From the NCBI GenBank assembly GCA_965224025.1, contig OZ245033.1, positions 3,744,001-3,808,000 on the forward strand: DNA of 64,000 bases, read 5' to 3'. The DNA comes from Candidatus Multivorans sp. Lineage in GTDB: Bacteria > Acidobacteriota > Thermoanaerobaculia > Multivoradales > Multivoraceae. Below the pieces are notes generated by a model, which was not told where the DNA came from, did no database searches, and saw only the letters and a program-made list of their open reading frames with translations. This document shows positions 1 through 64,000 of this stretch, piece after piece. Numbering within the stretch: the first letter of the stretch is position 1; the number at the start of each line of letters is the position of its first letter. The translations under genes and the position numbers were made by a program.

Positions 1-675
1 CGGAACGACCGACTCGCTCTCGCGCAGGCGCCGCAGCACGACGCCGGAAACCGGCGATGTGATTTCGATCGTCTCGCCGTCGGCGGCGGCGCTCCGGCCG
101 CTGGAGTGCAGCAGACGCACGCGGGCCGCCTGCAGTCGGCTGAGCGCGGTTCGCACCGCGTACTCCGCCGCCTCCAGCGCCTCCTGGCGGGTGTCCAGGT
201 CGAGTTGGGCGGTCTCCATCTGCTCTACGGACACGATCCCGTCACGCGTCAGCCGCCGGTAGCGCTCCACTTCGGCACGCGAGAAGGCCACCTCCGCCGC
301 GGCCCGTTCGTAGTGCGCCTCGGCCTCGCCCACGGCCGCAAGCGCGGTCTCCACAGCGGCCTGCGCCTCCGCCCGGCTGCGGGCGTCCAGCAACACCGGC
401 GCGGAGGGCAGGAACACGGCTAGCACGGTCTCGTTCGCGACCACGGTGTCGCCCGGTTCGAGCTCGATCCGCAGCACCCGGCCGCCAAGCGGCGCCGAGA
501 TGACGAAGCGGTCCCGGACCCTGGTTTCGCCCTCCTCGTCGATCGTCACTTCGATCGGCCCGCGGACTACCTGGGACACTTCCGCCGGCACCGGCTGCGG
601 CCGCGTGCCAAGAAACACCGCCGCGGCAGCCACAAGCGCTCCCACGATCCAGAGCGCCCAGCGCCGCGTCTTCAT
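1..675 (-). CDS. HlyD-family efflux membrane fusion (periplasmic adaptor) protein, runs off the window edge
   Basis: Manual translation from ATG at 675: MKTRRWALWIVGALVAAAAVFLGTRPQPVPAEVSQVVRGPIEVTIDEEGETRVRDRFVISAPLGGRVLRIELEPGD. N-terminal TM, lipoyl-like half motif and Ala-rich coiled coil; downstream of the ABC permease. Confidence 0.85.
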   Translation of the reverse strand, partial: MKTRRWALWIVGALVAAAAVFLGTRPQPVPAEVSQVVRGPIEVTIDEEGETRVRDRFVISAPLGGRVLRIELEPGDTVVANETVLAVFLPSAPVLLDARSRAEAQAAVETALAAVGEAEAHYERAAAEVAFSRAEVERYRRLTRDGIVSVEQMETAQLDLDTRQEALEAAEYAVRTALSRLQAARVRLLHSSGRSAAADGETIEITSPVSGVVLRRLRESESVVP

Positions 676-698
676 CGCTTCATCGTCCTCAGTTCGTC

Positions 699-3068
699 CT
701 ACTCGCGGGTCTTCAACACCGCGACCAGATCAAGGTCGTGGAGCTTACGCCGGACCGTCCACGCCGAGATCGCCATCGACCCGAGAACGGTCGCCGCGGA
801 AACCAGGAACGTGTTCGCCTCGACCACCACGGGCAGCCGGAACAGCTCGCTCTCGAAAGCGCTCATCGCGCCGGCGATCATGCCGTATCCCAGGAGCAGA
901 CCGAGCGGAATCGACGCCACCGTCAGGATGGCGAGTTCGCCAAGCAGGATCGACGAGATCTCGGCGCGGGTGAACCCGATCACCCTCAGGCTGGCCAGTT
1001 CGCGGCTGGTCTCGGAGAGTGAGATGCGCGCGGTGTTGTAGATCACGCCGAAGGCGATGATGACGGCGAAGAGCAGGTTCACGCCCATGATCATCGACAT
1101 GTTGTCGACCATGTAGGTCTGGATGTTCTCGAGGGCGGCGCTCCGCAGCGTCACGCCGGCCACCGCCGGCATCGCCTTGAGCAGCGCGAACAGCCGTTCC
1201 TCGGCCAGACTGTCGACCTTCAGCATCGCGCCGCTTACCGTGTCGTCGCGCCGCACCAGCCGCCGCAGCGACTCCTGTTCCATGTAGGCGGCCACTCCGA
1301 GCAGGTCGTCCACTGTGTCGGTCAGTACGACTTCGCGCACGGGCCGGGCCGCCTCCATGACTTCGACCACGAGCCTGTCGCCCGGTTCCACCTGCAACTG
1401 CTCCGCAAGCAACGTGGACAGGACGAGACCTGGCCGGTCGAGCTGGATGGCGCTGTAGTCGACATCGACCACGCGCCGCAGCCTGGCGTCGGGTGCGAGC
1501 GCCTGGATCGCGGTCTGCTTCTGCAGGTGGCCGTTGCGCAGCCGGGCCGCGACTCCGCTGGTCGGCTCCACCTGCATCACGCCGGAGAGAGCCGCGAGTT
1601 CGTGCACCGCGCTCCGTTCGACCGGTTCGAAGAAGCTCACCGACAGGTCCTGGCGCTGGATGATGTTGAACTGCACCTCGAGCAGTTCGTCCATCGAGTC
1701 CATCATCGCGCTGCCGACGACCATGATCGCGCCGGCGAAGGCGATGCCGACCACGGACAGTGCCGCGCGCAGCGGCCGGCGCGACAGGTTGCGGAGTACC
1801 ATGCGCGCCGGCTGCGAGAGCCACCTCCTGGCGCCCAGCCGTTCGAACAGCGACACCCGGAAGCTCTCCGGGGCCGCCGGGCGCATCGCCTCGGCCGGCG
1901 GCAGGGAAGCGACACTGCGCACGGCGCCGACCGCGCCCACCGCCGCCGCCGCGAAACTGACCGCGATGGCGATCAGGATGCTCGGAACCGACACTTCGTA
2001 GACCAGGAACGGAAAGCGGAAGTACTCCATGTAGAAGCCCAGCATGCCGTTCGCGAGCAACAGGCCGGCCACGATCCCGATAACCGAGCCGATCATCACG
2101 ACGGCGATCGCCCACTGAACGTAGTGAAGCCCGAGACGGGCGTTCGAGTAGCCGAGCGCCTTGAGTGCGGCAATCTGCTCCCGCTGCACGGCAACCGTCC
2201 GCCGGAGAACCACGTTGAGCAGGAAGGCGGCCACGCCGAGGAAGATCATCGGCACGATGAACGCCATGTTCTGCAGTTGGGTCAGCTCGTTCTGCAGGTA
2301 CCAGTGCGAGAGTTGGTCCGACCGCGGGATCGCGCCGAGACCGCCGTAGGTATCGAGAAGCGCATCGAGTTCAGTGATCGCGGCCCGCTCGGCGCTCTGC
2401 GACGAGCCGGTCAGCGCCAAGGCGACATCGTTGAAGCCGCCCTCCATCTCGAACGCCGTCGCCAGGTGCCGCCGGGACATCCACAAGAGGCCGAAGTGCT
2501 TCGGATCGGGGAAGAACTCGCCCGGACCGATGTTGTAAATGAACTCAGGACTCAGCGCGATCCCCACCACTTCCAGCGGCTGGCGCCGGCCATTGATCAC
2601 CGCGGCGACCCGATCGCCCAGGTCGAGGCCGTGGGCCTCGGCGAAGCGCTCACTGACCAGGGCCTCCTCCGCCCGGTCGGGGTCCAGCCAGCGCCCGCGG
2701 CGCAGGACCACGTCGTTGAGAACCGGACGGCCCCGTTCGGGCACCGAGATCAGCCGGCCGTTGACCGGCTCCGCGACGCCGGGCACATCGAGCGTGACGC
2801 CGGCGACCACCCGCGTCTGCACTTTCTCCACACCGGGGATCGCCTCGATCCGCTGCTCGACCCAGTTCGGCGCCCGCTTGGCGCCGGCGAACACGTCCGC
2901 GAAGGCGTACCGCGCGTAGTACGACGCCCGTGTCGTCGAAAGCGAGCCGAATACGCCGAGCGACATGACCAGCAGGGCGATGCCCGAGCCCACGACCAAC
3001 GAGATCGCCAGCACCTGGGAACGCACGTTCCACAGGTCGCGCAGGAGTTTGCGGTCGAGCGCTCTCAT
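699..3068 (-). CDS. ABC transporter permease, FtsX/MacB-like duplicated type
   Basis: 789 aa with two MacB-PCD/FtsX halves (REQIAALKALGY and RELASLRVIGF motifs). Confidence 0.9.
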   Translation of the reverse strand: MRALDRKLLRDLWNVRSQVLAISLVVGSGIALLVMSLGVFGSLSTTRASYYARYAFADVFAGAKRAPNWVEQRIEAIPGVEKVQTRVVAGVTLDVPGVAEPVNGRLISVPERGRPVLNDVVLRRGRWLDPDRAEEALVSERFAEAHGLDLGDRVAAVINGRRQPLEVVGIALSPEFIYNIGPGEFFPDPKHFGLLWMSRRHLATAFEMEGGFNDVALALTGSSQSAERAAITELDALLDTYGGLGAIPRSDQLSHWYLQNELTQLQNMAFIVPMIFLGVAAFLLNVVLRRTVAVQREQIAALKALGYSNARLGLHYVQWAIAVVMIGSVIGIVAGLLLANGMLGFYMEYFRFPFLVYEVSVPSILIAIAVSFAAAAVGAVGAVRSVASLPPAEAMRPAAPESFRVSLFERLGARRWLSQPARMVLRNLSRRPLRAALSVVGIAFAGAIMVVGSAMMDSMDELLEVQFNIIQRQDLSVSFFEPVERSAVHELAALSGVMQVEPTSGVAARLRNGHLQKQTAIQALAPDARLRRVVDVDYSAIQLDRPGLVLSTLLAEQLQVEPGDRLVVEVMEAARPVREVVLTDTVDDLLGVAAYMEQESLRRLVRRDDTVSGAMLKVDSLAEERLFALLKAMPAVAGVTLRSAALENIQTYMVDNMSMIMGVNLLFAVIIAFGVIYNTARISLSETSRELASLRVIGFTRAEISSILLGELAILTVASIPLGLLLGYGMIAGAMSAFESELFRLPVVVEANTFLVSAATVLGSMAISAWTVRRKLHDLDLVAVLKTRE

Positions 3069-3099
3069 GAGCCGGCTTCGCAGCGCACTTTGTTCCGCC

Positions 3100-3849
<750 letters not shown>

Positions 3850-3944
3850 GCGGCTTCAAGCCCCCACGTCCGCCAGGATCGTCCGCCGACGGGAGGTGAC
3901 TGGACTGTCCGCGATGCTATCCCGTCGCAGCCCCGGACCCGGCC

Positions 3945-6110
3945 CTACGAAGGGGGCAGCAGCGCGTCGAAGTCCGGTGGCGCCGCGGACAGCTCCACGA
4001 TCATCTCCGTGAACTCCCCGGGCTCGGTGAACACCCGGATCGTGCCGCCGTGCTCGCGGACGATATCGCCCGAGAGCGCGAGACCCAGACCCGTACCCTC
4101 GTCCGTCGGCTTGGTGGTGAAGAACGGATTGAAGATCTTGTCCACGACCTCCGGCGGAATTCCGCTGCCGTTGTCGCGGATCCGTACTTCGACGCCGTCG
4201 TCCATCTTTCTCGTCATCACCGTGAGCGTCGGTTCGTAGGACTCGTCCGCCGTGCGCCGCTTCTCGTCGGTGGCGTAGCAGGCGTTGCTGACCAGGTTGA
4301 GGAACACCCGGCCCACATCCTGCGACACGACCTCCAGGGTGCCCAGGTCCGGGTCGTAATCCTTCTCGATCGTGACGTTGAAGTCCGGATCCGTCGCCCG
4401 CGCGCTGTGGTACGCCAGACCCACGTGCTCGTCGACCAGGCGGTTGATGTCGGCAGCCTCACGCTGCGCGGCGCCGCGGCCCATCTTCAGCATGTCGGTG
4501 ACGATCCGGTTTGCCCGCTCGCCGTGGCCCAGGATCAGCTTCAGGTTGCCGCTCAGGTCCTCGAAGATCTCCGCGATCTCCTCCCGCTGGTCTTCGGTCA
4601 GGCTGCCGTCCTCGTTCTCCTTCATGATCTCCTCGACTTCCTCGAGCAGTTCCGAGGAGACTTCCGAGAAGTTCTTCACGAAGTTCAGGGGATTCTTGAT
4701 TTCGTGGGCGACGCCGGCCGTCAACTCGCCCAGGGCGGCGAGCTTCTCGCGCATGACGATCTGGTCCTGCGCCTTCTGCAGGTCGGCCAGCACGACCTCC
4801 AGTTCGTCGTTCTTCTCCTTGAGCTCGTCGGCCAGCTTCTCGACCAGGTTCAGCCGTTGCACCTCGATCGCGTGCCGGCGGAAGACCTCGAGGGCCGCCG
4901 CCATGTCCGCGACTTCGTCATGCCCGCCAATGCCGATCTCGGCCTCCAGGTTTCCGCCGGCCATTTCCCGCATGCTGCTGGAGAGAGCCTCGAACCGGCG
5001 CACGAGCAGACGGCCTACGAACAGCCAGGCGATGAAGACCGCGCCGGCGATGCTGACGATGTTGAGCGCCAGCAGCAGGGCGCGGCCGGTGCTGATCGCC
5101 TGGGACGAGGCGAGGGTCGCCGCGTCGGCGCGGGAGAGGGAATCCGCGACCAGGTCCTCCACATCCGCGCCCAGGCTCAGTGCGAGGTTCTGGTTCTCCT
5201 GCAGCAGTCCCTGCTGTCGGTCAAACACGTCGACTTCCCGTCTTCGGAGGTCGAAAGCGGCCCGGCTCTTCCCGAGCATCTCGCCGAAGAGCGCCTTCAG
5301 GCGACCGGATGCCGCCGTCTCGTCGACCGCGCTCAGCGCGCGCTCGATGCTCGTCGCGGCGGACTCGTACTCTTCCTCGATCGGCTCGATCCGGGGTCGA
5401 TCGGCCAGTACCGCGAGACTGGCCAGGAGTTGATCGACGATCGTGATGTCCTGCTGGAGACCCACCAGCACGCGGTAGCGGTTGATCTCGGGCTCCGAGA
5501 AGTGAACGCCATGGGGAGCGGGCGGCTCGTCGAACGACCGGTAGCCGGTCATCGCGTAGAACAGTTGATCGTCGAGTGCGGGGACGAGCAGCGAGGCGAT
5601 CTCGTCCCGCAGCGGCGCGAGCTCGGCACGCAGCGCCTCGCTCGCCGCACCGAGTTCGAAGCCATCGGATACCGACTGCTGGATTGCCTCGATGTTCCCG
5701 ATCAGATCCCCGCCCCGCGCCTGTATGTTCGCGAACCCGGCTTCGTCGCGGAACGAGTCATCCACTCCGGCCTCCTGGCTCATCAGCCGTTCGAGTTGGG
5801 ACTCGAAGTCGCGGCGGGCCGGAGCGATCTCGTCCGCGGCGCGAAGCAGCTCGTCCTGCGTCGCGGATGCGGTAAGCCGCGGACCCGCGGCGACCAGCGT
5901 TCCGCTGCCGCGGGCGACACCGAACGCGGCCGCGAGTTCGGGCACGGTACCCTCGTTGACTCGGCTCTGCGAATCCCCAACCTGAGCGAAGGCGAACAGT
6001 GCCACCAGACTGGCCGCCAGAGTCAGCACGGCCGCGCCGCCAATGCCGACGTAGAGTTGGGTCGCGATCCGGAACCGGGCCTCGGCCAGCCTGCGGAACC
6101 AACCCATCAC
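3945..6110 (-). CDS. Membrane sensor histidine kinase with helical periplasmic domain, HAMP, HisKA and HATPase
   Basis: Two TMs, HAMP (DEVADMA), H-box AHEIKNPL, N-box NLVSNA, G-boxes DNGSG and GTGLGL. Confidence 0.92.
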   Translation of the reverse strand: MMGWFRRLAEARFRIATQLYVGIGGAAVLTLAASLVALFAFAQVGDSQSRVNEGTVPELAAAFGVARGSGTLVAAGPRLTASATQDELLRAADEIAPARRDFESQLERLMSQEAGVDDSFRDEAGFANIQARGGDLIGNIEAIQQSVSDGFELGAASEALRAELAPLRDEIASLLVPALDDQLFYAMTGYRSFDEPPAPHGVHFSEPEINRYRVLVGLQQDITIVDQLLASLAVLADRPRIEPIEEEYESAATSIERALSAVDETAASGRLKALFGEMLGKSRAAFDLRRREVDVFDRQQGLLQENQNLALSLGADVEDLVADSLSRADAATLASSQAISTGRALLLALNIVSIAGAVFIAWLFVGRLLVRRFEALSSSMREMAGGNLEAEIGIGGHDEVADMAAALEVFRRHAIEVQRLNLVEKLADELKEKNDELEVVLADLQKAQDQIVMREKLAALGELTAGVAHEIKNPLNFVKNFSEVSSELLEEVEEIMKENEDGSLTEDQREEIAEIFEDLSGNLKLILGHGERANRIVTDMLKMGRGAAQREAADINRLVDEHVGLAYHSARATDPDFNVTIEKDYDPDLGTLEVVSQDVGRVFLNLVSNACYATDEKRRTADESYEPTLTVMTRKMDDGVEVRIRDNGSGIPPEVVDKIFNPFFTTKPTDEGTGLGLALSGDIVREHGGTIRVFTEPGEFTEMIVELSAAPPDFDALLPPS

Positions 6111-7294
6111 TGCTCCGAACCGCCGAGACGCCTCGCGGGGCGGTAGCGGCCCTGTTCGTCGATCACGGTCAGAAACACGGCGTCCGACCCCTGGTTGTCC
6201 CCCTCGCCGAACGCGAGGCGAAAGCCCTCGAGATCAATGGTTCCGGCCTCGCGCAGGGCCTGAATGAAACGATCGCGATCGATCTCCGGCCCGCACATCT
6301 CGAGCGCCTCGAGCACTAGGCGTCCTGCCAGATACCCCTCGAAGGAGACGAAGCCGGGTTCCGCGCCGGCGGTATGCGACCGGAGCGCACGCCGGTAGGC
6401 GCCGGCGATTCGCGGACTTCCCGCAGTCGGAAACGGCACGACCTGGGTGACGTAGACGCCGGCGCCGGTGGGACCAAGCTCCTCCGCCAGGGCGTTGCTG
6501 CCGACAAAGGACAGGGTCATGAACACGGGGTCGAGACCGATGTGGCGAGCCCAGGCGATCAAGCTGGCGACCGGTTGGTAGGCGCCCACCATGATCACCG
6601 CCTCCGGCCGACCCAATCCGATGTCCACCAGCGCCGTCTTGACCGCGGTCGTGTTGCGTGGATACACGCCGATCGAGATCGCCTCCATGCCCCGCTTGTC
6701 GAACGCGGCGCGGACACCGGCGAGGCCGGCACGGCCGAATGAGTCGTTCTGGATGACGACCGCGATCCGCTCGATGCCGAGGTCCCGGGTCAGTCGCTCG
6801 ACCATCTCCTCCGTCTCCTGGGCGTAGGAGGCCCGGAGGTTGATCACGTGCGGCTCGTCGCGCAGAAAGCCCGCCCCGGTGAACGGAGCGACGTACGGCA
6901 CTCCCGCCGCCTCGGCCACCGGCACGGCTGAGCGGGAGGTCGGCGTGCCGACGCCGCCGACGAGTGCGAACACGCCATCCTCTTCGATCAACCGGCGCGT
7001 GTTGCGGATCGCCGCCTCCGGCTCGTACCCGTCGTCACGCGAAAGCAGCTCGAGGGTCCGACCGTGGACGCCGCCGGCGTCGTTCGCCTCCTTGAACGCC
7101 GCCTCGATGCCGAGCCGCATCCCCCTGCCGAGTTCGGCCGCGGGACCGATGAACGCGGCCGACTGGCCGAACAGGACGCGCTCGTCGGACACTCCCGGAG
7201 TCGCCTCCGGCCGTGCCCCGGCAGGGAGCGAACCGAGAATCACGATCGCGGCGCAGGCCGACGCGGTCAGGGCCGCCTGTGCATGAACGCGCAT
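6107..7294 (-). CDS. Periplasmic binding protein, type 1 (LivJ/Leu-binding-like)
   Basis: Signal peptide; GGVHGRTLEL, DDGYEP and GGVGTPT motifs. Overlaps the kinase start by 4 nt. Confidence 0.88.
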   Translation of the reverse strand: MRVHAQAALTASACAAIVILGSLPAGARPEATPGVSDERVLFGQSAAFIGPAAELGRGMRLGIEAAFKEANDAGGVHGRTLELLSRDDGYEPEAAIRNTRRLIEEDGVFALVGGVGTPTSRSAVPVAEAAGVPYVAPFTGAGFLRDEPHVINLRASYAQETEEMVERLTRDLGIERIAVVIQNDSFGRAGLAGVRAAFDKRGMEAISIGVYPRNTTAVKTALVDIGLGRPEAVIMVGAYQPVASLIAWARHIGLDPVFMTLSFVGSNALAEELGPTGAGVYVTQVVPFPTAGSPRIAGAYRRALRSHTAGAEPGFVSFEGYLAGRLVLEALEMCGPEIDRDRFIQALREAGTIDLEGFRLAFGEGDNQGSDAVFLTVIDEQGRYRPARRLGGSEQ

Positions 7295-7309
7295 CGGGCG
7301 CCGCCGGGT

Positions 7310-7729
7310 TCAACCCCGGCGCTTCACCATGGTCACGTGGTTGCGGCCGTCCTCCCGCCGATAGGACGCCTCGTCCATCAGCACCCGCACGAAGTGGACG
7401 CCGAGGCCGCCGATCTTCCGGTTCTCGAGCGCCGCGTCGATATCCGGCTCGGGAGCGTCGTGGAACGGGTCGAACGGCTTGCCGCTGTCGCGAACCTCGA
7501 TCCGGACATCCTCGTCCGTCGAGACGACCTCGATCTCGATCTCGCTGGTCCCCTCCTCGCCGCCGCCGTGACGAACGACATTCGTCGCCACCTCCTCGAG
7601 CGCCAAGACGACGGCGTACGAAACATCCGGCGCCCAGTCTTCCTCCTGGCCGAGCGCCTCCACGGCCTCGGAGATGCCCGGAAGCTCCTCGATCCGGTTC
7701 GGAACGCGCAGTGTGCGGTTAGTCCGCAT
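7310..7729 (-). CDS. Anti-sigma factor Ser/Thr kinase (RsbW/SpoIIAB-like, HATPase_c_2)
   Basis: LALEEVATNVVRHG, DSGKPFDP and GGLGVHFV motifs. Confidence 0.9.
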   Translation of the reverse strand: MRTNRTLRVPNRIEELPGISEAVEALGQEEDWAPDVSYAVVLALEEVATNVVRHGGGEEGTSEIEIEVVSTDEDVRIEVRDSGKPFDPFHDAPEPDIDAALENRKIGGLGVHFVRVLMDEASYRREDGRNHVTMVKRRG

Positions 7730-7814
7730 ATCTCAGCAACCTCGGTACCGAGGGCGTGAAGGCGCCGCGAGCGGATCCGCGCTGCACCACGACCCGCGTG
7801 AGATATGCGGATTA
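7720..7814. repeat. 16-bp inverted repeat (15/16 match) flanking internal palindromes; one arm contains the rsbW-like start codon
   Basis: TAGTCCGCATATCTCA (7720-7735) vs TGAGATATGCGGATTA (7799-7814). Internal perfect palindromes CCTCGGTACCGAGG (7740-7753) and GCGGATCCGC (7771-7780). Confidence 0.75.
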
Positions 7815-7818
7815 GCGC

Positions 7819-9015
7819 TCACTCGTCAACAACACGCAGGGTCATGCAGGTCAGGTCGTCGAACTGCGGCGCCTCGCCGGCGAACTCGCTCACCGCCTGC
7901 AGGATCATCTCCGCGGCTTTCCGGGCACTCCGGGTCTTGCCGTCCTCAAACAACGCCCGTACGGCTTCCAGGCCGAACTCCTCGTTCGATGTATTGATCG
8001 CCTCGGTCACACCGTCGGTGAAGAAGACGACCATGTCGCCCCGCTTGAGTTGAACGCTGGCCTGGCCGTACTTGCATTGCGGGATCGCCCCCAGGGCAAT
8101 ACCGCCGGTCAGTTCGAGCTCCTCGGAGCTGCCGTCGGCGTGAACCACGAGAGGAGGGTTGTGGCCGCCGTTGGAGAACGTCAGCACCCTGGTCGATGGG
8201 TCGTACACGCCGTAGAAGACGGTCACGAACATCGCGGCGTCGTTCGTTTCGTTCAGCAGATCGTTCACTTCACCGAGGACCAGGGCCGGATCGCCGACGC
8301 CGACCGCCGCGCCCTTGAGCAGGGTGCGGCTCGACATCATGAACAGAGCCGCGGGAACGCCCTTGTCCGAGACGTCGGCGACCGCGAGCCCGAGGCGGCC
8401 CCCTTCGAGCCTGATCACGTCGAAGAAGTCGCCGCCGACATTGCGGGCCGCCTCCATGCAGCCGTACACGTCGCAACCGTCGACGTGGGGGAACTTGTCC
8501 GGCAGGATCGATTGCTGGATCTTGTTCGCCACGTCCAGCTCGTTCTGCAGCGCCACCAGCTTGTCCCTCGACGCCAGGGCGGCGCGCCACTCGTCCAGGT
8601 GCCTGAGTGTCCGCTCGATCGTGACCTCCAGATCCGTGAAGTCGATCGGCTTGGTGACGAAATCGAACGCGCCGCGGTTCATCGCCGTGCGGATGTTCTC
8701 CATGTCGCCGTACGCCGACACGATGACGGAGCGGATGTCCGGGTCGATCCGCGGGATCCGCTGCAGCAGGCTCAGACCGTCCATCTTCGGCATGTTGATG
8801 TCCGAGAGGACGATGTCGATGTCCCTGTTCTCGGCGAGTTTATCGAGCGCATCGAGACCGTTGCCGGCGAACTCGAAGCCGTACCGGCCCGAGCGGATGT
8901 GACGACGCATGCGCTGCCTGACGAGCCGTTCCAGGTCCGGCTCGTCGTCGACGACCAGGATCATGTAGTCGGGATTGGCCGAACGTGCGGCGCGGTCACT
9001 CGATCTGTCGGACAT
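7819..9015 (-). CDS. Response regulator receiver-PP2C (SpoIIE/RsbU-like) phosphatase
   Basis: REC domain (VVDDEP, SDINMP, KP) plus SpoIIE motifs VGGDFFD, ADVSDKG, FTDGVTE and DDLT. Confidence 0.92.
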   Translation of the reverse strand: MSDRSSDRAARSANPDYMILVVDDEPDLERLVRQRMRRHIRSGRYGFEFAGNGLDALDKLAENRDIDIVLSDINMPKMDGLSLLQRIPRIDPDIRSVIVSAYGDMENIRTAMNRGAFDFVTKPIDFTDLEVTIERTLRHLDEWRAALASRDKLVALQNELDVANKIQQSILPDKFPHVDGCDVYGCMEAARNVGGDFFDVIRLEGGRLGLAVADVSDKGVPAALFMMSSRTLLKGAAVGVGDPALVLGEVNDLLNETNDAAMFVTVFYGVYDPSTRVLTFSNGGHNPPLVVHADGSSEELELTGGIALGAIPQCKYGQASVQLKRGDMVVFFTDGVTEAINTSNEEFGLEAVRALFEDGKTRSARKAAEMILQAVSEFAGEAPQFDDLTCMTLRVVDE

Positions 9016-9034
9016 GCAGCGATGCCGGGACGAC

Positions 9035-9373
9035 CTACTTTCCGGCCGCGGCCAGCGCGTCGGCCTGAGTGTCGTAAACCTGGATGATGCGGTTGAAGCC
9101 GCTGATTTCGAAGACCGATTGAACAGGGTCGGACAGCGAGCACAGGGAGATACTCACGTTGCGCTGCCCCAAGGTCTTGGCCACCAGAAGAACGACCCTC
9201 AAACCGGCGCTGCTGATGTAGGCGAGCTGAGCGAGGTCCATCACAACGGCCCCGATGTCGTCGCCGATGGCCGCCTGCAACTGACGCTCGAAGTCTTGAG
9301 AGTTCGAACTGTCTACGCGACCCTCGACCTTCGCCACAAGAACCCCGTCGAGATGCTCAGCCTGGACGTTCAT
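9035..9373 (-). CDS. STAS-domain anti-sigma factor antagonist (RsbV/SpoIIAA-like)
   Basis: DLAQLAYISSAGLRV phospho-Ser motif. Confidence 0.9.
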   Translation of the reverse strand: MNVQAEHLDGVLVAKVEGRVDSSNSQDFERQLQAAIGDDIGAVVMDLAQLAYISSAGLRVVLLVAKTLGQRNVSISLCSLSDPVQSVFEISGFNRIIQVYDTQADALAAAGK

Positions 9374-9409
9374 CCTCTCTGCCTCCTGTTCCTTCCGCTC
9401 ACAGTATCG

Positions 9410-9880
9410 TCACGGTCCAAGAGGACCGACAGCATTCACTATCACATCGACCTCGATCTCCGCATCCCCGCTGCCTTGAAACGCTCCACTCGTCGGCGAC
9501 ACGCCGGCGTAGTCCCGCCCGGTGGCCACGCGGATGTGGCGCCCGTCGCTGAATGCCGCGCTGGTCGGGCCGAAGCCGACCCAACCCGCCCCGGGCAACC
9601 TGCATTCGACCCAGGCGTGACTGCCGGTCGCCACCGTCTGCTCGCCCGGGCTGCCGGTGGCGTGCAGGTAGCCGGATACGTAGCGGGACGGAACGCCCCA
9701 GGGACGGGCGATGGCAATCATGACGTGGGCGAAGTCCTGACAGGCGCCACGACCGGACGCCGAGACGTGTTCGATCGGAGAATCGGCCGGAGTAGTGCCC
9801 GGTTGGTAGTCGAAGATCGCTGGATCGAAGTCGTAGAAGTCCACGAGCTGCCCTCCGACCGATGCCACATCCCGACCAAC
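9410..9880 (-). pseudogene. Transglutaminase-like protein remnant (C-terminal core only)
   Basis: GACQDFAH, RYVSGYL, HAWVE and GRDY motifs. The usual GFDPT is GFGPT (catalytic Asp lost); no N-terminal domain or credible start. 5' boundary approximate. Confidence 0.7.
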
Positions 9881-10051
9881 TCCGTTCCGAACCCTCGAAG
9901 TTCTCGTCGAATCCACACCAGCGCCGGAATCGTCGTGTCGACTCGGTTCGCTTGGACGTTCCGGGCGCCCGCCCCGTATGATCCTGTGAGGCCCGACGAA
10001 GCGACACGCACGCGCGGCCGAACCAACGGACACACTCAAGGAGCACGAAGA

Positions 10052-10636
10052 ATGACTGGAGCGCGCTCCCATTCCCGCGAAGGCGGATTCACACTGATCG
10101 AACTGCTGATCGTCGTGGCGATCATCGGCATCATCTCCGCGTTGCTGGTGCCGAACCTCATGACCGGACTTCAGAACGCGAACCAGACGCGGACCCAGGC
10201 CGACATGAAGAGCGTCGGCACCGCCTGGATGCAGTGGCTCACCGACCAGGTCAGTGCCGCCGCGGCCGGATCGAGCACAACCGCCACCTTCACCTGGAGC
10301 GAGTTCACCTACCCCGATTTCGCCCATGCCGACCTGTCCGGCCTGCTCAGACCGTCGAACTCTTTCTTCTATATGCAGGACGTGCCGGAACGCGACGGCT
10401 GGAACCACCCCTACCGGTACGGTTTCGCGGGTTCGGACAAGCTGCTCGGCATCCAGGTGATCGGCATCTGGAGCGGCGGCCGCGACGGCTCGGCTACCGC
10501 GCAACCGGAGTCCAGCTACGAGATCGGCGCCTTCCCGGGCACCGACTTCAACCAGGATCTGGTCTGGGCCGACGGCTACTGGGTGCGGTGGCCCGGCAGC
10601 GCGGCGGAGGCCGCCGCCCAGGAAGGGACCGACTAG
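10052..10636 (+). CDS. Prepilin-type N-terminal cleavage/methylation protein (GspG-like pseudopilin)
   Basis: G|FTLIELLIVVAIIGII type III signal; DGWNHPY and SGGRDG resemble the T2SS G C-terminus. AAGGAG RBS before ATG 10052. Confidence 0.85.
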   Translation: MTGARSHSREGGFTLIELLIVVAIIGIISALLVPNLMTGLQNANQTRTQADMKSVGTAWMQWLTDQVSAAAAGSSTTATFTWSEFTYPDFAHADLSGLLRPSNSFFYMQDVPERDGWNHPYRYGFAGSDKLLGIQVIGIWSGGRDGSATAQPESSYEIGAFPGTDFNQDLVWADGYWVRWPGSAAEAAAQEGTD

Positions 10637-10688
10637 TCCCCGCCTTGCTCTTGGTACGCGGCTCCGGCCCGGCCGGCGCCGCCACAGA

Positions 10689-11564
10689 TCAGATTTGGGA
10701 GAAGGCGGTCGGCCGGAGGAAGACGTTCTCGATCCCCGAGACGGTGCCCTTGTACATCTCCATGTCCCGCATCCGCACCCACTCCGGGTGCGCGAGGAAG
10801 GCCTGCCAGTGCTCCCCGTGCGATTCCATGTCGGGCGCCGACAGGATGTAGACGAGGGCCGGCACGTTGGCGCCGATCAGGAGTTCGCCGTACAGGAGCG
10901 GCGTCATGTCCACGTCCCGCATGATGTCGATCTCGCCGTTGTCGAACATGTGGACCTTGCGGCGGGCGGTGTCCTCGTTGTGGCTCTCGTACAGGCGGAG
11001 CTCGAAGATACGGTCCTCCCCGGCCGCGGTCTGGGGCGGCAGCTCCATCACCGGCATGCCCTTGAACGCACGCAGGAACCAGCTCTCGACCCGATCGTAG
11101 ACCGGCGCCCGGACCGGCGTGGCGTACATGGGCGCCGCCGCCTCCAGGTAGGCCGCGTCGGCCTCCAGCGTTGACTTCATGCCCACGAAGTCCTCGACGC
11201 TCGGGAAGCCGATGATCGCCCACAGGGACATCGCGTCCACGGGATCGAGGGGCTCTTCCCCTTCCGGCGGCGGTTCGACGCCGAACACGCCGACACGGGC
11301 GATGCCGGCGCGGTTGAGCGCGGGCACCAGGGCGTTCTCCAGGTAGGCGAGGACGGTCTGCCGGCCGCCCTCGTCGGCCAGGCGGTAGCGGCGGATCTCG
11401 TAGTACTCGCGGCCAGGCTCGCTGGGCTCCGCCGCCTGCTCGCCCTCCGAGTCCCCCTCGGGGACGGCTGCCGGCCCACGGGCGAGGACCAGCGCGGCAA
11501 CTACCGCGACCAGTGAGACGAACCGAAGGCGCCCTCGTGGCTGGATCATCGACATGGTTTCCAC
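10689..11564 (-). CDS. NIPSNAP-family protein with signal peptide
   Basis: YYEIRRY and IFELRLYES repeats; W..F..HPEW C-terminal motif. Confidence 0.8.
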   Translation of the reverse strand: METMSMIQPRGRLRFVSLVAVVAALVLARGPAAVPEGDSEGEQAAEPSEPGREYYEIRRYRLADEGGRQTVLAYLENALVPALNRAGIARVGVFGVEPPPEGEEPLDPVDAMSLWAIIGFPSVEDFVGMKSTLEADAAYLEAAAPMYATPVRAPVYDRVESWFLRAFKGMPVMELPPQTAAGEDRIFELRLYESHNEDTARRKVHMFDNGEIDIMRDVDMTPLLYGELLIGANVPALVYILSAPDMESHGEHWQAFLAHPEWVRMRDMEMYKGTVSGIENVFLRPTAFSQI

Positions 11565-11640
11565 CTACCTTGCATGACAAACCCTCTTTCCTGTGCGTCA
11601 GCGCGGCGCGGACGCCGCGACTCGACTCCCGAGCCTTCGC

Positions 11641-12573
11641 TCACTCCCTGGCCAGCAGCCAGGCACGCATCGTGTTCGAAACCAGATCCGCGGCTTCCAA
11701 CTGGACCCAGTGGCCCACCGTCGGAACCGTGACCAGCGTGTAGTCGCGGTCGATCCAGTCCCACGTGTTCTTCAAACCGTCCTTGTCCACCGCCGTGTCC
11801 TTCAGGCCGTGGAACTGGAGCACGGACATCTGCAGGTTCGGCATCTCGCCGCCGCCGGCAACCTGACCGTAGTTCGCCCGGTAGTAGTTCAGCATGCCGT
11901 CCCAGTAGGAACGCGCGAAGGCTTCCCGATAGTGCCCGGCCACCTTCTCGCCCTCACTCGCGTACCGGTTGAGCAGACGTTCCGGCACCGGGCTGCCGTC
12001 CGGCGGGGACGTCGCGAAGTTCCGGGCGTACTGGGTGTTCTGCCGCTGCGCCTCGGTGGCGTTCGCGATCACGTTGCCGTAGCCCCTGGGATGGGTCAGG
12101 TTGAGGATCACCAAGCGCTCGATCTGCTCCGGATTCGCCATGGCGTAGCGCCAGGCGATGGCCCCGCCCCAGTCGTGGCCCACCAAGGTCACCGGCGCGC
12201 CGAGATCCTCGATCACGGCCGCCACGTCGCCCAGGATCAACGGCATCCGGTAGTCCTCGACCCGCTTCGGCTGACCGCTCCGGTTGTAGCCCCGCAGATC
12301 CATCGCCGCGGTGCGGAACTCGCCCTCGAGGGCAGCCATCTGATGACGCCAGGAGTACCAGAGGTCCGGGAAGCCGTGGAGGAACAGGACCGGCTTGCCC
12401 TCGCCCAGAGTGACGTAGTGGATGTCGATCTCGCCGCTCTTCGTCGCGTGGTGCTCGACGCGGTCCCACACGTCGGCGTTCGAGTCGTCGGCGCCGAGCG
12501 AGGCCGGGACGACAGCGACGGCGAGCAGCAGCCCCGCCAGGGAAACCGAACGAAGCCTGCCCGCGATACGCAT
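11641..12573 (-). CDS. Secreted alpha/beta hydrolase, epoxide hydrolase-like
   Basis: HGFPD oxyanion motif, GHDWGG nucleophile, GHWVQ catalytic His; signal peptide from ATG 12573. Confidence 0.85.
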   Translation of the reverse strand: MRIAGRLRSVSLAGLLLAVAVVPASLGADDSNADVWDRVEHHATKSGEIDIHYVTLGEGKPVLFLHGFPDLWYSWRHQMAALEGEFRTAAMDLRGYNRSGQPKRVEDYRMPLILGDVAAVIEDLGAPVTLVGHDWGGAIAWRYAMANPEQIERLVILNLTHPRGYGNVIANATEAQRQNTQYARNFATSPPDGSPVPERLLNRYASEGEKVAGHYREAFARSYWDGMLNYYRANYGQVAGGGEMPNLQMSVLQFHGLKDTAVDKDGLKNTWDWIDRDYTLVTVPTVGHWVQLEAADLVSNTMRAWLLARE

Positions 12574-12765
12574 TTCAGCTTGCCTCCAAAGAATGAAGCC
12601 GTCATCGTAGCAGCGGCTTCCAGGCCGTCCCGGGCAATCAACCGGGCGTCCCGAACTATGATGGCATGATCGAGCCGACGCGCAGCCCCGGACAACCGGC
12701 GCCCGCGCCACTCTGACGGTCAAGCTCTACGACCGCCAACGACCAACCGGAGACCTTCCCAACCC

Positions 12766-14019
12766 ATGAAGAAACAGCATCTCTGCGTGGCCGCCGCCGC
12801 GCTCGCTCTGGCCGCCTGCGCCGAACAGGACGGGCCCCTCCACCCCGGCGCCAACGACCACAAGACGTTGCAGGAGGCCCTGCTTGTCGCCGAGCCCGGT
12901 GCGGTCATCGAACTCGGCGCGGGCCGTTTCGAGCTCGACGCCACCCTGTCCCTCGACGTCGAGGGCGTGACGCTGCGCGGCCAGGGCATGGACGAGACGA
13001 TCCTGGACTTCGCCGGTCAGGCGCCGGGCACCGGCGGCGAGGGGGTCCTGGTGACGGCCGACGACTTCACGGTCGAGAACCTCGCGGTCGAAAACACGCG
13101 CGGCGACGGCATCAAGGTCGAGGGCACCACCGGCGCCGCCTTCCGCGGCGTGCGCATCGAGTGGACGAACGGACCGGACACGAACAACGGCGCCTACGGC
13201 CTCTACCCGGTCCAGGTGACGAACGTCCTGATCGAGGACAGCCGCGTTCGCGGCGCCTCGGACGCCGGCATCTACGTCGGCCAGTCCGCCAACGTCGTCG
13301 TCCGGCGCAACGAGGTCTGGGAGAACGTGGCCGGCATCGAGATCGAGAACACCACCGGCGCGGACGTCTACGAGAACCGGGCCCACGGCAACACCGGCGG
13401 CCTGCTCGTCTTCTCCCTGCCCGAGCTTCCGGTCAAGGACGGCCGCGACGCGCGCGTCTACGACAACGAGATCGCTGACAACAACCTGCCCAACTTCGGC
13501 AAGGAGGGAGCGATCGTATCCACGATTCCGGCCGGCTCGGGCGTCATCGTCATGGCCAGCGACAACGTCGAACTGTTCGGAAACCGGATCCACAACAACC
13601 AGAACTCGAACCTGGCGGTGATCTCGTACCTCTCCACCGGGCGCACCTACAACGACCCCGGCTACGACCCCTACACCGAAGGCGTCTACATCCACGACAA
13701 CGACTTCGTCGGCGGCGGGGAGAGCCCGAACGGCGCCTTCGCCGACGCGTTCGTCGCCCTCGCCGGAGGCGCCTTCCCGGACATCGTCTGGGACGGTGTC
13801 GTGAACCCCGACAAGCTGGTCGACGGCGCGGTTCCGGACGAACTCCGCCTCTACATCCAGAACAACGGGGACGCGGACTTCGTGAACCTTGATCTCGGAT
13901 CCGTGTTCGCGGGCGGTCAGCCGAACGTGACCACCGATCTCGACCCCTACCAGGGGGCGCTGCCGGCGGTTCCGCAGCCTGTGGATCTCGGCGTCGCGAC
14001 GGGCGCCGGCAGTCCCTGA
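12766..14019 (+). CDS. Parallel beta-helix repeat lipoprotein (TIGR03805-like)
   Basis: Lipobox LAAC; GAYGLYPV, GASDAGIYVGQS and NVAGIEIEN motifs. Confidence 0.85.
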   Translation: MKKQHLCVAAAALALAACAEQDGPLHPGANDHKTLQEALLVAEPGAVIELGAGRFELDATLSLDVEGVTLRGQGMDETILDFAGQAPGTGGEGVLVTADDFTVENLAVENTRGDGIKVEGTTGAAFRGVRIEWTNGPDTNNGAYGLYPVQVTNVLIEDSRVRGASDAGIYVGQSANVVVRRNEVWENVAGIEIENTTGADVYENRAHGNTGGLLVFSLPELPVKDGRDARVYDNEIADNNLPNFGKEGAIVSTIPAGSGVIVMASDNVELFGNRIHNNQNSNLAVISYLSTGRTYNDPGYDPYTEGVYIHDNDFVGGGESPNGAFADAFVALAGGAFPDIVWDGVVNPDKLVDGAVPDELRLYIQNNGDADFVNLDLGSVFAGGQPNVTTDLDPYQGALPAVPQPVDLGVATGAGSP

Positions 14020-15122
14020 TGAAGGCGCGGCTCGTACCGGCGGTCGCCCTGCTGGCGGCCTCCGGCTGTTCGAGCGGTGATTCTCCGACCGGAGGCGGCC
14101 CATTCGACCGCTATCCGCGGACGCTGTCGGCCTGGGAGCTCTTCGCGGGCGACGGTTCGACCCAGACGCCTGCCCCTGGGGTCGAACCGTACGACCTGAA
14201 CACGCCTCTCTTCTCCGACTACACGCTGAAGTTCCGCTTCGTCCGGCTCCCCACGTCCGCGGACGGCGCCCTTCAGCCCGCCCGGTACCGCGCGGCGGGA
14301 CCGTTCGAGTTTCCCGTTGGCACGATGATCGCCAAGACCTTCGCCTACCCCGCCGACCTCCGCGCTCCGACCGCGAACGTGCGGCTGCTCGAGACCCGGC
14401 TGCTCATTCACGAAGAAAACGGCTGGGTGGGCCTTCCCTACATCTGGAACGAGGAGCAGACCGAAGCGGAACTCGTGATCGTCGGCGGTCCGCTCGACGT
14501 CTCTTGGGTTGACGGCAGCGGCCGGACAGTCGAACACACTTACCGGGTGCCGAACACGAACCAGTGCAAGACCTGTCACCGCACGGACGGCGAGCACGTG
14601 CTGCCGATCGGGCCGCGCGCCGGCCAGTTGAACCGAGAGTTCGTCTATGCCGCCGGCGGCGGCGGGCCCGGACGCGCCGAGAATCAACTCGCCCGCTGGC
14701 AGCGCATCGGCTTCCTCGAGGGCGTCCCGACGCCGGCCGAGGCCCCCCGGGCGCCGGTCTGGAATGAGCCTTCGACCGGCAGCGTCGGCGAGCGCGCCCG
14801 CACCTGGCTCGACATCAACTGCGCGCACTGCCACAACCTCACGGGAAGCGGACGCACGTCGGGACTCGACCTGCGCGCGGCGCACGAGGACCGGACCCGG
14901 CTCGGCGTCTACAAGCATCCGGTCGCGGCCGGCCAGGGCACCGGCGACCGCCTCTACGGCGTCGTGCCCGGCCGTCCGGACGAATCGATCCTGGTCTACC
15001 GGCTCGAGTCGGTACACCCCGGCGTGATGATGCCGGAGCTCGGCCGCGGGCTCGTCGATGTCGAGGCCGTCGCCCTCATCCGCGAATGGATTCAGGGGAT
15101 GGCGGCCCGAACCGAAGCCTGA
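14019..15122 (+). CDS. SO2930-family diheme c-type cytochrome lipoprotein (TIGR03806-like)
   Basis: YDLNTPLFSDY, FPVGT..KTF and ETRLL motifs; two CxxCH (CKTCH, CAHCH); MMPELG. Coupled to the beta-helix gene. Confidence 0.85.
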   Translation: MKARLVPAVALLAASGCSSGDSPTGGGPFDRYPRTLSAWELFAGDGSTQTPAPGVEPYDLNTPLFSDYTLKFRFVRLPTSADGALQPARYRAAGPFEFPVGTMIAKTFAYPADLRAPTANVRLLETRLLIHEENGWVGLPYIWNEEQTEAELVIVGGPLDVSWVDGSGRTVEHTYRVPNTNQCKTCHRTDGEHVLPIGPRAGQLNREFVYAAGGGGPGRAENQLARWQRIGFLEGVPTPAEAPRAPVWNEPSTGSVGERARTWLDINCAHCHNLTGSGRTSGLDLRAAHEDRTRLGVYKHPVAAGQGTGDRLYGVVPGRPDESILVYRLESVHPGVMMPELGRGLVDVEAVALIREWIQGMAARTEA

Positions 15123-15154
15123 CCGCACCCGGAAACCCGGGTGGCTCGATCCGC

Positions 15155-15186
15155 CCTGGGAACGCGGGCGTCTCGCCCGCATCCGG
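15155..15186 (+). repeat. REP-like palindromic element, copy 1
   Basis: CCTGGGAACGCGGGCGTCTCGCCCGCATCCGG, identical to 55852-55883; stem GCGGGCG-TCT-CGCCCGC; lies between convergent genes. Confidence 0.8.
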
Positions 15187-15194
15187 GCCCGCCG

Positions 15195-15851
15195 CTACTC
15201 CGCCAGGATCTGCCGCGTGCGGTGGAAGACCTCGTCGAGGCCAACCTCGTCCGAACCGTAGTACCCGCGGACGCCGCCGGCCCGGTCCACCAGAACCAGC
15301 CGCGCCGCGTGCGCCACGTCGACCAGTCCGCCGGCAAGGTCGATGCGCTCGCCCATGGGCAGGGCGAACCCGTCCACCACGACCGAGCGCACGTCCTGCC
15401 GATCGCCGGTCACCAGGCGCCAACGCTCCAGGTCGAGGCCGCGGCGCCCGGCGTAGTCCCGCAGACGTTCCGGCGTATCGTGTTCCGGATCGACCGAGAA
15501 GCTGACCAGCCGAACGCCCTCGACGCCCTCCTCCCGGTAGCGGCGTTCCAACCGGCTGACTTCCGCGGTCAGCCGGGGGCAGACCGTCGCGCAGCGCGTG
15601 AACACGAAGGAGGCAACGTAGACCTCGCCCGCAAGATCGCCGCTGCCGAAGGCATCGCCGTTCTGGTCCACGAGCCGCCACTCGGGCAACTGCCGCAGAA
15701 CCGGCGGCGGATCCGGCTCGATACGGAGCAGGGGCCGCAGCGCCGGGATGAGCACCACACCCGCGAGCGCCGCCAGAAACCAGGGATTCAGGAACCGGCG
15801 ACGGGGAGGAATCCCCGCTTCGTCCGACCTCTTCGAACCCTCTCCCGACAC
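15195..15851 (-). CDS. SCO1/SenC-family copper chaperone
   Basis: N-terminal TM, FTRCATVCP (CxxxC), SVDPEHDTP and conserved His (VAHAAR). Confidence 0.9.
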   Translation of the reverse strand: MSGEGSKRSDEAGIPPRRRFLNPWFLAALAGVVLIPALRPLLRIEPDPPPVLRQLPEWRLVDQNGDAFGSGDLAGEVYVASFVFTRCATVCPRLTAEVSRLERRYREEGVEGVRLVSFSVDPEHDTPERLRDYAGRRGLDLERWRLVTGDRQDVRSVVVDGFALPMGERIDLAGGLVDVAHAARLVLVDRAGGVRGYYGSDEVGLDEVFHRTRQILAE

Positions 15852-15878
15852 GCCCCGACACTATCTCGGCTCGATCCT

Positions 15879-15907
15879 TTGACCGCCTCGGTAGCACGCT
15901 ATACACT
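15879..15907 (+). promoter_or_regulatory. Sigma70-type promoter for the act operon
   Basis: TTGACC-N17-TACACT upstream of the actA TTG start. Confidence 0.6.
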
Positions 15908-15961
15908 CCGCGCGATCTCGGATCGCGCAGGGTTTCCTACCCTGCTGCGGGGTTCGGAGTT

Positions 15962-16609
15962 TTGGCTCAGATCTTCCCCAAGTGGACTCTCAAGGCGCCG
16001 CTGTACTTGGCGGCCGCTCTGCCGATCGCGGGGGCCGCGGCGGTGGGCGCCGTCTGGTACTACGGTTCGCCCGAGTACACCGACGTCGGTTACCGGCCGG
16101 CTCAACCCGTGCCCTACAGCCACAAGCTCCACGTCGGCGAGCTCGGCCTCGACTGCCGGTACTGCCACGCCTCGGTCGAGGAGTCGGCGGTGTCCAGCAT
16201 TCCGCCCACCCAGGTGTGCATGAACTGCCACCACGTCGCGGCGCGCGAGAGCGAACTCCTGGCGCCGATCCGCAAGAGCGCGGCGCAGGGCCGGCCGATG
16301 CGCTGGGTGCGCGTTCACAACCTGCCCGACTACGCGTTCTTCAATCACAGCGTCCATGTCGGCGCCGGCGTCGGCTGCAGATCCTGCCACGGTCCCGTCC
16401 ATGAGATGGAGGTCGTGACCCAGGTGGAGCCCCTGAGCATGAGCTGGTGCCTCGACTGCCACCGCGACCCTGGCCCGAATCTGCGGCCGCTCGACGCCGT
16501 CACCGACATGGAGTGGACGCCGACCGGCGATCACGAAGCCTTCGCAGAGCAGGCGATTGCGGAACGGGCGCTGGCGCCGCCCGAGGACTGTACGGGGTGC
16601 CATCGATGA
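15962..16609 (+). CDS. actA: Alternative complex III pentaheme cytochrome c subunit ActA
   Basis: Five CxxCH (CRYCH, CMNCH, CRSCH, CLDCH, CTGCH); QPVPYSHKLH and W.RVHNLPD..FFNHS.H motifs; N-terminal TM. Confidence 0.9.
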   Translation: MAQIFPKWTLKAPLYLAAALPIAGAAAVGAVWYYGSPEYTDVGYRPAQPVPYSHKLHVGELGLDCRYCHASVEESAVSSIPPTQVCMNCHHVAARESELLAPIRKSAAQGRPMRWVRVHNLPDYAFFNHSVHVGAGVGCRSCHGPVHEMEVVTQVEPLSMSWCLDCHRDPGPNLRPLDAVTDMEWTPTGDHEAFAEQAIAERALAPPEDCTGCHR

Positions 16610-19600
16610 CCGCGGGCAACGGCAACCGGCCTGAGAAGACGTACTGGCGCAGCCTGGAACAGGTGCAGGGCGATTCCCGGGCCACCGATTTCCTGCACCG
16701 GGAGTTCCCGGAAGGCGCTTCCGAGGCGCCGCCCGAACTGCTCCAGGAGGGCTTGAGCCGGCGCAGCGTCCTCGCGATGCTCGGCTCCACCGCCTCCCTG
16801 GCCGGCCTGGCCGGATGCGACGTCATCCGCCGTCCGGTGGAACACATCGTTCCCTACGTCGACGCGCCGGAAGGCATGGTTCCCGGAATCCCGATGGCGT
16901 ACGCCACCACGATGCGGTTCGGCAACCGGGCCCTCGGCGTGGTCGTGGAGAGCCATGAAGGCAGGCCGACCAAGGTCGAGGGGAACGAACTCCACCCGTC
17001 TTCCGGCGGCGCCTCTGGAGTCTGGGCGCAGTCCTCCATCCTCGACCTGTACGACCCGGACCGCTCCAAGACGGTGCGATTCGGTGACCAGGCCTCGTCC
17101 TGGGACGACTTCGTCGCCGCCTGGACCGAAGGCGACCTCGCTCCCGCCGCCGACGGCGCCGGTCTGGCGATCCTCGCCGAGCCGTCCTCGTCGCCGACTC
17201 TGCTCCGGCTCAAGACGGCTCTGCTCGAACGCCATCCCCAGGCGCGCTGGGTGAGCTGGCAACCAGTGAGCGAAGAGAACGCCGACCGCGGTCTCGAATC
17301 GGTGGCCGGCAATCACTACCACGCCCTCTACCACCTGGAGCGGACGCAGGTTCTGCTCTCCCTCGACTCCGACCTCCTGGGCACGGAGGGCGACAGCGTC
17401 CGCAACCTGCGCGGCTACGCCAACGCCCGGCGCGTGGGCGACAACGGTTCCTCCGCGATGCTCCGGCACTACGCCGTCGACGGCGTCCACTCGGTCACGT
17501 CCGCCAACGCGGACCACCGGCTGCGGGTACAGAGTGGCCGTGTCGCCGCGTTCGTGGCCCAACTGGGACAGGCCCTCGCCGCACACGGCCTGGAAGTGCC
17601 GCTGGACGGCGGTGCGCCGGCCGCGGACATCGACGACGCCTGGGTGCAAGCGGTGGCGAAGGACCTGGCCGGGCACCGCGGCGCCGGCCTGATCGTCGCG
17701 GGCGACCGCCAGCCGGCGGAGGTCCACGCGGCGGTCTACGCCCTGAACTCGGCGCTCGGCAACGTCGGCGCTACGGTGACCTGCCACCAGACGCCGGACA
17801 GCGGCAGTTCGAGCGACGCCGACCTGGCCGCCCTGGTGGCGGCGATGAACGAAGGCGCAGTCGACCGCCTTGTTATCCTGGAGGCGAATCCGGTCTACAG
17901 CGCTCCCGCCGACCTCGACTTCGCCGCCGCGCTCGAGAACATGAACAGCGCCGGCGCGGTCATCCACGTCAGCACCCACCGTGACGAGACGAGCCGCCAC
18001 GCGCGTTGGCACGTGCCGCTCGCCCACTACCTCGAGAGCTGGGGCGACGCCCGCGCCACCGACGGCACGGCCAGCGTCGTCCAGCCCCTGATCGAGCCCC
18101 TCTACGGCGCCAGGAGCGCGATCGAGGTGCTGGCGCTGGCGGCCCTGGGCGAGGCGCGGGATGGTCGCGACCTGGTCCGCGAGACCTGGTCCGGGCTGCT
18201 CGGCCTGCCGCTTGACGAGAGTGCCGAGGGCGAAGAGGCGGCGATGGTACCGGCGGATGCCGAGTCCGGCGGCGAGGCTGCGGAAGGAGACGGAGGCGAG
18301 GAGGCGGACGCCCCGCCCGTCGATCCCATGTCGCTGCCGTTTCCGGTCGCGCTCTCCGAGTTCGAAGTCGCCTGGCGCCGGGTGCTCCATGACGGCGTGC
18401 AGGAAGGCAGCGCCGCGCCCGCGGCCGAGCTGGCAACCGTTACTCCCGAAGACTGCGCCACCGCGGTGCGGGCCGCCGGCGACGCCGCCAGGGCGGTCGC
18501 CCTTGGCGAGGAACTGGAGGTCGTCTTCCGCTGCTCCGCGGCTCTGTACGACGGACGCTTCGCGAACAACGGCTGGCTCCAGGAACTCCCCGATCCGATC
18601 ACCAAGCTGACCTGGGACAACGCGGCCCTGATCAGCCCGGCCACCGCAGCGGCCCTCGGCCTGGAGAACGAGGACCTGGTCACCGTCGCGTGCGGCGAAC
18701 GGGAACTCGAGTTGCCGGTGTGGCAGGTGCCCGGCCAGGCCGACCACAGCGTGACGATCGATCTCGGCTACGGTCGTGACTTTGGTGGCCGGATCGCCAG
18801 CAGCGCCAACGACGAGGATCACAACCCGGGCAGGAACGCCTATCTGCTGCGCACCTCGGACGCCCTGCACGTCGGCCGCTGCGCGCTCAAGGCCAGCGGC
18901 GGTTCGTACCCCCTGGCGCAGACCCAGGACCATCACTCGATGGAAGGTCGGCCGCTGGTCAAGGAAGCGGACCTCGACTATTTCGAGGAGCACCCCGACT
19001 TCGCCACCGCCCACAGCGAGAAGCCGCACGAGAACTCGATGTGGGACGAGTGGACCTACCGTGACTCGCCCCAGTGGGGCATGACGATCGATCTGAACGC
19101 CTGTGTGGGCTGCAACGCCTGCGTCATCGCCTGCCAGAGCGAGAACAACATTCCGATCGTCGGCAAGGAACAGGTGATGGAAGGCCGGGAGATGCACTGG
19201 CTGCGCATCGACCGCTACTTCTCCTCCGAGGGCGAACGCGACGGCCTCGTCGACGGTCTGCCTCACGACCCACAGACCAACTTCCAGCCGGTGCCCTGCA
19301 TGCAGTGCGAGAACGCGCCCTGCGAGCAGGTCTGCCCCGTCTCCGCCACCGTCCACGATGACGAAGGGCTGAACGCGATGGTCTACAACCGCTGCATCGG
19401 TACCCGCTACTGCTCGAACAACTGCCCGTACAAGGTCCGGCGATTCAACTACTTCAACTTCACCAAGGACACCCCCGAGGTGATGCACCTGGGCAAGAAC
19501 CCGGACGTCACGGTCCGTTCTCGCGGGGTGATGGAGAAGTGCACCTACTGCGTGCAGCGGATCAGCCGCGCCAAGGTCGACGCCAAGCGGGACGGCCGGC

Positions 19601-19872
19601 CTCTGGCCGACGGCGATGTCGTCACGGCCTGCCAGCAGGCCTGCCCTGCCGACGCGATCCGCTTCGGCGACATCACGGACGGGGCGAGCCAGGTCAGCGA
19701 GGCGAAAGCGGGTCCTCGCAACTACAACCTGCTCGACGATCTGCACACCAAGCCGCGGACCACCTACCTGGCGAAGATCCGGCATCCGAACCGGGACATC
19801 GTTCCCGCCCCGCCGCCGGTCGAGGACCACGGTGCAGCCGACGACGCCGGCCACGGCGGGGACGCGCACTGA
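16606..19872 (+). CDS. actB: Alternative complex III subunit ActB (Tat-exported molybdopterin-fold plus 4Fe-4S domain)
   Basis: YWRSL...EFPEGA and SRRSVL Tat-variant N-terminus; EGRPTKVEGN..HP; four Fe-S motifs (CVGCNAC, CMQCENAPC, CIGTRYC, CTYC). ATGA overlap with actA. Confidence 0.9.
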   Translation: MTAGNGNRPEKTYWRSLEQVQGDSRATDFLHREFPEGASEAPPELLQEGLSRRSVLAMLGSTASLAGLAGCDVIRRPVEHIVPYVDAPEGMVPGIPMAYATTMRFGNRALGVVVESHEGRPTKVEGNELHPSSGGASGVWAQSSILDLYDPDRSKTVRFGDQASSWDDFVAAWTEGDLAPAADGAGLAILAEPSSSPTLLRLKTALLERHPQARWVSWQPVSEENADRGLESVAGNHYHALYHLERTQVLLSLDSDLLGTEGDSVRNLRGYANARRVGDNGSSAMLRHYAVDGVHSVTSANADHRLRVQSGRVAAFVAQLGQALAAHGLEVPLDGGAPAADIDDAWVQAVAKDLAGHRGAGLIVAGDRQPAEVHAAVYALNSALGNVGATVTCHQTPDSGSSSDADLAALVAAMNEGAVDRLVILEANPVYSAPADLDFAAALENMNSAGAVIHVSTHRDETSRHARWHVPLAHYLESWGDARATDGTASVVQPLIEPLYGARSAIEVLALAALGEARDGRDLVRETWSGLLGLPLDESAEGEEAAMVPADAESGGEAAEGDGGEEADAPPVDPMSLPFPVALSEFEVAWRRVLHDGVQEGSAAPAAELATVTPEDCATAVRAAGDAARAVALGEELEVVFRCSAALYDGRFANNGWLQELPDPITKLTWDNAALISPATAAALGLENEDLVTVACGERELELPVWQVPGQADHSVTIDLGYGRDFGGRIASSANDEDHNPGRNAYLLRTSDALHVGRCALKASGGSYPLAQTQDHHSMEGRPLVKEADLDYFEEHPDFATAHSEKPHENSMWDEWTYRDSPQWGMTIDLNACVGCNACVIACQSENNIPIVGKEQVMEGREMHWLRIDRYFSSEGERDGLVDGLPHDPQTNFQPVPCMQCENAPCEQVCPVSATVHDDEGLNAMVYNRCIGTRYCSNNCPYKVRRFNYFNFTKDTPEVMHLGKNPDVTVRSRGVMEKCTYCVQRISRAKVDAKRDGRPLADGDVVTACQQACPADAIRFGDITDGASQVSEAKAGPRNYNLLDDLHTKPRTTYLAKIRHPNRDIVPAPPPVEDHGAADDAGHGGDAH

Positions 19873-20486
19873 TGCGCGAGGCGATGAGATTCCGGAAGGG
19901 GCACCGGCGGCTCGCGGGCGCCGCCTTCGCCGCGGCTCTCCTCCTGCTCGGTTGCCGGGGCATGCCCTCGCCGTATCCACCGATCCACCTGAATCCGAAC
20001 ATGGACTACCAGGAGCGCTACGATCCCCAGGAGGCGAGCGGCTTCTTCTACGACGGGATGGCGATGCGCCAGCCGGTCGCCGGCACCGTGGCGCGCGGTC
20101 AGCTCGACATCGACCACCGCCTGCTGTTCGGCCGCGACGACGAGGGTTACTTTCTGGAAGGTTCGCCGATCCCGGCCACCGACGAAGTGCTGGCCCGCGG
20201 ACAGAACCGCTACGCGATCTACTGCCAGCCGTGCCATGACGAGCGCGGCACCGGACAGGGCATCCTGTTCGAACGGGCCAGCACACCCACAGCGTCGCTT
20301 CACGACGAACGGATCGCCGGCTACAACGATGGCCGCCTCTACGACGTCATCACGAACGGTTCCGGGCTGATGGCGGGCTACCGCTACCCGCTCGAGACCG
20401 AGGATCGCTGGGCGGTCGTGGCCTACGTCCGCGAGTTGCAGGAAGAACGCCGCACGATGCAGGCGGAGCGGGAAGCCCGCCAGTAA
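19872..20486 (+). CDS. actE: Alternative complex III monoheme lipoprotein ActE
   Basis: Lipobox LLGC, NMDYQ..Y.PQ, PVAGTVARG, YCQPCH, and GLMAGY with DRWAVVAYVR. Confidence 0.82.
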   Translation: MREAMRFRKGHRRLAGAAFAAALLLLGCRGMPSPYPPIHLNPNMDYQERYDPQEASGFFYDGMAMRQPVAGTVARGQLDIDHRLLFGRDDEGYFLEGSPIPATDEVLARGQNRYAIYCQPCHDERGTGQGILFERASTPTASLHDERIAGYNDGRLYDVITNGSGLMAGYRYPLETEDRWAVVAYVRELQEERRTMQAEREARQ

Positions 20487-20508
20487 CGCCCTCAGGGGTG
20501 GAGAGCCA

Positions 20509-22440
20509 GTGACCAGAAACAAGATCCTCTTCGGTATCGGCGTTCTCGCCTTCGTGGCGGTGATCGCCACGGTGCGCCTGGGCGGTTTCCTGGTGGACAA
20601 CGAGTACCGCCAGCCGGAGCGTCAGGTGGCGGCCGAGGAAGCGGTGGGCGAGGCCGAACCGACCCCGCGTCAGCAGGGCATCGCCGACGAGCAGGCCGCC
20701 GACGAAGCGGAGGCGAAGGCCAGGCCCTACGTGGAGGCGGAGTACCGCACGGTTCCGTTCGTCGGCAGCCGGGTCACGGTGTGGGTGCTGGCGCAGCTTC
20801 ACCTGCTGTTCGCCGCCTTCGTGCTGGCGGTGCCGCTGTTCGCCTTCATCATCGAGTTCGTCGGCTACGTCACCAAGGAAGAGCGCTACGACAAGCTGGC
20901 CTACGAGTTCACGAAGCTCTTGAGCGTCTCGTTCTCGATGACCGCCACCTTCGGCGCGTTCCTGACCTTCGGGCTGATCATCCTGTACCCGAAGTTCACG
21001 AACTACCTGATGCACATCTTCTCGCCGACCTTCCTGCCCTACGTGCTGCTGTTCTTCCTGGAAGCGCTCTTCCTCTACAGCTACTACTACGGCTGGGGCA
21101 AGTTCGGGCCGAAGATGCACCTGTTCCTCGGTTTCATGCTGAACGTGGTGGGCACCGCGATCATGTTCATCGCCAATGCCTGGTTGACCTTCATGATGTC
21201 GCCCGGCAAGAGGGAGGACGTCGACGGAGACGGCATCCCGGACTTCGTCTCCGCCGTCTCGGAGAGCGGCGCTCTGCTCAGCCTCCGGGACGCTTTCTTC
21301 AACTTCACCTGGATGCCGATCAACATCCACCGGATCATCGCCAACGTCGCCTTCGGCGGCTCGATCGCCGCCGCGTACGCCGCCTTCCGCTATCTGCAGG
21401 CGAAGACCGACGAGGAAAAGGCCCACTTCGACTGGATGGGCTACATCGGCAACTTCGTCGCCATCATCGCCTTCCTGCCGCTGCCGTTCGCCGGCTACTA
21501 CCTGGCAAGCGAGATCTACGCCTTCAGCCAGACCCTGGGCATCCAGATGATGGGCGGCACCTTCTCCTGGCTCTTCGTCCTCCAGGCGGCGCTGATCGGC
21601 AACCTGTTCCTGGGCGCGAACTACTACCTGTGGCTGGGAATGGGCCGCATCGAAGGCACCGCCCACTTCCAGAAATTCATCAAGTATCTGCTGATCGCGA
21701 TCGCGCTCTGCTTCGCCGTCTGGGCCACGCCGCGCTATGCGATCTCGTCCGTCTCCGAGATCGCCGCCATGGGCGGCGGCAGCCACCCGCAGCTCCGCTA
21801 TCTGGGGCAGATGTCGGCCAAGAACACGGCGGTCAACATCCTGATCCTCTCGACCTACATGAGCTTCCTGCTCTACCGGCGAACCGGCAAGCAGTCGACC
21901 CACCTTCATCGGCAGCTCCTGACCCGCGCCCAGGTCGTGGTCTTCGCCGCGACCGCGTCGCTGGTCGTCTTCTTCGGCGTGTACGGCTACTACGTCGACG
22001 CCGCGACGCGAGTCCGACTCGCCATACCCCAGGTCTACTCCGTGCTCGCCGCGATGGTCGTGATCACCATCATCGACCTGCCTCTGTACCGAAACGCCAG
22101 GCGGCCCGGCGAGACGCAATGGGGCAAGATGCCCGCGATCTCGCAGTACGCACTCATCTTCATCGCACTGAGCTTCACCTGGCTGATGGGCCTGATGGGA
22201 TACGTCCGCTCCGGCCTGCGACAGGAATGGCACGTGTACGGTGTAGTCCTCGATACCTCCCCGGACGCCCATACACCCACCCTCGGGTTCGCCACCCAGG
22301 TCGTTTCGGTCACCGTTCTCATCTTCTTCGGCCTGCTCGGCGTCGTCTTCTGGCTCAGCAGCCTCGCCGGCAAGAAGCCCTGGCAGCCGAAGACGGCCAC
22401 GGAAGCCGACGGCCGGCTCGAGGAGGGGCAATCGGCATGA
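20509..22440 (+). CDS. Cytochrome bd subunit I (CydA)-like membrane protein, bd-like oxidase type
   Basis: Polytopic. QLHLLFAAF, FFLEA, ANAW..FMMSP, IHRIIAN and RQEWHVYG parallel CydA motifs; no recognisable Q-loop. Confidence 0.8.
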   Translation: MTRNKILFGIGVLAFVAVIATVRLGGFLVDNEYRQPERQVAAEEAVGEAEPTPRQQGIADEQAADEAEAKARPYVEAEYRTVPFVGSRVTVWVLAQLHLLFAAFVLAVPLFAFIIEFVGYVTKEERYDKLAYEFTKLLSVSFSMTATFGAFLTFGLIILYPKFTNYLMHIFSPTFLPYVLLFFLEALFLYSYYYGWGKFGPKMHLFLGFMLNVVGTAIMFIANAWLTFMMSPGKREDVDGDGIPDFVSAVSESGALLSLRDAFFNFTWMPINIHRIIANVAFGGSIAAAYAAFRYLQAKTDEEKAHFDWMGYIGNFVAIIAFLPLPFAGYYLASEIYAFSQTLGIQMMGGTFSWLFVLQAALIGNLFLGANYYLWLGMGRIEGTAHFQKFIKYLLIAIALCFAVWATPRYAISSVSEIAAMGGGSHPQLRYLGQMSAKNTAVNILILSTYMSFLLYRRTGKQSTHLHRQLLTRAQVVVFAATASLVVFFGVYGYYVDAATRVRLAIPQVYSVLAAMVVITIIDLPLYRNARRPGETQWGKMPAISQYALIFIALSFTWLMGLMGYVRSGLRQEWHVYGVVLDTSPDAHTPTLGFATQVVSVTVLIFFGLLGVVFWLSSLAGKKPWQPKTATEADGRLEEGQSA

Positions 22441-22922
22441 AGCTGAACGTCCCGATGCCGCTCCGGCTGGTCCTCCTGGTCCTGGGCACCACGGCCTTCT
22501 ACATGTACCTGGGCCAGATCGTGCCCCAGAAGGAGGTACACCCTCCACCGCCGGTGCTGATCAACGCCGAGATGACGACCGAGGATTTGATCGCGGTCGG
22601 CAGCGAGCTCGCCAACGGCAAGGGGCAATGCCTCGCAGCCTGCCACTCGATCGGGTCCAGCGGACCAAGCCGCTATCCGGATCTGGGTGGCATCGGACAG
22701 CGCGCGGCGACGCGGCTCGAGGGGCTGTCCGATGTCGAGTATCTGGCGCAGTCTCTCTACGAACCGGGAAGCTTCGTCGTGCCTGGCTACGAGGACGGTA
22801 TGCAGCCCATGAACGAGCCGCCCATCAGTCTCTCCGATGACGAGATCAAGGCCGTGATCGCCTGGCTGCAGAGCCTGGGCGGAACGCCGTCCGTGACCTT
22901 GGACACCGACCTCGGTTACTAA
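22437..22922 (+). CDS. Membrane-anchored monoheme cytochrome c with atypical CX3CH motif
   Basis: N-terminal TM, GKGQCLAACH, PDL.G, EYLAQSLYEP...VPGY...M. GAGG RBS and ATGA overlap. Confidence 0.8.
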   Translation: MKLNVPMPLRLVLLVLGTTAFYMYLGQIVPQKEVHPPPPVLINAEMTTEDLIAVGSELANGKGQCLAACHSIGSSGPSRYPDLGGIGQRAATRLEGLSDVEYLAQSLYEPGSFVVPGYEDGMQPMNEPPISLSDDEIKAVIAWLQSLGGTPSVTLDTDLGY

Positions 22923-23047
22923 GGCTCAACTTTCAGAAACTATTGAAGCAATGAGGAACAACCGTCAACTCGCCTCTGTTCTGAGGAGTGACTGCTCCCT
23001 CGCGGGTGGGCATCCGGCCCCCGAACCTTCACGGAACTGACTCGATC

Positions 23048-23866
23048 ATGTGGGGACTCAACTTACCGGTTCTTCTGGGCCTGGCCGCGGTCGCCGGTGT
23101 ACTGGCCTGGCGCCGGGTAGACACACTCACCTGGCTGCTCTTCGCCTGGGGCGCGCTGTGGGCCTTCTTCAAGTTCGGATTCGCGGTGCCGATCCCGCAG
23201 TCGGTGGCCACGATCTACCTGGGGATCGCCACCCTGGCACTCGTCTGCTACGCCTCGTCGAGCCGCGAGCGCCTGGTCGAGACGGTCGCGCCGATCAAAC
23301 GGCTCATCCTCGAACCGCGGCGCCTGCCGCTTCTGGCCGCGGTACTGGTGGCGCTGCCCGCCCTGGCCGCCTACAACGTCTACGCGGACATGAGTGTCCC
23401 GCTCGAGGCGCCCGGATTCGGGCGCGAGGTGCATCCGCCGCCGCCAACTGAGATCACGGTCCACGACGAGGCGATCGACATGGCGACCGCGGACAATCCC
23501 TACACCCACCTCCACGAAGACGATCCCGAAGCGTACGAGGAGCACCTGGAGAACGGTCGCCGCGTCTACTACCAGAACTGCTTCTGGTGCCACGGCGACG
23601 GCATGGGCGGCGACGGCATGTTCGCCCACGGCCTGAACCCGGTGCCCAGCGACTTCAACGACGTCGGCACGCTGCCGATTCTGCAGTCCTCCTTCGTCCA
23701 CTGGCGGATCGCCCTCGGCGGTCCCGGTCTCCCGGAAGGCGGCACGCCCTGGGACAGCGCCATGCCGGCATGGGAGCTGTTCCTGACCACCGAGGAGATG
23801 TGGGACGTCAACCTGTTCATCTACGACTTCAACGGCTTCGAGCCGCGCGCGCTGGGGCAGCACTGA
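23048..23866 (+). CDS. Membrane-anchored monoheme cytochrome c (multi-TM N-terminus)
   Basis: About four TMs, then NCFWCHG and SAMPAW (Met ligand). Alternative start 22988. Confidence 0.8.
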   Translation: MWGLNLPVLLGLAAVAGVLAWRRVDTLTWLLFAWGALWAFFKFGFAVPIPQSVATIYLGIATLALVCYASSSRERLVETVAPIKRLILEPRRLPLLAAVLVALPALAAYNVYADMSVPLEAPGFGREVHPPPPTEITVHDEAIDMATADNPYTHLHEDDPEAYEEHLENGRRVYYQNCFWCHGDGMGGDGMFAHGLNPVPSDFNDVGTLPILQSSFVHWRIALGGPGLPEGGTPWDSAMPAWELFLTTEEMWDVNLFIYDFNGFEPRALGQH

Positions 23867-25614
23867 TGGCTGCACGCATCGACCCGGCCGCCGTTGCGGC
23901 TGCTGCCGCACTCCTGGCGGCGCCTCTGGCCGCCCAGGTCGACCTCGGCACCGAAGAGCAGCGAGCCGCCGGCAAGGTCGTCTACGACAGGTACTGCGGC
24001 CAGTGCCACGGCGACGAGGGCGACGGCAACGGCTACGCCACCCCGCGGGTCAAGCCCAAGCCGCGCGACTTCACGTCCGGCAAGTACAAGTTCCGCACCA
24101 CGCCGAACGGGATGCTCCCCACGGACGACGACCTGCGCCGCGCGATCGAAATCGGCCTCCCCTACACCTCGATGCCGGGCTGGCCCAACCTGACGAGCAC
24201 CGAAATCGACAACGTCATCTACTACATCAAGTCCTTCTCGCCCGACTTCGAGAACCCGGACCGCTACGGTGAACCGCTCGACATTCCCCGGCCGCTCGAG
24301 TCCACCGAGGAGTCGATCGCCCGCGGGCGCGTGGTCTACGAAGAGCAGGGCTGCGCCGCCTGTCACGGCGAGGTCGGCCGCGGCGACGGCACCTCGGCGC
24401 CGACCCTGGTCAACGACAAGAACGAGCCCATCAAGGCCGCGGACCTGACCCAGCGCTGGACCTACCGAGGCGGCGCGACCAAGGAGGACATCTACCGGAC
24501 CTTCTCCACCGGGCTCAACGGCACACCGATGCCGTCGTACGCGGACTCGCTCGAAGTAGAGGACCGCCAACACCTGGTGAACTACGTCTACTCCCTGGGC
24601 GACGGCGACGACCCCGGCTACGGCACGCTGATCACCGCCGCATGGACCGAGGAGGCGATCGACCTGCAGGACGCGGAAGCGCTCGACGCCCTGTTCCAGG
24701 CCGCGCCGATGACCCGCTTCCCACTGATCGGGCAGATCACCGAGCCGGGGCGGAACTTCTATCCCTCGGTCACGTCGATCGAAGCCCAGGCCGTCTACAA
24801 CCGCGGCGAGATCGCCTTCCGGGTGCGCTGGAACGATCTTCGTGCCGACAACACGGGCAGGAGCAACCCCGCCCTCGAAGTGCCGACGTGGGACGAGGAC
24901 AACGGCTTCGGTGGCGACAGCGGTGGCGACGACGGCGGCTTCTTCGGTGTCGAGGAGGACTCCGGAGATGACGGCGGCTTCTTCGGCGTCGAGACCGCGG
25001 ACGACAGTGCTGACGACTTCTTCGGCGGCGCCGACGGTTTCTTCGGCGGCGGCGACGACGCCGGCAGCGACGGCGCCGAATTCTCGGATGCCGTAGCGCT
25101 GCAGTTCCCGGCCTCGCTCGCGCCCGAAGACCAGCCCCAACTCAAGCCTTACTTCCTGTTCGGCGACAGCCAGAACCCGGTCGACCTCTGGTTCGTCAAC
25201 CTGACCTACGGAGTCGCGGACACCTTCCGCGGCCGCGGCAGCGGCGCGATCGAGCCGACCGAGGCCGACATCGTCGAAGCCGTGACCTCCTACGACCAGG
25301 GCGAGTGGACGGTGACCTACAAGCGGCGGCGCGGGTCGCGTGCCGGCGTCAGCTTCGCCGAGCAGCAGTACACGCCGATCGCCTTCAGCGTGTGGGACGG
25401 CTTCAACCGGGAACGCGGCAACAAGCGCGCCCTGTCGTCCTGGTTCTACGTCTACACCGAACCCAGCGTGAAGCAGGCAGCGACCATCCCGGTGCTGCGC
25501 GCCGCCTTCATCGTGCTCTTGATCGAGTTGCTCGTCGTGTTCCTGGTGCGCCGCCGAGCGAGCCAGCAGCAGGAGGGCGCCGCCCTCACCGGCACCGAAG
25601 CCACCGCGGTCTGA
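23866..25614 (+). CDS. Diheme cytochrome c fused to an ethylbenzene dehydrogenase gamma-like (EB_dh/DOMON) domain, with C-terminal TM
   Basis: CGQCH and CAACH, KPRDFTSG.YKFRTTP, GTPMPS; FSDAVALQFP and IAFSVWDG...ERGNK typical of EB_dh. Confidence 0.8.
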   Translation: MAARIDPAAVAAAAALLAAPLAAQVDLGTEEQRAAGKVVYDRYCGQCHGDEGDGNGYATPRVKPKPRDFTSGKYKFRTTPNGMLPTDDDLRRAIEIGLPYTSMPGWPNLTSTEIDNVIYYIKSFSPDFENPDRYGEPLDIPRPLESTEESIARGRVVYEEQGCAACHGEVGRGDGTSAPTLVNDKNEPIKAADLTQRWTYRGGATKEDIYRTFSTGLNGTPMPSYADSLEVEDRQHLVNYVYSLGDGDDPGYGTLITAAWTEEAIDLQDAEALDALFQAAPMTRFPLIGQITEPGRNFYPSVTSIEAQAVYNRGEIAFRVRWNDLRADNTGRSNPALEVPTWDEDNGFGGDSGGDDGGFFGVEEDSGDDGGFFGVETADDSADDFFGGADGFFGGGDDAGSDGAEFSDAVALQFPASLAPEDQPQLKPYFLFGDSQNPVDLWFVNLTYGVADTFRGRGSGAIEPTEADIVEAVTSYDQGEWTVTYKRRRGSRAGVSFAEQQYTPIAFSVWDGFNRERGNKRALSSWFYVYTEPSVKQAATIPVLRAAFIVLLIELLVVFLVRRRASQQQEGAALTGTEATAV

Positions 25615-25686
25615 TTACCGCTCCGTTCACATACCGCTACGTCCCATCTCTCGGAACCGACACTCCGTCAACAGAAGAGACACCCC

Positions 25687-27852
25687 ATGTACAAGACGAT
25701 CTACGTCCCGCTCGACAACTCGGACTACTCCAACCAGGCGATCGCCTCCGCGGTCGAACTGGGCCGGAAGTTCGACTCCAGGATGGTCGGCTGCCACGTC
25801 TACGCGGCCAGCATGCACGACTACCGCTTCAAGCAGATGGAGTACACGCTGCCCGAGGAGTACCTCGAGGAGACGGAACTCGACCGCCAGCGGAAGATCC
25901 ACGACTCCCTGATCACGATGGGGCTGGAGCTCATCTCGGAGAGCTACCTCGAGCCGATGAAGGCGGTCTGCGACGAAGCCGACCTCGAGTTCGAGCCGAA
26001 GATGATGGACGGCAAGCACCACGTCGAGATCGTGCGCGACATCCGCGAGTCGGGTTACGACCTGACCGTGATCGGCGTGATGGGAATCGGCCGCGTCCGC
26101 GACACGCAGATCGGCTCGGTCTGCGAGCGGGTCGCCCGGACCGTCGACAAGGATGTGCTCGTGATCAAGCGACTGCCGGCAAGGACCAACGGAAAGCCGA
26201 CGAACGGCAACGGCAACCACGCGGAAGCCGACGCCGACGGCCGCGACACGATGCTGGTCGGCGTCGACGGTTCGCCCCAGTCGTTCGGCGCCCTGATGAC
26301 CGCCATCGACCTGGCGAAGCGGTTCGGCAAGAAGGTCGAGGCGATCTCGGTCTACGACCCGTACCTCCACTACTCCGTGTTCAAGGGCGTGGTCAACGTG
26401 CTGACCGAGCGCGCCGCGAAGATCTTCCGCTTCGAGGAGCAGAACCAGCTTCACGAAGAGATCATCGACACCGGTCTGGCGCAGATCTACCAGTCGCACC
26501 TGGATGTCGCCGAGACGATGGCAACCGAGATCGGCGTCGACCTGACGAAGACCCTGCTCGACGGCAAGGCGTTCCAGAAGGTCCTCGATCACGCCCGGAA
26601 GATCGACCCCTGGATGCTCGTGATCGGCCGCGTCGGCGTGCATAGCGACGAGAGCGAGACCGGCCTCGGCAGCAACGCCGAGAACCTGCTCCGTTCCTGC
26701 CCCTGCGACCTCCTGCTGACCACCCGTCTCGAGTACCCGGAACTCGACGTCAAGGCCGAAGAGAGCATCCGCTGGACGCCCGAGGCCGAGGAGCGCTTCG
26801 AGCGCGTCCCCGAGCAGGTGCGCGGCATCGCCCGCACCGCCCTCTACCGGCTGGCGGTCGAGCAGGGCCACAGCGTGATCTCGAGCGACGTGCTCGACGA
26901 GGCGATGGACCGCTACATGCCCAAGTACACCGCTCGCGAGACGGAGGCGCTCGCCGAGCAGGTCGCCCTGCAGCTCGCGCGCAGCCGTCCCACTTTCATC
27001 TGCCGCAAGTGCGGCGTGACCTCGGCCGAGCCGGATCCGGTCCGCTGCGGCGTCTGCGGCAGTGAGTCGTTCGAGCAGATCACGGAGGAGATGCTGGACC
27101 GGATCGCCGAGATGGAGGGCGGTCTCGAGGTCGAGACGACCTATGACGGCCGCAAGCTCAAGTGGACCGCGGACGCCCGTCTGGCGCTCAAGACGATCGA
27201 GGACGCCTACCGGCGCCGCCGCGCCAAGGCGCGGATCGAGAAGAAGGCGCGGATGAGCAAACTGCCCACCGTCACCTTCGAGTTCGCGCGCGCCTTGATC
27301 GAAGACGAGACCGGCGAGCCGGTGACGATCGAGGCCCGCGAGCAGGCGGCCGACGCGAACGGCAACGACGCGCCCGAGGCGGCGTCCGAGGAGCGCAAGC
27401 TGATCGCCCGCGACGACGACCGCGTGCCGCTGCTCTCGACCTACGAGTGGTCGGGCGAGGCCGTCGAGCGCATTCTCCGGGTTCCCGCCGGCTTCATGAG
27501 GGACCGGACCCAGGAGCGCGTCGAGCTGGTGGCCCGTGAGAAGCACGTCTCGGAGATCGGGATCAAGACGGTCGAAGAGGGCATCGCGCTCGGCCGCGAG
27601 CTGATGGAGCAGATGATCGCGGCCTACGAGATCGGCAAGGGCGAAGGAACTCAGGCGAGCGCAGTCGCCGAGGCAGAGTCGAAGGCCGCGACCGCTGCGG
27701 GCAGATGCCCCTTCTCCGCTCTCGCCGAAGCCGGCGCCGGTGACGCCCAGGTCGAGGCAGCGAAGGACGCGAAGGCCGGCGCCTACCTGAACGAGGTCGG
27801 CCTGATGTCGGCACTCGACGAGAAGCGCAAGGCCGGCGAACCGGAAGCCTGA
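25687..27852 (+). CDS. Tandem universal stress protein domains fused to three PCP_red domains and a CxxC-CxxC knuckle
   Basis: IYVPLDNS and VGVDGS USP starts, GS..E USP ends; W(T/S).(E/D)A PCP_red repeats; CRKC...CGVC. Confidence 0.8.
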   Translation: MYKTIYVPLDNSDYSNQAIASAVELGRKFDSRMVGCHVYAASMHDYRFKQMEYTLPEEYLEETELDRQRKIHDSLITMGLELISESYLEPMKAVCDEADLEFEPKMMDGKHHVEIVRDIRESGYDLTVIGVMGIGRVRDTQIGSVCERVARTVDKDVLVIKRLPARTNGKPTNGNGNHAEADADGRDTMLVGVDGSPQSFGALMTAIDLAKRFGKKVEAISVYDPYLHYSVFKGVVNVLTERAAKIFRFEEQNQLHEEIIDTGLAQIYQSHLDVAETMATEIGVDLTKTLLDGKAFQKVLDHARKIDPWMLVIGRVGVHSDESETGLGSNAENLLRSCPCDLLLTTRLEYPELDVKAEESIRWTPEAEERFERVPEQVRGIARTALYRLAVEQGHSVISSDVLDEAMDRYMPKYTARETEALAEQVALQLARSRPTFICRKCGVTSAEPDPVRCGVCGSESFEQITEEMLDRIAEMEGGLEVETTYDGRKLKWTADARLALKTIEDAYRRRRAKARIEKKARMSKLPTVTFEFARALIEDETGEPVTIEAREQAADANGNDAPEAASEERKLIARDDDRVPLLSTYEWSGEAVERILRVPAGFMRDRTQERVELVAREKHVSEIGIKTVEEGIALGRELMEQMIAAYEIGKGEGTQASAVAEAESKAATAAGRCPFSALAEAGAGDAQVEAAKDAKAGAYLNEVGLMSALDEKRKAGEPEA

Positions 27853-27911
27853 GTTCCGCTTCTCCGGCGGCAGACCGCCGGCACGGCCCGCTCGAACCAC
27901 TGGGGGCGAAC

Positions 27912-28480
27912 ATGGGCAGACCCAAGGACATCGGCGTCGTCGATCTGATGCTGGAAATCCCAACCGGCGACCCCAACATCCGCGCCGCCTCCGCCGCGCC
28001 GTGCCTTGCGCATCCGCAGGCGCCGATCGACGACAAGCGCTTCTACCCCATCTACGCCAAGTGCGTCGAGCTCGACATACCCATCAACATGCTGGTCGGC
28101 GTGCCCGGTCCGCGCGTGCCCTACAAGTGCCAGTACCCCGGCCTGCTCGACGAAGTCGCTTGGTTCTTCCCGGACTCCGCGTCGTCATGCGCCACGGCGG
28201 CGATCCATGGACCGACCTGTGCGTCAAGCTGTTGCTCAAGTGGCCCAACCTGTACTACTCGACGACGGCCTGGGCGCCCAAGCACTACCCGCGCGACGTG
28301 CTCGAGTTCGCGAACAAGCGAGGCCCGAACAAGCTCCTCTACGCCGGCTACTTCCCCGGCCTGTCGTACGAGCGCATCTTCACGGAAATGGACGACCTGC
28401 CGCTCCAAGAGCACGTCTGGCCGAAGTTCCTGCGCGAGAACGCGGCCGCCGTGTTCAAGCTGGACGACCTGCTGGGCTAG
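27912..28480 (+). pseudogene. Amidohydrolase_2-family gene with internal deletion and frameshift
   Basis: FYPIYAKCVELDIP..GVPGPR in one frame continues as LRVVMRHG...WPNLYY.T.AWAPKHYP in another; shift at ~28175; much shorter than the family. Confidence 0.75.
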
Positions 28481-28598
28481 TACGTTTCGGCCATGCTGAT
28501 TCTCGCGCTGCCGCGCCTGCCGGAGCAGGCGCCGACCGGCGCGCCCCCCGCTCCGGCCGCGCTCGGGGCGCTTGCCGGTCCACGGTCCGAGTAGGCCG

Positions 28599-29528
28599 GT
28601 GTCCGCGTACCGCTTCTGCCGCTCTGACGACGTTCCCCTGATCGTCGAGGCCTTCCACCGCTGCAACGTGGGACCCGGCGCCGTCCCGTGGCGGCTTACG
28701 GTCGACCACATGAAGCGGCTCTCCAGGGAGATCAATCTCTGGACCAGCAGTTGCATGGTGGCCTTTGCGGGCCGCGACCCGATCGGCGTGCTGATCGCAG
28801 CGAAGCGGGCGCCCATCGCCAACCTCGTGCTCCACGTTGCGGTCCACCCCGACCACCGCCGGCAGGGCCATGCCCGCCACATGATGACCTCGCTCAGCCA
28901 GAAGATGGCGATCCTCGAACCGACCCGCATGCTGGCCGAAGTTCCGGCGGAAGCCGTCGCCGCCCACCGTTTCCTCAACGCCTGCGGTTTCGCTGAACGG
29001 CAAACCCTGATCGATTACTTCCACACAGGCGAATGCCCTGCCGCCGGCCCCTTTCTCGCCCTGGTCGGGACTGTTGCCCCGTCGGAGATCACCGCCGGCG
29101 CCGAGTTCGCCGATGTCTCGGATCTGGACCGTTGCTGGCAGCGCTCCGCTCGGACGATCCGCAACCTGCGGGAGCTGGCACTGGGCGTCGGCATCGCCAC
29201 CGATCGCGGCTTTGAGGCCTATCTTCTCTACCGGAGCGCCCGGGACGCCGACGACCCCCTGCCGTTCATCGCCAGGCCGCCCATTCCCACGTCGGGCGCC
29301 GGCCTGCCCGCCGACTCGGCACCCTGCGAGATCCTCGCGATCGGCGGCGAGCGGCCGGTGCCGGCACTTCTGGGACCCCTGCTGGCCTTCGCCGCCAACG
29401 ATTCCAAACGACCGCTCTACTTGCCGCGGGTGCATCCCGCCGAACCACTGGCGGATCGGCTCGAGGACTGCGGCTTCCAGGCGACGCAGAAGACCCTCCG
29501 ATACGAAAGCGACGCGGCCCGGTCGTGA
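28599..29528 (+). CDS. GNAT-family acetyltransferase
   Basis: VAVHPDHRRQGHA acetyl-CoA motif A; GF motif. Start uncertain (28572 or 28599). Confidence 0.75.
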   Translation: MSAYRFCRSDDVPLIVEAFHRCNVGPGAVPWRLTVDHMKRLSREINLWTSSCMVAFAGRDPIGVLIAAKRAPIANLVLHVAVHPDHRRQGHARHMMTSLSQKMAILEPTRMLAEVPAEAVAAHRFLNACGFAERQTLIDYFHTGECPAAGPFLALVGTVAPSEITAGAEFADVSDLDRCWQRSARTIRNLRELALGVGIATDRGFEAYLLYRSARDADDPLPFIARPPIPTSGAGLPADSAPCEILAIGGERPVPALLGPLLAFAANDSKRPLYLPRVHPAEPLADRLEDCGFQATQKTLRYESDAARS

Positions 29529-30391
29529 CTGCTACGCTGCTCATCATGTCCGCTCATTCGGCCGAAGAAACGCCAATCGGAGCGCAGTCCGAGGTCCAGC
29601 CCAAACCGGAGAAACTCGAACTGCTCGAAACGGCCTACGAGCTCACTGACTTCCGGTCCTTCGCCGACCTTGGCGCCTGCTGGGGCGTCGATGGCGCGTA
29701 CACGTTCCACGCCGCCGAACTCTGCGGCGACGAGCTGGAGAGAGCGGTGATCGTCGACGGCAATCTGACTCCCCTGACCCGGGAGCGAGCGAAGGAACAT
29801 CCAAGGGTGGAACTGGTCCAGGCCCGGCTCGGCTCGCAGCGGGCGCTCGACGCGGTCGGCGAGGTCGATGCCCTCATCATGTACGACATCCTGTTGCACC
29901 AGGTCAAGCCGGACTGGGACAGGTTCCTGCTGAACTGGCTGCCGCACGTCAACGTCCTGATCGTCTTCAATCAGAACTGGTTGAAGACCGCACGGACCAT
30001 ACGGTTCGTCGATCGCGGCCTCGACTGGTACTACAGGAATGTCTACGTTTGGGAAGACGATTGGAACACGCGCGCCCGGCTGGAGGCGTGGTTTGACAAG
30101 CATCACCAGCGCGACGAAGACGGACGGCTCGTGCGGGACAACCATTGGTACTGGCAGTTTGGCATCCGTCCCCAGGAGTTGATCGGCCTGCTGGCGAAGA
30201 ACGGTTTCGAACTCGTCTACATGAAGAGGCATCGTCACGCCTTCGGTCGCAGCCGCCCCTGGATCGTGAACGATGGGCTCATCTTTCAGCGCGCCGCCTA
30301 TCCGGAACTCGGCTTCCGTGGTCGGCTGCGCGCCGCGGCCCGCTCGCTGGCTGGACGAACCGGCCTTCTCGAACGCATCCGCAGGCCATGA
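29525..30391 (+). CDS. Hypothetical protein, possible class I SAM methyltransferase fold
   Basis: ADLGACWG resembles motif I; DILLH resembles the post-II motif. Overlaps both neighbours by 4 nt. Confidence 0.55.
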   Translation: MTATLLIMSAHSAEETPIGAQSEVQPKPEKLELLETAYELTDFRSFADLGACWGVDGAYTFHAAELCGDELERAVIVDGNLTPLTRERAKEHPRVELVQARLGSQRALDAVGEVDALIMYDILLHQVKPDWDRFLLNWLPHVNVLIVFNQNWLKTARTIRFVDRGLDWYYRNVYVWEDDWNTRARLEAWFDKHHQRDEDGRLVRDNHWYWQFGIRPQELIGLLAKNGFELVYMKRHRHAFGRSRPWIVNDGLIFQRAAYPELGFRGRLRAAARSLAGRTGLLERIRRP

Positions 30392-31260
30392 AGACCTACT
30401 TCGACGTCGCCGGAGACGGCGGTTCCGACGTTCTCGGGCAGGTTCTCCAGCAGCGTGAGCGCATCGCCGAGGCGATGGCCGGCATCGATCACGTCGTCGC
30501 CATCGGCTCCGGCAAGGGAGGCGTCGGCAAGAGCACGCTGACCATGCAGCTCGCCCTGGCACTCGAGCGGGCCGGCCGCCGCTGCGCGATTCTCGACGCC
30601 GACTTGAACGGTCCCTGCCAGGCCCGTCTTGCCGGGCTGGAACAGGTTCCTCTGCTGCCGGGTGACCGCGGCATGGCACTGCCCCGCACGTCTCGTGGTC
30701 TGGGCGTCGTGTCGTTGGGTTCCCTGGTGCCCGAGTCGGAGCACGTCGCGTTCGAGAGCGTAGCGACGGGCGACTCCCACGTCTGGCGCGCAACCCGCGA
30801 GTTCAACCTGTTCCAGCAGTTGCTCGGTCTGGTGGACTGGGGTCGTCTCGACTTTCTGCTGGTCGACCTGCCGCCGGGCGCCGAACGCACCCTGCAGTAC
30901 GCCGAAGTCCTGGGGCCGGACGCGCGCTTCGTGCTCGTCACGATTCCAGCCGCGCTGGCCCGCGGCGTCGTCGCGCGCTCGGCGGCGGCGCTCGGCACGA
31001 CGCCGAACGAGGTGCTCGGGTACATCGAGAACATGAGCGGCTACTACTGCGGTACGTGCGACGGGGTCCGTCCCCTGTTCCACGGCGCGGCCGGCGAAGC
31101 GCCGAAGCTTGGACTCCCCCGTCTGGCTAGGGTACCGTTCGACCCGCGTCTGGCAACGGCCTCCGATGCGGGCGAAGCGGACTTGCCCCCGGGACCGGTC
31201 ATCCGCGCGATCGACGAGGCCGCCGCACGGCTTCTGCGTTGCGTCGCCCAGACAAGCTGA
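30388..31260 (+). CDS. Mrp/NBP35 (ApbC)-family P-loop ATPase, Fe-S carrier
   Basis: GSGKGGVGKS, DADLNGP, DLPPG and ENMS.YYCGTC. Confidence 0.88.
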   Translation: MKTYFDVAGDGGSDVLGQVLQQRERIAEAMAGIDHVVAIGSGKGGVGKSTLTMQLALALERAGRRCAILDADLNGPCQARLAGLEQVPLLPGDRGMALPRTSRGLGVVSLGSLVPESEHVAFESVATGDSHVWRATREFNLFQQLLGLVDWGRLDFLLVDLPPGAERTLQYAEVLGPDARFVLVTIPAALARGVVARSAAALGTTPNEVLGYIENMSGYYCGTCDGVRPLFHGAAGEAPKLGLPRLARVPFDPRLATASDAGEADLPPGPVIRAIDEAAARLLRCVAQTS

Positions 31261-31282
31261 TTCCGAACGACAGAGATCAAGG

Positions 31283-31810
31283 ATGAAGTTCCTCTGCGTA
31301 CCCTGCGACGAGCAGATGAAGCTGAAGCACGCCCTGGGACCTGATGGCGGTTCCGTCGCCCTGGTCTATGCCTGCCCCACCTGTTCCGCCGAGATGGCGA
31401 TGATGACGAATCCGCACGAGACCCAGGTGGTTGGATCGCTCGGCGTACGGATCGGCCCCGAGACGGGCGACGAAGCCGCGGCGACGTCCTCGAAGTGTCC
31501 CTTCACGGGCATGCTGGCGGAGATGGGCATGTCGACCTCCGCGACCAACTCACAGCCTGAAAGTCGCGAGTCCGGAGATCCCGCGCATCTTGCCGGCCGG
31601 AATCGAGACGGCGGGCACGGCGCCGCGGTCAACGGAGAACCGGGAGGCATTCCCTGGACCGCCGAAGCCCGCGAGCGGCTGGCGAACATCCCCGACATCG
31701 TGCGCACTTCGGCGGTCGCGGGCATCGAGAAGTTCGCTCTCGACCATGGCTACGATGAGGTCGACGCGGCGGTCCTGGAGCGCGCCCGCTCCTTCTTCGG
31801 CATCGCCTGA
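31283..31810 (+). CDS. Cys-motif protein with C-terminal PCP_red domain
   Basis: CVPC...CPTC N-terminus, KCPF, and WTAEARERLANIP..VR......IEKFA PCP_red. Confidence 0.75.
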   Translation: MKFLCVPCDEQMKLKHALGPDGGSVALVYACPTCSAEMAMMTNPHETQVVGSLGVRIGPETGDEAAATSSKCPFTGMLAEMGMSTSATNSQPESRESGDPAHLAGRNRDGGHGAAVNGEPGGIPWTAEARERLANIPDIVRTSAVAGIEKFALDHGYDEVDAAVLERARSFFGIA

Positions 31811-31846
31811 ACCTTCCGGCAGAACATCGCGCACAACGCCCTCGCC

Positions 31847-33214
31847 ATGACCCTGTCACCCCTGGAACGGCCGACGAGCGCCATGCCGGCTGCGTTCGCC
31901 CGCCCGTACGTCATCTCCTGGAACCTGACCTACCGCTGCAACCTGGCCTGCGAGCACTGCTACCTCGACGCCGGCGGCAAGCCGCTGGTCGAGACCGCCA
32001 ACTTCGCCGACCGCTCGGAACTCTCCACCGACCAGTGCCGGAACGTGATCGACGACATCCGCGAGTTCGCGCCCGAGGCCCTGGTCATCCTTACCGGCGG
32101 CGAGCCGCTGCTGCGGCGCGACATCCTTGACATCGTCCGCTACGCCGCCGAGCGCGAGCTGTGGGTCGTGGTGGGCAGCAACGGCGTCCGGATCACCGAG
32201 AACCTGGCCCGCATCCTGGCGGGCGAAGGAGTCCGCGGTCTCGCTCTGTCGCTGGACGCACTGGACGCGTCGGTCCACGACGGCTTCCGCCGCGTGCGCG
32301 GCGCCTGGCAGAACACGGTCGACGGCGCCAAACACCTGGCCGCGGCCGGTCTTCCCTTCATCATTCAGACCACCGCCGGGGCGCACAACCGCGGGGAACT
32401 GGAGGAAATCGCCGCGTTCGCCTACACCGAACTCCAGGCCCGGGTCTGGAACCTCTACTTCCTGGTGCCCACCGGCCGCGGCCAGTTCGTCTCCGATCTC
32501 TCGCCGTCGGACTACGACGACGTCCTCGCCTCCCTGGAACAGATTCAACGCGACTACCGCGGCCGCATGGTGGTCAACGCGAAGTGCGCGCCCCACTACG
32601 TTCGTCAACTGCTGTCCGGCGATCCCGACTCGCCCTTCCTCAAGGCCTTCGACGGCGGCGCCGGCGGCTGCCCGGCCGGAACGCACTACATGGGGATCCG
32701 CCCGAACGGCGATGTCACTCCGTGCCCCTACCTGCCCGTCTTCGGCGGCAACCTGAAGCGTTCGACGCTGTCCGCGGTCTGGAACGACTCCTACCTGTTC
32801 CAGGACATCCGGCGCCGCAAGGACCTCGGCGGGCGCTGCGGTTCCTGCGAGCTGCAGTCGGTCTGCGGCGGCTGCCGCGCCCGCGCCTACGGCATGACCG
32901 GCGACCTGATGGCGGAGGATCCGCTATGCACCCACGACCCCGGGGCCTTCTCGCCGCAGCAACTCGCGGCGCTCGGGGACCGAACCGGGCTGGCGTCCCT
33001 TTCCCGCTACGGCGAGGACACGTCGACCACCATCGCCTGGGAACCCGAGGCGGAAGCGCGGATGAAGCGGGTGCCGGCCTTCGTCCGCGGCATGGTCGTC
33101 CGCTCGGTGGAATCCCACTGCCGCAAGAACGGCATTCCGACCGTGACCGTCGAGGAACTCGACGCGATCCGCGCCCGGATGCCGACGCCCAAGGTCTTCG
33201 GCCGACCCTCCTGA
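31847..33214 (+). CDS. Radical SAM/SPASM protein, AhbD/NirJ-like, with C-terminal PCP_red domain
   Basis: WNLTYRCNLACEHC, LTGGEPL, CAPHY, SPASM Cys set CGGCRARA; WEPEAEARMKRVPAFVRGMV tail. Confidence 0.85.
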   Translation: MTLSPLERPTSAMPAAFARPYVISWNLTYRCNLACEHCYLDAGGKPLVETANFADRSELSTDQCRNVIDDIREFAPEALVILTGGEPLLRRDILDIVRYAAERELWVVVGSNGVRITENLARILAGEGVRGLALSLDALDASVHDGFRRVRGAWQNTVDGAKHLAAAGLPFIIQTTAGAHNRGELEEIAAFAYTELQARVWNLYFLVPTGRGQFVSDLSPSDYDDVLASLEQIQRDYRGRMVVNAKCAPHYVRQLLSGDPDSPFLKAFDGGAGGCPAGTHYMGIRPNGDVTPCPYLPVFGGNLKRSTLSAVWNDSYLFQDIRRRKDLGGRCGSCELQSVCGGCRARAYGMTGDLMAEDPLCTHDPGAFSPQQLAALGDRTGLASLSRYGEDTSTTIAWEPEAEARMKRVPAFVRGMVVRSVESHCRKNGIPTVTVEELDAIRARMPTPKVFGRPS

Positions 33215-33227
33215 CTCCGCTAGTCCC

Positions 33228-33896
33228 GTGGCCAGCACCGCGCGCCGACCGCTGCCCCGCTCCTACGCCCACGTTCCGCGAACCATCCTGTGGTTGATCC
33301 CGCGTGGCGAGATCGAGATCGAGGGGCGCGCGGAGCCGGTCGAGCCCTTCTACCTCGGCAAGTGGCCGGTCACGAACGAACAGTTCGAGGCATTCGACCC
33401 GGACTACCAGCGGTCAACGCTCTCCCCCGGCGACCGGGATCTCGCCGTCGGGGTCAGCTTCGAGCAGGCGCACGCCTACTGCCGCTGGTACGCCGAGGTG
33501 TCGCGCAAACCAATGCGACTGCCGACCGAAGTCGAGTGGCGCTATGCCTGCCGCGGCACTTCCGCGGCCGACGAAGTTCCGTCATGGTGCGCTACGCCGG
33601 CGTCGGTCGACCGATGTTGCTGGCACGCCGACAACTCGGACGGGCTTGTTCAGCCTCCCGAGCACCTGGCCGCGAACGATTTCGGCCTCCACGGCATGCT
33701 GGGCAGTGTCTGGGAGTGGGCCGCACCGCACGACCCGGGTCGAGACCGCGACAAACAGCGCCGGACTCTCTGCGGCGGTTCCTTCCGTACCGAAGCCAAC
33801 GAACTCCACTGCGACCTGATCAGGTGCGGCGCCCCCGATTTTGCTGCCGACGACACCGGCTTCCGCGTCGCCCGCTCGTTCCGCGTCCGCGGCTAG
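33228..33896 (+). CDS. Formylglycine-generating enzyme (SUMF1/FGE-sulfatase) domain protein
   Basis: PVTNEQF, RLPTEVEWRYAC, GLHGMLGSVWEW, GGSF and GFRVAR. Confidence 0.82.
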   Translation: MASTARRPLPRSYAHVPRTILWLIPRGEIEIEGRAEPVEPFYLGKWPVTNEQFEAFDPDYQRSTLSPGDRDLAVGVSFEQAHAYCRWYAEVSRKPMRLPTEVEWRYACRGTSAADEVPSWCATPASVDRCCWHADNSDGLVQPPEHLAANDFGLHGMLGSVWEWAAPHDPGRDRDKQRRTLCGGSFRTEANELHCDLIRCGAPDFAADDTGFRVARSFRVRG

Positions 33897-33899
33897 CTG

Positions 33900-34517
33900 C
33901 TAGACGCCGTGATCGTAATGCCGGTGGTCGCTGCGCCCCTGGTGGAAGACCACGTGCAGTAGTGAACCGGCGACGAAGGCCTGGTACAGCTCCACGCCCA
34001 TGCCATCCTCTGCGAGCGAAACGCCTCCTCCGCCAAGCGCTCCCGCCAGGGTCGCCACCACGACGACGCCGATGCCGATGGACGCGGCCATCATTCCGTG
34101 CCGAGGACGGATCAACCACCAGATCACGAATCCGATCGGAAACCGGTGCAGGACGACGGCATGGACGAAGAACGCGTCCGAGTCCGTCCCTGGCGCCAGG
34201 GCCGCACCCTCGAGGAACGCATGCAGCACGAGGCCCGAGAGGGCAACCAGGATCGCGAGATTGTCCGCCTGCGCGGAAAGCACCCTCGACATTCGCTCGA
34301 GGACGAAGTAGAGGCCGGCGCCCACACCCGCCGCCACCACATTCAGCAGTTCTTCGGCGTTCAAGGTTTGTGGAAACACCTGCAGGGCGACCAGAATCGG
34401 TACCGCCAAGTACACAAGACCGTCTACAAGCCGGGTGGCCGCCGGCCGGTCGTGCAGCGCCCCGTAGAACAACGCCCCTAGAACCGGCGCCGCGAGCGCT
34501 GCCCCCAGCGGAACCAC
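33900..34517 (-). CDS. Membrane protein, ZIP-like metal permease
   Basis: Multi-TM; LHAFLEG, VLHRFP and GSLLHVV His motifs. Confidence 0.6.
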   Translation of the reverse strand: MVPLGAALAAPVLGALFYGALHDRPAATRLVDGLVYLAVPILVALQVFPQTLNAEELLNVVAAGVGAGLYFVLERMSRVLSAQADNLAILVALSGLVLHAFLEGAALAPGTDSDAFFVHAVVLHRFPIGFVIWWLIRPRHGMMAASIGIGVVVVATLAGALGGGGVSLAEDGMGVELYQAFVAGSLLHVVFHQGRSDHRHYDHGV

Positions 34518-34521
34518 AACC

Positions 34522-35489
34522 TCAACGGGTGCCGCGGACGACCGGCGTCGGCGGGGCGTCGCCGCGGTGAAGGGCCAGGATGTTTGATGCGGCGAGTTCG
34601 GCCATCGCCAGACGGGTCGGGATCGAGGCGCTCGCTATGTGCGGCAGCAGGACCGCGTTGTCGAGCTCGAGCAGGTCCGGGTGGACCTCCGGTTCGCGTT
34701 CGAAGACGTCGAGGCCAGCCGCCCAGATGGCGCCTGAGCGGAGCGCCGCGGCCAACGCGGCTTCGTCGACGATCGGACCGCGGGCGGTGTTGACGAGCAC
34801 CGCGGTCGGTTTCATCCGCGCGAGCCGTTCGGCGTTGATCAGACCGGCCGTTCCCTCGCTGAGCGGCAGGTGGATGGAGACGAAGTCCGCGGCGCCGAGG
34901 AGTGCGTCGAGATCCGTCCTGCGAACGCCGAGTTCCCGCTCCAGGCAGGGGCGGCCCCGCTCGTCCCAGTAGAGGATCTCCATGCCGAACCCGAGCCGGG
35001 CACGGCGGGCGACCGCCTCGCCGATGCGGCCCATGCCGAGGATGCCGAGCGTGCGGCCGTGGACCTCCTGACCGCACAAGAGTATCGGTCCCCAGCGCTT
35101 GTACCGCCCGGCACGCAGAAAACGCTCGGCTTCCGGCAGACGCCGTGCGGCCGCCAGCAACAGCGCCATCGCCAGGTCCGCGGTGGCGCCGTCGAGCACT
35201 CCCGGCGTGTTCGTGACCCAGATTCCGCGCGCGGCCGCGGCGTCGATGTCGACGTTGTCGAAGCCGACCGCCATGTTCGCCACCATGCGCAGATTCGGCG
35301 AGCGATCGAAGAGTTCCGCGTCCATGCCTTCCGTGAGCAGGGCCAGGATCACATCCGCGCGCGAGGCCGCCTCGAGGAGCACCGCCCGGTCCATGGCAAC
35401 GTCCTCTTCGAGCACCGTCGTTTCCACCCCCGGCTCGGCGCGCAACCGCGCCACCGCCTGCTCCGGAATCGGTCGGGTCACGAGCAGCT

Positions 35490-35493
<4 letters not shown>
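34522..35493 (-). CDS. D-glycerate dehydrogenase / glyoxylate reductase (D-2-hydroxyacid dehydrogenase)
   Basis: AVGFDNVD, NTPGVL, GMGRIG, NTARG, LDVFEREP and PHIAS. Confidence 0.9.
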
Positions 35494-36704
<1,211 letters not shown>

Positions 36705-36708
36705 GCGC

Positions 36709-38364
36709 TCACCCGGCGTCCCCCTCACCCGAGGCGGCGATCATCGCGGCCACCTGCTCCGGCTGCACCCGCGTGATCAGGGGCTTGAAGGGCAGGATCT
36801 CGTGGTCCACCAAGGGCGTGTGGACATCGTCCCAGACCAGGGGGTCGATGCCCAGAAAGGTCTCCGCCCGGGCCGCGATCGTCGGCACGACAGGCTTGAG
36901 ATAGACGATCAACTGACGGAACAACTCGATGCCCGTGGTGCATACCGCCTGGACCTCGGCTGCGCGCTCCGGATCGCGCGCCAGTTCCCAGGGCCGCCGG
37001 TCGTCGATGTAGCGGTTCGCCCGGTCCGCCATGGCGATGACACGCCGCAGGGCCCGGTTGTAGTCGCGGCCCTCGTAGAGTTCCGCGATCTCCTCCGCCT
37101 GGGAAGCGGCCGCCGCCGCGAGTTCGGGGGCGTCCAGCGACGCCGCCATCCGACCGTCGAACTGCCTGTGCAAGAACCCGGCGCAGCGGCTGGCGATGTT
37201 GACCACCTTGCCGACCAGATCCGAGTTGACGCGCAGAACGAAGTCCTCGAGGTTGATGTCGATGTCGGCCAAGCCGTTGCTGAACTTCGCCGCGATGTAG
37301 TAGCGGAAGGCCTCTGGATCGAGATGCTCCAGGTACGTGCGCGCCATCACGAAGGTGCCCCGCGACTTGGACATCTTGGCGCCGTCGACGGTCAGGAAGC
37401 CGTGAACGAAGACAGAGGAGGGCGTCCGGTAGCCGCCGCCGTGAAGCATGGCCGGCCAGAACAGGCAGTGGAAGTAGAGGATGTCCTTGCCGATGAAGTG
37501 GTACAGCTCGGCGTCGCTGTCCGCACCCCAGAAGTCGTCGAAGACGATGTCCTCGCGGTCGCAGAACTGGCGGAAGCTCGCCATGTAGCCGATCGGCGCG
37601 TCGACCCAGACGTAGAAGTACTTGTTCGGCGCGTCCGGGATCTCGAAGCCGAAGTACGGCGCGTCGCGCGAGATGTCCCAGTCACGCAATCCGTCGTCGA
37701 ACCACTCGCGGAGCTTGTTGACCACCTCGCTCTGCAGGCGGCCGTCCCCGACCCACTCCAGGAGCAGTTCCCGGTAGTCGGAGAGCCGCAGGAAGAGGTG
37801 CTCGGACTCCCGCTCGACCGGCAGCGCGCCGGTGACGATCGAGCGCGGGTCGATCAGGTCCGCCGGCGTGTAGGTCGAGCCGCACTCGTCGCAACTGTCG
37901 CCGTTCTGGTCCTTCGCCCCGCACCGCGGGCAGGCGCCCTTGATGAAGCGATCCGGCAGGAACATCTCCCGTTCCGGGTCGTAGAACTGCCGCACCGTCC
38001 GGCGGTCGATGGAACCCCGGTCGCGCAGGCGGCCGTAGATTCCCTCCACCAACTCCCGGTTCTCCGGAGAGTGGGTGGTGTAGAAACTGTCGAAGTGGAC
38101 TTGGAAGGCCCCGTAGTCCTCCAGGTGCTCGTCCGCCAGCCGGACGATCAGCTCCTCCGGCGTGATTCCTTCCCTCTCGGCGCGCAGCATGATCGGTGTG
38201 CCGTGCGCGTCCTCGGCGCAGACGTAGTAGCACTCGTGACCACGCATCCGTTGCACCCGGCACCAGATGTCCGTCTGGACCGCCTCCACCAGATGGCCCA
38301 TGTGGATCGGGCCGTTGGCGTAGGGCAGGCCGCTGGTGACCAGGATGCGTCGTCGTTTCTGCAT
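36709..38364 (-). CDS. metG: Methionine--tRNA ligase, without C-terminal tRNA-binding domain
   Basis: [12 protein letters not shown] (HIGH-like), CPRC/CDEC knuckle, [10 protein letters not shown] and KMSKS. Confidence 0.95.
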
Positions 38365-38515
38365 GGCGATTCCTCCGAGGCGCCCGGCGCCCGGCGGACC
38401 GGGATTATGCAGCATCCGCGTGGTTGCCACCCGCGTGGCGCGATCCGTCCGCCCGTCATCGGGCGCGTAGATGCAACCCCGGCGTGCCGGCATACGTCTT
38501 CCTGATCAGACGCCG

Positions 38516-39133
38516 ATGACGACTTCGCCACAGCCTCCGGGCCCGAATCCCGACCTGTTCCTGGCGCGGCGCGCCGCCGCCGGTCATGCCGACGCCTGGA
38601 CCGAGCTGATCGAACGCTACGGCCGTCGCATCTACAACATCGCCTTCCAGTTCGCCGGGCATACCGCCGAGGCCGAGGATCTGACCCAGGAGATCTTCCT
38701 GAAGCTCTACCGCAACCTGGGCCGATACCGGGGCGACGTGCCGCTCGCCGGCTGGACGCTTCGGCTATCCCGGAACCTGTGCGTGGACCACTATCGCCGG
38801 ACGCGCACCGAGCGCCGGACCGTGGTCGTCTCGGAGGAGTTGTTGAAGCGCCACGCCGGCGGCATGGACACGGCGGCCCGCGCCGAACGCCGCGAACGGC
38901 TGCGCATGGTCTACCAGGCGCTCGAGGAGATGTCGGGGGCGTTCGCCGAGATCCTCATGCTGCGGGATCTCCAGGGGTTGAGCTACGCCGACATCTGCGC
39001 CTTCCTCGACCTGCCGGAGGGAACGATGAAGTCCCGCCTGAGGCGCGCGCGCCTGGAACTCATGCGGCGGATCGACCGCAGGCGGCAGGCCCTTGGCGAT
39101 TCCACGCCGACACGCAGCGGGGCCTACAAGTGA
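38516..39133 (+). CDS. ECF-type RNA polymerase sigma factor
   Basis: AEDLTQEIFLK region 2; LSYADI...LPEGTMKSRL.RAR region 4. Confidence 0.9.
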   Translation: MTTSPQPPGPNPDLFLARRAAAGHADAWTELIERYGRRIYNIAFQFAGHTAEAEDLTQEIFLKLYRNLGRYRGDVPLAGWTLRLSRNLCVDHYRRTRTERRTVVVSEELLKRHAGGMDTAARAERRERLRMVYQALEEMSGAFAEILMLRDLQGLSYADICAFLDLPEGTMKSRLRRARLELMRRIDRRRQALGDSTPTRSGAYK

Positions 39134-39828
39134 ACCGCCAGCGCCAGCACACGGATACCCGTCCGGGAACGACGAACCCGGAACGGATGCCAGGCATCGG
39201 CGAACTCGGCGCCGACCTCCCGATCTCCGACGAACTCCGCGCGGGGCTGCTCGAGATCGCTGTCGGCCCGTCCTACGACCGCGACGGCGAGGCGCGCGCC
39301 CCGGAGCTGGAATCGCTGGTCTGGTCCGAACTCGAACCGTCACCCTCCCTGATGCAGCGGCTGCGCGAGATCCCCGCGCGCAGCCCGGCTCGCCGGACCG
39401 CGGTCCTGGCCGCCCGGCCCGGAACCGGCATGGTGCTTGCGGCCAGCTACCTGCTCGCGGTCGCCCTGACCCTCGTCCTCGGCGACCCGGTCGCCGCCGG
39501 CCGCAAGGCCGCGACGAACCTGGGCGCAACGGCTGGTGAGCATCTCATCAAACCGGCGACGGAAGCCGGCGCATCGGTGCAGGCGGGGGTAGGCCGGCGC
39601 CTTGGCGCCCTCCAGGGACTCTGGCGCTCGGCCGGGTTCTTCGCCGAACCGCTGGATCTGCCCACCGACCGCGTCAGGGCCTGGTTCCAGGGCACCGTCG
39701 ACTCGTCGTCCGAGGCCTTCCGTGAGCTGGCCGGCCTGTGGCCGCTCAGCGACTCCGGCAGCAACGACAAACCACCGCCAACGACTCGAAACCGCTCGCA
39801 GACCCACCAGGAGAGGAGTTCCGCATGA
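39130..39828 (+). CDS. Putative single-TM anti-sigma factor
   Basis: GTGA overlap with the sigma gene and one central TM. Function inferred from position. Confidence 0.55.
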   Translation: MNRQRQHTDTRPGTTNPERMPGIGELGADLPISDELRAGLLEIAVGPSYDRDGEARAPELESLVWSELEPSPSLMQRLREIPARSPARRTAVLAARPGTGMVLAASYLLAVALTLVLGDPVAAGRKAATNLGATAGEHLIKPATEAGASVQAGVGRRLGALQGLWRSAGFFAEPLDLPTDRVRAWFQGTVDSSSEAFRELAGLWPLSDSGSNDKPPPTTRNRSQTHQERSSA

Positions 39829-40445
39829 ACGCCGAACGCGAACAGGACCCGTCGCAGACCGAGGACACGGAGACTGCCGCCCACGAGCCGGCGCCGGCCG
39901 CTCCGCCGCCTCCACCGCCGCAGGCCGCCTCCCAGCAGGCGCCGCCACCAGCACCGCCGACGCCCGCCCAGGGAGGCCTCACTGCCCGCCACGTCGTCAG
40001 CGTGATCCTCGCCCTCTTCCCCGGGCTCGGCCACATCTACAACGGCCTCTACCAGCGCGGCATCGTGCTCTTCCTGCTTGCGGTCGGCTCCATCTACCTC
40101 GCCACCGAGGAGGGCGTGATGGGCATGGTCGTGGCCTTCGTATGGCTCTTCAACATCATCGACGCCTACCGGCAGGCCAATCTGATCGAACTCGGCCACG
40201 GCACCGATCTGGGTCTGCGGGACACCCCGAAGCCGCCCGCCAACGGCCAGCTCGGTCTGCTGGCCGGCGCCGGTCTGTTCGTCATCGGCTTCCTGGCGCT
40301 GCTCGACCACACGTTCGGATACGACATCGACCGCGTGTGGGAGTTCTGGCCCCTCGGCCTGCTGGCGGCCGGTGCCTGGCTGATGATCGGCGCCTACCGG
40401 CAGTGGCGGCGGAACCGGACCAACGCGGAGTCTGGGGCCGACTGA
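39825..40445 (+). CDS. Membrane protein (LiaF/DUF5668-like TM module)
   Basis: PGLGHIYNG..RG and FWPL.L...G motifs; GGAG RBS; coupled to the upstream gene. Confidence 0.65.
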   Translation: MNAEREQDPSQTEDTETAAHEPAPAAPPPPPPQAASQQAPPPAPPTPAQGGLTARHVVSVILALFPGLGHIYNGLYQRGIVLFLLAVGSIYLATEEGVMGMVVAFVWLFNIIDAYRQANLIELGHGTDLGLRDTPKPPANGQLGLLAGAGLFVIGFLALLDHTFGYDIDRVWEFWPLGLLAAGAWLMIGAYRQWRRNRTNAESGAD

Positions 40446-40482
40446 AGCAAGCGCCGGATCCGCGGACTCGGCGGAGCCGTCA

Positions 40483-43242
40483 TCAGTTGCTGCACGCAAA
40501 CGCCTTGATAGCGCTCTTCGCCTCGGCAGTCCGGTTCAGGCGGTTCGCGTGCGTCCAGACCTCGCCATCCGGGGACTCGACCGTCAGGTTGAACGCCAGG
40601 CTTGTCATGGGCGCCACAAACACCCACCGGTGCTCGTTGAAGGCGCAGCCGTCAAGCACCTTGATCAACACCTCCGCGTTGTTCCGGTCGAAGAAATACA
40701 GGATGGCGGATTGCTCCGAGTCCAGCTCGTAGTCCTTCGCACCCACCACGACCGCCTCACCGTCCTTGAGGTACTCAACGCACATGCTCACGGTGTAGCC
40801 GCCGCTCAGGCGCAGGACCGGCTCCGGTTCGCAGGCCGTCGCTTCCCCGGCGGCGATCGGCTGGGCAACGGTCGCCGGCTGGAGCAAAAGCGCGGCCAGC
40901 GCCGACGAAGACACCGCCGAGAAGCCCGTGTTGACCAGGTCCACGTCGCGGACGCCATCGCCGCCGGCGGCCACGGCGACCGATGAAGTATCCGCGCCGC
41001 AGGGGAAAGCCTCCAGGTCGCTGTTCGTCGTCGCGGTGCCTCCGCCCCTGGGGTTGCGATGTGTCCAGCGCTTGCCGGTCGCCGTCTCGTCGACGTGCAG
41101 GTTGAAAGCCAGGGTCGTCACAGGCGCCACGAACACCCACCGGTGGCCATTCTCGGCGCAGGCGTCGAGCACCTTGATCAGGACCTCGGAATTGTCCCGA
41201 TCGAAGAAGTACAGAAGACCCGACTCGCGGGAGTCGAGACCATAGTCCAGAGCGTCCTTCTCCACGATCGGGCCCTCGCCGTTCTCCTGGTATTCGAAGC
41301 ACATGCTGACGGTGTACCCGTGGTCGAAGAAGATTTGCGGGGCCGAGGGCACGCAGTCCGAGTACTCCACGGCCGGCAGGACAATCGTCGCCGTGTTGCT
41401 GGGAGAGCAGCCACGAGCGTTGCAGGCGCGCACCCGGAACGTGTAATGGCCGCCCGGCACAAGTCCTGCCACGTCCGCGCTCTCGGTGTCGGCGGCGACC
41501 CTCCTCGACGTCCGCCAGCCGCCACCTCGAGGGCGGAACTGGACGTCGAAGCCGTCCTCGTCGTCCGAGTTGTCGACCCACTGCAGACGCACGCTCGTGT
41601 TGTCCACTGCCGCGGCCGTGAGTCCACTCGGAGCCGCCGGCTTCTTGGGCGCCGGCAGTTGGACAGTGACCCGCTCGCCGAACGAGATGTTGTTGGTCTC
41701 GTTGTTGTTGAATGCCCCGACGGAAAATTCGTAGCTGCGACCGGCGAGGAGTCGGGTCACGTGCTCTTCCTCGCTATCGGCGGGCAGCACCGAGAACCGC
41801 TCCCATTCGCCGTTGACGATCCGGCGCCAGACCTCGAAACCGGCCTCATTGTGCGCGTCGTCGACCCAGGTCAGATGCACGCTGCGACTGCTCGTCGCCC
41901 GCCCCTTGATGTCGACCGGCGGCCAGGGCGGCGGCGGTCCCAGTTCGGCCGGCACGTAGTCGCTGAGCCGGACCACGTCGTGAACCGTCTGCTGTACGGC
42001 CCGTTCGTTCTCCCGCTCGCCGGCCACGCCGATCGTCCAGCCGGCCGGCATATGCCGCACCGAAGAGAAGAACGGTTGCCATTCCGTATTCGTACCCACC
42101 CCATAGCTCATCAGCGTGGCGATGAAGGGAAACCGTGTCGAATCGGTGTGGCCGTAGGCGAACCGCGTCACCGCGGCCGCCGGATCGATGTTCGAATTCT
42201 CCGGATCGTGGTTGGCGCCGAGGTTGTGGCCAACCTCGTGGGCGAAGGTGTGGAGTGACCACTGGTAACCGCAATCCGTGGCGTTCGAGGTCCAGCCATA
42301 CCCATACTGCGCGAAGCTCTCCGCGGTGTCGCCTTTCAAGAGAACGTAGGCGCGTCCACAACCTCCGGCGGCTTCAAACGGCTCGGCGTGGAAGAGATGG
42401 ACCAGATCCGCCCGGTGCTGATGCCGCGCCCTCGCGGCCCGCCCGTTCCATTGCAGCTTCAGCAGCGTCGTTGCCGGAGTGCCCAGTTCGACAGGCGCCA
42501 CCTCCGAATGGACCAGGTTCGCCGTGATCGGGATCTCGCCATTCCGCAGCACCCTGTTCAGGTAATCGAAGGCGGCCTGAATCGCCGGCGCCGAGCCGCC
42601 GACGCTGCCCCAGTTCGCCAGCGCCCCGTTGGTGTAGAAGACGGCGATGTCCAAGCGGTCGTGACTCGATGCGCTTCCCACCCGCCCCGGACGGTTCGTC
42701 GACCTCCGTGGCCACGCCGGCCTCTCCAGATCCGAGGACGCCCCGCGGGCTGGCGGAACGACGGTGCCGGGGCAGTAGCCCGGGGGTGGTCCACCAGCGG
42801 GGGCCAGCCGCCCGCGACCGTCAGGCCGAGCCTGGAGATGGAACCTGGAGCCGCCCGGTTCCCCGAGCCACGCGATCAGGTAGCCGTCGTGCAGGGTGAG
42901 TTGAACGCCCTCGTAGTCCACGCCCGCTACGCGGCCGGTCCACATCACGTTCCCGTCGCCGCGATCTTCGAACATCGCGCGCTCCGCCACCACCGCCCGC
43001 CCGTCGGGCCGAGTCAGTACCAGCCGCTCGGGGCCGGAACGAATCAGGTCCAGGTCAACTTCTGCCGGCACCGCTCCGGCGCCCATCTGCGCGACGTAGG
43101 GCGCGAATTCGTCGGACACCGTCCGCGGCAGGGAGAGCAGGTCCTGTCCTTGCAGTGCCGCGGCGCCCCAGAGCGCCAAGACAGCCAGAGCAACTGCCCG
43201 GGGCAGCGATCCTACGCTGCCCGATGGGATCCTTCTCACCAA
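40483..43242 (-). CDS. Secreted M12/reprolysin-like zinc metallopeptidase with two FN3 domains and two C-terminal repeat domains
   Basis: Signal peptide, HEVGHNLGANH, TLMSY Met-turn, W.D....E.GF FN3 repeats, duplicated YFFD..N.EVLIKVLD domain. Confidence 0.85.
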   Translation of the reverse strand: MVRRIPSGSVGSLPRAVALAVLALWGAAALQGQDLLSLPRTVSDEFAPYVAQMGAGAVPAEVDLDLIRSGPERLVLTRPDGRAVVAERAMFEDRGDGNVMWTGRVAGVDYEGVQLTLHDGYLIAWLGEPGGSRFHLQARPDGRGRLAPAGGPPPGYCPGTVVPPARGASSDLERPAWPRRSTNRPGRVGSASSHDRLDIAVFYTNGALANWGSVGGSAPAIQAAFDYLNRVLRNGEIPITANLVHSEVAPVELGTPATTLLKLQWNGRAARARHQHRADLVHLFHAEPFEAAGGCGRAYVLLKGDTAESFAQYGYGWTSNATDCGYQWSLHTFAHEVGHNLGANHDPENSNIDPAAAVTRFAYGHTDSTRFPFIATLMSYGVGTNTEWQPFFSSVRHMPAGWTIGVAGERENERAVQQTVHDVVRLSDYVPAELGPPPPWPPVDIKGRATSSRSVHLTWVDDAHNEAGFEVWRRIVNGEWERFSVLPADSEEEHVTRLLAGRSYEFSVGAFNNNETNNISFGERVTVQLPAPKKPAAPSGLTAAAVDNTSVRLQWVDNSDDEDGFDVQFRPRGGGWRTSRRVAADTESADVAGLVPGGHYTFRVRACNARGCSPSNTATIVLPAVEYSDCVPSAPQIFFDHGYTVSMCFEYQENGEGPIVEKDALDYGLDSRESGLLYFFDRDNSEVLIKVLDACAENGHRWVFVAPVTTLAFNLHVDETATGKRWTHRNPRGGGTATTNSDLEAFPCGADTSSVAVAAGGDGVRDVDLVNTGFSAVSSSALAALLLQPATVAQPIAAGEATACEPEPVLRLSGGYTVSMCVEYLKDGEAVVVGAKDYELDSEQSAILYFFDRNNAEVLIKVLDGCAFNEHRWVFVAPMTSLAFNLTVESPDGEVWTHANRLNRTAEAKSAIKAFACSN

Positions 43243-43353
43243 CGGTCTTCCCGGTCCTGCCCGCGTCCGCTTGGAGTCACTCTCACCAGAACCTCCGAAC
43301 TATAGTCGCAGAATCCTACAGCCTCCGCCTGCTCCGGAAGCGGCGACTACGGC

Positions 43354-44286
43354 TTAACCCACCTCGGCTCGCAGCTTATCGTGCAAGGCGCCCGCGCCGT
43401 CGATCATCGCATCGACGCCGCGGGCGCCGGCCAGGAAGAGGCCGGTCAGGTTGAGCGCCACGCCGTCGAACCCCAGGTCGCCCAGCTTCGAGGCCGCCGC
43501 GGCGACGCGGTCCGGCTCGGTGTAGAAGGTGCGGTCTCCCTCGTTCCCCGGTCGCGGCGGTGGCGAGACCTGGGCCTGGAACTCGAGCGCCTCTGGATCG
43601 CGACCGGCCTTCTCCGCGTGGCCGCAGATCGAGGCGATCGCCTGGTCTCCGCTCTCGAACAGCTCCTCCGAGGCGACACCCATCCAGCCGTCGCCGAGCC
43701 GGCCCGCGCGGCGGAAAGCCGCTTCGCTGTGGCCTCCGATCCAGACGGGTATGTCCGCTCCGCGCGGCGGCTTCGGCTCCATCGCCATCGCTTCCACGCA
43801 GTAGAACTCACCCTCGAAGTCGATCGGGTCCTGACCCCAGCAGGCGCGGAGCACCGCGATCGCCTCGTCCATGCGCCGCCCGCGGTTGTGGAAATCCTGG
43901 CCCATCGCCTCGTACTCCGATTCCTGCCAACCGACTCCGAGACCCAGACGCAGCCGGCCGCCGGAAAGCGTGTCCAGGGTCGACGCCTGCTTCGCGGTCA
44001 AGACCGGATCGCGTTGCGGCAGGACCAGCACCTCGGTGCCGAGCCCGATCCGCGAGGTGCAGGCCGCCATGTATCCGAGGGTGGCCAGCGCCTCCATGAT
44101 CGGCATCTTGGCCGGGTAGCGGTTCTTCTCCCGGCCCTCGGTGTCGTGGCCCATCACCACATGATCGAAGATGTCCAGTTGATCGAAACCGATCTCGTCC
44201 ATCGCCCCGGCCAGACGGGCAACGGCCTCCGGCCCCTCCCGGTAGACGACACTCGGGAACTCAACGGCGATCTTCATCTGTCGCAC
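43354..44286 (-). CDS. LLM-class (F420-dependent-like) oxidoreductase
   Basis: DHVV, LGTEVLVLPQRDP, LSGGRLRLGLGVGW and WIGG.S. Confidence 0.85.
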   Translation of the reverse strand: MRQMKIAVEFPSVVYREGPEAVARLAGAMDEIGFDQLDIFDHVVMGHDTEGREKNRYPAKMPIMEALATLGYMAACTSRIGLGTEVLVLPQRDPVLTAKQASTLDTLSGGRLRLGLGVGWQESEYEAMGQDFHNRGRRMDEAIAVLRACWGQDPIDFEGEFYCVEAMAMEPKPPRGADIPVWIGGHSEAAFRRAGRLGDGWMGVASEELFESGDQAIASICGHAEKAGRDPEALEFQAQVSPPPRPGNEGDRTFYTEPDRVAAAASKLGDLGFDGVALNLTGLFLAGARGVDAMIDGAGALHDKLRAEVG

Positions 44287-44392
44287 TCCTTGGACTCTGG
44301 CTATGAGCCGGGCAGTATAGTCATCACTCGCCCGAGCGTTATGGAATCCTGCCGGTTGCCAGAAACCTCAGCGGCAAGGAGCAACGAAAGGC

Positions 44393-44791
44393 ATGCTGAG
44401 AACCATCCTCGCCGTACCCGCCGGCCTGATCGTCGGCGGCATCGTGATCAGCATCGTTCAGATCGCGGCGATCACCCTGCTTCCGGTGCCCGAAGGGATG
44501 CCAGCCGACCGGGCGTTGATCGAACCGGGCGACATCCCGGCCGTGAACATGGCCTTCGTCCTCATCGCCTGGGCCGCCGGCGCGTTCTTCGGCGGCGGCA
44601 CGGCGGCGCGCATCGCACGGCAGGCAAAGCGGCGACTGGCCCTGATCGTCGGCGCCTTCTTTCTCATCGCCGGGATCTACAACATGGCCACGATCTCGTC
44701 CCCGCTCTGGTTCTGGGTCGTGGGCATCCTCCTCTTCCTGCCCAGCGCCCACCTGGGCGCCAGCCTGCTCGGCGGCTCGGAAGAGCAGTAG
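44393..44791 (+). CDS. Hypothetical 4-TM membrane protein
   Basis: 132 aa hydrophobic ORF with AAGGAG upstream. Confidence 0.7.
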   Translation: MLRTILAVPAGLIVGGIVISIVQIAAITLLPVPEGMPADRALIEPGDIPAVNMAFVLIAWAAGAFFGGGTAARIARQAKRRLALIVGAFFLIAGIYNMATISSPLWFWVVGILLFLPSAHLGASLLGGSEEQ

Positions 44792-44822
44792 CGGCCTTCT
44801 GTCGGAGCCCTCGCGGAAGGCC

Positions 44823-45034
44823 CTACGATCCGGCGACGAATCGCTCCCGCAGCCGCCTCATTCCGCTGAGCCAGCGGTCGTAGTCCGCGGTCTTGCGCCG
44901 CATGTACTCCAGGACTTCTGGGTGCGGAAGGATCAGGAAGCGCTCCTGCTCCATAGCTCGTGCGACCATTTCCTGGACCTGCTCCTCCACTGCCACGTCG
45001 CCGGTGACAACGCAGTTCCTGCCTTGGATTTCAT
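44823..45034 (-). pseudogene. Collapsed short-chain dehydrogenase (SDR) remnant
   Basis: Manual translation EIQGRNCVVTG|DVAVEEQVQEMVARA|MEQERFLILPHPEVLEYMRRKTADYDRWLSGMRRL: SDR start, DV segment and C-terminus joined directly; ATG out of frame. Confidence 0.65.
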
Positions 45035-45074
45035 GCGAGCGATCGTAGCAACGGCGATACGCCTCCCCACGAAT

Positions 45075-45083
45075 TGCTAGAAT
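45075..45083 (+). promoter_or_regulatory. Extended -10 promoter element upstream of gshA
   Basis: TGCTAGAAT (TGn-TAGAAT). Confidence 0.4.
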
Positions 45084-45164
45084 CGCGCCTCAACCGGCGC
45101 CGCGGCACCTCCGTCGCTCAGCGCTTCACGGATCGGCCAAGCCCGTGCCGCGCCTGAGTTCTAC

Positions 45165-46319
45165 ATGACCGCCGACCATCATCCGCTGCACCGTCAGTTG
45201 CTGAAAGGCCTCGAGGAAGAGGTCTACACCGGCACCTCCGACGGCCACGTGCTACCGCTCTCGCCCCATGTGAAGGCCGCCATGGACGGCTACACAACAG
45301 AGCCGGACGGCCGCAACGTGGAGTTCACGACCGCTCCCTACCGCAGCTACCAGGTCCTCGTCGACCGCCTGATGGCGAAGCGGTGCGCTCTCCGGCGCTA
45401 CCTGGAGGCGAAACATGGCTGCACCTTGGTGCCGGGGGGCACGCTGTCGCTAGCCGATCCCGACTCCTTCTACATCTCGGACCTGGAGAACCCGTACTAC
45501 CGCTACATCCGCGACACCTACGGCACCCGGGTCGTCACCGCTTCCACCCACATCAACTTGGGCGTAGACGACCCGGAGGAACTGCTGCGCGCCTACCGGG
45601 TCCTGCGGCTCGAGGCCTCGGTGTTCCTCGCCCTGACGGCCGCGTCGCCCTTCCTGGCGGGTGAGACGACCGGCCAGCACTCGGCGCGCTGGCTGCACTT
45701 CCCCCTGACCCCGGAGCGGGTTCCCTTCTTCCCCGACGCCGCCTCGTTCGCGATCTGGATGGACGAACAGCTCGAGACCGGCGCGATGCAGAATCGACGT
45801 CACTTCTGGCTCGGCATCCGGCCGAACGGACCCGCAACTCCCAGGGTTCTGGATCGCCTGGAACTCCGGATCTGCGACCGGATCAGCGAGCCGGACATCC
45901 TGCAGGCGGTCACCGCTCTCTACGAGGCACGGGTGTGGCAGGTCCTGGAGCGGCCGGAACTCGATCCCCTGCGCGAACGATCGTCGCTCGAACTGGAAGA
46001 ACTCGCCGCCACCAACGAACGCGCCGCGGGCGCCGCGAGCCTCGAAGCGGAGGGCACGAACTGGGTCGACGGCAGCACCGTCACGTTCCGGGACTGGGCC
46101 GCATCGATGCTCGAGAGCGCCCGCGAGACCGCCCACCGCCACGGCTTCGGCGCCCTTCTCGGCCCGATCGAGGAGATCCTGGAACAGGGCAACCCGGCGA
46201 TGCAGTGGCTGCGCCGCATGGAGCAGGGCGCGACGCCCCGCGAGGTGATCGGCGAGGCGATCGTCGACTTGGCCGCGGTCGATCGAGCGTTCGACCCGAG
46301 CTGTCCGCTCGTCGCCTGA
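45165..46319 (+). CDS. gshA: Glutamate--cysteine ligase, cyanobacterial-type
   Basis: LLKGLEEEVYTG, EPDGRNVEF, YGTRVVTAS.HIN.G, ASPFL, RPNG and RLELRICD motifs. Confidence 0.8.
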   Translation: MTADHHPLHRQLLKGLEEEVYTGTSDGHVLPLSPHVKAAMDGYTTEPDGRNVEFTTAPYRSYQVLVDRLMAKRCALRRYLEAKHGCTLVPGGTLSLADPDSFYISDLENPYYRYIRDTYGTRVVTASTHINLGVDDPEELLRAYRVLRLEASVFLALTAASPFLAGETTGQHSARWLHFPLTPERVPFFPDAASFAIWMDEQLETGAMQNRRHFWLGIRPNGPATPRVLDRLELRICDRISEPDILQAVTALYEARVWQVLERPELDPLRERSSLELEELAATNERAAGAASLEAEGTNWVDGSTVTFRDWAASMLESARETAHRHGFGALLGPIEEILEQGNPAMQWLRRMEQGATPREVIGEAIVDLAAVDRAFDPSCPLVA

Positions 46320-46327
46320 CCTGCCTC

Positions 46328-46807
46328 TCAGTCTTGGAGTCGCGCATAGCGGCCGCCATAGAACAGGAGCGGCTCGGCGTCGCGCACGTTCGCTCCCGCC
46401 ACCGCGTCGCCAATCACGATGACGTGATCGCCACCGTCGAGGCGCTCCGCGATGCGGCATTCGACGTGCGCCAGAGCATTCTCGATCAGGGGTTCTCCCA
46501 GGCTGCCGATTCTGTAGTCGACACCCAGCAAGGAGCCTTCCGCGGGCGCGGTCGTGCGTGCGAACAGGTTGGAGATCTCCTCTTGGTCGGACGCCAGGAT
46601 GCTGATGCCGAAGGCTTCCGCCTCCAGAATCTGCTTGTAACAGTTCGACTCCTTGTCGACACAGACGAGCAACTGCAACGGCTCGAGAGACAGCGAACAC
46701 ACGGCGTTCGCCGTCATGCCGTGGAGCCGGCCGCGAACGCTCGTCGTCACCACGGTGACGCCGGTGGCGAAACGGCCGATCAGGCCTCTGTACGTGTCTC
46801 GGTTCAT
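46328..46807 (-). CDS. Flavin reductase-like protein
   Basis: GRFATGVTVVT, GMTANA..SLSLEP, GGDHVI and PLLFY.G.Y. Confidence 0.9.
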   Translation of the reverse strand: MNRDTYRGLIGRFATGVTVVTTSVRGRLHGMTANAVCSLSLEPLQLLVCVDKESNCYKQILEAEAFGISILASDQEEISNLFARTTAPAEGSLLGVDYRIGSLGEPLIENALAHVECRIAERLDGGDHVIVIGDAVAGANVRDAEPLLFYGGRYARLQD

Positions 46808-46916
46808 CCTTTCCAGGAGCTTGCGCCGCAGAACGTAGCGAAGCGAGTGTCGCGGCGCAAGGTTCCAGGGAGGTGGGGCCTGGGGCCCAACATGGAGCCT
46901 GCGACAGGTTGCCGCC

Positions 46917-49900
46917 CTAGAAAGCCTCGATGTCGATCTGGCCGCAGATGCTGCCCGGCTCGTTGCGGTAGGTCGAAACCCCACCGGTAATTGTATCCGT
47001 AGCCGTGACCTCGTACTCGACATCCGACAGGCCCCCGTACAGCAGCCAGAAGTGGCCGTTCAGGGCGCGGCCGTCCAGCATCTTCACTGCGAGCTCGATG
47101 TTGGAGGGGTTGAAGAACCAGAAGAAGCCCGTCTTCCCCATCGTGAGCGACGGAGTCACCTGGGCCGATTCCTCCAGGCCGGTGCCGGCGTTCGGATCGA
47201 CGAAGCCAACCTCGACAGAGAAGCGATCGCCCAGCAGGCACAGCCGATCTCCGGCTGTCTCGCACCGACCGCCGCCGTCACTCGAACGGCCAATGCCGCG
47301 CACGTCGAGCGCCACAGCGCTCATCGGCACGAGGTCGATCCCCGGTCCACCCGGACCCTCGCCACCCACGGCCCATCCCGTCGACGCCACGCTCGGATCG
47401 CCGAATGCATCGAGGTCCTTCTGCCCGCAGACGTCGCGCGGAGGGTTGTGGTACGTCTGACGTTCGCCCGTTTCGACATCTCTCACCGTGATCCAGTACT
47501 CGACGTCCGACAGTGCGCCGAAGAACACCCAGTAGCGGTCATTGAGCGCCCGGCCGTCCAGAACCTTGACCACCAACTCGATGTTCTCGGGTTCGAAGAA
47601 CCAGAACAGTCCGGACTCGTCCGAAACGTCCACCGGCACGGCGGTACTCGAACCGTACTCGCCAGCGCTGTCCGGCTTGCTCCAGTGTGCCCACACCTCG
47701 AAACGCCCGTCGCGCAAGCAGAGATACTCGGAACCCTCCCGGCAAGCACCCTCGAAGGCGCCGGTCGTCACACTGACCTCTTCGGAGTAGTCCGCCCGGC
47801 CGGCACGAAGCCGGAACGTGTAGGGCGTCTCCGCCTTCAGACCCGCGACAAGGGTGCTTCCGAGCGTCGGCGCGGCAGCCGCCACTTCGACCCAGCCGCT
47901 GGCCGGGTTGCGCGCCTCGATAGAGAGCGTGCCCCGAGCCGCCCGAGTCCACCTGCCCGTCCAGGACAGCTCCACCGAGGTTTCGCCGGATGGAATCGCC
48001 GTCAGCCGGCCGTCCTCCGCCGGCGGCGGGTCGGGGTCCTGAAACGGGTTCCCTCTGACCGTGTTGCTGCTCCGGGAGAAACCGGTCCCGTTGTAGGCAA
48101 AGACGCGGTAGTCGACTTCCTCGCCGCGATCCAAGTCGAACGACCTGGCGCCAGTGGGCGCCATCGCCACCCGGGTCCAGCGGCCGCCCCCGACGACGAC
48201 GGTGTCCTGAGCCTCGTAGTCGGGACGCGACTGAATCTCGAATCCCGTCTCGTCGCGCGAGTTGTCGTCCCAGGTGAGACGGGCAACGCCACCAGAGACA
48301 CCCCAGCGAAGCTTCGTCGGCGCGGCGGGACCTCGCCCGGCGGTCTCCAGCGGCAGGGCGACCCCGATGCGATCGCCAGGGCCCGCATCGTTGTACGGCC
48401 ACACATAGAAGACGTAGCTGCCGCCGCGCGCGAGCCCATCGATCTCGATCGACTCGCTGCCGGCTTCCGCCTCGAACAGACCGAACCAGCCCGAGACCAA
48501 GGCCAGGACCCGGAAGCCGCGTTCGTCGTCGGAGTTGTCGGTCCAGGTCAGACGAACCGACGAGGCGCTACCGGCACTCGCTGTCAGGTTCGTGACCGGC
48601 CTCGGTCCGGGCGCGGCGGGCGACAGGAGAGCCAATAACTCGCTGCTGCGGGAGATGCCCCCCGGACCAAGGGCATACACGCGCACCTGGTAGCGGCGGC
48701 CGGGCGCCAGCCGCGAGATCACGGTCGAATCCGCGTTCCCTGACACGTAACTGCGCCGCAATAGCTGCCCGTCAGACAGCAGTTGTACTTCGAACAAGTA
48801 GGCGTCGTCGTCCGAGTCGTCCACCCAAGTCACCCGCGCGCTGTTCGTTCCCATCCGGGCCGGATCCTCCACAGGCACCGGTTGCCACATGAGACCGGAC
48901 GGTGCCGCTGGCTCAGCGCCCGGAGTCACGAGTGTGACGATGCTTGAGCTCGCGGACTCGGTTTCGCCCCTTACCGCATTGACCCCGAAGAAGTACCGAG
49001 TACCGGCATCGGCCACGGGAAGGCCGACCACCGCGGTCGTGCGACCTTCCAACGGCCTCGTGGCCTCATCCTGTCCTGGACGCCAGAACGTCACCTCATA
49101 GCCATCCTCGTCGGTCGCGTTGTCCCGCCAGTTGAGCCGAACCGAGGTTTCGCTCTCCATCGCCACCCGCAGACTCGTCGGCGCCGCCGGCGCATCGGGC
49201 GGCAGCCGAGCGACCGAATCGCTGTAATGGACGCCGATGTGAATCGTCTCCTGCAGGGCGCGTTCGTTCTCGCGCTCGCCGGCGACACCGATGACCCGAC
49301 CCTGGGGCTTGACCCGGACACTCGAAAGGTACGGCTCGCCCTGGCCGGTGTAGCTCATGATCGTGCCGACGTTCGGAATGTGATCGTGATTGCCGTGACC
49401 GAAGGCATAAGGCCTGAACGCGAACACCGGAGGGGGGCCGTTTGCCGGGTCGTGGTGGGCGCCCAGACCGTGGCCCACTTCGTGGGCGAAGATCGGTCCG
49501 TCGCCCGAGCACGCGTTCGACGTCCAGCCGTAGGCCAGCTCCGAGAAGTCTTCGGCGGTCTGATCGCGACTAAGGACGTAGTGCTGGCCGCAGGCTTCGA
49601 ACAACCACGGAGACTCACCGGTGAACAGGTGGACCAGGTCGGCTCTGTGCTCTCTTCGCAGTCGGAGCGCTTCCCCGTGGAAGCCGAGCTGATCGATGAG
49701 CGAGGCGCCGTACAGACCACTCCCATTCCTACCCACCCGATCGATGCCGGAAATCTGGGCGCTATGAACGATGTTCTCGCTCACATCCACGCGGCCATTT
49801 CGCAGAACCATGTTCAGGTAGTCGCCGGCATTGCGAATCGCCGCTTGCGCGCCGCCGCGATTCGCCCAATTCCGCGCCGCCTCGGGGGTGTAGACGACAA

Positions 49901-50558
49901 CGATGTCGAGCGCGTCGTGATTCTGCGCGGCGCCCGCTCGCGTGGGCGGATCGTGGAGCAGCGCCCCAGCCATACGCACCGGAGCGACCGGTGGTTGCCG
50001 GTCGGCGCCGTTGCCTACCGCACAGAACGCCTCCGGCTCCCGACCCGGCAGAGCAAAGCCGGATTCCATTCGACCGACGCCGTCAGGACGGGCGCTGATC
50101 CGGTACCTCACCCCCCCGGGCTCATGGAACCAACCCACGAAGCGGCCACCTTCCAACGTGAGTACGACGCTGTCGTAGCCCGCGCCCGGTAGACCGCCGG
50201 ACCACATCAGGTCTCCGCCGCCGCGATCCTCGAACACGTTGAGCTCCGCGACCAGAACGCGGCCGTCCGGCGTCGGCAGCTCCAGCCGCGGTGACCCGCT
50301 GCGAAGCAGGTCCAGATCGACTTGCGCGGAGAACGAAGGGATAGCGAACGTCAGGTCCGGAGCGCCAGCGGATGCGGGCTGCGCCGCCTGCGCAACCAGA
50401 CTCAACAGACGTTGGCCCTGGACCGGCGCCGCAACCAGCATGATCGCCGTCATCGCCAGTAGACCCACTCGCGATGTACCCAAGAGATACTCATGGATGC
50501 CGGCGATCCGCCGCGCCGCGCTGCGCGACATCGAGAAACAAGACATGAGAGCCTCCAC
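46917..50558 (-). CDS. Secreted M12/reprolysin-like metallopeptidase with multiple FN3 domains and two C-terminal repeat domains
   Basis: HEVGHGLGAHH, TIMSY, about five FN3 repeats, duplicated FWFF...N.EL.VK.LDGRALN domain. Paralogue of 40483-43242; start uncertain. Confidence 0.85.
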   Translation of the reverse strand: MEALMSCFSMSRSAARRIAGIHEYLLGTSRVGLLAMTAIMLVAAPVQGQRLLSLVAQAAQPASAGAPDLTFAIPSFSAQVDLDLLRSGSPRLELPTPDGRVLVAELNVFEDRGGGDLMWSGGLPGAGYDSVVLTLEGGRFVGWFHEPGGVRYRISARPDGVGRMESGFALPGREPEAFCAVGNGADRQPPVAPVRMAGALLHDPPTRAGAAQNHDALDIVVVYTPEAARNWANRGGAQAAIRNAGDYLNMVLRNGRVDVSENIVHSAQISGIDRVGRNGSGLYGASLIDQLGFHGEALRLRREHRADLVHLFTGESPWLFEACGQHYVLSRDQTAEDFSELAYGWTSNACSGDGPIFAHEVGHGLGAHHDPANGPPPVFAFRPYAFGHGNHDHIPNVGTIMSYTGQGEPYLSSVRVKPQGRVIGVAGERENERALQETIHIGVHYSDSVARLPPDAPAAPTSLRVAMESETSVRLNWRDNATDEDGYEVTFWRPGQDEATRPLEGRTTAVVGLPVADAGTRYFFGVNAVRGETESASSSIVTLVTPGAEPAAPSGLMWQPVPVEDPARMGTNSARVTWVDDSDDDAYLFEVQLLSDGQLLRRSYVSGNADSTVISRLAPGRRYQVRVYALGPGGISRSSELLALLSPAAPGPRPVTNLTASAGSASSVRLTWTDNSDDERGFRVLALVSGWFGLFEAEAGSESIEIDGLARGGSYVFYVWPYNDAGPGDRIGVALPLETAGRGPAAPTKLRWGVSGGVARLTWDDNSRDETGFEIQSRPDYEAQDTVVVGGGRWTRVAMAPTGARSFDLDRGEEVDYRVFAYNGTGFSRSSNTVRGNPFQDPDPPPAEDGRLTAIPSGETSVELSWTGRWTRAARGTLSIEARNPASGWVEVAAAAPTLGSTLVAGLKAETPYTFRLRAGRADYSEEVSVTTGAFEGACREGSEYLCLRDGRFEVWAHWSKPDSAGEYGSSTAVPVDVSDESGLFWFFEPENIELVVKVLDGRALNDRYWVFFGALSDVEYWITVRDVETGERQTYHNPPRDVCGQKDLDAFGDPSVASTGWAVGGEGPGGPGIDLVPMSAVALDVRGIGRSSDGGGRCETAGDRLCLLGDRFSVEVGFVDPNAGTGLEESAQVTPSLTMGKTGFFWFFNPSNIELAVKMLDGRALNGHFWLLYGGLSDVEYEVTATDTITGGVSTYRNEPGSICGQIDIEAF

Positions 50559-50678
50559 TCACAGGGGCCGTCGATCAATAGGAGTCGGTGAGCCGGGAAC
50601 CTGTGACTCGTCCGGAGCCCCTCATCCCCCAGCCTTCCAGCATCCTAGCGGCCAGTTCGAGATTGAGCGCCGGGCGGT

Positions 50679-50963
50679 TTGCCGGGTCGGTCAGGGAACA
50701 GGCTGCTCGCCGAGCGGGACTCCCGGGTGCCGGCCTGGGACGACCTGCCGGACGAGGAACGGCCCTGGTTCGAGCGCGCGATGGAGGTGTACGCCGCCCG
50801 GACCGACCGCATGGACCGCGGCATCGGCGAGGTTGTGGCAGCACTCGCCGCGCTGTGGGACGACTGGGCCGCCCGCACGGGCGTCGTCCCGTGGGCGCAA
50901 CTCATCGAGCGGCGAAGAGCCACGCGGGAAGCAAACCAGGGCTCTCGACACCGGCCCGCGTGA
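50679..50963 (+). pseudogene. Arylsulfatase remnant with large deletions
   Basis: RVPAWDDL...MEVYAA..DRMDRGIGEVV (mid-sulfatase) joined to ALWDDWAARTGVVPW (sulfatase C-terminus). Confidence 0.6.
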
Positions 50964-50976
50964 TACTCTGCCGGCC

Positions 50977-51603
50977 ATGCGAACCACGACTTTCCTAGCC
51001 GGCGCGGCCCTTGTCTGCGCTACCGTTTCTTCCGCTCGCGCCGCCGACGTTCCGGCCTCGGCGGAGAACATCCGGCCGCTCCTGGTCGGCAGCGCCGTAC
51101 CGGACGTCCTGCTTCCCACCGCCGACGGCGGCGAGGTCAATCTGCTCACCGAGGCGCAAGCCAAGCCGACGATCCTGATCTTCTACCGCGGCGGCTGGTG
51201 ACCGTACTGCAATACGCAACTGGGTCAGTTGCAAGAAATCGAGCAGGATCTGATCAACCTCGGCTACCAGTTGTTCGCCATCTCCCCCGACATCGCGGAC
51301 CAACTGCAGGCCACCGTCGACAAGAACGAGCTGCAGTACCGGCTGCTCTCCGACCGGGGCATGAAAGCCTCGCAGGCGTTCGGGATCGCCTTCCGCGACG
51401 AGGAGATCGTCCGGACCTACCGGGAGTCCTACCGGCTCGACCTCGAGGAGTACGCCGGGGACGATCACCACATGTTGCCCGTGCCAGCCGTCTTCGTGCT
51501 CGACACGAATGGGCGGATCGCCTTCCACTACGTGAATCCGGACTACCGGGTACGTCTGCCCGAAACCGTCCTGCTCGAGGCCGCCAAGGCGGCAGTCCAG
51601 TAG
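50977..51603 (+). CDS. Selenocysteine-containing peroxiredoxin-like (AhpC/TSA) protein, exported
   Basis: Signal peptide; FYRGGW-TGA-PYC gives a UxxC redox motif. The frame continues (AISPD, PVPAVFV, YVNPDYRVR) to the stop at 51603. Confidence 0.85.
51202..51235 (+). promoter_or_regulatory. Bacterial SECIS-like hairpin
   Basis: GCAACTG-GGT-CAGTTGC perfect stem (51216-51232) just downstream of the UGA at 51199-51201, with G in the apical loop. Confidence 0.7.
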
Positions 51604-51648
51604 CCGTCCGGGCCCAGTTGAGCCCGGCGCAGGCCTGAGTCAAGCGCG

Positions 51649-52911
51649 ATGGAAGCGAACCGGCAGGCGCTGGCGCGCAACGATCCCGCCGTCTGGGCGG
51701 CAATCGTCGGCGAGGAAGAGCGCGAACGGCGCGGCATCGAGCTGATTCCGTCCGAGAACTACACCTACCCCGAGGTGTTCGCGGCGAACGGCTCGGTGCT
51801 GACGAATAAGTATGCCGAGGGCTACCCCGGCCGCCGGTACTACGGCGGGCAGGAGTTTACCGATGCGGTCGAGCGGCTGGCGATCGAGCGCGCCTGCCGG
51901 GTGTTCCGATCCGAACACGCCAACGTGCAGGCGCTGTCCGGCTCGCCGATGAACCAGGCGGCCTACTTCGCTTTCCTGGATCCGGGCGACACGGTACTGG
52001 CGATGGACCTGTCGCACGGGGGCCACCTGACGCACGGCGCGCCGGTGTCCCATATGGGCAGAGTGTTCAACTTCATTCGCTACAAGACCGATCCCGACAA
52101 CGCCGGCGCGATCGACTTCCACGCCATGCTCGCTCAGGCCCGCGAACACCAGCCCAAGATGATCCTCTGCGGCTACTCCTCCTACCCGCGGGACTACGAC
52201 TACCGCGAGTTCAAGCGGATCGCGGACGACATCGGCGCGCTCACCATGGCGGATGTATCGCACATCGGCGGCCTGATCGCCGGCAACGCGATGTCCAACC
52301 CGATGGACCACGGTTTCGACGTGATGACCACGACCGGCCACAAGACCCTGCGCGGTCCCCGCAGCGGCCTGATTCTGTGCCGCGCCGAACACCGCCGGAA
52401 GATCGACAAGGCGGTCTTCCCGGGCCTCCAGGGCGGGCCGCACATGAACGCCGTGGCGGCGCTGGCAATCACCCTCGGCAAGGCGTTGGAACCCGACTTC
52501 GCGGTCTACGCCCGGCAGGTGCTGACCAACGCGAAGGTGCTGGCCGAGGAACTGCTCGACCGGGGCGCCGAACTGGTGACGGGCGGCACGGACAACCACA
52601 TGATGGTGCTCGACACCCAGGAGAGTTTCGGCATCGACGGACGCGTCGCGGAGGAGACCCTCGACAAGGTCTCGATCACGGTCAACAAGCAACTGATCCC
52701 CGACGACCCCCGGCCACCGCTCAGGCCGAGCGGCATCCGCCTCGGCAGCCCCGCGGCGACCACGCGGGGCATGGAAGAAGCCGAGATGAAGCTGCTCGCC
52801 GAGTGGATCGTTGACGCGCTGCGACGCCACGGCGACGACGAGCGTCTGGACGCCATGCGGCAGGACATCGAGAGATTCTGCCTGCGCTTTCCGGTGCCAG
52901 GCGTCCGGTAG
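51649..52911 (+). CDS. glyA: Serine hydroxymethyltransferase
   Basis: ELIPSENY, NKYAEGYPG.RYYGG, HGGHLTHG and TTTGHKTLRGPR. Confidence 0.95.
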   Translation: MEANRQALARNDPAVWAAIVGEEERERRGIELIPSENYTYPEVFAANGSVLTNKYAEGYPGRRYYGGQEFTDAVERLAIERACRVFRSEHANVQALSGSPMNQAAYFAFLDPGDTVLAMDLSHGGHLTHGAPVSHMGRVFNFIRYKTDPDNAGAIDFHAMLAQAREHQPKMILCGYSSYPRDYDYREFKRIADDIGALTMADVSHIGGLIAGNAMSNPMDHGFDVMTTTGHKTLRGPRSGLILCRAEHRRKIDKAVFPGLQGGPHMNAVAALAITLGKALEPDFAVYARQVLTNAKVLAEELLDRGAELVTGGTDNHMMVLDTQESFGIDGRVAEETLDKVSITVNKQLIPDDPRPPLRPSGIRLGSPAATTRGMEEAEMKLLAEWIVDALRRHGDDERLDAMRQDIERFCLRFPVPGVR

Positions 52912-52938
52912 CGCAACGTAGACAGCAGGAACGAAGCG

Positions 52939-53802
52939 ATGCCCCAGCAACCTACGTACGAGACGGTCCGTTACAACGTCGAAGACGGCGTGCTGGTGAT
53001 GACGCTGAACCGTCCCGAGCGCCTGAACGCCATGGGCGGCCAGATGATGCGGGAGATGATCGACGCTCTCGAACGTGCCGATGGAGACGATTCGGTACGC
53101 GCGGTGATCGTCACCGGCGAAGGACGCGGCTTCTGCGCCGGCGCCGATCTGTCCTCCGGCGGCGACACCTTCTCCCATCCGGAGGCGAACGTCGACACCT
53201 ACCGCGACGGCGGCGGCGTTCTGTCGCTCGCGATCTACAAGGTGCGCAAGCCGGTGATCGCCGCGATCAACGGCCCCGCGGTCGGCATCGGCATCACGAT
53301 GACCCTGCCGATGGACATCCGGCTGGCCTCGGCCGAGGCGCGAATGGGCTTCGTCTTCGTCCGTCGCGGCATGGTGCCCGAGGCCTGCAGCAGCTACTTC
53401 CTGCCCCGCCTGGTGGGAATGGGCCGAGCCTCCGAGTGGGCGCTGACCGGCCGGGTCTTCCCGGCGCGGGAGGCGCTGGAGGCGGGTCTCGTGAGCCGCG
53501 TCCTGCCGCCTGAGGAGTTGGTGCCGGCAGCACGCGAACTCGGCTTGGAGATCGCCGCGAACACTTCGCCGGTGTCGGTCGCGCTCACCCGGCACATGCT
53601 GTGGAAGGGGCTCGACGCCGACTCGCCGATGGCCGCGCACCGGGTCGAGTCGAAGGGCATCTACACGCGCGGCAGGAGCGACGACGCGAGAGAGGGGGTC
53701 ACTTCCTTCCTCGACAAGCGACCGGCCGCGTTTCCGATGAAAGTCAGCTCGGACATGCCGCCCTACTTCCCGTGGTGGGAGGACGAGCCCTTCCAGGAGT
53801 GA
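52939..53802 (+). CDS. Enoyl-CoA hydratase/isomerase (crotonase) family protein
   Basis: LNRPERLNA, FCAGADL and KPVIAAINGPAVGIG. Confidence 0.9.
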   Translation: MPQQPTYETVRYNVEDGVLVMTLNRPERLNAMGGQMMREMIDALERADGDDSVRAVIVTGEGRGFCAGADLSSGGDTFSHPEANVDTYRDGGGVLSLAIYKVRKPVIAAINGPAVGIGITMTLPMDIRLASAEARMGFVFVRRGMVPEACSSYFLPRLVGMGRASEWALTGRVFPAREALEAGLVSRVLPPEELVPAARELGLEIAANTSPVSVALTRHMLWKGLDADSPMAAHRVESKGIYTRGRSDDAREGVTSFLDKRPAAFPMKVSSDMPPYFPWWEDEPFQE

Positions 53803-53893
53803 GCGCGGCAAGACGCAACGACGTGAGTAGCGACGCGCTCACTCCTGGAGACGTGGGGGCTGGGGCTAAACTCCGATCCGCAAGGAGAGGCGT

Positions 53894-55231
53894 TTGGCGG
53901 CGCTAGAAGGCAACGGCAGCGGGTCGCAACCTGCCGCCCGCTGCGGGGCGGTGGCGTCCTGGTGTCTCTACGACTGGGCCAACTCCGCCTTCACCACCCT
54001 GGTGGTGACCTTCGTCTACGCCACGTACTTCTCGCAGACTTTCGCAGAGGACGCGGACCGGGGCACCGCGCTGTGGTCGCGCGGGATCACGATCAGCTCG
54101 CTGATCATCGCTCTGATCTCACCGATGCTCGGAGCGATGGCGGACCGCTCGGGCCTTCGCCGCCGCTTCCTGATGGTTGCCACCCTGGTCTCGGTCGGGG
54201 CCACCGCCTGGCTGACCTTCATCGTCCCGGGAAGCGGCAACGCCGTCCTCGCGGCTCTCGTCCTGTTCGTGGTCGCGAACGTCGGTTTCGAGGTCGGCAT
54301 GGTGTTCTACAACTCCTTCCTCCCCCAGTTGTCGACGCCTCGGACGATCGGACGGATCTCCGGCTACGCCTGGGGTCTCGGCTACGCCGGCGGCCTGGTC
54401 TGCCTGGTCGTCGCGTTGCTCGGGCTGATCGGTCTCGGCGAGGGCGCGCCCTGGCTTCCACTCAGCACGGAGGACGGCTTCAACGTCCGCGCCTCGAACC
54501 TGCTGGTCGGGCTTTGGTTCCTGATCTTCAGCCTGCCGGCGCTCATTCTTCTGCGCGACGAGGTCACGCCGCGCGCCGCTACGTCCGCCGGCGGCGCGGT
54601 CGCGTCCATTCGCAGGGCCTTCCAGGATCTCCGCCGTACGCTGACCCGCATCCGCGACTTCAAGGACATCGTCCGCTTTCTGGTTGCGCGTCTGATCTAC
54701 AACGACGGCCTGATCACCGTGTTCGCCTTCGGCGGCGTCTACGCCGCGGGCACGTTCGGCATGGACACGAGCGAGGTGATCGTGTTCGGCATCGCGCTGA
54801 ACGTGACGGCCGGGCTGGGCGCGTTCCTGTTCGGCCTCGTTGACGACAGGGTGGGCGGCCGCACCACCGTGCTCTGGAGCCTCGTCGGCCTGTTCGTCTG
54901 CTCCCTGGTCGCGGTGGCGGCGCCGAACCGGACCTGGTTCTGGGCCGCGGCGCTGGTGCTGGGCCTCTTCATGGGCCCCAACCAGTCCGCGAGCCGGTCG
55001 CTGATGGGTCGCTTTGCGCCGAAGCGCTATGAGTCCGAGTTCTTCGGCTTCTTCGCCTTTTCGGGCAAGGCGACGGCATTCCTGGGTCCGATGCTGCTGG
55101 GTCTCATCACCGCCGGCTACGGGCAGCGCGCCGGCATCGCGGTGGTTCTGGCGTTCTTCCTGGTCGGCGGCCTGCTGCTGCTCCGGGTTGATGAGGGGCG
55201 CGGCATCGAACGGGCTGGGAACAGCCCGTAG
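53894..55231 (+). CDS. MFS transporter (UMF1/Atg22-like)
   Basis: W.LYDWANSAF, FYNSFLP, GPNQSASRS and EFFGF. Confidence 0.88.
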   Translation: MAALEGNGSGSQPAARCGAVASWCLYDWANSAFTTLVVTFVYATYFSQTFAEDADRGTALWSRGITISSLIIALISPMLGAMADRSGLRRRFLMVATLVSVGATAWLTFIVPGSGNAVLAALVLFVVANVGFEVGMVFYNSFLPQLSTPRTIGRISGYAWGLGYAGGLVCLVVALLGLIGLGEGAPWLPLSTEDGFNVRASNLLVGLWFLIFSLPALILLRDEVTPRAATSAGGAVASIRRAFQDLRRTLTRIRDFKDIVRFLVARLIYNDGLITVFAFGGVYAAGTFGMDTSEVIVFGIALNVTAGLGAFLFGLVDDRVGGRTTVLWSLVGLFVCSLVAVAAPNRTWFWAAALVLGLFMGPNQSASRSLMGRFAPKRYESEFFGFFAFSGKATAFLGPMLLGLITAGYGQRAGIAVVLAFFLVGGLLLLRVDEGRGIERAGNSP

Positions 55232-55278
55232 CGTCGTCAACAAACCACGGCGAATCCACGTAGAAGGAGAGGGGAGCG

Positions 55279-55917
55279 ATGGAGGCAGTCAGCAACTGGT
55301 GGGGTTCACTGGAGGGGGCGTACCGCGTCTTCTACGCGCTCGGCATCGTCTCCGCCCTGGCCTTACTGATCCAGGTCGTCCTCACCGTCTTCGGGCTCGA
55401 CGATCTTCTCGACGCCGTCGACGGCGAAGGGACTTCTCTGCTCTCGCTGCGCACCGTCAGCGGTTTTCTGGCCGGCTTCGGCTGGACCGGCGTCGTGATG
55501 ATGCGAGCCGGCTACTCGACCCTGGCCGCGTCGGTCGGCGGCACCGTCGTCGGTCTGCTGTTTGCCGGCATCCTGTTCCTGATCATGCGCGTGCTGATGG
55601 GCCTGCGCCACAGCGGCACGGTCGACTACCGGAACGCGGTCGGCGTGGCGGGCAAGGTCTACGCGCCGATAGGCGCCAGTCTCAGGAAACCCGGCCAGGT
55701 CGAAGTCCTCGTCCAGGGCAGGCTGCGGACAGTCGCCGCGATGACGCGCCACGACACCGACTTGCCCACCCTGACCCGCATTCGCGTGGTCGACATCCTC
55801 GATCCCAACACCCTGCTCGTCGCTCCCCTCGACGCGGAGGCGCACGCCGAACCTGGGAACGCGGGCGTCTCGCCCGCATCCGGCGCCAGCCATGGGCGAG
55901 ATCGGCAAGAGCAATAG
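55279..55917 (+). CDS. NfeD-like membrane protein (flotillin partner)
   Basis: Three TMs plus OB-fold C-terminus (G.VY..I, GQVEV.VQG); directly upstream of flotillin. Confidence 0.75.
   Translation: MEAVSNWWGSLEGAYRVFYALGIVSALALLIQVVLTVFGLDDLLDAVDGEGTSLLSLRTVSGFLAGFGWTGVVMMRAGYSTLAASVGGTVVGLLFAGILFLIMRVLMGLRHSGTVDYRNAVGVAGKVYAPIGASLRKPGQVEVLVQGRLRTVAAMTRHDTDLPTLTRIRVVDILDPNTLLVAPLDAEAHAEPGNAGVSPASGASHGRDRQEQ
55852..55883 (+). repeat. REP-like palindromic element, copy 2 (inside the nfeD-like 3' end)
   Basis: 32/32 identical to 15155-15186; translated as PGNAGVSPAS. Confidence 0.8.
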
Positions 55918-55940
55918 CAATCCCTTAGGAGAACAATCAC

Positions 55941-57368
55941 GTGGACCTGATCATCCTCATCCTGTCCGCCCTGGCGGCGGTCCTGATCCTCATCTTCTCG
56001 CTCTCGAGCCGTTACCGGCGCTGCCCGTCGGACCGCATCCTCGTGGTCTACGGCAAGATCGGCGGCACCGGCTCGGCGAAGTGCTACCACGGCGGCGCCG
56101 CCTTCATCATTCCGATCCTGCAGGCGCACCAGTTCCTCGATCTCGAACCGATGACGATGGACATCAACCTGACCGGCGCCCTGTCGAAGCAGAACATCCG
56201 CGTCAACTGCCCGTCGACGTTCACGGTCGGCATCTCCACCGAATCCGGGGTGATGGAGAACGCCGCCGAGCGGCTGCTGGGCATGCAAATGGAGCGCGTC
56301 TCCGCGCTCGCGCGCGACATCATCTTCGGTCAGATGCGCGTCGTTCTGGCGACGATGCCGATCGAGGAGATCAACGCCGACCGCGACAAGCTGATCGAGA
56401 ACATCTCAAACGGCGTCGAGGTCGAGTTGAAGAAGGTCGGCCTGCGGCTGATCAACGTGAACATCCAGGACATCACGGACGAGTCCGGCTACATCGACGC
56501 GCTCGGCAAGGAAGCGGCCGCGCGCGCGATCAACGAGGCGAAGGTCAAGGTCGCCGAGCAGGAGCGTGACGGCGAAGTCGGCGCCGCGGCCGCCGAGCGC
56601 GACCGGCGCATTCAGGTCGCCCAGTCCCTGGCGACCGCCCAGGAGGGCGAGAACGAATCCGCGGTGCGGGTCGCCCAGTCCGACTCCAGTCGAAGAAAGG
56701 AAGAGGCCGAGGCCGAGCGCGACGCCTCCGCCGCCGAGAAGGTCAAGGCGGCCCAGGCGCTGCAGGAGGCATACGCCGCCCAGGAAGAGTCCGAGGTCGC
56801 TCGCGCCAGCCGCGAACAGGCCACACAGCGCGCCGACGTCGTGGTGCCGGCCGAGATCAAGAAGGAAGAGATCGCCACCCTGGCCGAGGCCGAGGCGGAA
56901 CGCAATCGGCGTCTCAAGAGGGGTGAGGCGGACGGTATCCAGTCTCTGACCGAAGCCGACGCGGACCGCATCCAGCGCCTCCAGGAAGCGGAAGCCGCCG
57001 GTATCGAGGCGGTGCTGTCGAAGAAGGCCCAGGGCTTCGACCGGATCGTCGAAGCGATAGGCGGCGCCGACAACGCGGCCCTGCTGCTGGTCACCGAGCA
57101 GCTCCCGAAGCTGGTCGAAGAGCAGGTCAAGGCGATTGCGGGCCTCAAGATCGACAACGTGACCGTGTGGGACTCGGGCCGCGGCGAGAACGGCAAGACG
57201 GCGACCGCGGACTTCGTCTCCGGCCTCGTCGGCGCCCTGCCGCCGCTGCACGAACTGACGAAGAACGTCGGGATCAAGCTGCCGGAGTACCTGGGCAGCC
57301 GCGACGACGGCGAAGGCGACTCACCCGCTTCGTCACCTGACGAACCAGAGGCCGATCCCGAACCCTGA
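55941..57368 (+). CDS. Flotillin/SPFH-family protein
   Basis: RYRRCPSD.ILVVYG, NAAERLLG, NVNIQDITD, AEA-rich coiled coil and KIDNVTVWD. Confidence 0.9.
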   Translation: MDLIILILSALAAVLILIFSLSSRYRRCPSDRILVVYGKIGGTGSAKCYHGGAAFIIPILQAHQFLDLEPMTMDINLTGALSKQNIRVNCPSTFTVGISTESGVMENAAERLLGMQMERVSALARDIIFGQMRVVLATMPIEEINADRDKLIENISNGVEVELKKVGLRLINVNIQDITDESGYIDALGKEAAARAINEAKVKVAEQERDGEVGAAAAERDRRIQVAQSLATAQEGENESAVRVAQSDSSRRKEEAEAERDASAAEKVKAAQALQEAYAAQEESEVARASREQATQRADVVVPAEIKKEEIATLAEAEAERNRRLKRGEADGIQSLTEADADRIQRLQEAEAAGIEAVLSKKAQGFDRIVEAIGGADNAALLLVTEQLPKLVEEQVKAIAGLKIDNVTVWDSGRGENGKTATADFVSGLVGALPPLHELTKNVGIKLPEYLGSRDDGEGDSPASSPDEPEADPEP

Positions 57369-57400
57369 AACCCCTGCGCGAGAAGCGCAGCCGGCAGAAA

Positions 57401-57431
57401 CTGGATGCACCGGCCTCTGGCCGGCATCCGG
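57401..57431 (+). repeat. REP-like element, variant copy 3
   Basis: CTGGATGCACCGGCCTCTGGCCGGCATCCGG aligns without gaps to copies 1 and 2, with two compensatory stem changes; lies between convergent genes. Confidence 0.6.
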
Positions 57432-57464
57432 CGCGAAGCGCCGGCCTCTGGGAATTCTGCCGCG

Positions 57465-57704
57465 CTACGTGATGTCGCGCAGCGTCAGGCCCTGACTCTT
57501 GAGATAGGGCACCAGACCCTTCTTGTCGATCGTCCGCAGTGCGCGCGTCGACACCTTGAGCTTGATCGTCCGCTTGAGCTCGGGGACGTACAGCCGCTTG
57601 GCCTGGATGTTCGGCCGCTGCCACTTGTTCGTGACGTTGTGCGCGTGAGAGATGTTATGGCCGCTGAGCGGCTTCTTGCCGGTGATCTGGCAGGTTCTGG
57701 GCAT
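57465..57704 (-). CDS. rpmB: 50S ribosomal protein L28
   Basis: CQITGKKP..G.N.SHAHN.T...Q.PN and LKVSTRALRTIDKKG. Confidence 0.95.
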   Translation of the reverse strand: MPRTCQITGKKPLSGHNISHAHNVTNKWQRPNIQAKRLYVPELKRTIKLKVSTRALRTIDKKGLVPYLKSQGLTLRDIT

Positions 57705-57858
57705 GTCGACTCCATCGCCACGGTGTGACCCGCATCCGGCGCCGCGGCGGTCTCGTTGGGCGCGCGATCATAGCAGCGAAAGACGTTTCGTTGCCGAGCG
57801 CCCCGTGCCTGACTGCTACGCTGACACAACCACATCCTGACGACAAGGGAGGCCCACC

Positions 57859-59717
57859 GTGAACGAACTGGTCTACCGTTTCCTCCGCAACGATCTCTCT
57901 CGCCGCGGCTTCATCCAGGCCCTGACGGCGCTCGGTCTGACCGGCACGATTGCCGAGTCCACGGCGAACGCGGCGGCAGCCGCGGCGAACACCGACGCCG
58001 ACTCGGGCAGCCGCACAGCAGCCGGCACCGGCGGCGAGTTGATGGTCGAGCAGATGGCCGCGGCCGGCACCCGCTTCCTGTTCACGAACCCCGGCTCGTT
58101 CGAGGTCGGGTTCTTCGACGCCTTCCTCGACCGCCCGGGCATGCAGCTCATCATGGGGCTGCACGAAGGCATCGTCATCTCGATGGCCGACGGCTACCAC
58201 AAGGCCTCCGGCGAACCCGGCTTCGTCAACGTTCACGTCATCGCCGGTACCGCACAGTCCGCCGGTCAGCTCTACAACTCGAGCCGGGACGGCTCGGCGC
58301 TGATCGTCACCGCCGGCCTGCTCGACAACGAGATGCAGGACGACAACCTGCTGCTGGGGCCCAGGCCCGGCTTCGACCAGAAGGACGTGAACCGCCAATT
58401 CACGAAGATGTCCTGGGAGACCCGCGACCCCGGCTCGATCCCGGTCATGCTCCGCCGGGCCTTCAAAGTGGCGACGACTGCTCCCGGCGGCCCGACCTAC
58501 CTGGCCCTGGCCAACCACGCCCTGGAGGCCAAGGGAGTCAGCGCCGCGATCCACGACCGCGCGTCCTTCATCATCCCGGACGACATTCCGGCCCGCGACG
58601 AGGACATCGAGGCGGTGGCGCGGATGCTGATCGAGGCCGAGGCGCCGATCATCCACGTCGGCGACGAAGTCAGCAAGGCCGGGGCGCAGCCGGCGGCGCT
58701 CGAGCTGGCCGAACTCCTGCAGGTCCCGGTGGGCGACGTGAACTGCCGTTCCACAGCTTCCCGCGCATGCATCCGCTGTATGCCGGCGGCTACAGCAGCC
58801 GCGACCGCGACTTCGTCCTCCGCATCGGCGTCGGCGACATCGGCGGCACCGCCGCCGCCGGCCCTGACGCCGAGGGCTCGCAGAGCGCCTGGATCGGCCT
58901 GAACACGGGCGCGATCGGCGGCGACCGGCCCTTCGGCCGCGCGGTCGTCGCGAACACGAAGCTCGCAACCGAGGCCCTGGTGGAGGCGGTCGAATCGCTC
59001 ACCACCGAAGAGCGGCGGAAGAAGATCCGCGCGTCACGCCCGGAGGCCGCGCGCAAGCCACCCCAGCTCGACCGAGCGAACGTCGGCCGCAGCCCCATCC
59101 ACGCCGACGAGCTGGGCCATGTACTCGAGACGGAACTCGACCCGAACGCGATCATCGTCAGTGAGAACCTGAGCGGCTCGAACCAGTTCTTCTCCACCGG
59201 TCACCGCGACAACGAAAAGACCTGGCTCGCCACTTCCGGCGCCGGGCTCGGCTGGGGCATCGGCGCTTCGACCGGCGCCAAGCTCGGCCAGCCGGATCGC
59301 CAGGTCGTCTGCAACATCGGCGACGGCTCGGTGATGTACAGCGCCTCCGGCTTCTGGACCCAGGCCCGCTACGGAGTTCCGGTCCTGACGGTGGTCACCA
59401 ACAACCGGAACTACCAGACCGTCCGCCTCGCCTACGCCCGCTACGACGGCAAGATGAAGGAGGCGAACCGCTACACCGGCATGCACCTCGGCGATCCCGA
59501 CATCGACTTCGCCGGCCTCGCCCGAAGCCAGGGCGTCGACGGCGTGACCGTCGAGTCGGCGGCAGACATCCGCCCAGCGATCCGCCGCGGCATCGAGGCC
59601 ACCCGCGCCGGCGAACCCTTCCTCGTCGACGCGGTCGTCGACCGCAAGGGCGACGGCGGCGACTCGACCTGGCACCAGGAGTTCCGGCTTGCCGACGAAC
59701 GGACGAAGTCGGTGTAA
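57859..59717 (+). pseudogene. Thiamine pyrophosphate-binding enzyme (benzoylformate decarboxylase-like) with Tat-like leader, frameshifted at ~58742
   Basis: NPGSFE and LHEG...MADGY in one frame; LPFHSFP..HPLY, GLGWGIG and GDGS...NN.Y TPP motif in the next. Could be a sequencing indel. Confidence 0.75.
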
Positions 59718-59739
59718 CGGTCCGCGGACCGCCGTACTT

Positions 59740-60476
59740 CTACTCTGCCTCGGCGCCCGCCTGACCGGGCGGGCCGGCGCCTGGAACCTCGGCCTGCTGA
59801 CCGTGGGGACCGAGGCTGTTGCGGCGGGGAATCGGCCCGCGGCAGCCGCCGCCCAGCACAGTGTCGTCCGCCTCAAACGCGATCTCGGGCACCGTTCCAG
59901 TGTCGGCATGATCTACACCGAACGCGATCCGCGCGGCGGTGAACAGAACCGGCTCTACGGCGGCGATCTCGACTACAAGCCGACCCGCCAGTCCACCTTC
60001 TACCTGTTCGGGGCCGCCAGCGAAGATCAGGGGCGGAGCGGAGACACAGGCGCTCTCGGCACCGGGTACAGCTACACATCGCGCAGCCTGCGCGCGAACG
60101 TCGATCTGATGGAGTCCCAGGCCGAGTTCAGTCCCGGCTCCGGTTTTCTCCTGCGTCGCGACTTCCGCCGCTACAATCCGAGGGTGCGCTGGGAACCGCG
60201 GATCAACCGCGGCGGCGTCCGCAGCCTGACGCTGGAGGCTCAACTCGACTCCGGCTCGATGCCGCCTTCAGCCCGGACCTTCGCCTCAATACGCTCGCGC
60301 AGTACAACGACGCGGCGGAGCTGGCCGGCATCAACGTGCGTTTCAACTGGATCTACAAACCCGGCGCCAATCTCTTCGTCGTCTACAACCACAACTGGGA
60401 AGCCCCGACCTTCACCGCCCGGGAAACGGCGCGCCGCGAACTGATCGTCAAGTTCAACTACCTCTGGCAGCCTTGA
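59740..60476 (+). pseudogene. DUF5916-like outer membrane protein remnant (5' truncated, internal deletion and frameshift)
   Basis: GARLTGR.G.W.LG.L, RLKRD...SSVG and GFL.R.D, then a shifted frame QYN......NVRFNWIYKPG.NLFVVYN...LIVKFNYLW to the stop at 60476. Confidence 0.65.
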
Positions 60477-60519
60477 ACGACGAAATCGAAGACGCAGGGA
60501 GCTTCCGGAGGATCACGGT

Positions 60520-60755
60520 CGCTCGCTGCAACGGCACTGTCACTGCAGGTCTGGCCGCTCGTAGCGGTGCTTCTTGGGTCGCCCGACGAGTCGGTCAGAG
60601 CCAGGTCGAGACATAGCCAGCCGAACCCGCGGGGAAAAGGCGCGCTCTCGGCAGCTCGCACTCGATCCGCACAAGGTCAGAATGATAGCCTTCCTGCCCG
60701 GCGCCAGCATCGTGCTGAGCAGTGAGATTCGCGCCGTAGACCTCGCCTGCCCTCG
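60520..60755 (+). pseudogene. Degenerate copy of the downstream repeat-family unit
   Basis: LSLQVWPL and HKVRMIAFLPGASIVL.SE...VDLACP match parts of the downstream units. Confidence 0.55.
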
Positions 60756-60801
60756 AACGTGGAACGGTGACGGTCAACCTTGGCTGCCCCAGCTCCGGCA
60801 G

Positions 60802-62646
60802 ATGAACCGAGCCGTTTCCACACCTCGCGGACCACACCCGCTAGCCGTATGGGCGGCGGTTGCCGGCCTGTCGATCGCCCTCTCAGCGTTCGCTCCACGG
60901 AACGCTCAAGCGTGTAGCTGCGTAGACCCCGAACACTGGGGGTTCATCGGTCCCGAGAACGGGCGGCTGCCCGCCAATGCGGCCGGTGTGGTGTGGTTCA
61001 AGCCCAGGGTGTTCGACAGGCGATACGAACTCCAGCAACCTCCTTCCGGGCGGCGGGTCGCTGCGCGGATCAGGGTCGAGCAACGGGTGCAGAATCGGTT
61101 CGTGCGTGTGCCGGCGACCGCTCGGAGCGTCGACGGATTCCGGGGGATCTTCGTCGTCGCGCCGCGGGAAGGACTCGCTGTCGCGGCCACGTATCGATTC
61201 ACGGATCGAGGGTCGACTCTGCACGACGACCATCCGGAATGGGCGGACTCGCGACGTTTCTTGGGCAACGGGCCCCACCGTCAAGTTCAGGTCACCGTGG
61301 ACGCGGACCCACTCCCCGCGAACTCCTCGCTCGCTCTGAAGGCCGGACCCGCGGCTGCGGAGTTGATCAGCGTGGCCTCAGGGGGCGGCATGTGCTCAGT
61401 CCGCGGACAGCCTGTTCCACACGTTTCGATCGAGGCCGGACTGGCTCCAGAGGTTCGGGAGTGGCGCGGGCAGCTTCTCTTTCGAACCCTCGTTGACGAT
61501 GAACCCTGGGCAGGCGCCGAGTCTCTCTGCTCGCTTTACCCAAGCGGACGGAGTTGGCGCCAAATCGCGACCGACAAGGTGTACAGCACGTGCCAGGACC
61601 TCGATGCACGCGGTGAGGCCCCGATCGCCTTCCGCGAACCGAGAGGCCGGTTCCGTGAGCTGGCGCCTACCAAACACAGCGTGAAGATGAAGGCCTTTCT
61701 GCCCGGAACGGACATCGTGCTGGAGAGCGAAGCCCTGACAGTCGACCTGAGTTGCCCTCGGGCGGCTGTAGCGACGTGGATCGACGCTGCCTGGTTCGGC
61801 ATGGGTGCCAGCCATCAACTATGCGAGTGTCCCGGCCCGCTCTACACGACGGGGTTCATCGGTCCAGCAGACGTGCGGCTGCCAGCCAACGCCGCCGGCG
61901 TGCTCTGGCTCCAAGCAACGGAGTGGCAGAGCGCCGAATCGGACAGACCGGATCCCCAGGAAGTGGTCAGATCACGCATCTCCGTGAGAATGCTGGGCAA
62001 GCAAGGCGAGGGCGTCGCGTTGGCGACCATCGCCAAGGCTGTGCCAGACACTTCAGGAGTGTTCGTCGTCGCCCCCGAGGGCGGATTCGTGCCCGGTGCA
62101 CGGTACTTCTTCGTCGACCGCGAACACAACGGTGAATGGTGGCGACCGGGGAACGACCCCTGGGACCTCCGAAAGGGCGTCATCGCGACGATCGACAACC
62201 TGGAGCTTTCCGTCGAAACAACGCTCACCCTGCACAGCACGCCGACAATCGTTGGGACGCTCCGTATTGCTTCAACCTTTCGGTGCGGCAACGTGGAACG
62301 CTTGCCGCACGTTCAGATCGAAGCGCGGCTCGGGGGGAACGGCCAACGGTGGCGGAATCAACTGCTGTATCGAACGTTCGTCGATGGCGAAGGCTGGTAC
62401 GGGGCCAGCAGCACGTGCGCGGGAGAACTACATGTGCTTGGGGCCGCCGGGGCCACTGTAGGCCATGACGTTCTCTACGGCCGGTGCCCAGGAGAGAAGT
62501 CGCCCGAGGACGTCTACTATTGGTTCCCCCCGCTCGAGCCGGCTGCGCACCAAGTCAAGATGCAGGCGTTCCTTCCCGGCACCGACATCGTGCTCGAGAC
62601 CAAGACGGTAACGGTGGACCTGAGCTGCCCCGCGACTGACGAGTGA
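60802..62646 (+). CDS. Secreted Cys-rich hypothetical protein made of two homologous ~290-aa units
   Basis: Signal peptide ending AQA-CSC. Each unit has GFIGP...RLPANAAGV, W..QLL.RT.VD and VKM.AFLPGTDIVLE....VDLSCP. Confidence 0.7.
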   Translation: MNRAVSTPRGPHPLAVWAAVAGLSIALSAFAPRNAQACSCVDPEHWGFIGPENGRLPANAAGVVWFKPRVFDRRYELQQPPSGRRVAARIRVEQRVQNRFVRVPATARSVDGFRGIFVVAPREGLAVAATYRFTDRGSTLHDDHPEWADSRRFLGNGPHRQVQVTVDADPLPANSSLALKAGPAAAELISVASGGGMCSVRGQPVPHVSIEAGLAPEVREWRGQLLFRTLVDDEPWAGAESLCSLYPSGRSWRQIATDKVYSTCQDLDARGEAPIAFREPRGRFRELAPTKHSVKMKAFLPGTDIVLESEALTVDLSCPRAAVATWIDAAWFGMGASHQLCECPGPLYTTGFIGPADVRLPANAAGVLWLQATEWQSAESDRPDPQEVVRSRISVRMLGKQGEGVALATIAKAVPDTSGVFVVAPEGGFVPGARYFFVDREHNGEWWRPGNDPWDLRKGVIATIDNLELSVETTLTLHSTPTIVGTLRIASTFRCGNVERLPHVQIEARLGGNGQRWRNQLLYRTFVDGEGWYGASSTCAGELHVLGAAGATVGHDVLYGRCPGEKSPEDVYYWFPPLEPAAHQVKMQAFLPGTDIVLETKTVTVDLSCPATDE

Positions 62647-63544
62647 GCGAAGCGGCTCCCTACCGAAGAGCGCCTGGTCGCCTCTGCGTATGGACCGCCG
62701 CAGCAGGGCTGTCAATCGCTCTCTTCACAATCGCCGCTCCGGCGGCCAATGCCTGCCTGTGCAAGCAACTGGAAGACTGGGGCTTCCTTGCGCCGCAAAC
62801 CGGGCGCTTACCGGTCAACGCCGCTGGCGTCGCGCGGTACATGCCCGGCGAGTCCCTTTCCGGGGAGGAGATCCTGGCCCAAGTCTCGGTAGAGGCAAAG
62901 CAGGATGGCGTCTTTCAGGAAGTGCCGGCAACAGCAAGGGGCGTTCCAGGCTTCCCGGGCATCTTCGCCATCGGGCCCAAGGGCGGCTTGAAGGCCGGAG
63001 CGACCTACCGCTTCACAGACCGCAGGGATTGACGGCACGGAGTTCCCGCACAGGTGCTCGCGACGATCGACAGCGCCTCGTTGGCGCCGGCAACGCCGCT
63101 AGTCCTGGAGGTCTGGCCGCTCTACTCCGAGACGATCCCGGTGGCTTCCGGCGGCGGGATGTGTTGGGTGGCGCATGGGTCGCCCAGGCGCTGATCGAAA
63201 CCACTCTGCCCGAAGGCGCCGCCCTATGGCGGGATCAACTCCTGTACCGAACGTTGGTCGACGGTGAGGCGTGGTACGGCAAGGAGTCTCTCTGCGACAA
63301 CTACGCGCCGGGACGAAGCTGGAAGGAGATCGGCGAGGACCTTGTCTACGGCGCGTGTCCTGACCCGTCCGGCGCCAGCCACGGTGACGAGGGGTACGCC
63401 TACGGAGAAAACCGGCGCCCACGCCAACTCGAACCCACCCTCCATACCGTCAAGATGCAGGCATTTCTGCCCGGCACCGACATCGTGCTGGAGACGGAGG
63501 CGCTCACCGTGGACCTGAGTTGTCCCGGTCCCGTGGAGGAGTAG
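62643..63544 (+). pseudogene. Third copy of the same unit, with premature TGA (63030-63032) and frameshift (~63165)
   Basis: ANA-CLC...WGFLAP...LPVNAAGV; homology continues in frame past the TGA (QVLATID...VASGGGMC), then shifts to WRDQLLYRTLVD...VDLSCP. Confidence 0.7.
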
Positions 63545-63657
63545 CTCCTTCGCACGAGTGATCAGCGCGACGCCACGGTCACCAACGAGGGCCGACCGGG
63601 CTCACCGCCGATCGGCCCAGGCTGAACGACACGGTCCACGGTCTCCGCCGCCGCACC

Positions 63658-64000
63658 ATGGGACGTAGACTCGCGGTCATGAGACGTCTACTCCGCTGCC
63701 CCAGTCCTTCGTTCAAGCTCGCTGGCACCCTGCCCAACCGGTTCCCCGAACCGGCTCGCCGCCTGTGCGTGCTTCTACCAGCCCTTGCCTCGTTCCTGGT
63801 CGCCCTCGCCGCCGCCCCGGCCCCGGCCGTCGCCGACGACGACGAGGCGAAGTGGGACGTGAACGACCCTCCCGGCGACGAGTACGAGTTCGAGCTCGAT
63901 GTGACCGAGGGCACCTGGATGAGTCTCGATCTGTCACCGGACGGCGAGCGGATCGCATTCGACCTGCTCGGCGACCTCTACCTGCTGCCGATCGGCGGCG
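63658..64000 (+). CDS. N-terminus of a secreted TolB/WD40-propeller (amidohydrolase-fused type) protein, runs off the window
   Basis: Manual translation: signal peptide, then KWDV...EGTWMSLDLSPDGERIAFDLLGDLYLLPIGG. Start uncertain. Confidence 0.75.
   Translation, partial: MGRRLAVMRRLLRCPSPSFKLAGTLPNRFPEPARRLCVLLPALASFLVALAAAPAPAVADDDEAKWDVNDPPGDEYEFELDVTEGTWMSLDLSPDGERIAFDLLGDLYLLPIGG

Follow-up and report, generated by a model that had tools for sequence, protein, structure and literature searches.

An operon joining ACIII genes to a bd-like oxidase

The window, the whole 64,000-nucleotide stretch of the Candidatus Multivorans sp. genome analysed here, contains an operon for the ACIII subunits ActA, ActB and ActE, a CydA-like protein and three cytochromes c, with a divergent sco gene beside it (Table 1). 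Each of these genes was found where the preliminary description had placed it. Its picture of a mostly coupled operon holds for four of the six junctions, which overlap (ATGA or TGATG), while actE and the CydA-like gene lie 22 nt apart and c1 and c2 are separated by at least 65 nt. The boundary it set at 25614 had to be moved, as the conserved unit runs on through the usp, mrp, PCP_red and radical SAM genes to 33214. The starts of the Mrp/ApbC gene (30388) and the CxxC/PCP_red gene (31283) were estimated from the beginnings of their homologues. In the synteny survey, the place of sco was fixed within the genus and varied outside it, and the radical SAM/SPASM gene was the last of the operon in many relatives. 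The sco product probably serves the CuA of an aa3 oxidase encoded elsewhere in the genome, the Mrp/ApbC ATPase has a probable role in ActB maturation, and the radical SAM/SPASM protein is a candidate haem-modifying enzyme.

Table 1. Genes of the window operon, with positions in the window.
Gene and product	Position	Strand	Evidence
sco, SCO1/SenC copper chaperone	15195..15851	-	divergent; PF02630 E 1.4e-24
actA, pentahaem cytochrome c of ACIII	15962..16609	+	5 CxxCH; TM 14-32; ActA tree
actB, fused B1 (molybdopterin-enzyme-like) and B2	16606..19872	+	6f0k_B E 1.5e-265; TIGR04519 above cut-off
actE, monohaem lipoprotein cytochrome c	19872..20486	+	CQPCH; LLGC lipobox-like; tree
CydA-like, probably OR-N2-type cytochrome bd-like subunit	20509..22440	+	PF01654; ~14 TM; no CydB partner
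c1, TM-anchored monohaem cytochrome c, TO_1 subunit	22437..22922	+	CX3CH
c2, multi-TM monohaem cytochrome c, TO_1 subunit	22988..23866	+	homologue after c1 in Nitrospira-type loci
c3, dihaem cytochrome c fused to EB_dh domain	23866..25614	+	2 CxxCH and EB_dh
Usp-Usp-PCP_red protein, conserved operon member	25687..27852	+	after c3 in most loci
Mrp/ApbC Fe-S carrier ATPase	30388..31260	+	PF10609 E 2.7e-49; synteny
Small CxxC and PCP_red protein	31283..31810	+	synteny
AhbD/NirJ-like radical SAM/SPASM protein, PCP_red tail	31847..33214	+	TIGR04545 291 bits, cut-off 500

ActA has the five CxxCH haem motifs and single N-terminal transmembrane anchor of an ACIII subunit. ActB, which begins with a TAT-variant signal, aligns in full with Rhodothermus marinus ActB (6f0k_B, E 1.5e-265), and its B2 part holds 15 Fe-S cysteines between residues 833 and 1013, enough for three 4Fe-4S clusters and one 3Fe-4S cluster. 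ActE is 34-48% identical to the actE products of canonical actABCDEF operons and shows the single CxxCH and lipobox-like motif of a monohaem lipoprotein. The sole full-length actB and the sole actE of the host genome (G000) both lie inside the window.

The remaining ACIII subunits are encoded in a second operon

No NrfD, ActD, CydB or COX1 was matched among the 54 scanned ORFs of the window, as the preliminary description had reported. When the search was extended to the whole genome, this absence held for CydB and not for the act genes and COX1. An intact actC-actD-actF and aa3 oxidase operon lies at C1:3103173-3111600, ~660 kb from the window, with actC/D/F themselves at C1:3103173-3106466 and without actA, actB or actE. 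Its ActC matches 6f0k_C at E 3e-204 and keeps H139, S164, D169 and D253, the R. marinus quinol-site residues (PMC8076601; PMC5928083), and its ActF matches 6f0k_F at E 7.6e-94. A cupredoxin-like gene precedes the cox genes, and subunit II of the aa3 oxidase is without haem c. All six ACIII subunits, ActA-F, are thus present in the genome, outside a single cluster; such a cluster is usual and not required, because a split ACIII has also been published for Chloroflexus. The idea that the CydA-like protein stands in for ActC/D/F is not supported in view of this operon, since an actC/D/F set completing ACIII is what the preliminary description had itself named as speaking against it.

A second ActC/ActD pair (C1:1.831-1.837 Mb) was rejected as a partner, as A, B1 and B2 genes of its own accompany it, and a third NrfD in the genome is fused to an Fe-S domain and lies beside a molybdoenzyme. 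The genome also carries a Rieske-cytochrome b-multihaem operon. The suggestion that the host is not a nitrifier is consistent with the data as far as the NXR/Nar search reaches, in which no NXR/Nar-type alpha subunit scored at the TIGR03479 cut-off.

The CydA-like protein probably belongs with a Nitrospira-type module

The PF01654 match of the CydA-like protein covers residues 87-337 only, ending at profile position 238 of 418, and the protein has 14 hydrophobic segments. Its AF2 model, built from a 150-row alignment (pLDDT 89.5; a single-sequence fold at pLDDT 44.5 was rejected as unusable), has extra helices. The early end of the profile match and the extra helices both bear on the quinol-binding Q-loop, which OR-N2/TO_1 oxidases lack. 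In structure comparison, the model resembles CydA (Z 32-34) and also ActF (Z 22-23.5) and PsrC (Z 16), which suggests a fold on which an Fe-S subunit could sit. H98, the His19 equivalent, which lines up with the first His of solved CydA, is conserved in 143 of 145 rows, and E185, the E107 equivalent, in 137 of 146. In a weak alignment with the G. thermodenitrificans sequence, E108 corresponds to E185, E101 (the E99 proton-channel position) is replaced by Y178, and no Glu lies at the E445 position; the proton-channel glutamates of canonical cytochrome bd (E99/E107) are not both kept. A genome-wide profile search with PF02322 found no CydB anywhere in G000 (100% complete). Neither the CydB partner nor the full pair of proton-channel glutamates of a canonical quinol-oxidising cytochrome bd (qOR) is present.

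The other option raised for it, a cytochrome c-fed terminal reductase akin to the Nitrospira modules, agrees with orthology and gene order. A bd-like oxidase termed TO_1 or OR-N2 occurs in Nitrospira, Nitrospina, Kuenenia and Ca. Manganitrophus (10.1101/2021.01.16.426971; 10.1101/2021.11.15.468770; PMC3578206; PMC12342949). The host protein is 44% identical to the Nitrospira-type P0382; it shares 43-46% identity with the downstream Nitrospira-type paralogue and 31-36%, over comparable length, with the upstream one, and equals the downstream paralogue at 22 of 22 checked positions versus 18-19 of 22 for the upstream paralogue. The labels OR-N1 (upstream) and OR-N2 (downstream) were assigned to these paralogues from gene order, and the tree of CydA-like proteins leaves the OR-N1/OR-N2 fork undecided. 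Acidobacterial copies without ABE (actA/B/E) match at 21-22 of the 22 positions. The host has a single CydA-like gene and no OR-N1 paralogue.

The cytochromes follow the same pattern. A c1 homologue (32-37%) lies directly after the OR-N2 gene in Nitrospira-type loci; its haem motif is CX3CH in the host and CX2CH in 56 of 73 homologues. The equivalents of c3 are two separate genes there, one EB_dh and one dihaem c. At the haem-b Met position of EbdC, the EB_dh domain of c3 has Phe, and the Met is absent in all 51 loci compared. The layout is that of TO_1, a CydA-like gene with cytochromes c and an EB_dh-type protein after it and no CydB, and on sequence identity and gene order we regard the CydA-like protein and its cytochromes as orthologous to the Nitrospira/Manganitrophus TO_1 (OR-N2) module.

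ABE and CDF occur together across Acidobacteriota

The conserved synteny foreseen in the preliminary description was found across Acidobacteriota. In this phylum, the gene immediately ahead of the CydA-like gene is actE in 72 of 80 loci (absent in 5, cut off in 3), an order far beyond chance, and 35 of 36 congeners carry actB upstream of the CydA-like gene on a single contig. The CydA-like (OR-N2) gene was found in 22 of 301 sampled Acidobacteriota genomes, usually beside the ACIII wire. Host-type ActC was detected in 35 of 36 congeners. Among genomes of other families, it was present in 9 of 9 that carry the full CydA-like gene and in 0 of 15 that do not. A further survey of genomes with actE-CydA-like, covering 50 of 63 loci, found it in 37 of 44; 35 genomes were called by identity there, for most of them from a class of at least 68% rather than from gene neighbourhood. 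Intact host-type ActC was not found in the other 7 of these 44 genomes, nor in G249 and G029; in most ActC-less genomes the contig ends inside the island or the aa3 operon is missing too, and G384 is unexplained.

The two operons also approach each other. ABE and CDF (actC/D/F) operons are convergent within one island of 25-45 kb in G045, G046, G048, G050, G055 and G315, as well as in G212 (ABE end cut off) and G381 (frameshifted). They are joined as actA-B-E-C-D-F in G107, G226 and G377, where the CydA-like cluster is without ABE, and as actA-B-E-c1-C-D-F in G136 and G160, two genomes in which a CydA-like gene was not detected; joined operons adjoin aa3, not TO_1. Both halves are lost together in G196, G325 and G276, which hold the CydA-like cluster and aa3 and neither ABE nor CDF, and G314 and G387 appear to show this pattern too. 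In G399, actC is reduced to a 32% remnant, actD/F are gone and actABE is open; its ActB departs from 12 of the 116 near-invariant columns, the highest count among 39 rows, and its CydA-like protein from 3 of 302. Canonical-type ABE is combined with host-type CDF in G155 and G091, so that the ABE-CDF pairing is not exclusive.

The ActB and ActC of the joined operons (G107, G226, G136, G160) nest in the host's clades (ActB, 16 rows, FastTree 100; ActC, 21 rows, IQ-TREE 95/86), with 30 of 41 rows used in the ActB tree after exclusion of frameshifted or partial ones. Plain linkage within a single island would be expected to give such common clades as well. Distance correlations over 13 genomes (rho 0.33 for ActB-ActC, 0.08 for ActB-CydA-like, 0.48 for ActC-CydA-like) were weak and do not discriminate between readings. 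In one metatranscriptome (0.07 shared words; short contigs, mostly at most 90-95% alike), no listed piece spans actE and the CydA-like gene, and hence nothing follows on their co-transcription.

A proposed split ACIII feeding two oxidases

We propose with good confidence that quinol electrons pass through a split ACIII to two oxidases, the cytochrome-c-fed bd-like one and aa3, because ABE in the window and CDF in the second operon exactly complement each other in G000, because ActC is intact with its quinol-site residues kept, and because the two sets co-occur, are co-lost, are sometimes joined and share clades. Because the genome supplies ActC/D/F from another locus, the CydA-like protein most likely acts as a Nitrospira-type terminal oxidase that takes up ACIII electrons, and not as a replacement part. 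One respiratory system would then be spread over two complementary operons, the first supplying the periplasmic wire ActA/ActB/ActE, the TO_1/OR-N2 oxidase with its cytochromes and the maturation proteins, and the second the ActC/ActD/ActF membrane arm, the cupredoxin-like protein and the aa3 oxidase. ActA/B/E would assemble in trans on ActC/D/F into an ordinary ACIII, with quinol oxidised at ActC and electrons running via the ActB 3Fe-4S cluster and the ActA haems to ActE. From there, one branch would reach the OR-N2 haem site by way of c3/c2/c1 and the other aa3 by way of the cupredoxin, both oxidases presumably reducing O2. By analogy with ACIII-caa3, ACIII and OR-N2 might form a supercomplex, which we put forward tentatively and hold likelier than dual docking of ABE (see below).

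The adjacency could instead be regulatory or historical, with ACIII serving aa3 alone and nothing but a promoter and maturation genes linking actABE to an independent TO_1. We consider this unlikely, given the constancy of actB (35/36 congeners) and actE (72/80 loci) upstream of the CydA-like gene and the Rieske and cytochrome b complex that occupies the actA/B/E slot just upstream of OR-N2 in Nitrospira-type loci, even though the modules exist apart (G136, G160 versus G196, G325), the joined operons sit beside aa3, and the host's Rieske-cytochrome b-multihaem operon could feed TO_1.

Still less probable is a split ACIII whose OR-N2 reduces another acceptor (e.g. NO) or feeds periplasmic electrons back via ACIII to quinone. 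O2 reduction by OR-N enzymes is unproven and their activity has never been measured (PMC10839748), Manganitrophus TO_1 has been proposed to accept periplasmic electrons (10.1101/2021.11.15.468770), and in the weak alignment E99 and E445 are not kept. Against this, H98 and E185 are nearly invariant (143/145 and 137/146 rows), a lithotrophic donor is not evident in a host without an NXR-class enzyme at the family cut-off, and the missing EbdC Met (0/51 loci) weakens a haem-b entry port.

The most improbable reading, that ActA/B/E dock on the CydA-like protein, instead of or alternating with ActC/D/F, to form a compact complex that has a quinone or O2 site of its own, draws on the actE adjacency, on the modelled two-four-helix-bundle fold shared with ActC/ActF, on an ACIII-like role floated for bd-like proteins if quinone-binding (PMC3578206), and on G399 and a few fragmented genomes with ABE and no intact host-type ActC, and is opposed by the cognate ActC/D/F, by CydA-like proteins persisting unchanged without ABE, by ABE persisting with CDF in G136 and G160 apart from any detected CydA-like gene, and by the decay of ActB with ActC beside an intact CydA-like protein in the single case of G399. 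The NrfD fold predicted to be shared by CydA leaves this reading a very small chance, as it does for ABE as a wire common to two NrfD-fold platforms, ActC/F for quinol entry or the OR-N2 protein; if true, it would be a direct Fe-S-to-bd-like complex without precedent, with CydA and NrfD folds as interchangeable docking modules.

Nitrospira, Nitrospina and manganese oxidisers are presumed to rely on OR-N2/TO_1 as their main terminal oxidase, an enzyme that has never been assayed. Its place beside an ACIII wire in Acidobacteriota, in the Rieske/cytochrome b slot, argues that it may be a general acceptor downstream of quinol oxidation rather than a nitrite-specific part, and names ActE or the c-type chain as candidate donor for a first assay. 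For annotators, an 'incomplete ACIII' in Acidobacteriota is often two halves of one complex. The present evidence does not make this system a new class of respiratory complex.

Comparison with known systems

The ABE/CDF split has a published precedent in Chloroflexus, whose respiratory ACIII operon is actABEG only, with ActCDF proposed to come from another operon (PMC9316378). The split layout with OR-N2 was not found in our literature searches, which covered sources outside subscription; an OR-N2 operon that includes act genes may already appear in Figure 1 and the supplementary text of the paper that classified the OR-N enzymes.

Like the ACIII and caa3 of R. marinus (6F0K; PMC5928083), the host has ActA-F with their haem and Fe-S motifs and ActC quinol residues, and an A-type oxidase operon linked to actC/D/F. 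Unlike in R. marinus, the act genes are divided between two operons ~660 kb apart, CoxII is without haem c, cox is preceded by a cupredoxin-like gene, and the wire shares its operon with a bd-like oxidase. The host operon resembles that of the respiratory ACIII (Cr) of Chloroflexus aurantiacus in having actABE without actCDF; Chloroflexus, however, relies on the CDF of a complete operon and exchanges two ABE sets, whereas the host has a dedicated CDF-only operon and an OR-N2 module as the partner of ABE. With TO_1/OR-N2 the host shares ~14 TM, the lack of CydB, 44% identity, an upstream complex III and the order OR-N2, c1, c2, then EB_dh and dihaem c. It differs in that the upstream complex is ACIII and not Rieske/cytochrome b, in the lack of an OR-N1 paralogue and of an NXR-class enzyme above cut-off, and in the fusion of dihaem c with EB_dh. 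ACIII genes directly upstream of a bd-like oxidase also occur in the Nitrospirales actABCDE and OR-N5 CydAA' arrangement and in Manganitrophus TO_3 (PMC12342949; 10.1101/2021.11.15.468770), where, unlike in the host, actC and actD are kept in the operon, actB is split and two OR-N5 (clade V) subunits are encoded.

A probable single alternative complex III encoded in two distant operons

We confirmed that the window carries an operon of actA, actB and actE (ABE), a CydA-like gene probably of the bd-like oxidase group OR-N2/TO_1, and three cytochrome c genes (c1 to c3), with 4 of its 6 junctions overlapping. The preliminary description had interpreted this as a hybrid complex in which the CydA-like protein took the place of ActC, ActD and ActF. 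Genome-wide searches for NrfD, ActD and COX1 in the host assembly (G000; 5.14 Mb, three contigs, 100% complete) did not support that reading, as they led to an intact operon of actC, actD and actF (CDF) with aa3 oxidase genes; the lack of CydB, by contrast, held genome-wide. On the host assembly the window spans C1:3744001-3808000. Using tblastn, we found no actA, actB or actE at the CDF operon, and full-length actB and actE only as the window copies. Host ActC matched R. marinus ActC with an E of 3e-204 and kept W82, H97, R119, E122, H139, S164, D169, H247 and D253, the residues given in PMC5928083 and PMC8076601. The ABE genes of the window and the distant CDF genes together are exactly one alternative complex III (ACIII).

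Features in the window (bare coordinates) and elsewhere on host contig 1 (C1)
Feature	Position	Strand	Remarks
actA	15962-16609	+	
actB	16606-19872	+	
actE	19872-20486	+	
CydA-like gene	20509-22440	+	
c1, cytochrome c	22437-22922	+	CX3CH
c2, cytochrome c	22988-23866	+	
c3, cytochrome c	23866-25614	+	
sco			divergent from actA operon
usp-mrp gap	27912-30391		amidohydrolase fragment across two frames, GNAT protein, unassigned 288-aa ORF
CDF + aa3 operon	C1:3103173-3111600		actC (487 aa), actD, actF, cupredoxin-like protein, coxI, coxIII, coxIV, small membrane protein, coxII
Qrc/ACIII-like operon	C1:1831300-1837100 (locus L009 9300-15130)	-	short multihaem A, separate B1, B2, NrfD (C), ActD
Rieske - cytochrome b - multihaem cytochrome c operon	C1:3081982-3085227 (locus L182 7983-11228)	-	multihaem = PF13447, HAO-like, 551 aa

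In the CDF operon, coxII is without haem c, and the protein between actF and coxI has a cupredoxin-like C-x2-H-x2-M loop. At locus L008, two paralogues with this loop (8206-9018, minus strand; 12598-13404, plus strand) bracket actC-D-F, and in the loci read one of them always lies 5' of the haem-c-free aa3 genes. The host has a single CydA-like gene. Its second, Qrc/ACIII-like operon, in which neither actE nor actF was found, encodes an NrfD present in 36/36 congeners, and the Rieske-cytochrome b operon, ~18 kb from actC, is a second complex-III-type module.

The conserved unit of the window extends beyond c3 to 33214, taking in usp, mrp, a gene for a PCP_red protein and one for a radical SAM protein that is AhbD-like. 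A PCP_red tail is common to the Usp fusion, a small CxxC protein and the radical SAM protein (25687-33214), and these three together with Mrp form a conserved, maturation-like block. The usp-mrp gap, filled in the host by three unrelated genes, differs among relatives, and at locus L167 (G249 C17:2116-16601) the radical SAM gene contains a ~14 kb insert in its 5' portion, with a short duplicated start. On the other side, sco is adjoined by a pair of genes (12766-15122), kept within the genus only, for a beta-helix protein (TIGR03805) and an SO2930-family cytochrome (TIGR03806). A lone dihaem cytochrome ~12 kb before the window (C1:3731021-3732061) shares 31% identity with the N-terminal part of c3. 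Near relatives with a name, at 87-95% to the CydA-like protein, mostly carry the titles Ca. Multivorans, a genus of sponge habitats, or Thermoanaerobaculia (Acidobacteriota).

The two halves co-occur among relatives

We sampled 60 genomes, 36 from congeners and 24 from other families. All 36 congeners carried the CydA-like gene, and a full-length copy was present in 9 of the 24 others. Just upstream on the same contig lay actB in 35/36 and 9/9 of these carriers, and a host-type ActC (identity of at least 69%) occurred in 35/36 congeners, 9/9 other-family carriers and 0/15 genomes lacking the CydA-like gene, where the best ActC reached 66% and belonged to a canonical operon. The one congener without it, G029, also lacks coxI and is assembled in 340 contigs. 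Most of the nine other-family carriers additionally have a separate canonical actABCDEF-cox operon. The half-operons are convergent within one island of 25-45 kb in G045, G046, G048, G050, G055 and G315, as well as in G212, whose ABE end is cut off, and, with a frameshift, in G381.

The synteny survey bore out the arrangement, with actE directly before the CydA-like gene in 72 of 80 species-collection loci; 5 loci lack actE, and in 3 it is cut off. ActC was then surveyed in the genomes of 50 of 63 submitted loci. Among the 44 with actE adjacency, 35 had an ActC of at least 68%, classed by identity with the neighbourhood mostly unread, G386 and G381 were verified by inspection, and none was found in 7. 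In five of these seven the locus stops within the island, G384 stands as an unexplained exception, and in G399 actC is decayed and actD/F are lost. The G399 ActB departs at 12/116 near-invariant columns, the highest of 39 rows, and its CydA-like protein at 3/302, a pattern as predicted by dependence of ActB on ActC, in a single case.

In a phylum-wide draw, 22/301 genomes carried the CydA-like gene, 14 of them outside the host's order. ABE adjoined it in 6 of the 14, and 5 of these 6 had the CDF operon; in the sixth, G249, the contig stops after the radical SAM gene and no coxI was found. The locus is cut in G212. G107 and G226 have a joined actA-B-E-C-D-F and an ABE-free CydA-like cluster elsewhere, and G161, G196, G276, G314 and G325 have neither ABE at that cluster nor a host-type ActC, the aa3 operon of G196, G276 and G325 beginning at the cupredoxin gene. 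The order actA-B-E-c1-C-D-F occurs in G136 and G160, two genomes in which the searches gave no CydA-like gene.

In the ActC tree (42 rows), host ActC fell in a 21-row clade (support 95/86) that comprised all stand-alone ActC proteins together with the ActC of G107, G226, G136, G160, G155 and G091. In the ActB tree (30 rows, FastTree), the window protein fell in a 16-row clade (support 100) that comprised every CydA-linked ActB together with the ActB of G107, G226, G136 and G160. Several subclades are concordant between the trees; such congruence is expected from linkage alone, which counts against it as evidence, and a distance-correlation check discriminated poorly. G155 and G091 mix canonical-type ABE with stand-alone-type CDF, in the order actA-B-E-cox-actC-D-F (loci L055 and L051), with oxidase genes between the halves.

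Proposed electron routes

We propose that quinol would be oxidized at ActC and that electrons would reach ActE by way of the 3Fe-4S cluster of ActB and the haems of ActA, as is established for R. marinus (PMC5928083). Judging from gene content, they could then leave either through c3/c2/c1 to OR-N2, whose role as an O2 reductase is putative (PMC10839748), or through the cupredoxin to aa3; PMC8552683 proposes a branch at ActA/ActE for Flavobacterium. As each operon supplies half an ACIII and one oxidase, neither branch would function unless both were expressed.

A structure model of the CydA-like protein (150-row alignment, pLDDT 89.5) matched CydA with Z of 32-34, CydB with 24.6, ActF with 22-23.5 and PsrC with 16. 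The bd fold thus resembles the NrfD fold, and docking of ActB on the CydA-like protein would still be structurally possible. H98 is equivalent to His19 and E185 to E107, and E99 is replaced by Y178. The OR-N homologues P0122, P0123, P0139 and P0161 (689-889 aa, one or two CxxCH motifs) are, by sequence, probable fusions with cytochrome c, which would fit c1 as an oxidase subunit. Of 73 c1 homologues, a single CX2CH is present in 56 and a single CX3CH in 9, and 6 carry two motifs.

Comparison with known systems

The division of ACIII into ABE and CDF modules is standard (PMC3534657), ABE without CDF and completed in trans has been published for Chloroflexus (PMC9316378), and ACIII beside bd-like oxidases for OR-N5/TO_3 (PMC12342949; 10.1101/2021.11.15.468770). 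We found no description of the reciprocal layout of ABE with OR-N2 and CDF with aa3, which supplements or subscription papers might contain; the accessible text of PMC9386147 and 10.1101/2020.07.02.185504 held nothing specific to it.

The second option of the preliminary description, a cytochrome-c-fed terminal reductase akin to Nitrospira bd-like modules, gains support from homology. Close homologues of a representative with 48% identity to the CydA-like protein are named Nitrospira/Nitrospiraceae, and one of these homologues, P0382, is 44% identical to the window protein. Across 80 metagenome loci of P0382, c1 homologues occurred in 73 and c2 homologues in 66; the PCP_red/Mrp block was not detected there, except for a weak radical SAM match. 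Long loci have the order CydA-like paralogue, Rieske, cytochrome b, orthologue, c1, c2, EB_dh protein and dihaem c, in agreement with Manganitrophus TO_1 (10.1101/2021.11.15.468770), the Nitrospina 14-TM bd-like cluster (PMC3578206) and OR-N2 (10.1101/2021.01.16.426971; PMC12342949). Of 22 conserved positions, the window protein shares all 22 with the downstream paralogue of Nitrospira-type loci and 18-19 with the upstream paralogue, and ABE-free acidobacterial copies match at 21-22. The tree does not decide between placement with N2 and with N1.

The c3 gene of the window is a fusion of the dihaem and EB_dh genes, which are separate in Nitrospira-type loci. At the position of EbdC Met108, the haem ligand, c3 has Phe and Met occurs in 0/51 loci, so the EB_dh domain may be haem-free. 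In the place that ABE takes before the oxidase gene in the window, Nitrospira-type loci have a Rieske/cytochrome b complex, and this points to a complex III as the general electron source of TO_1.
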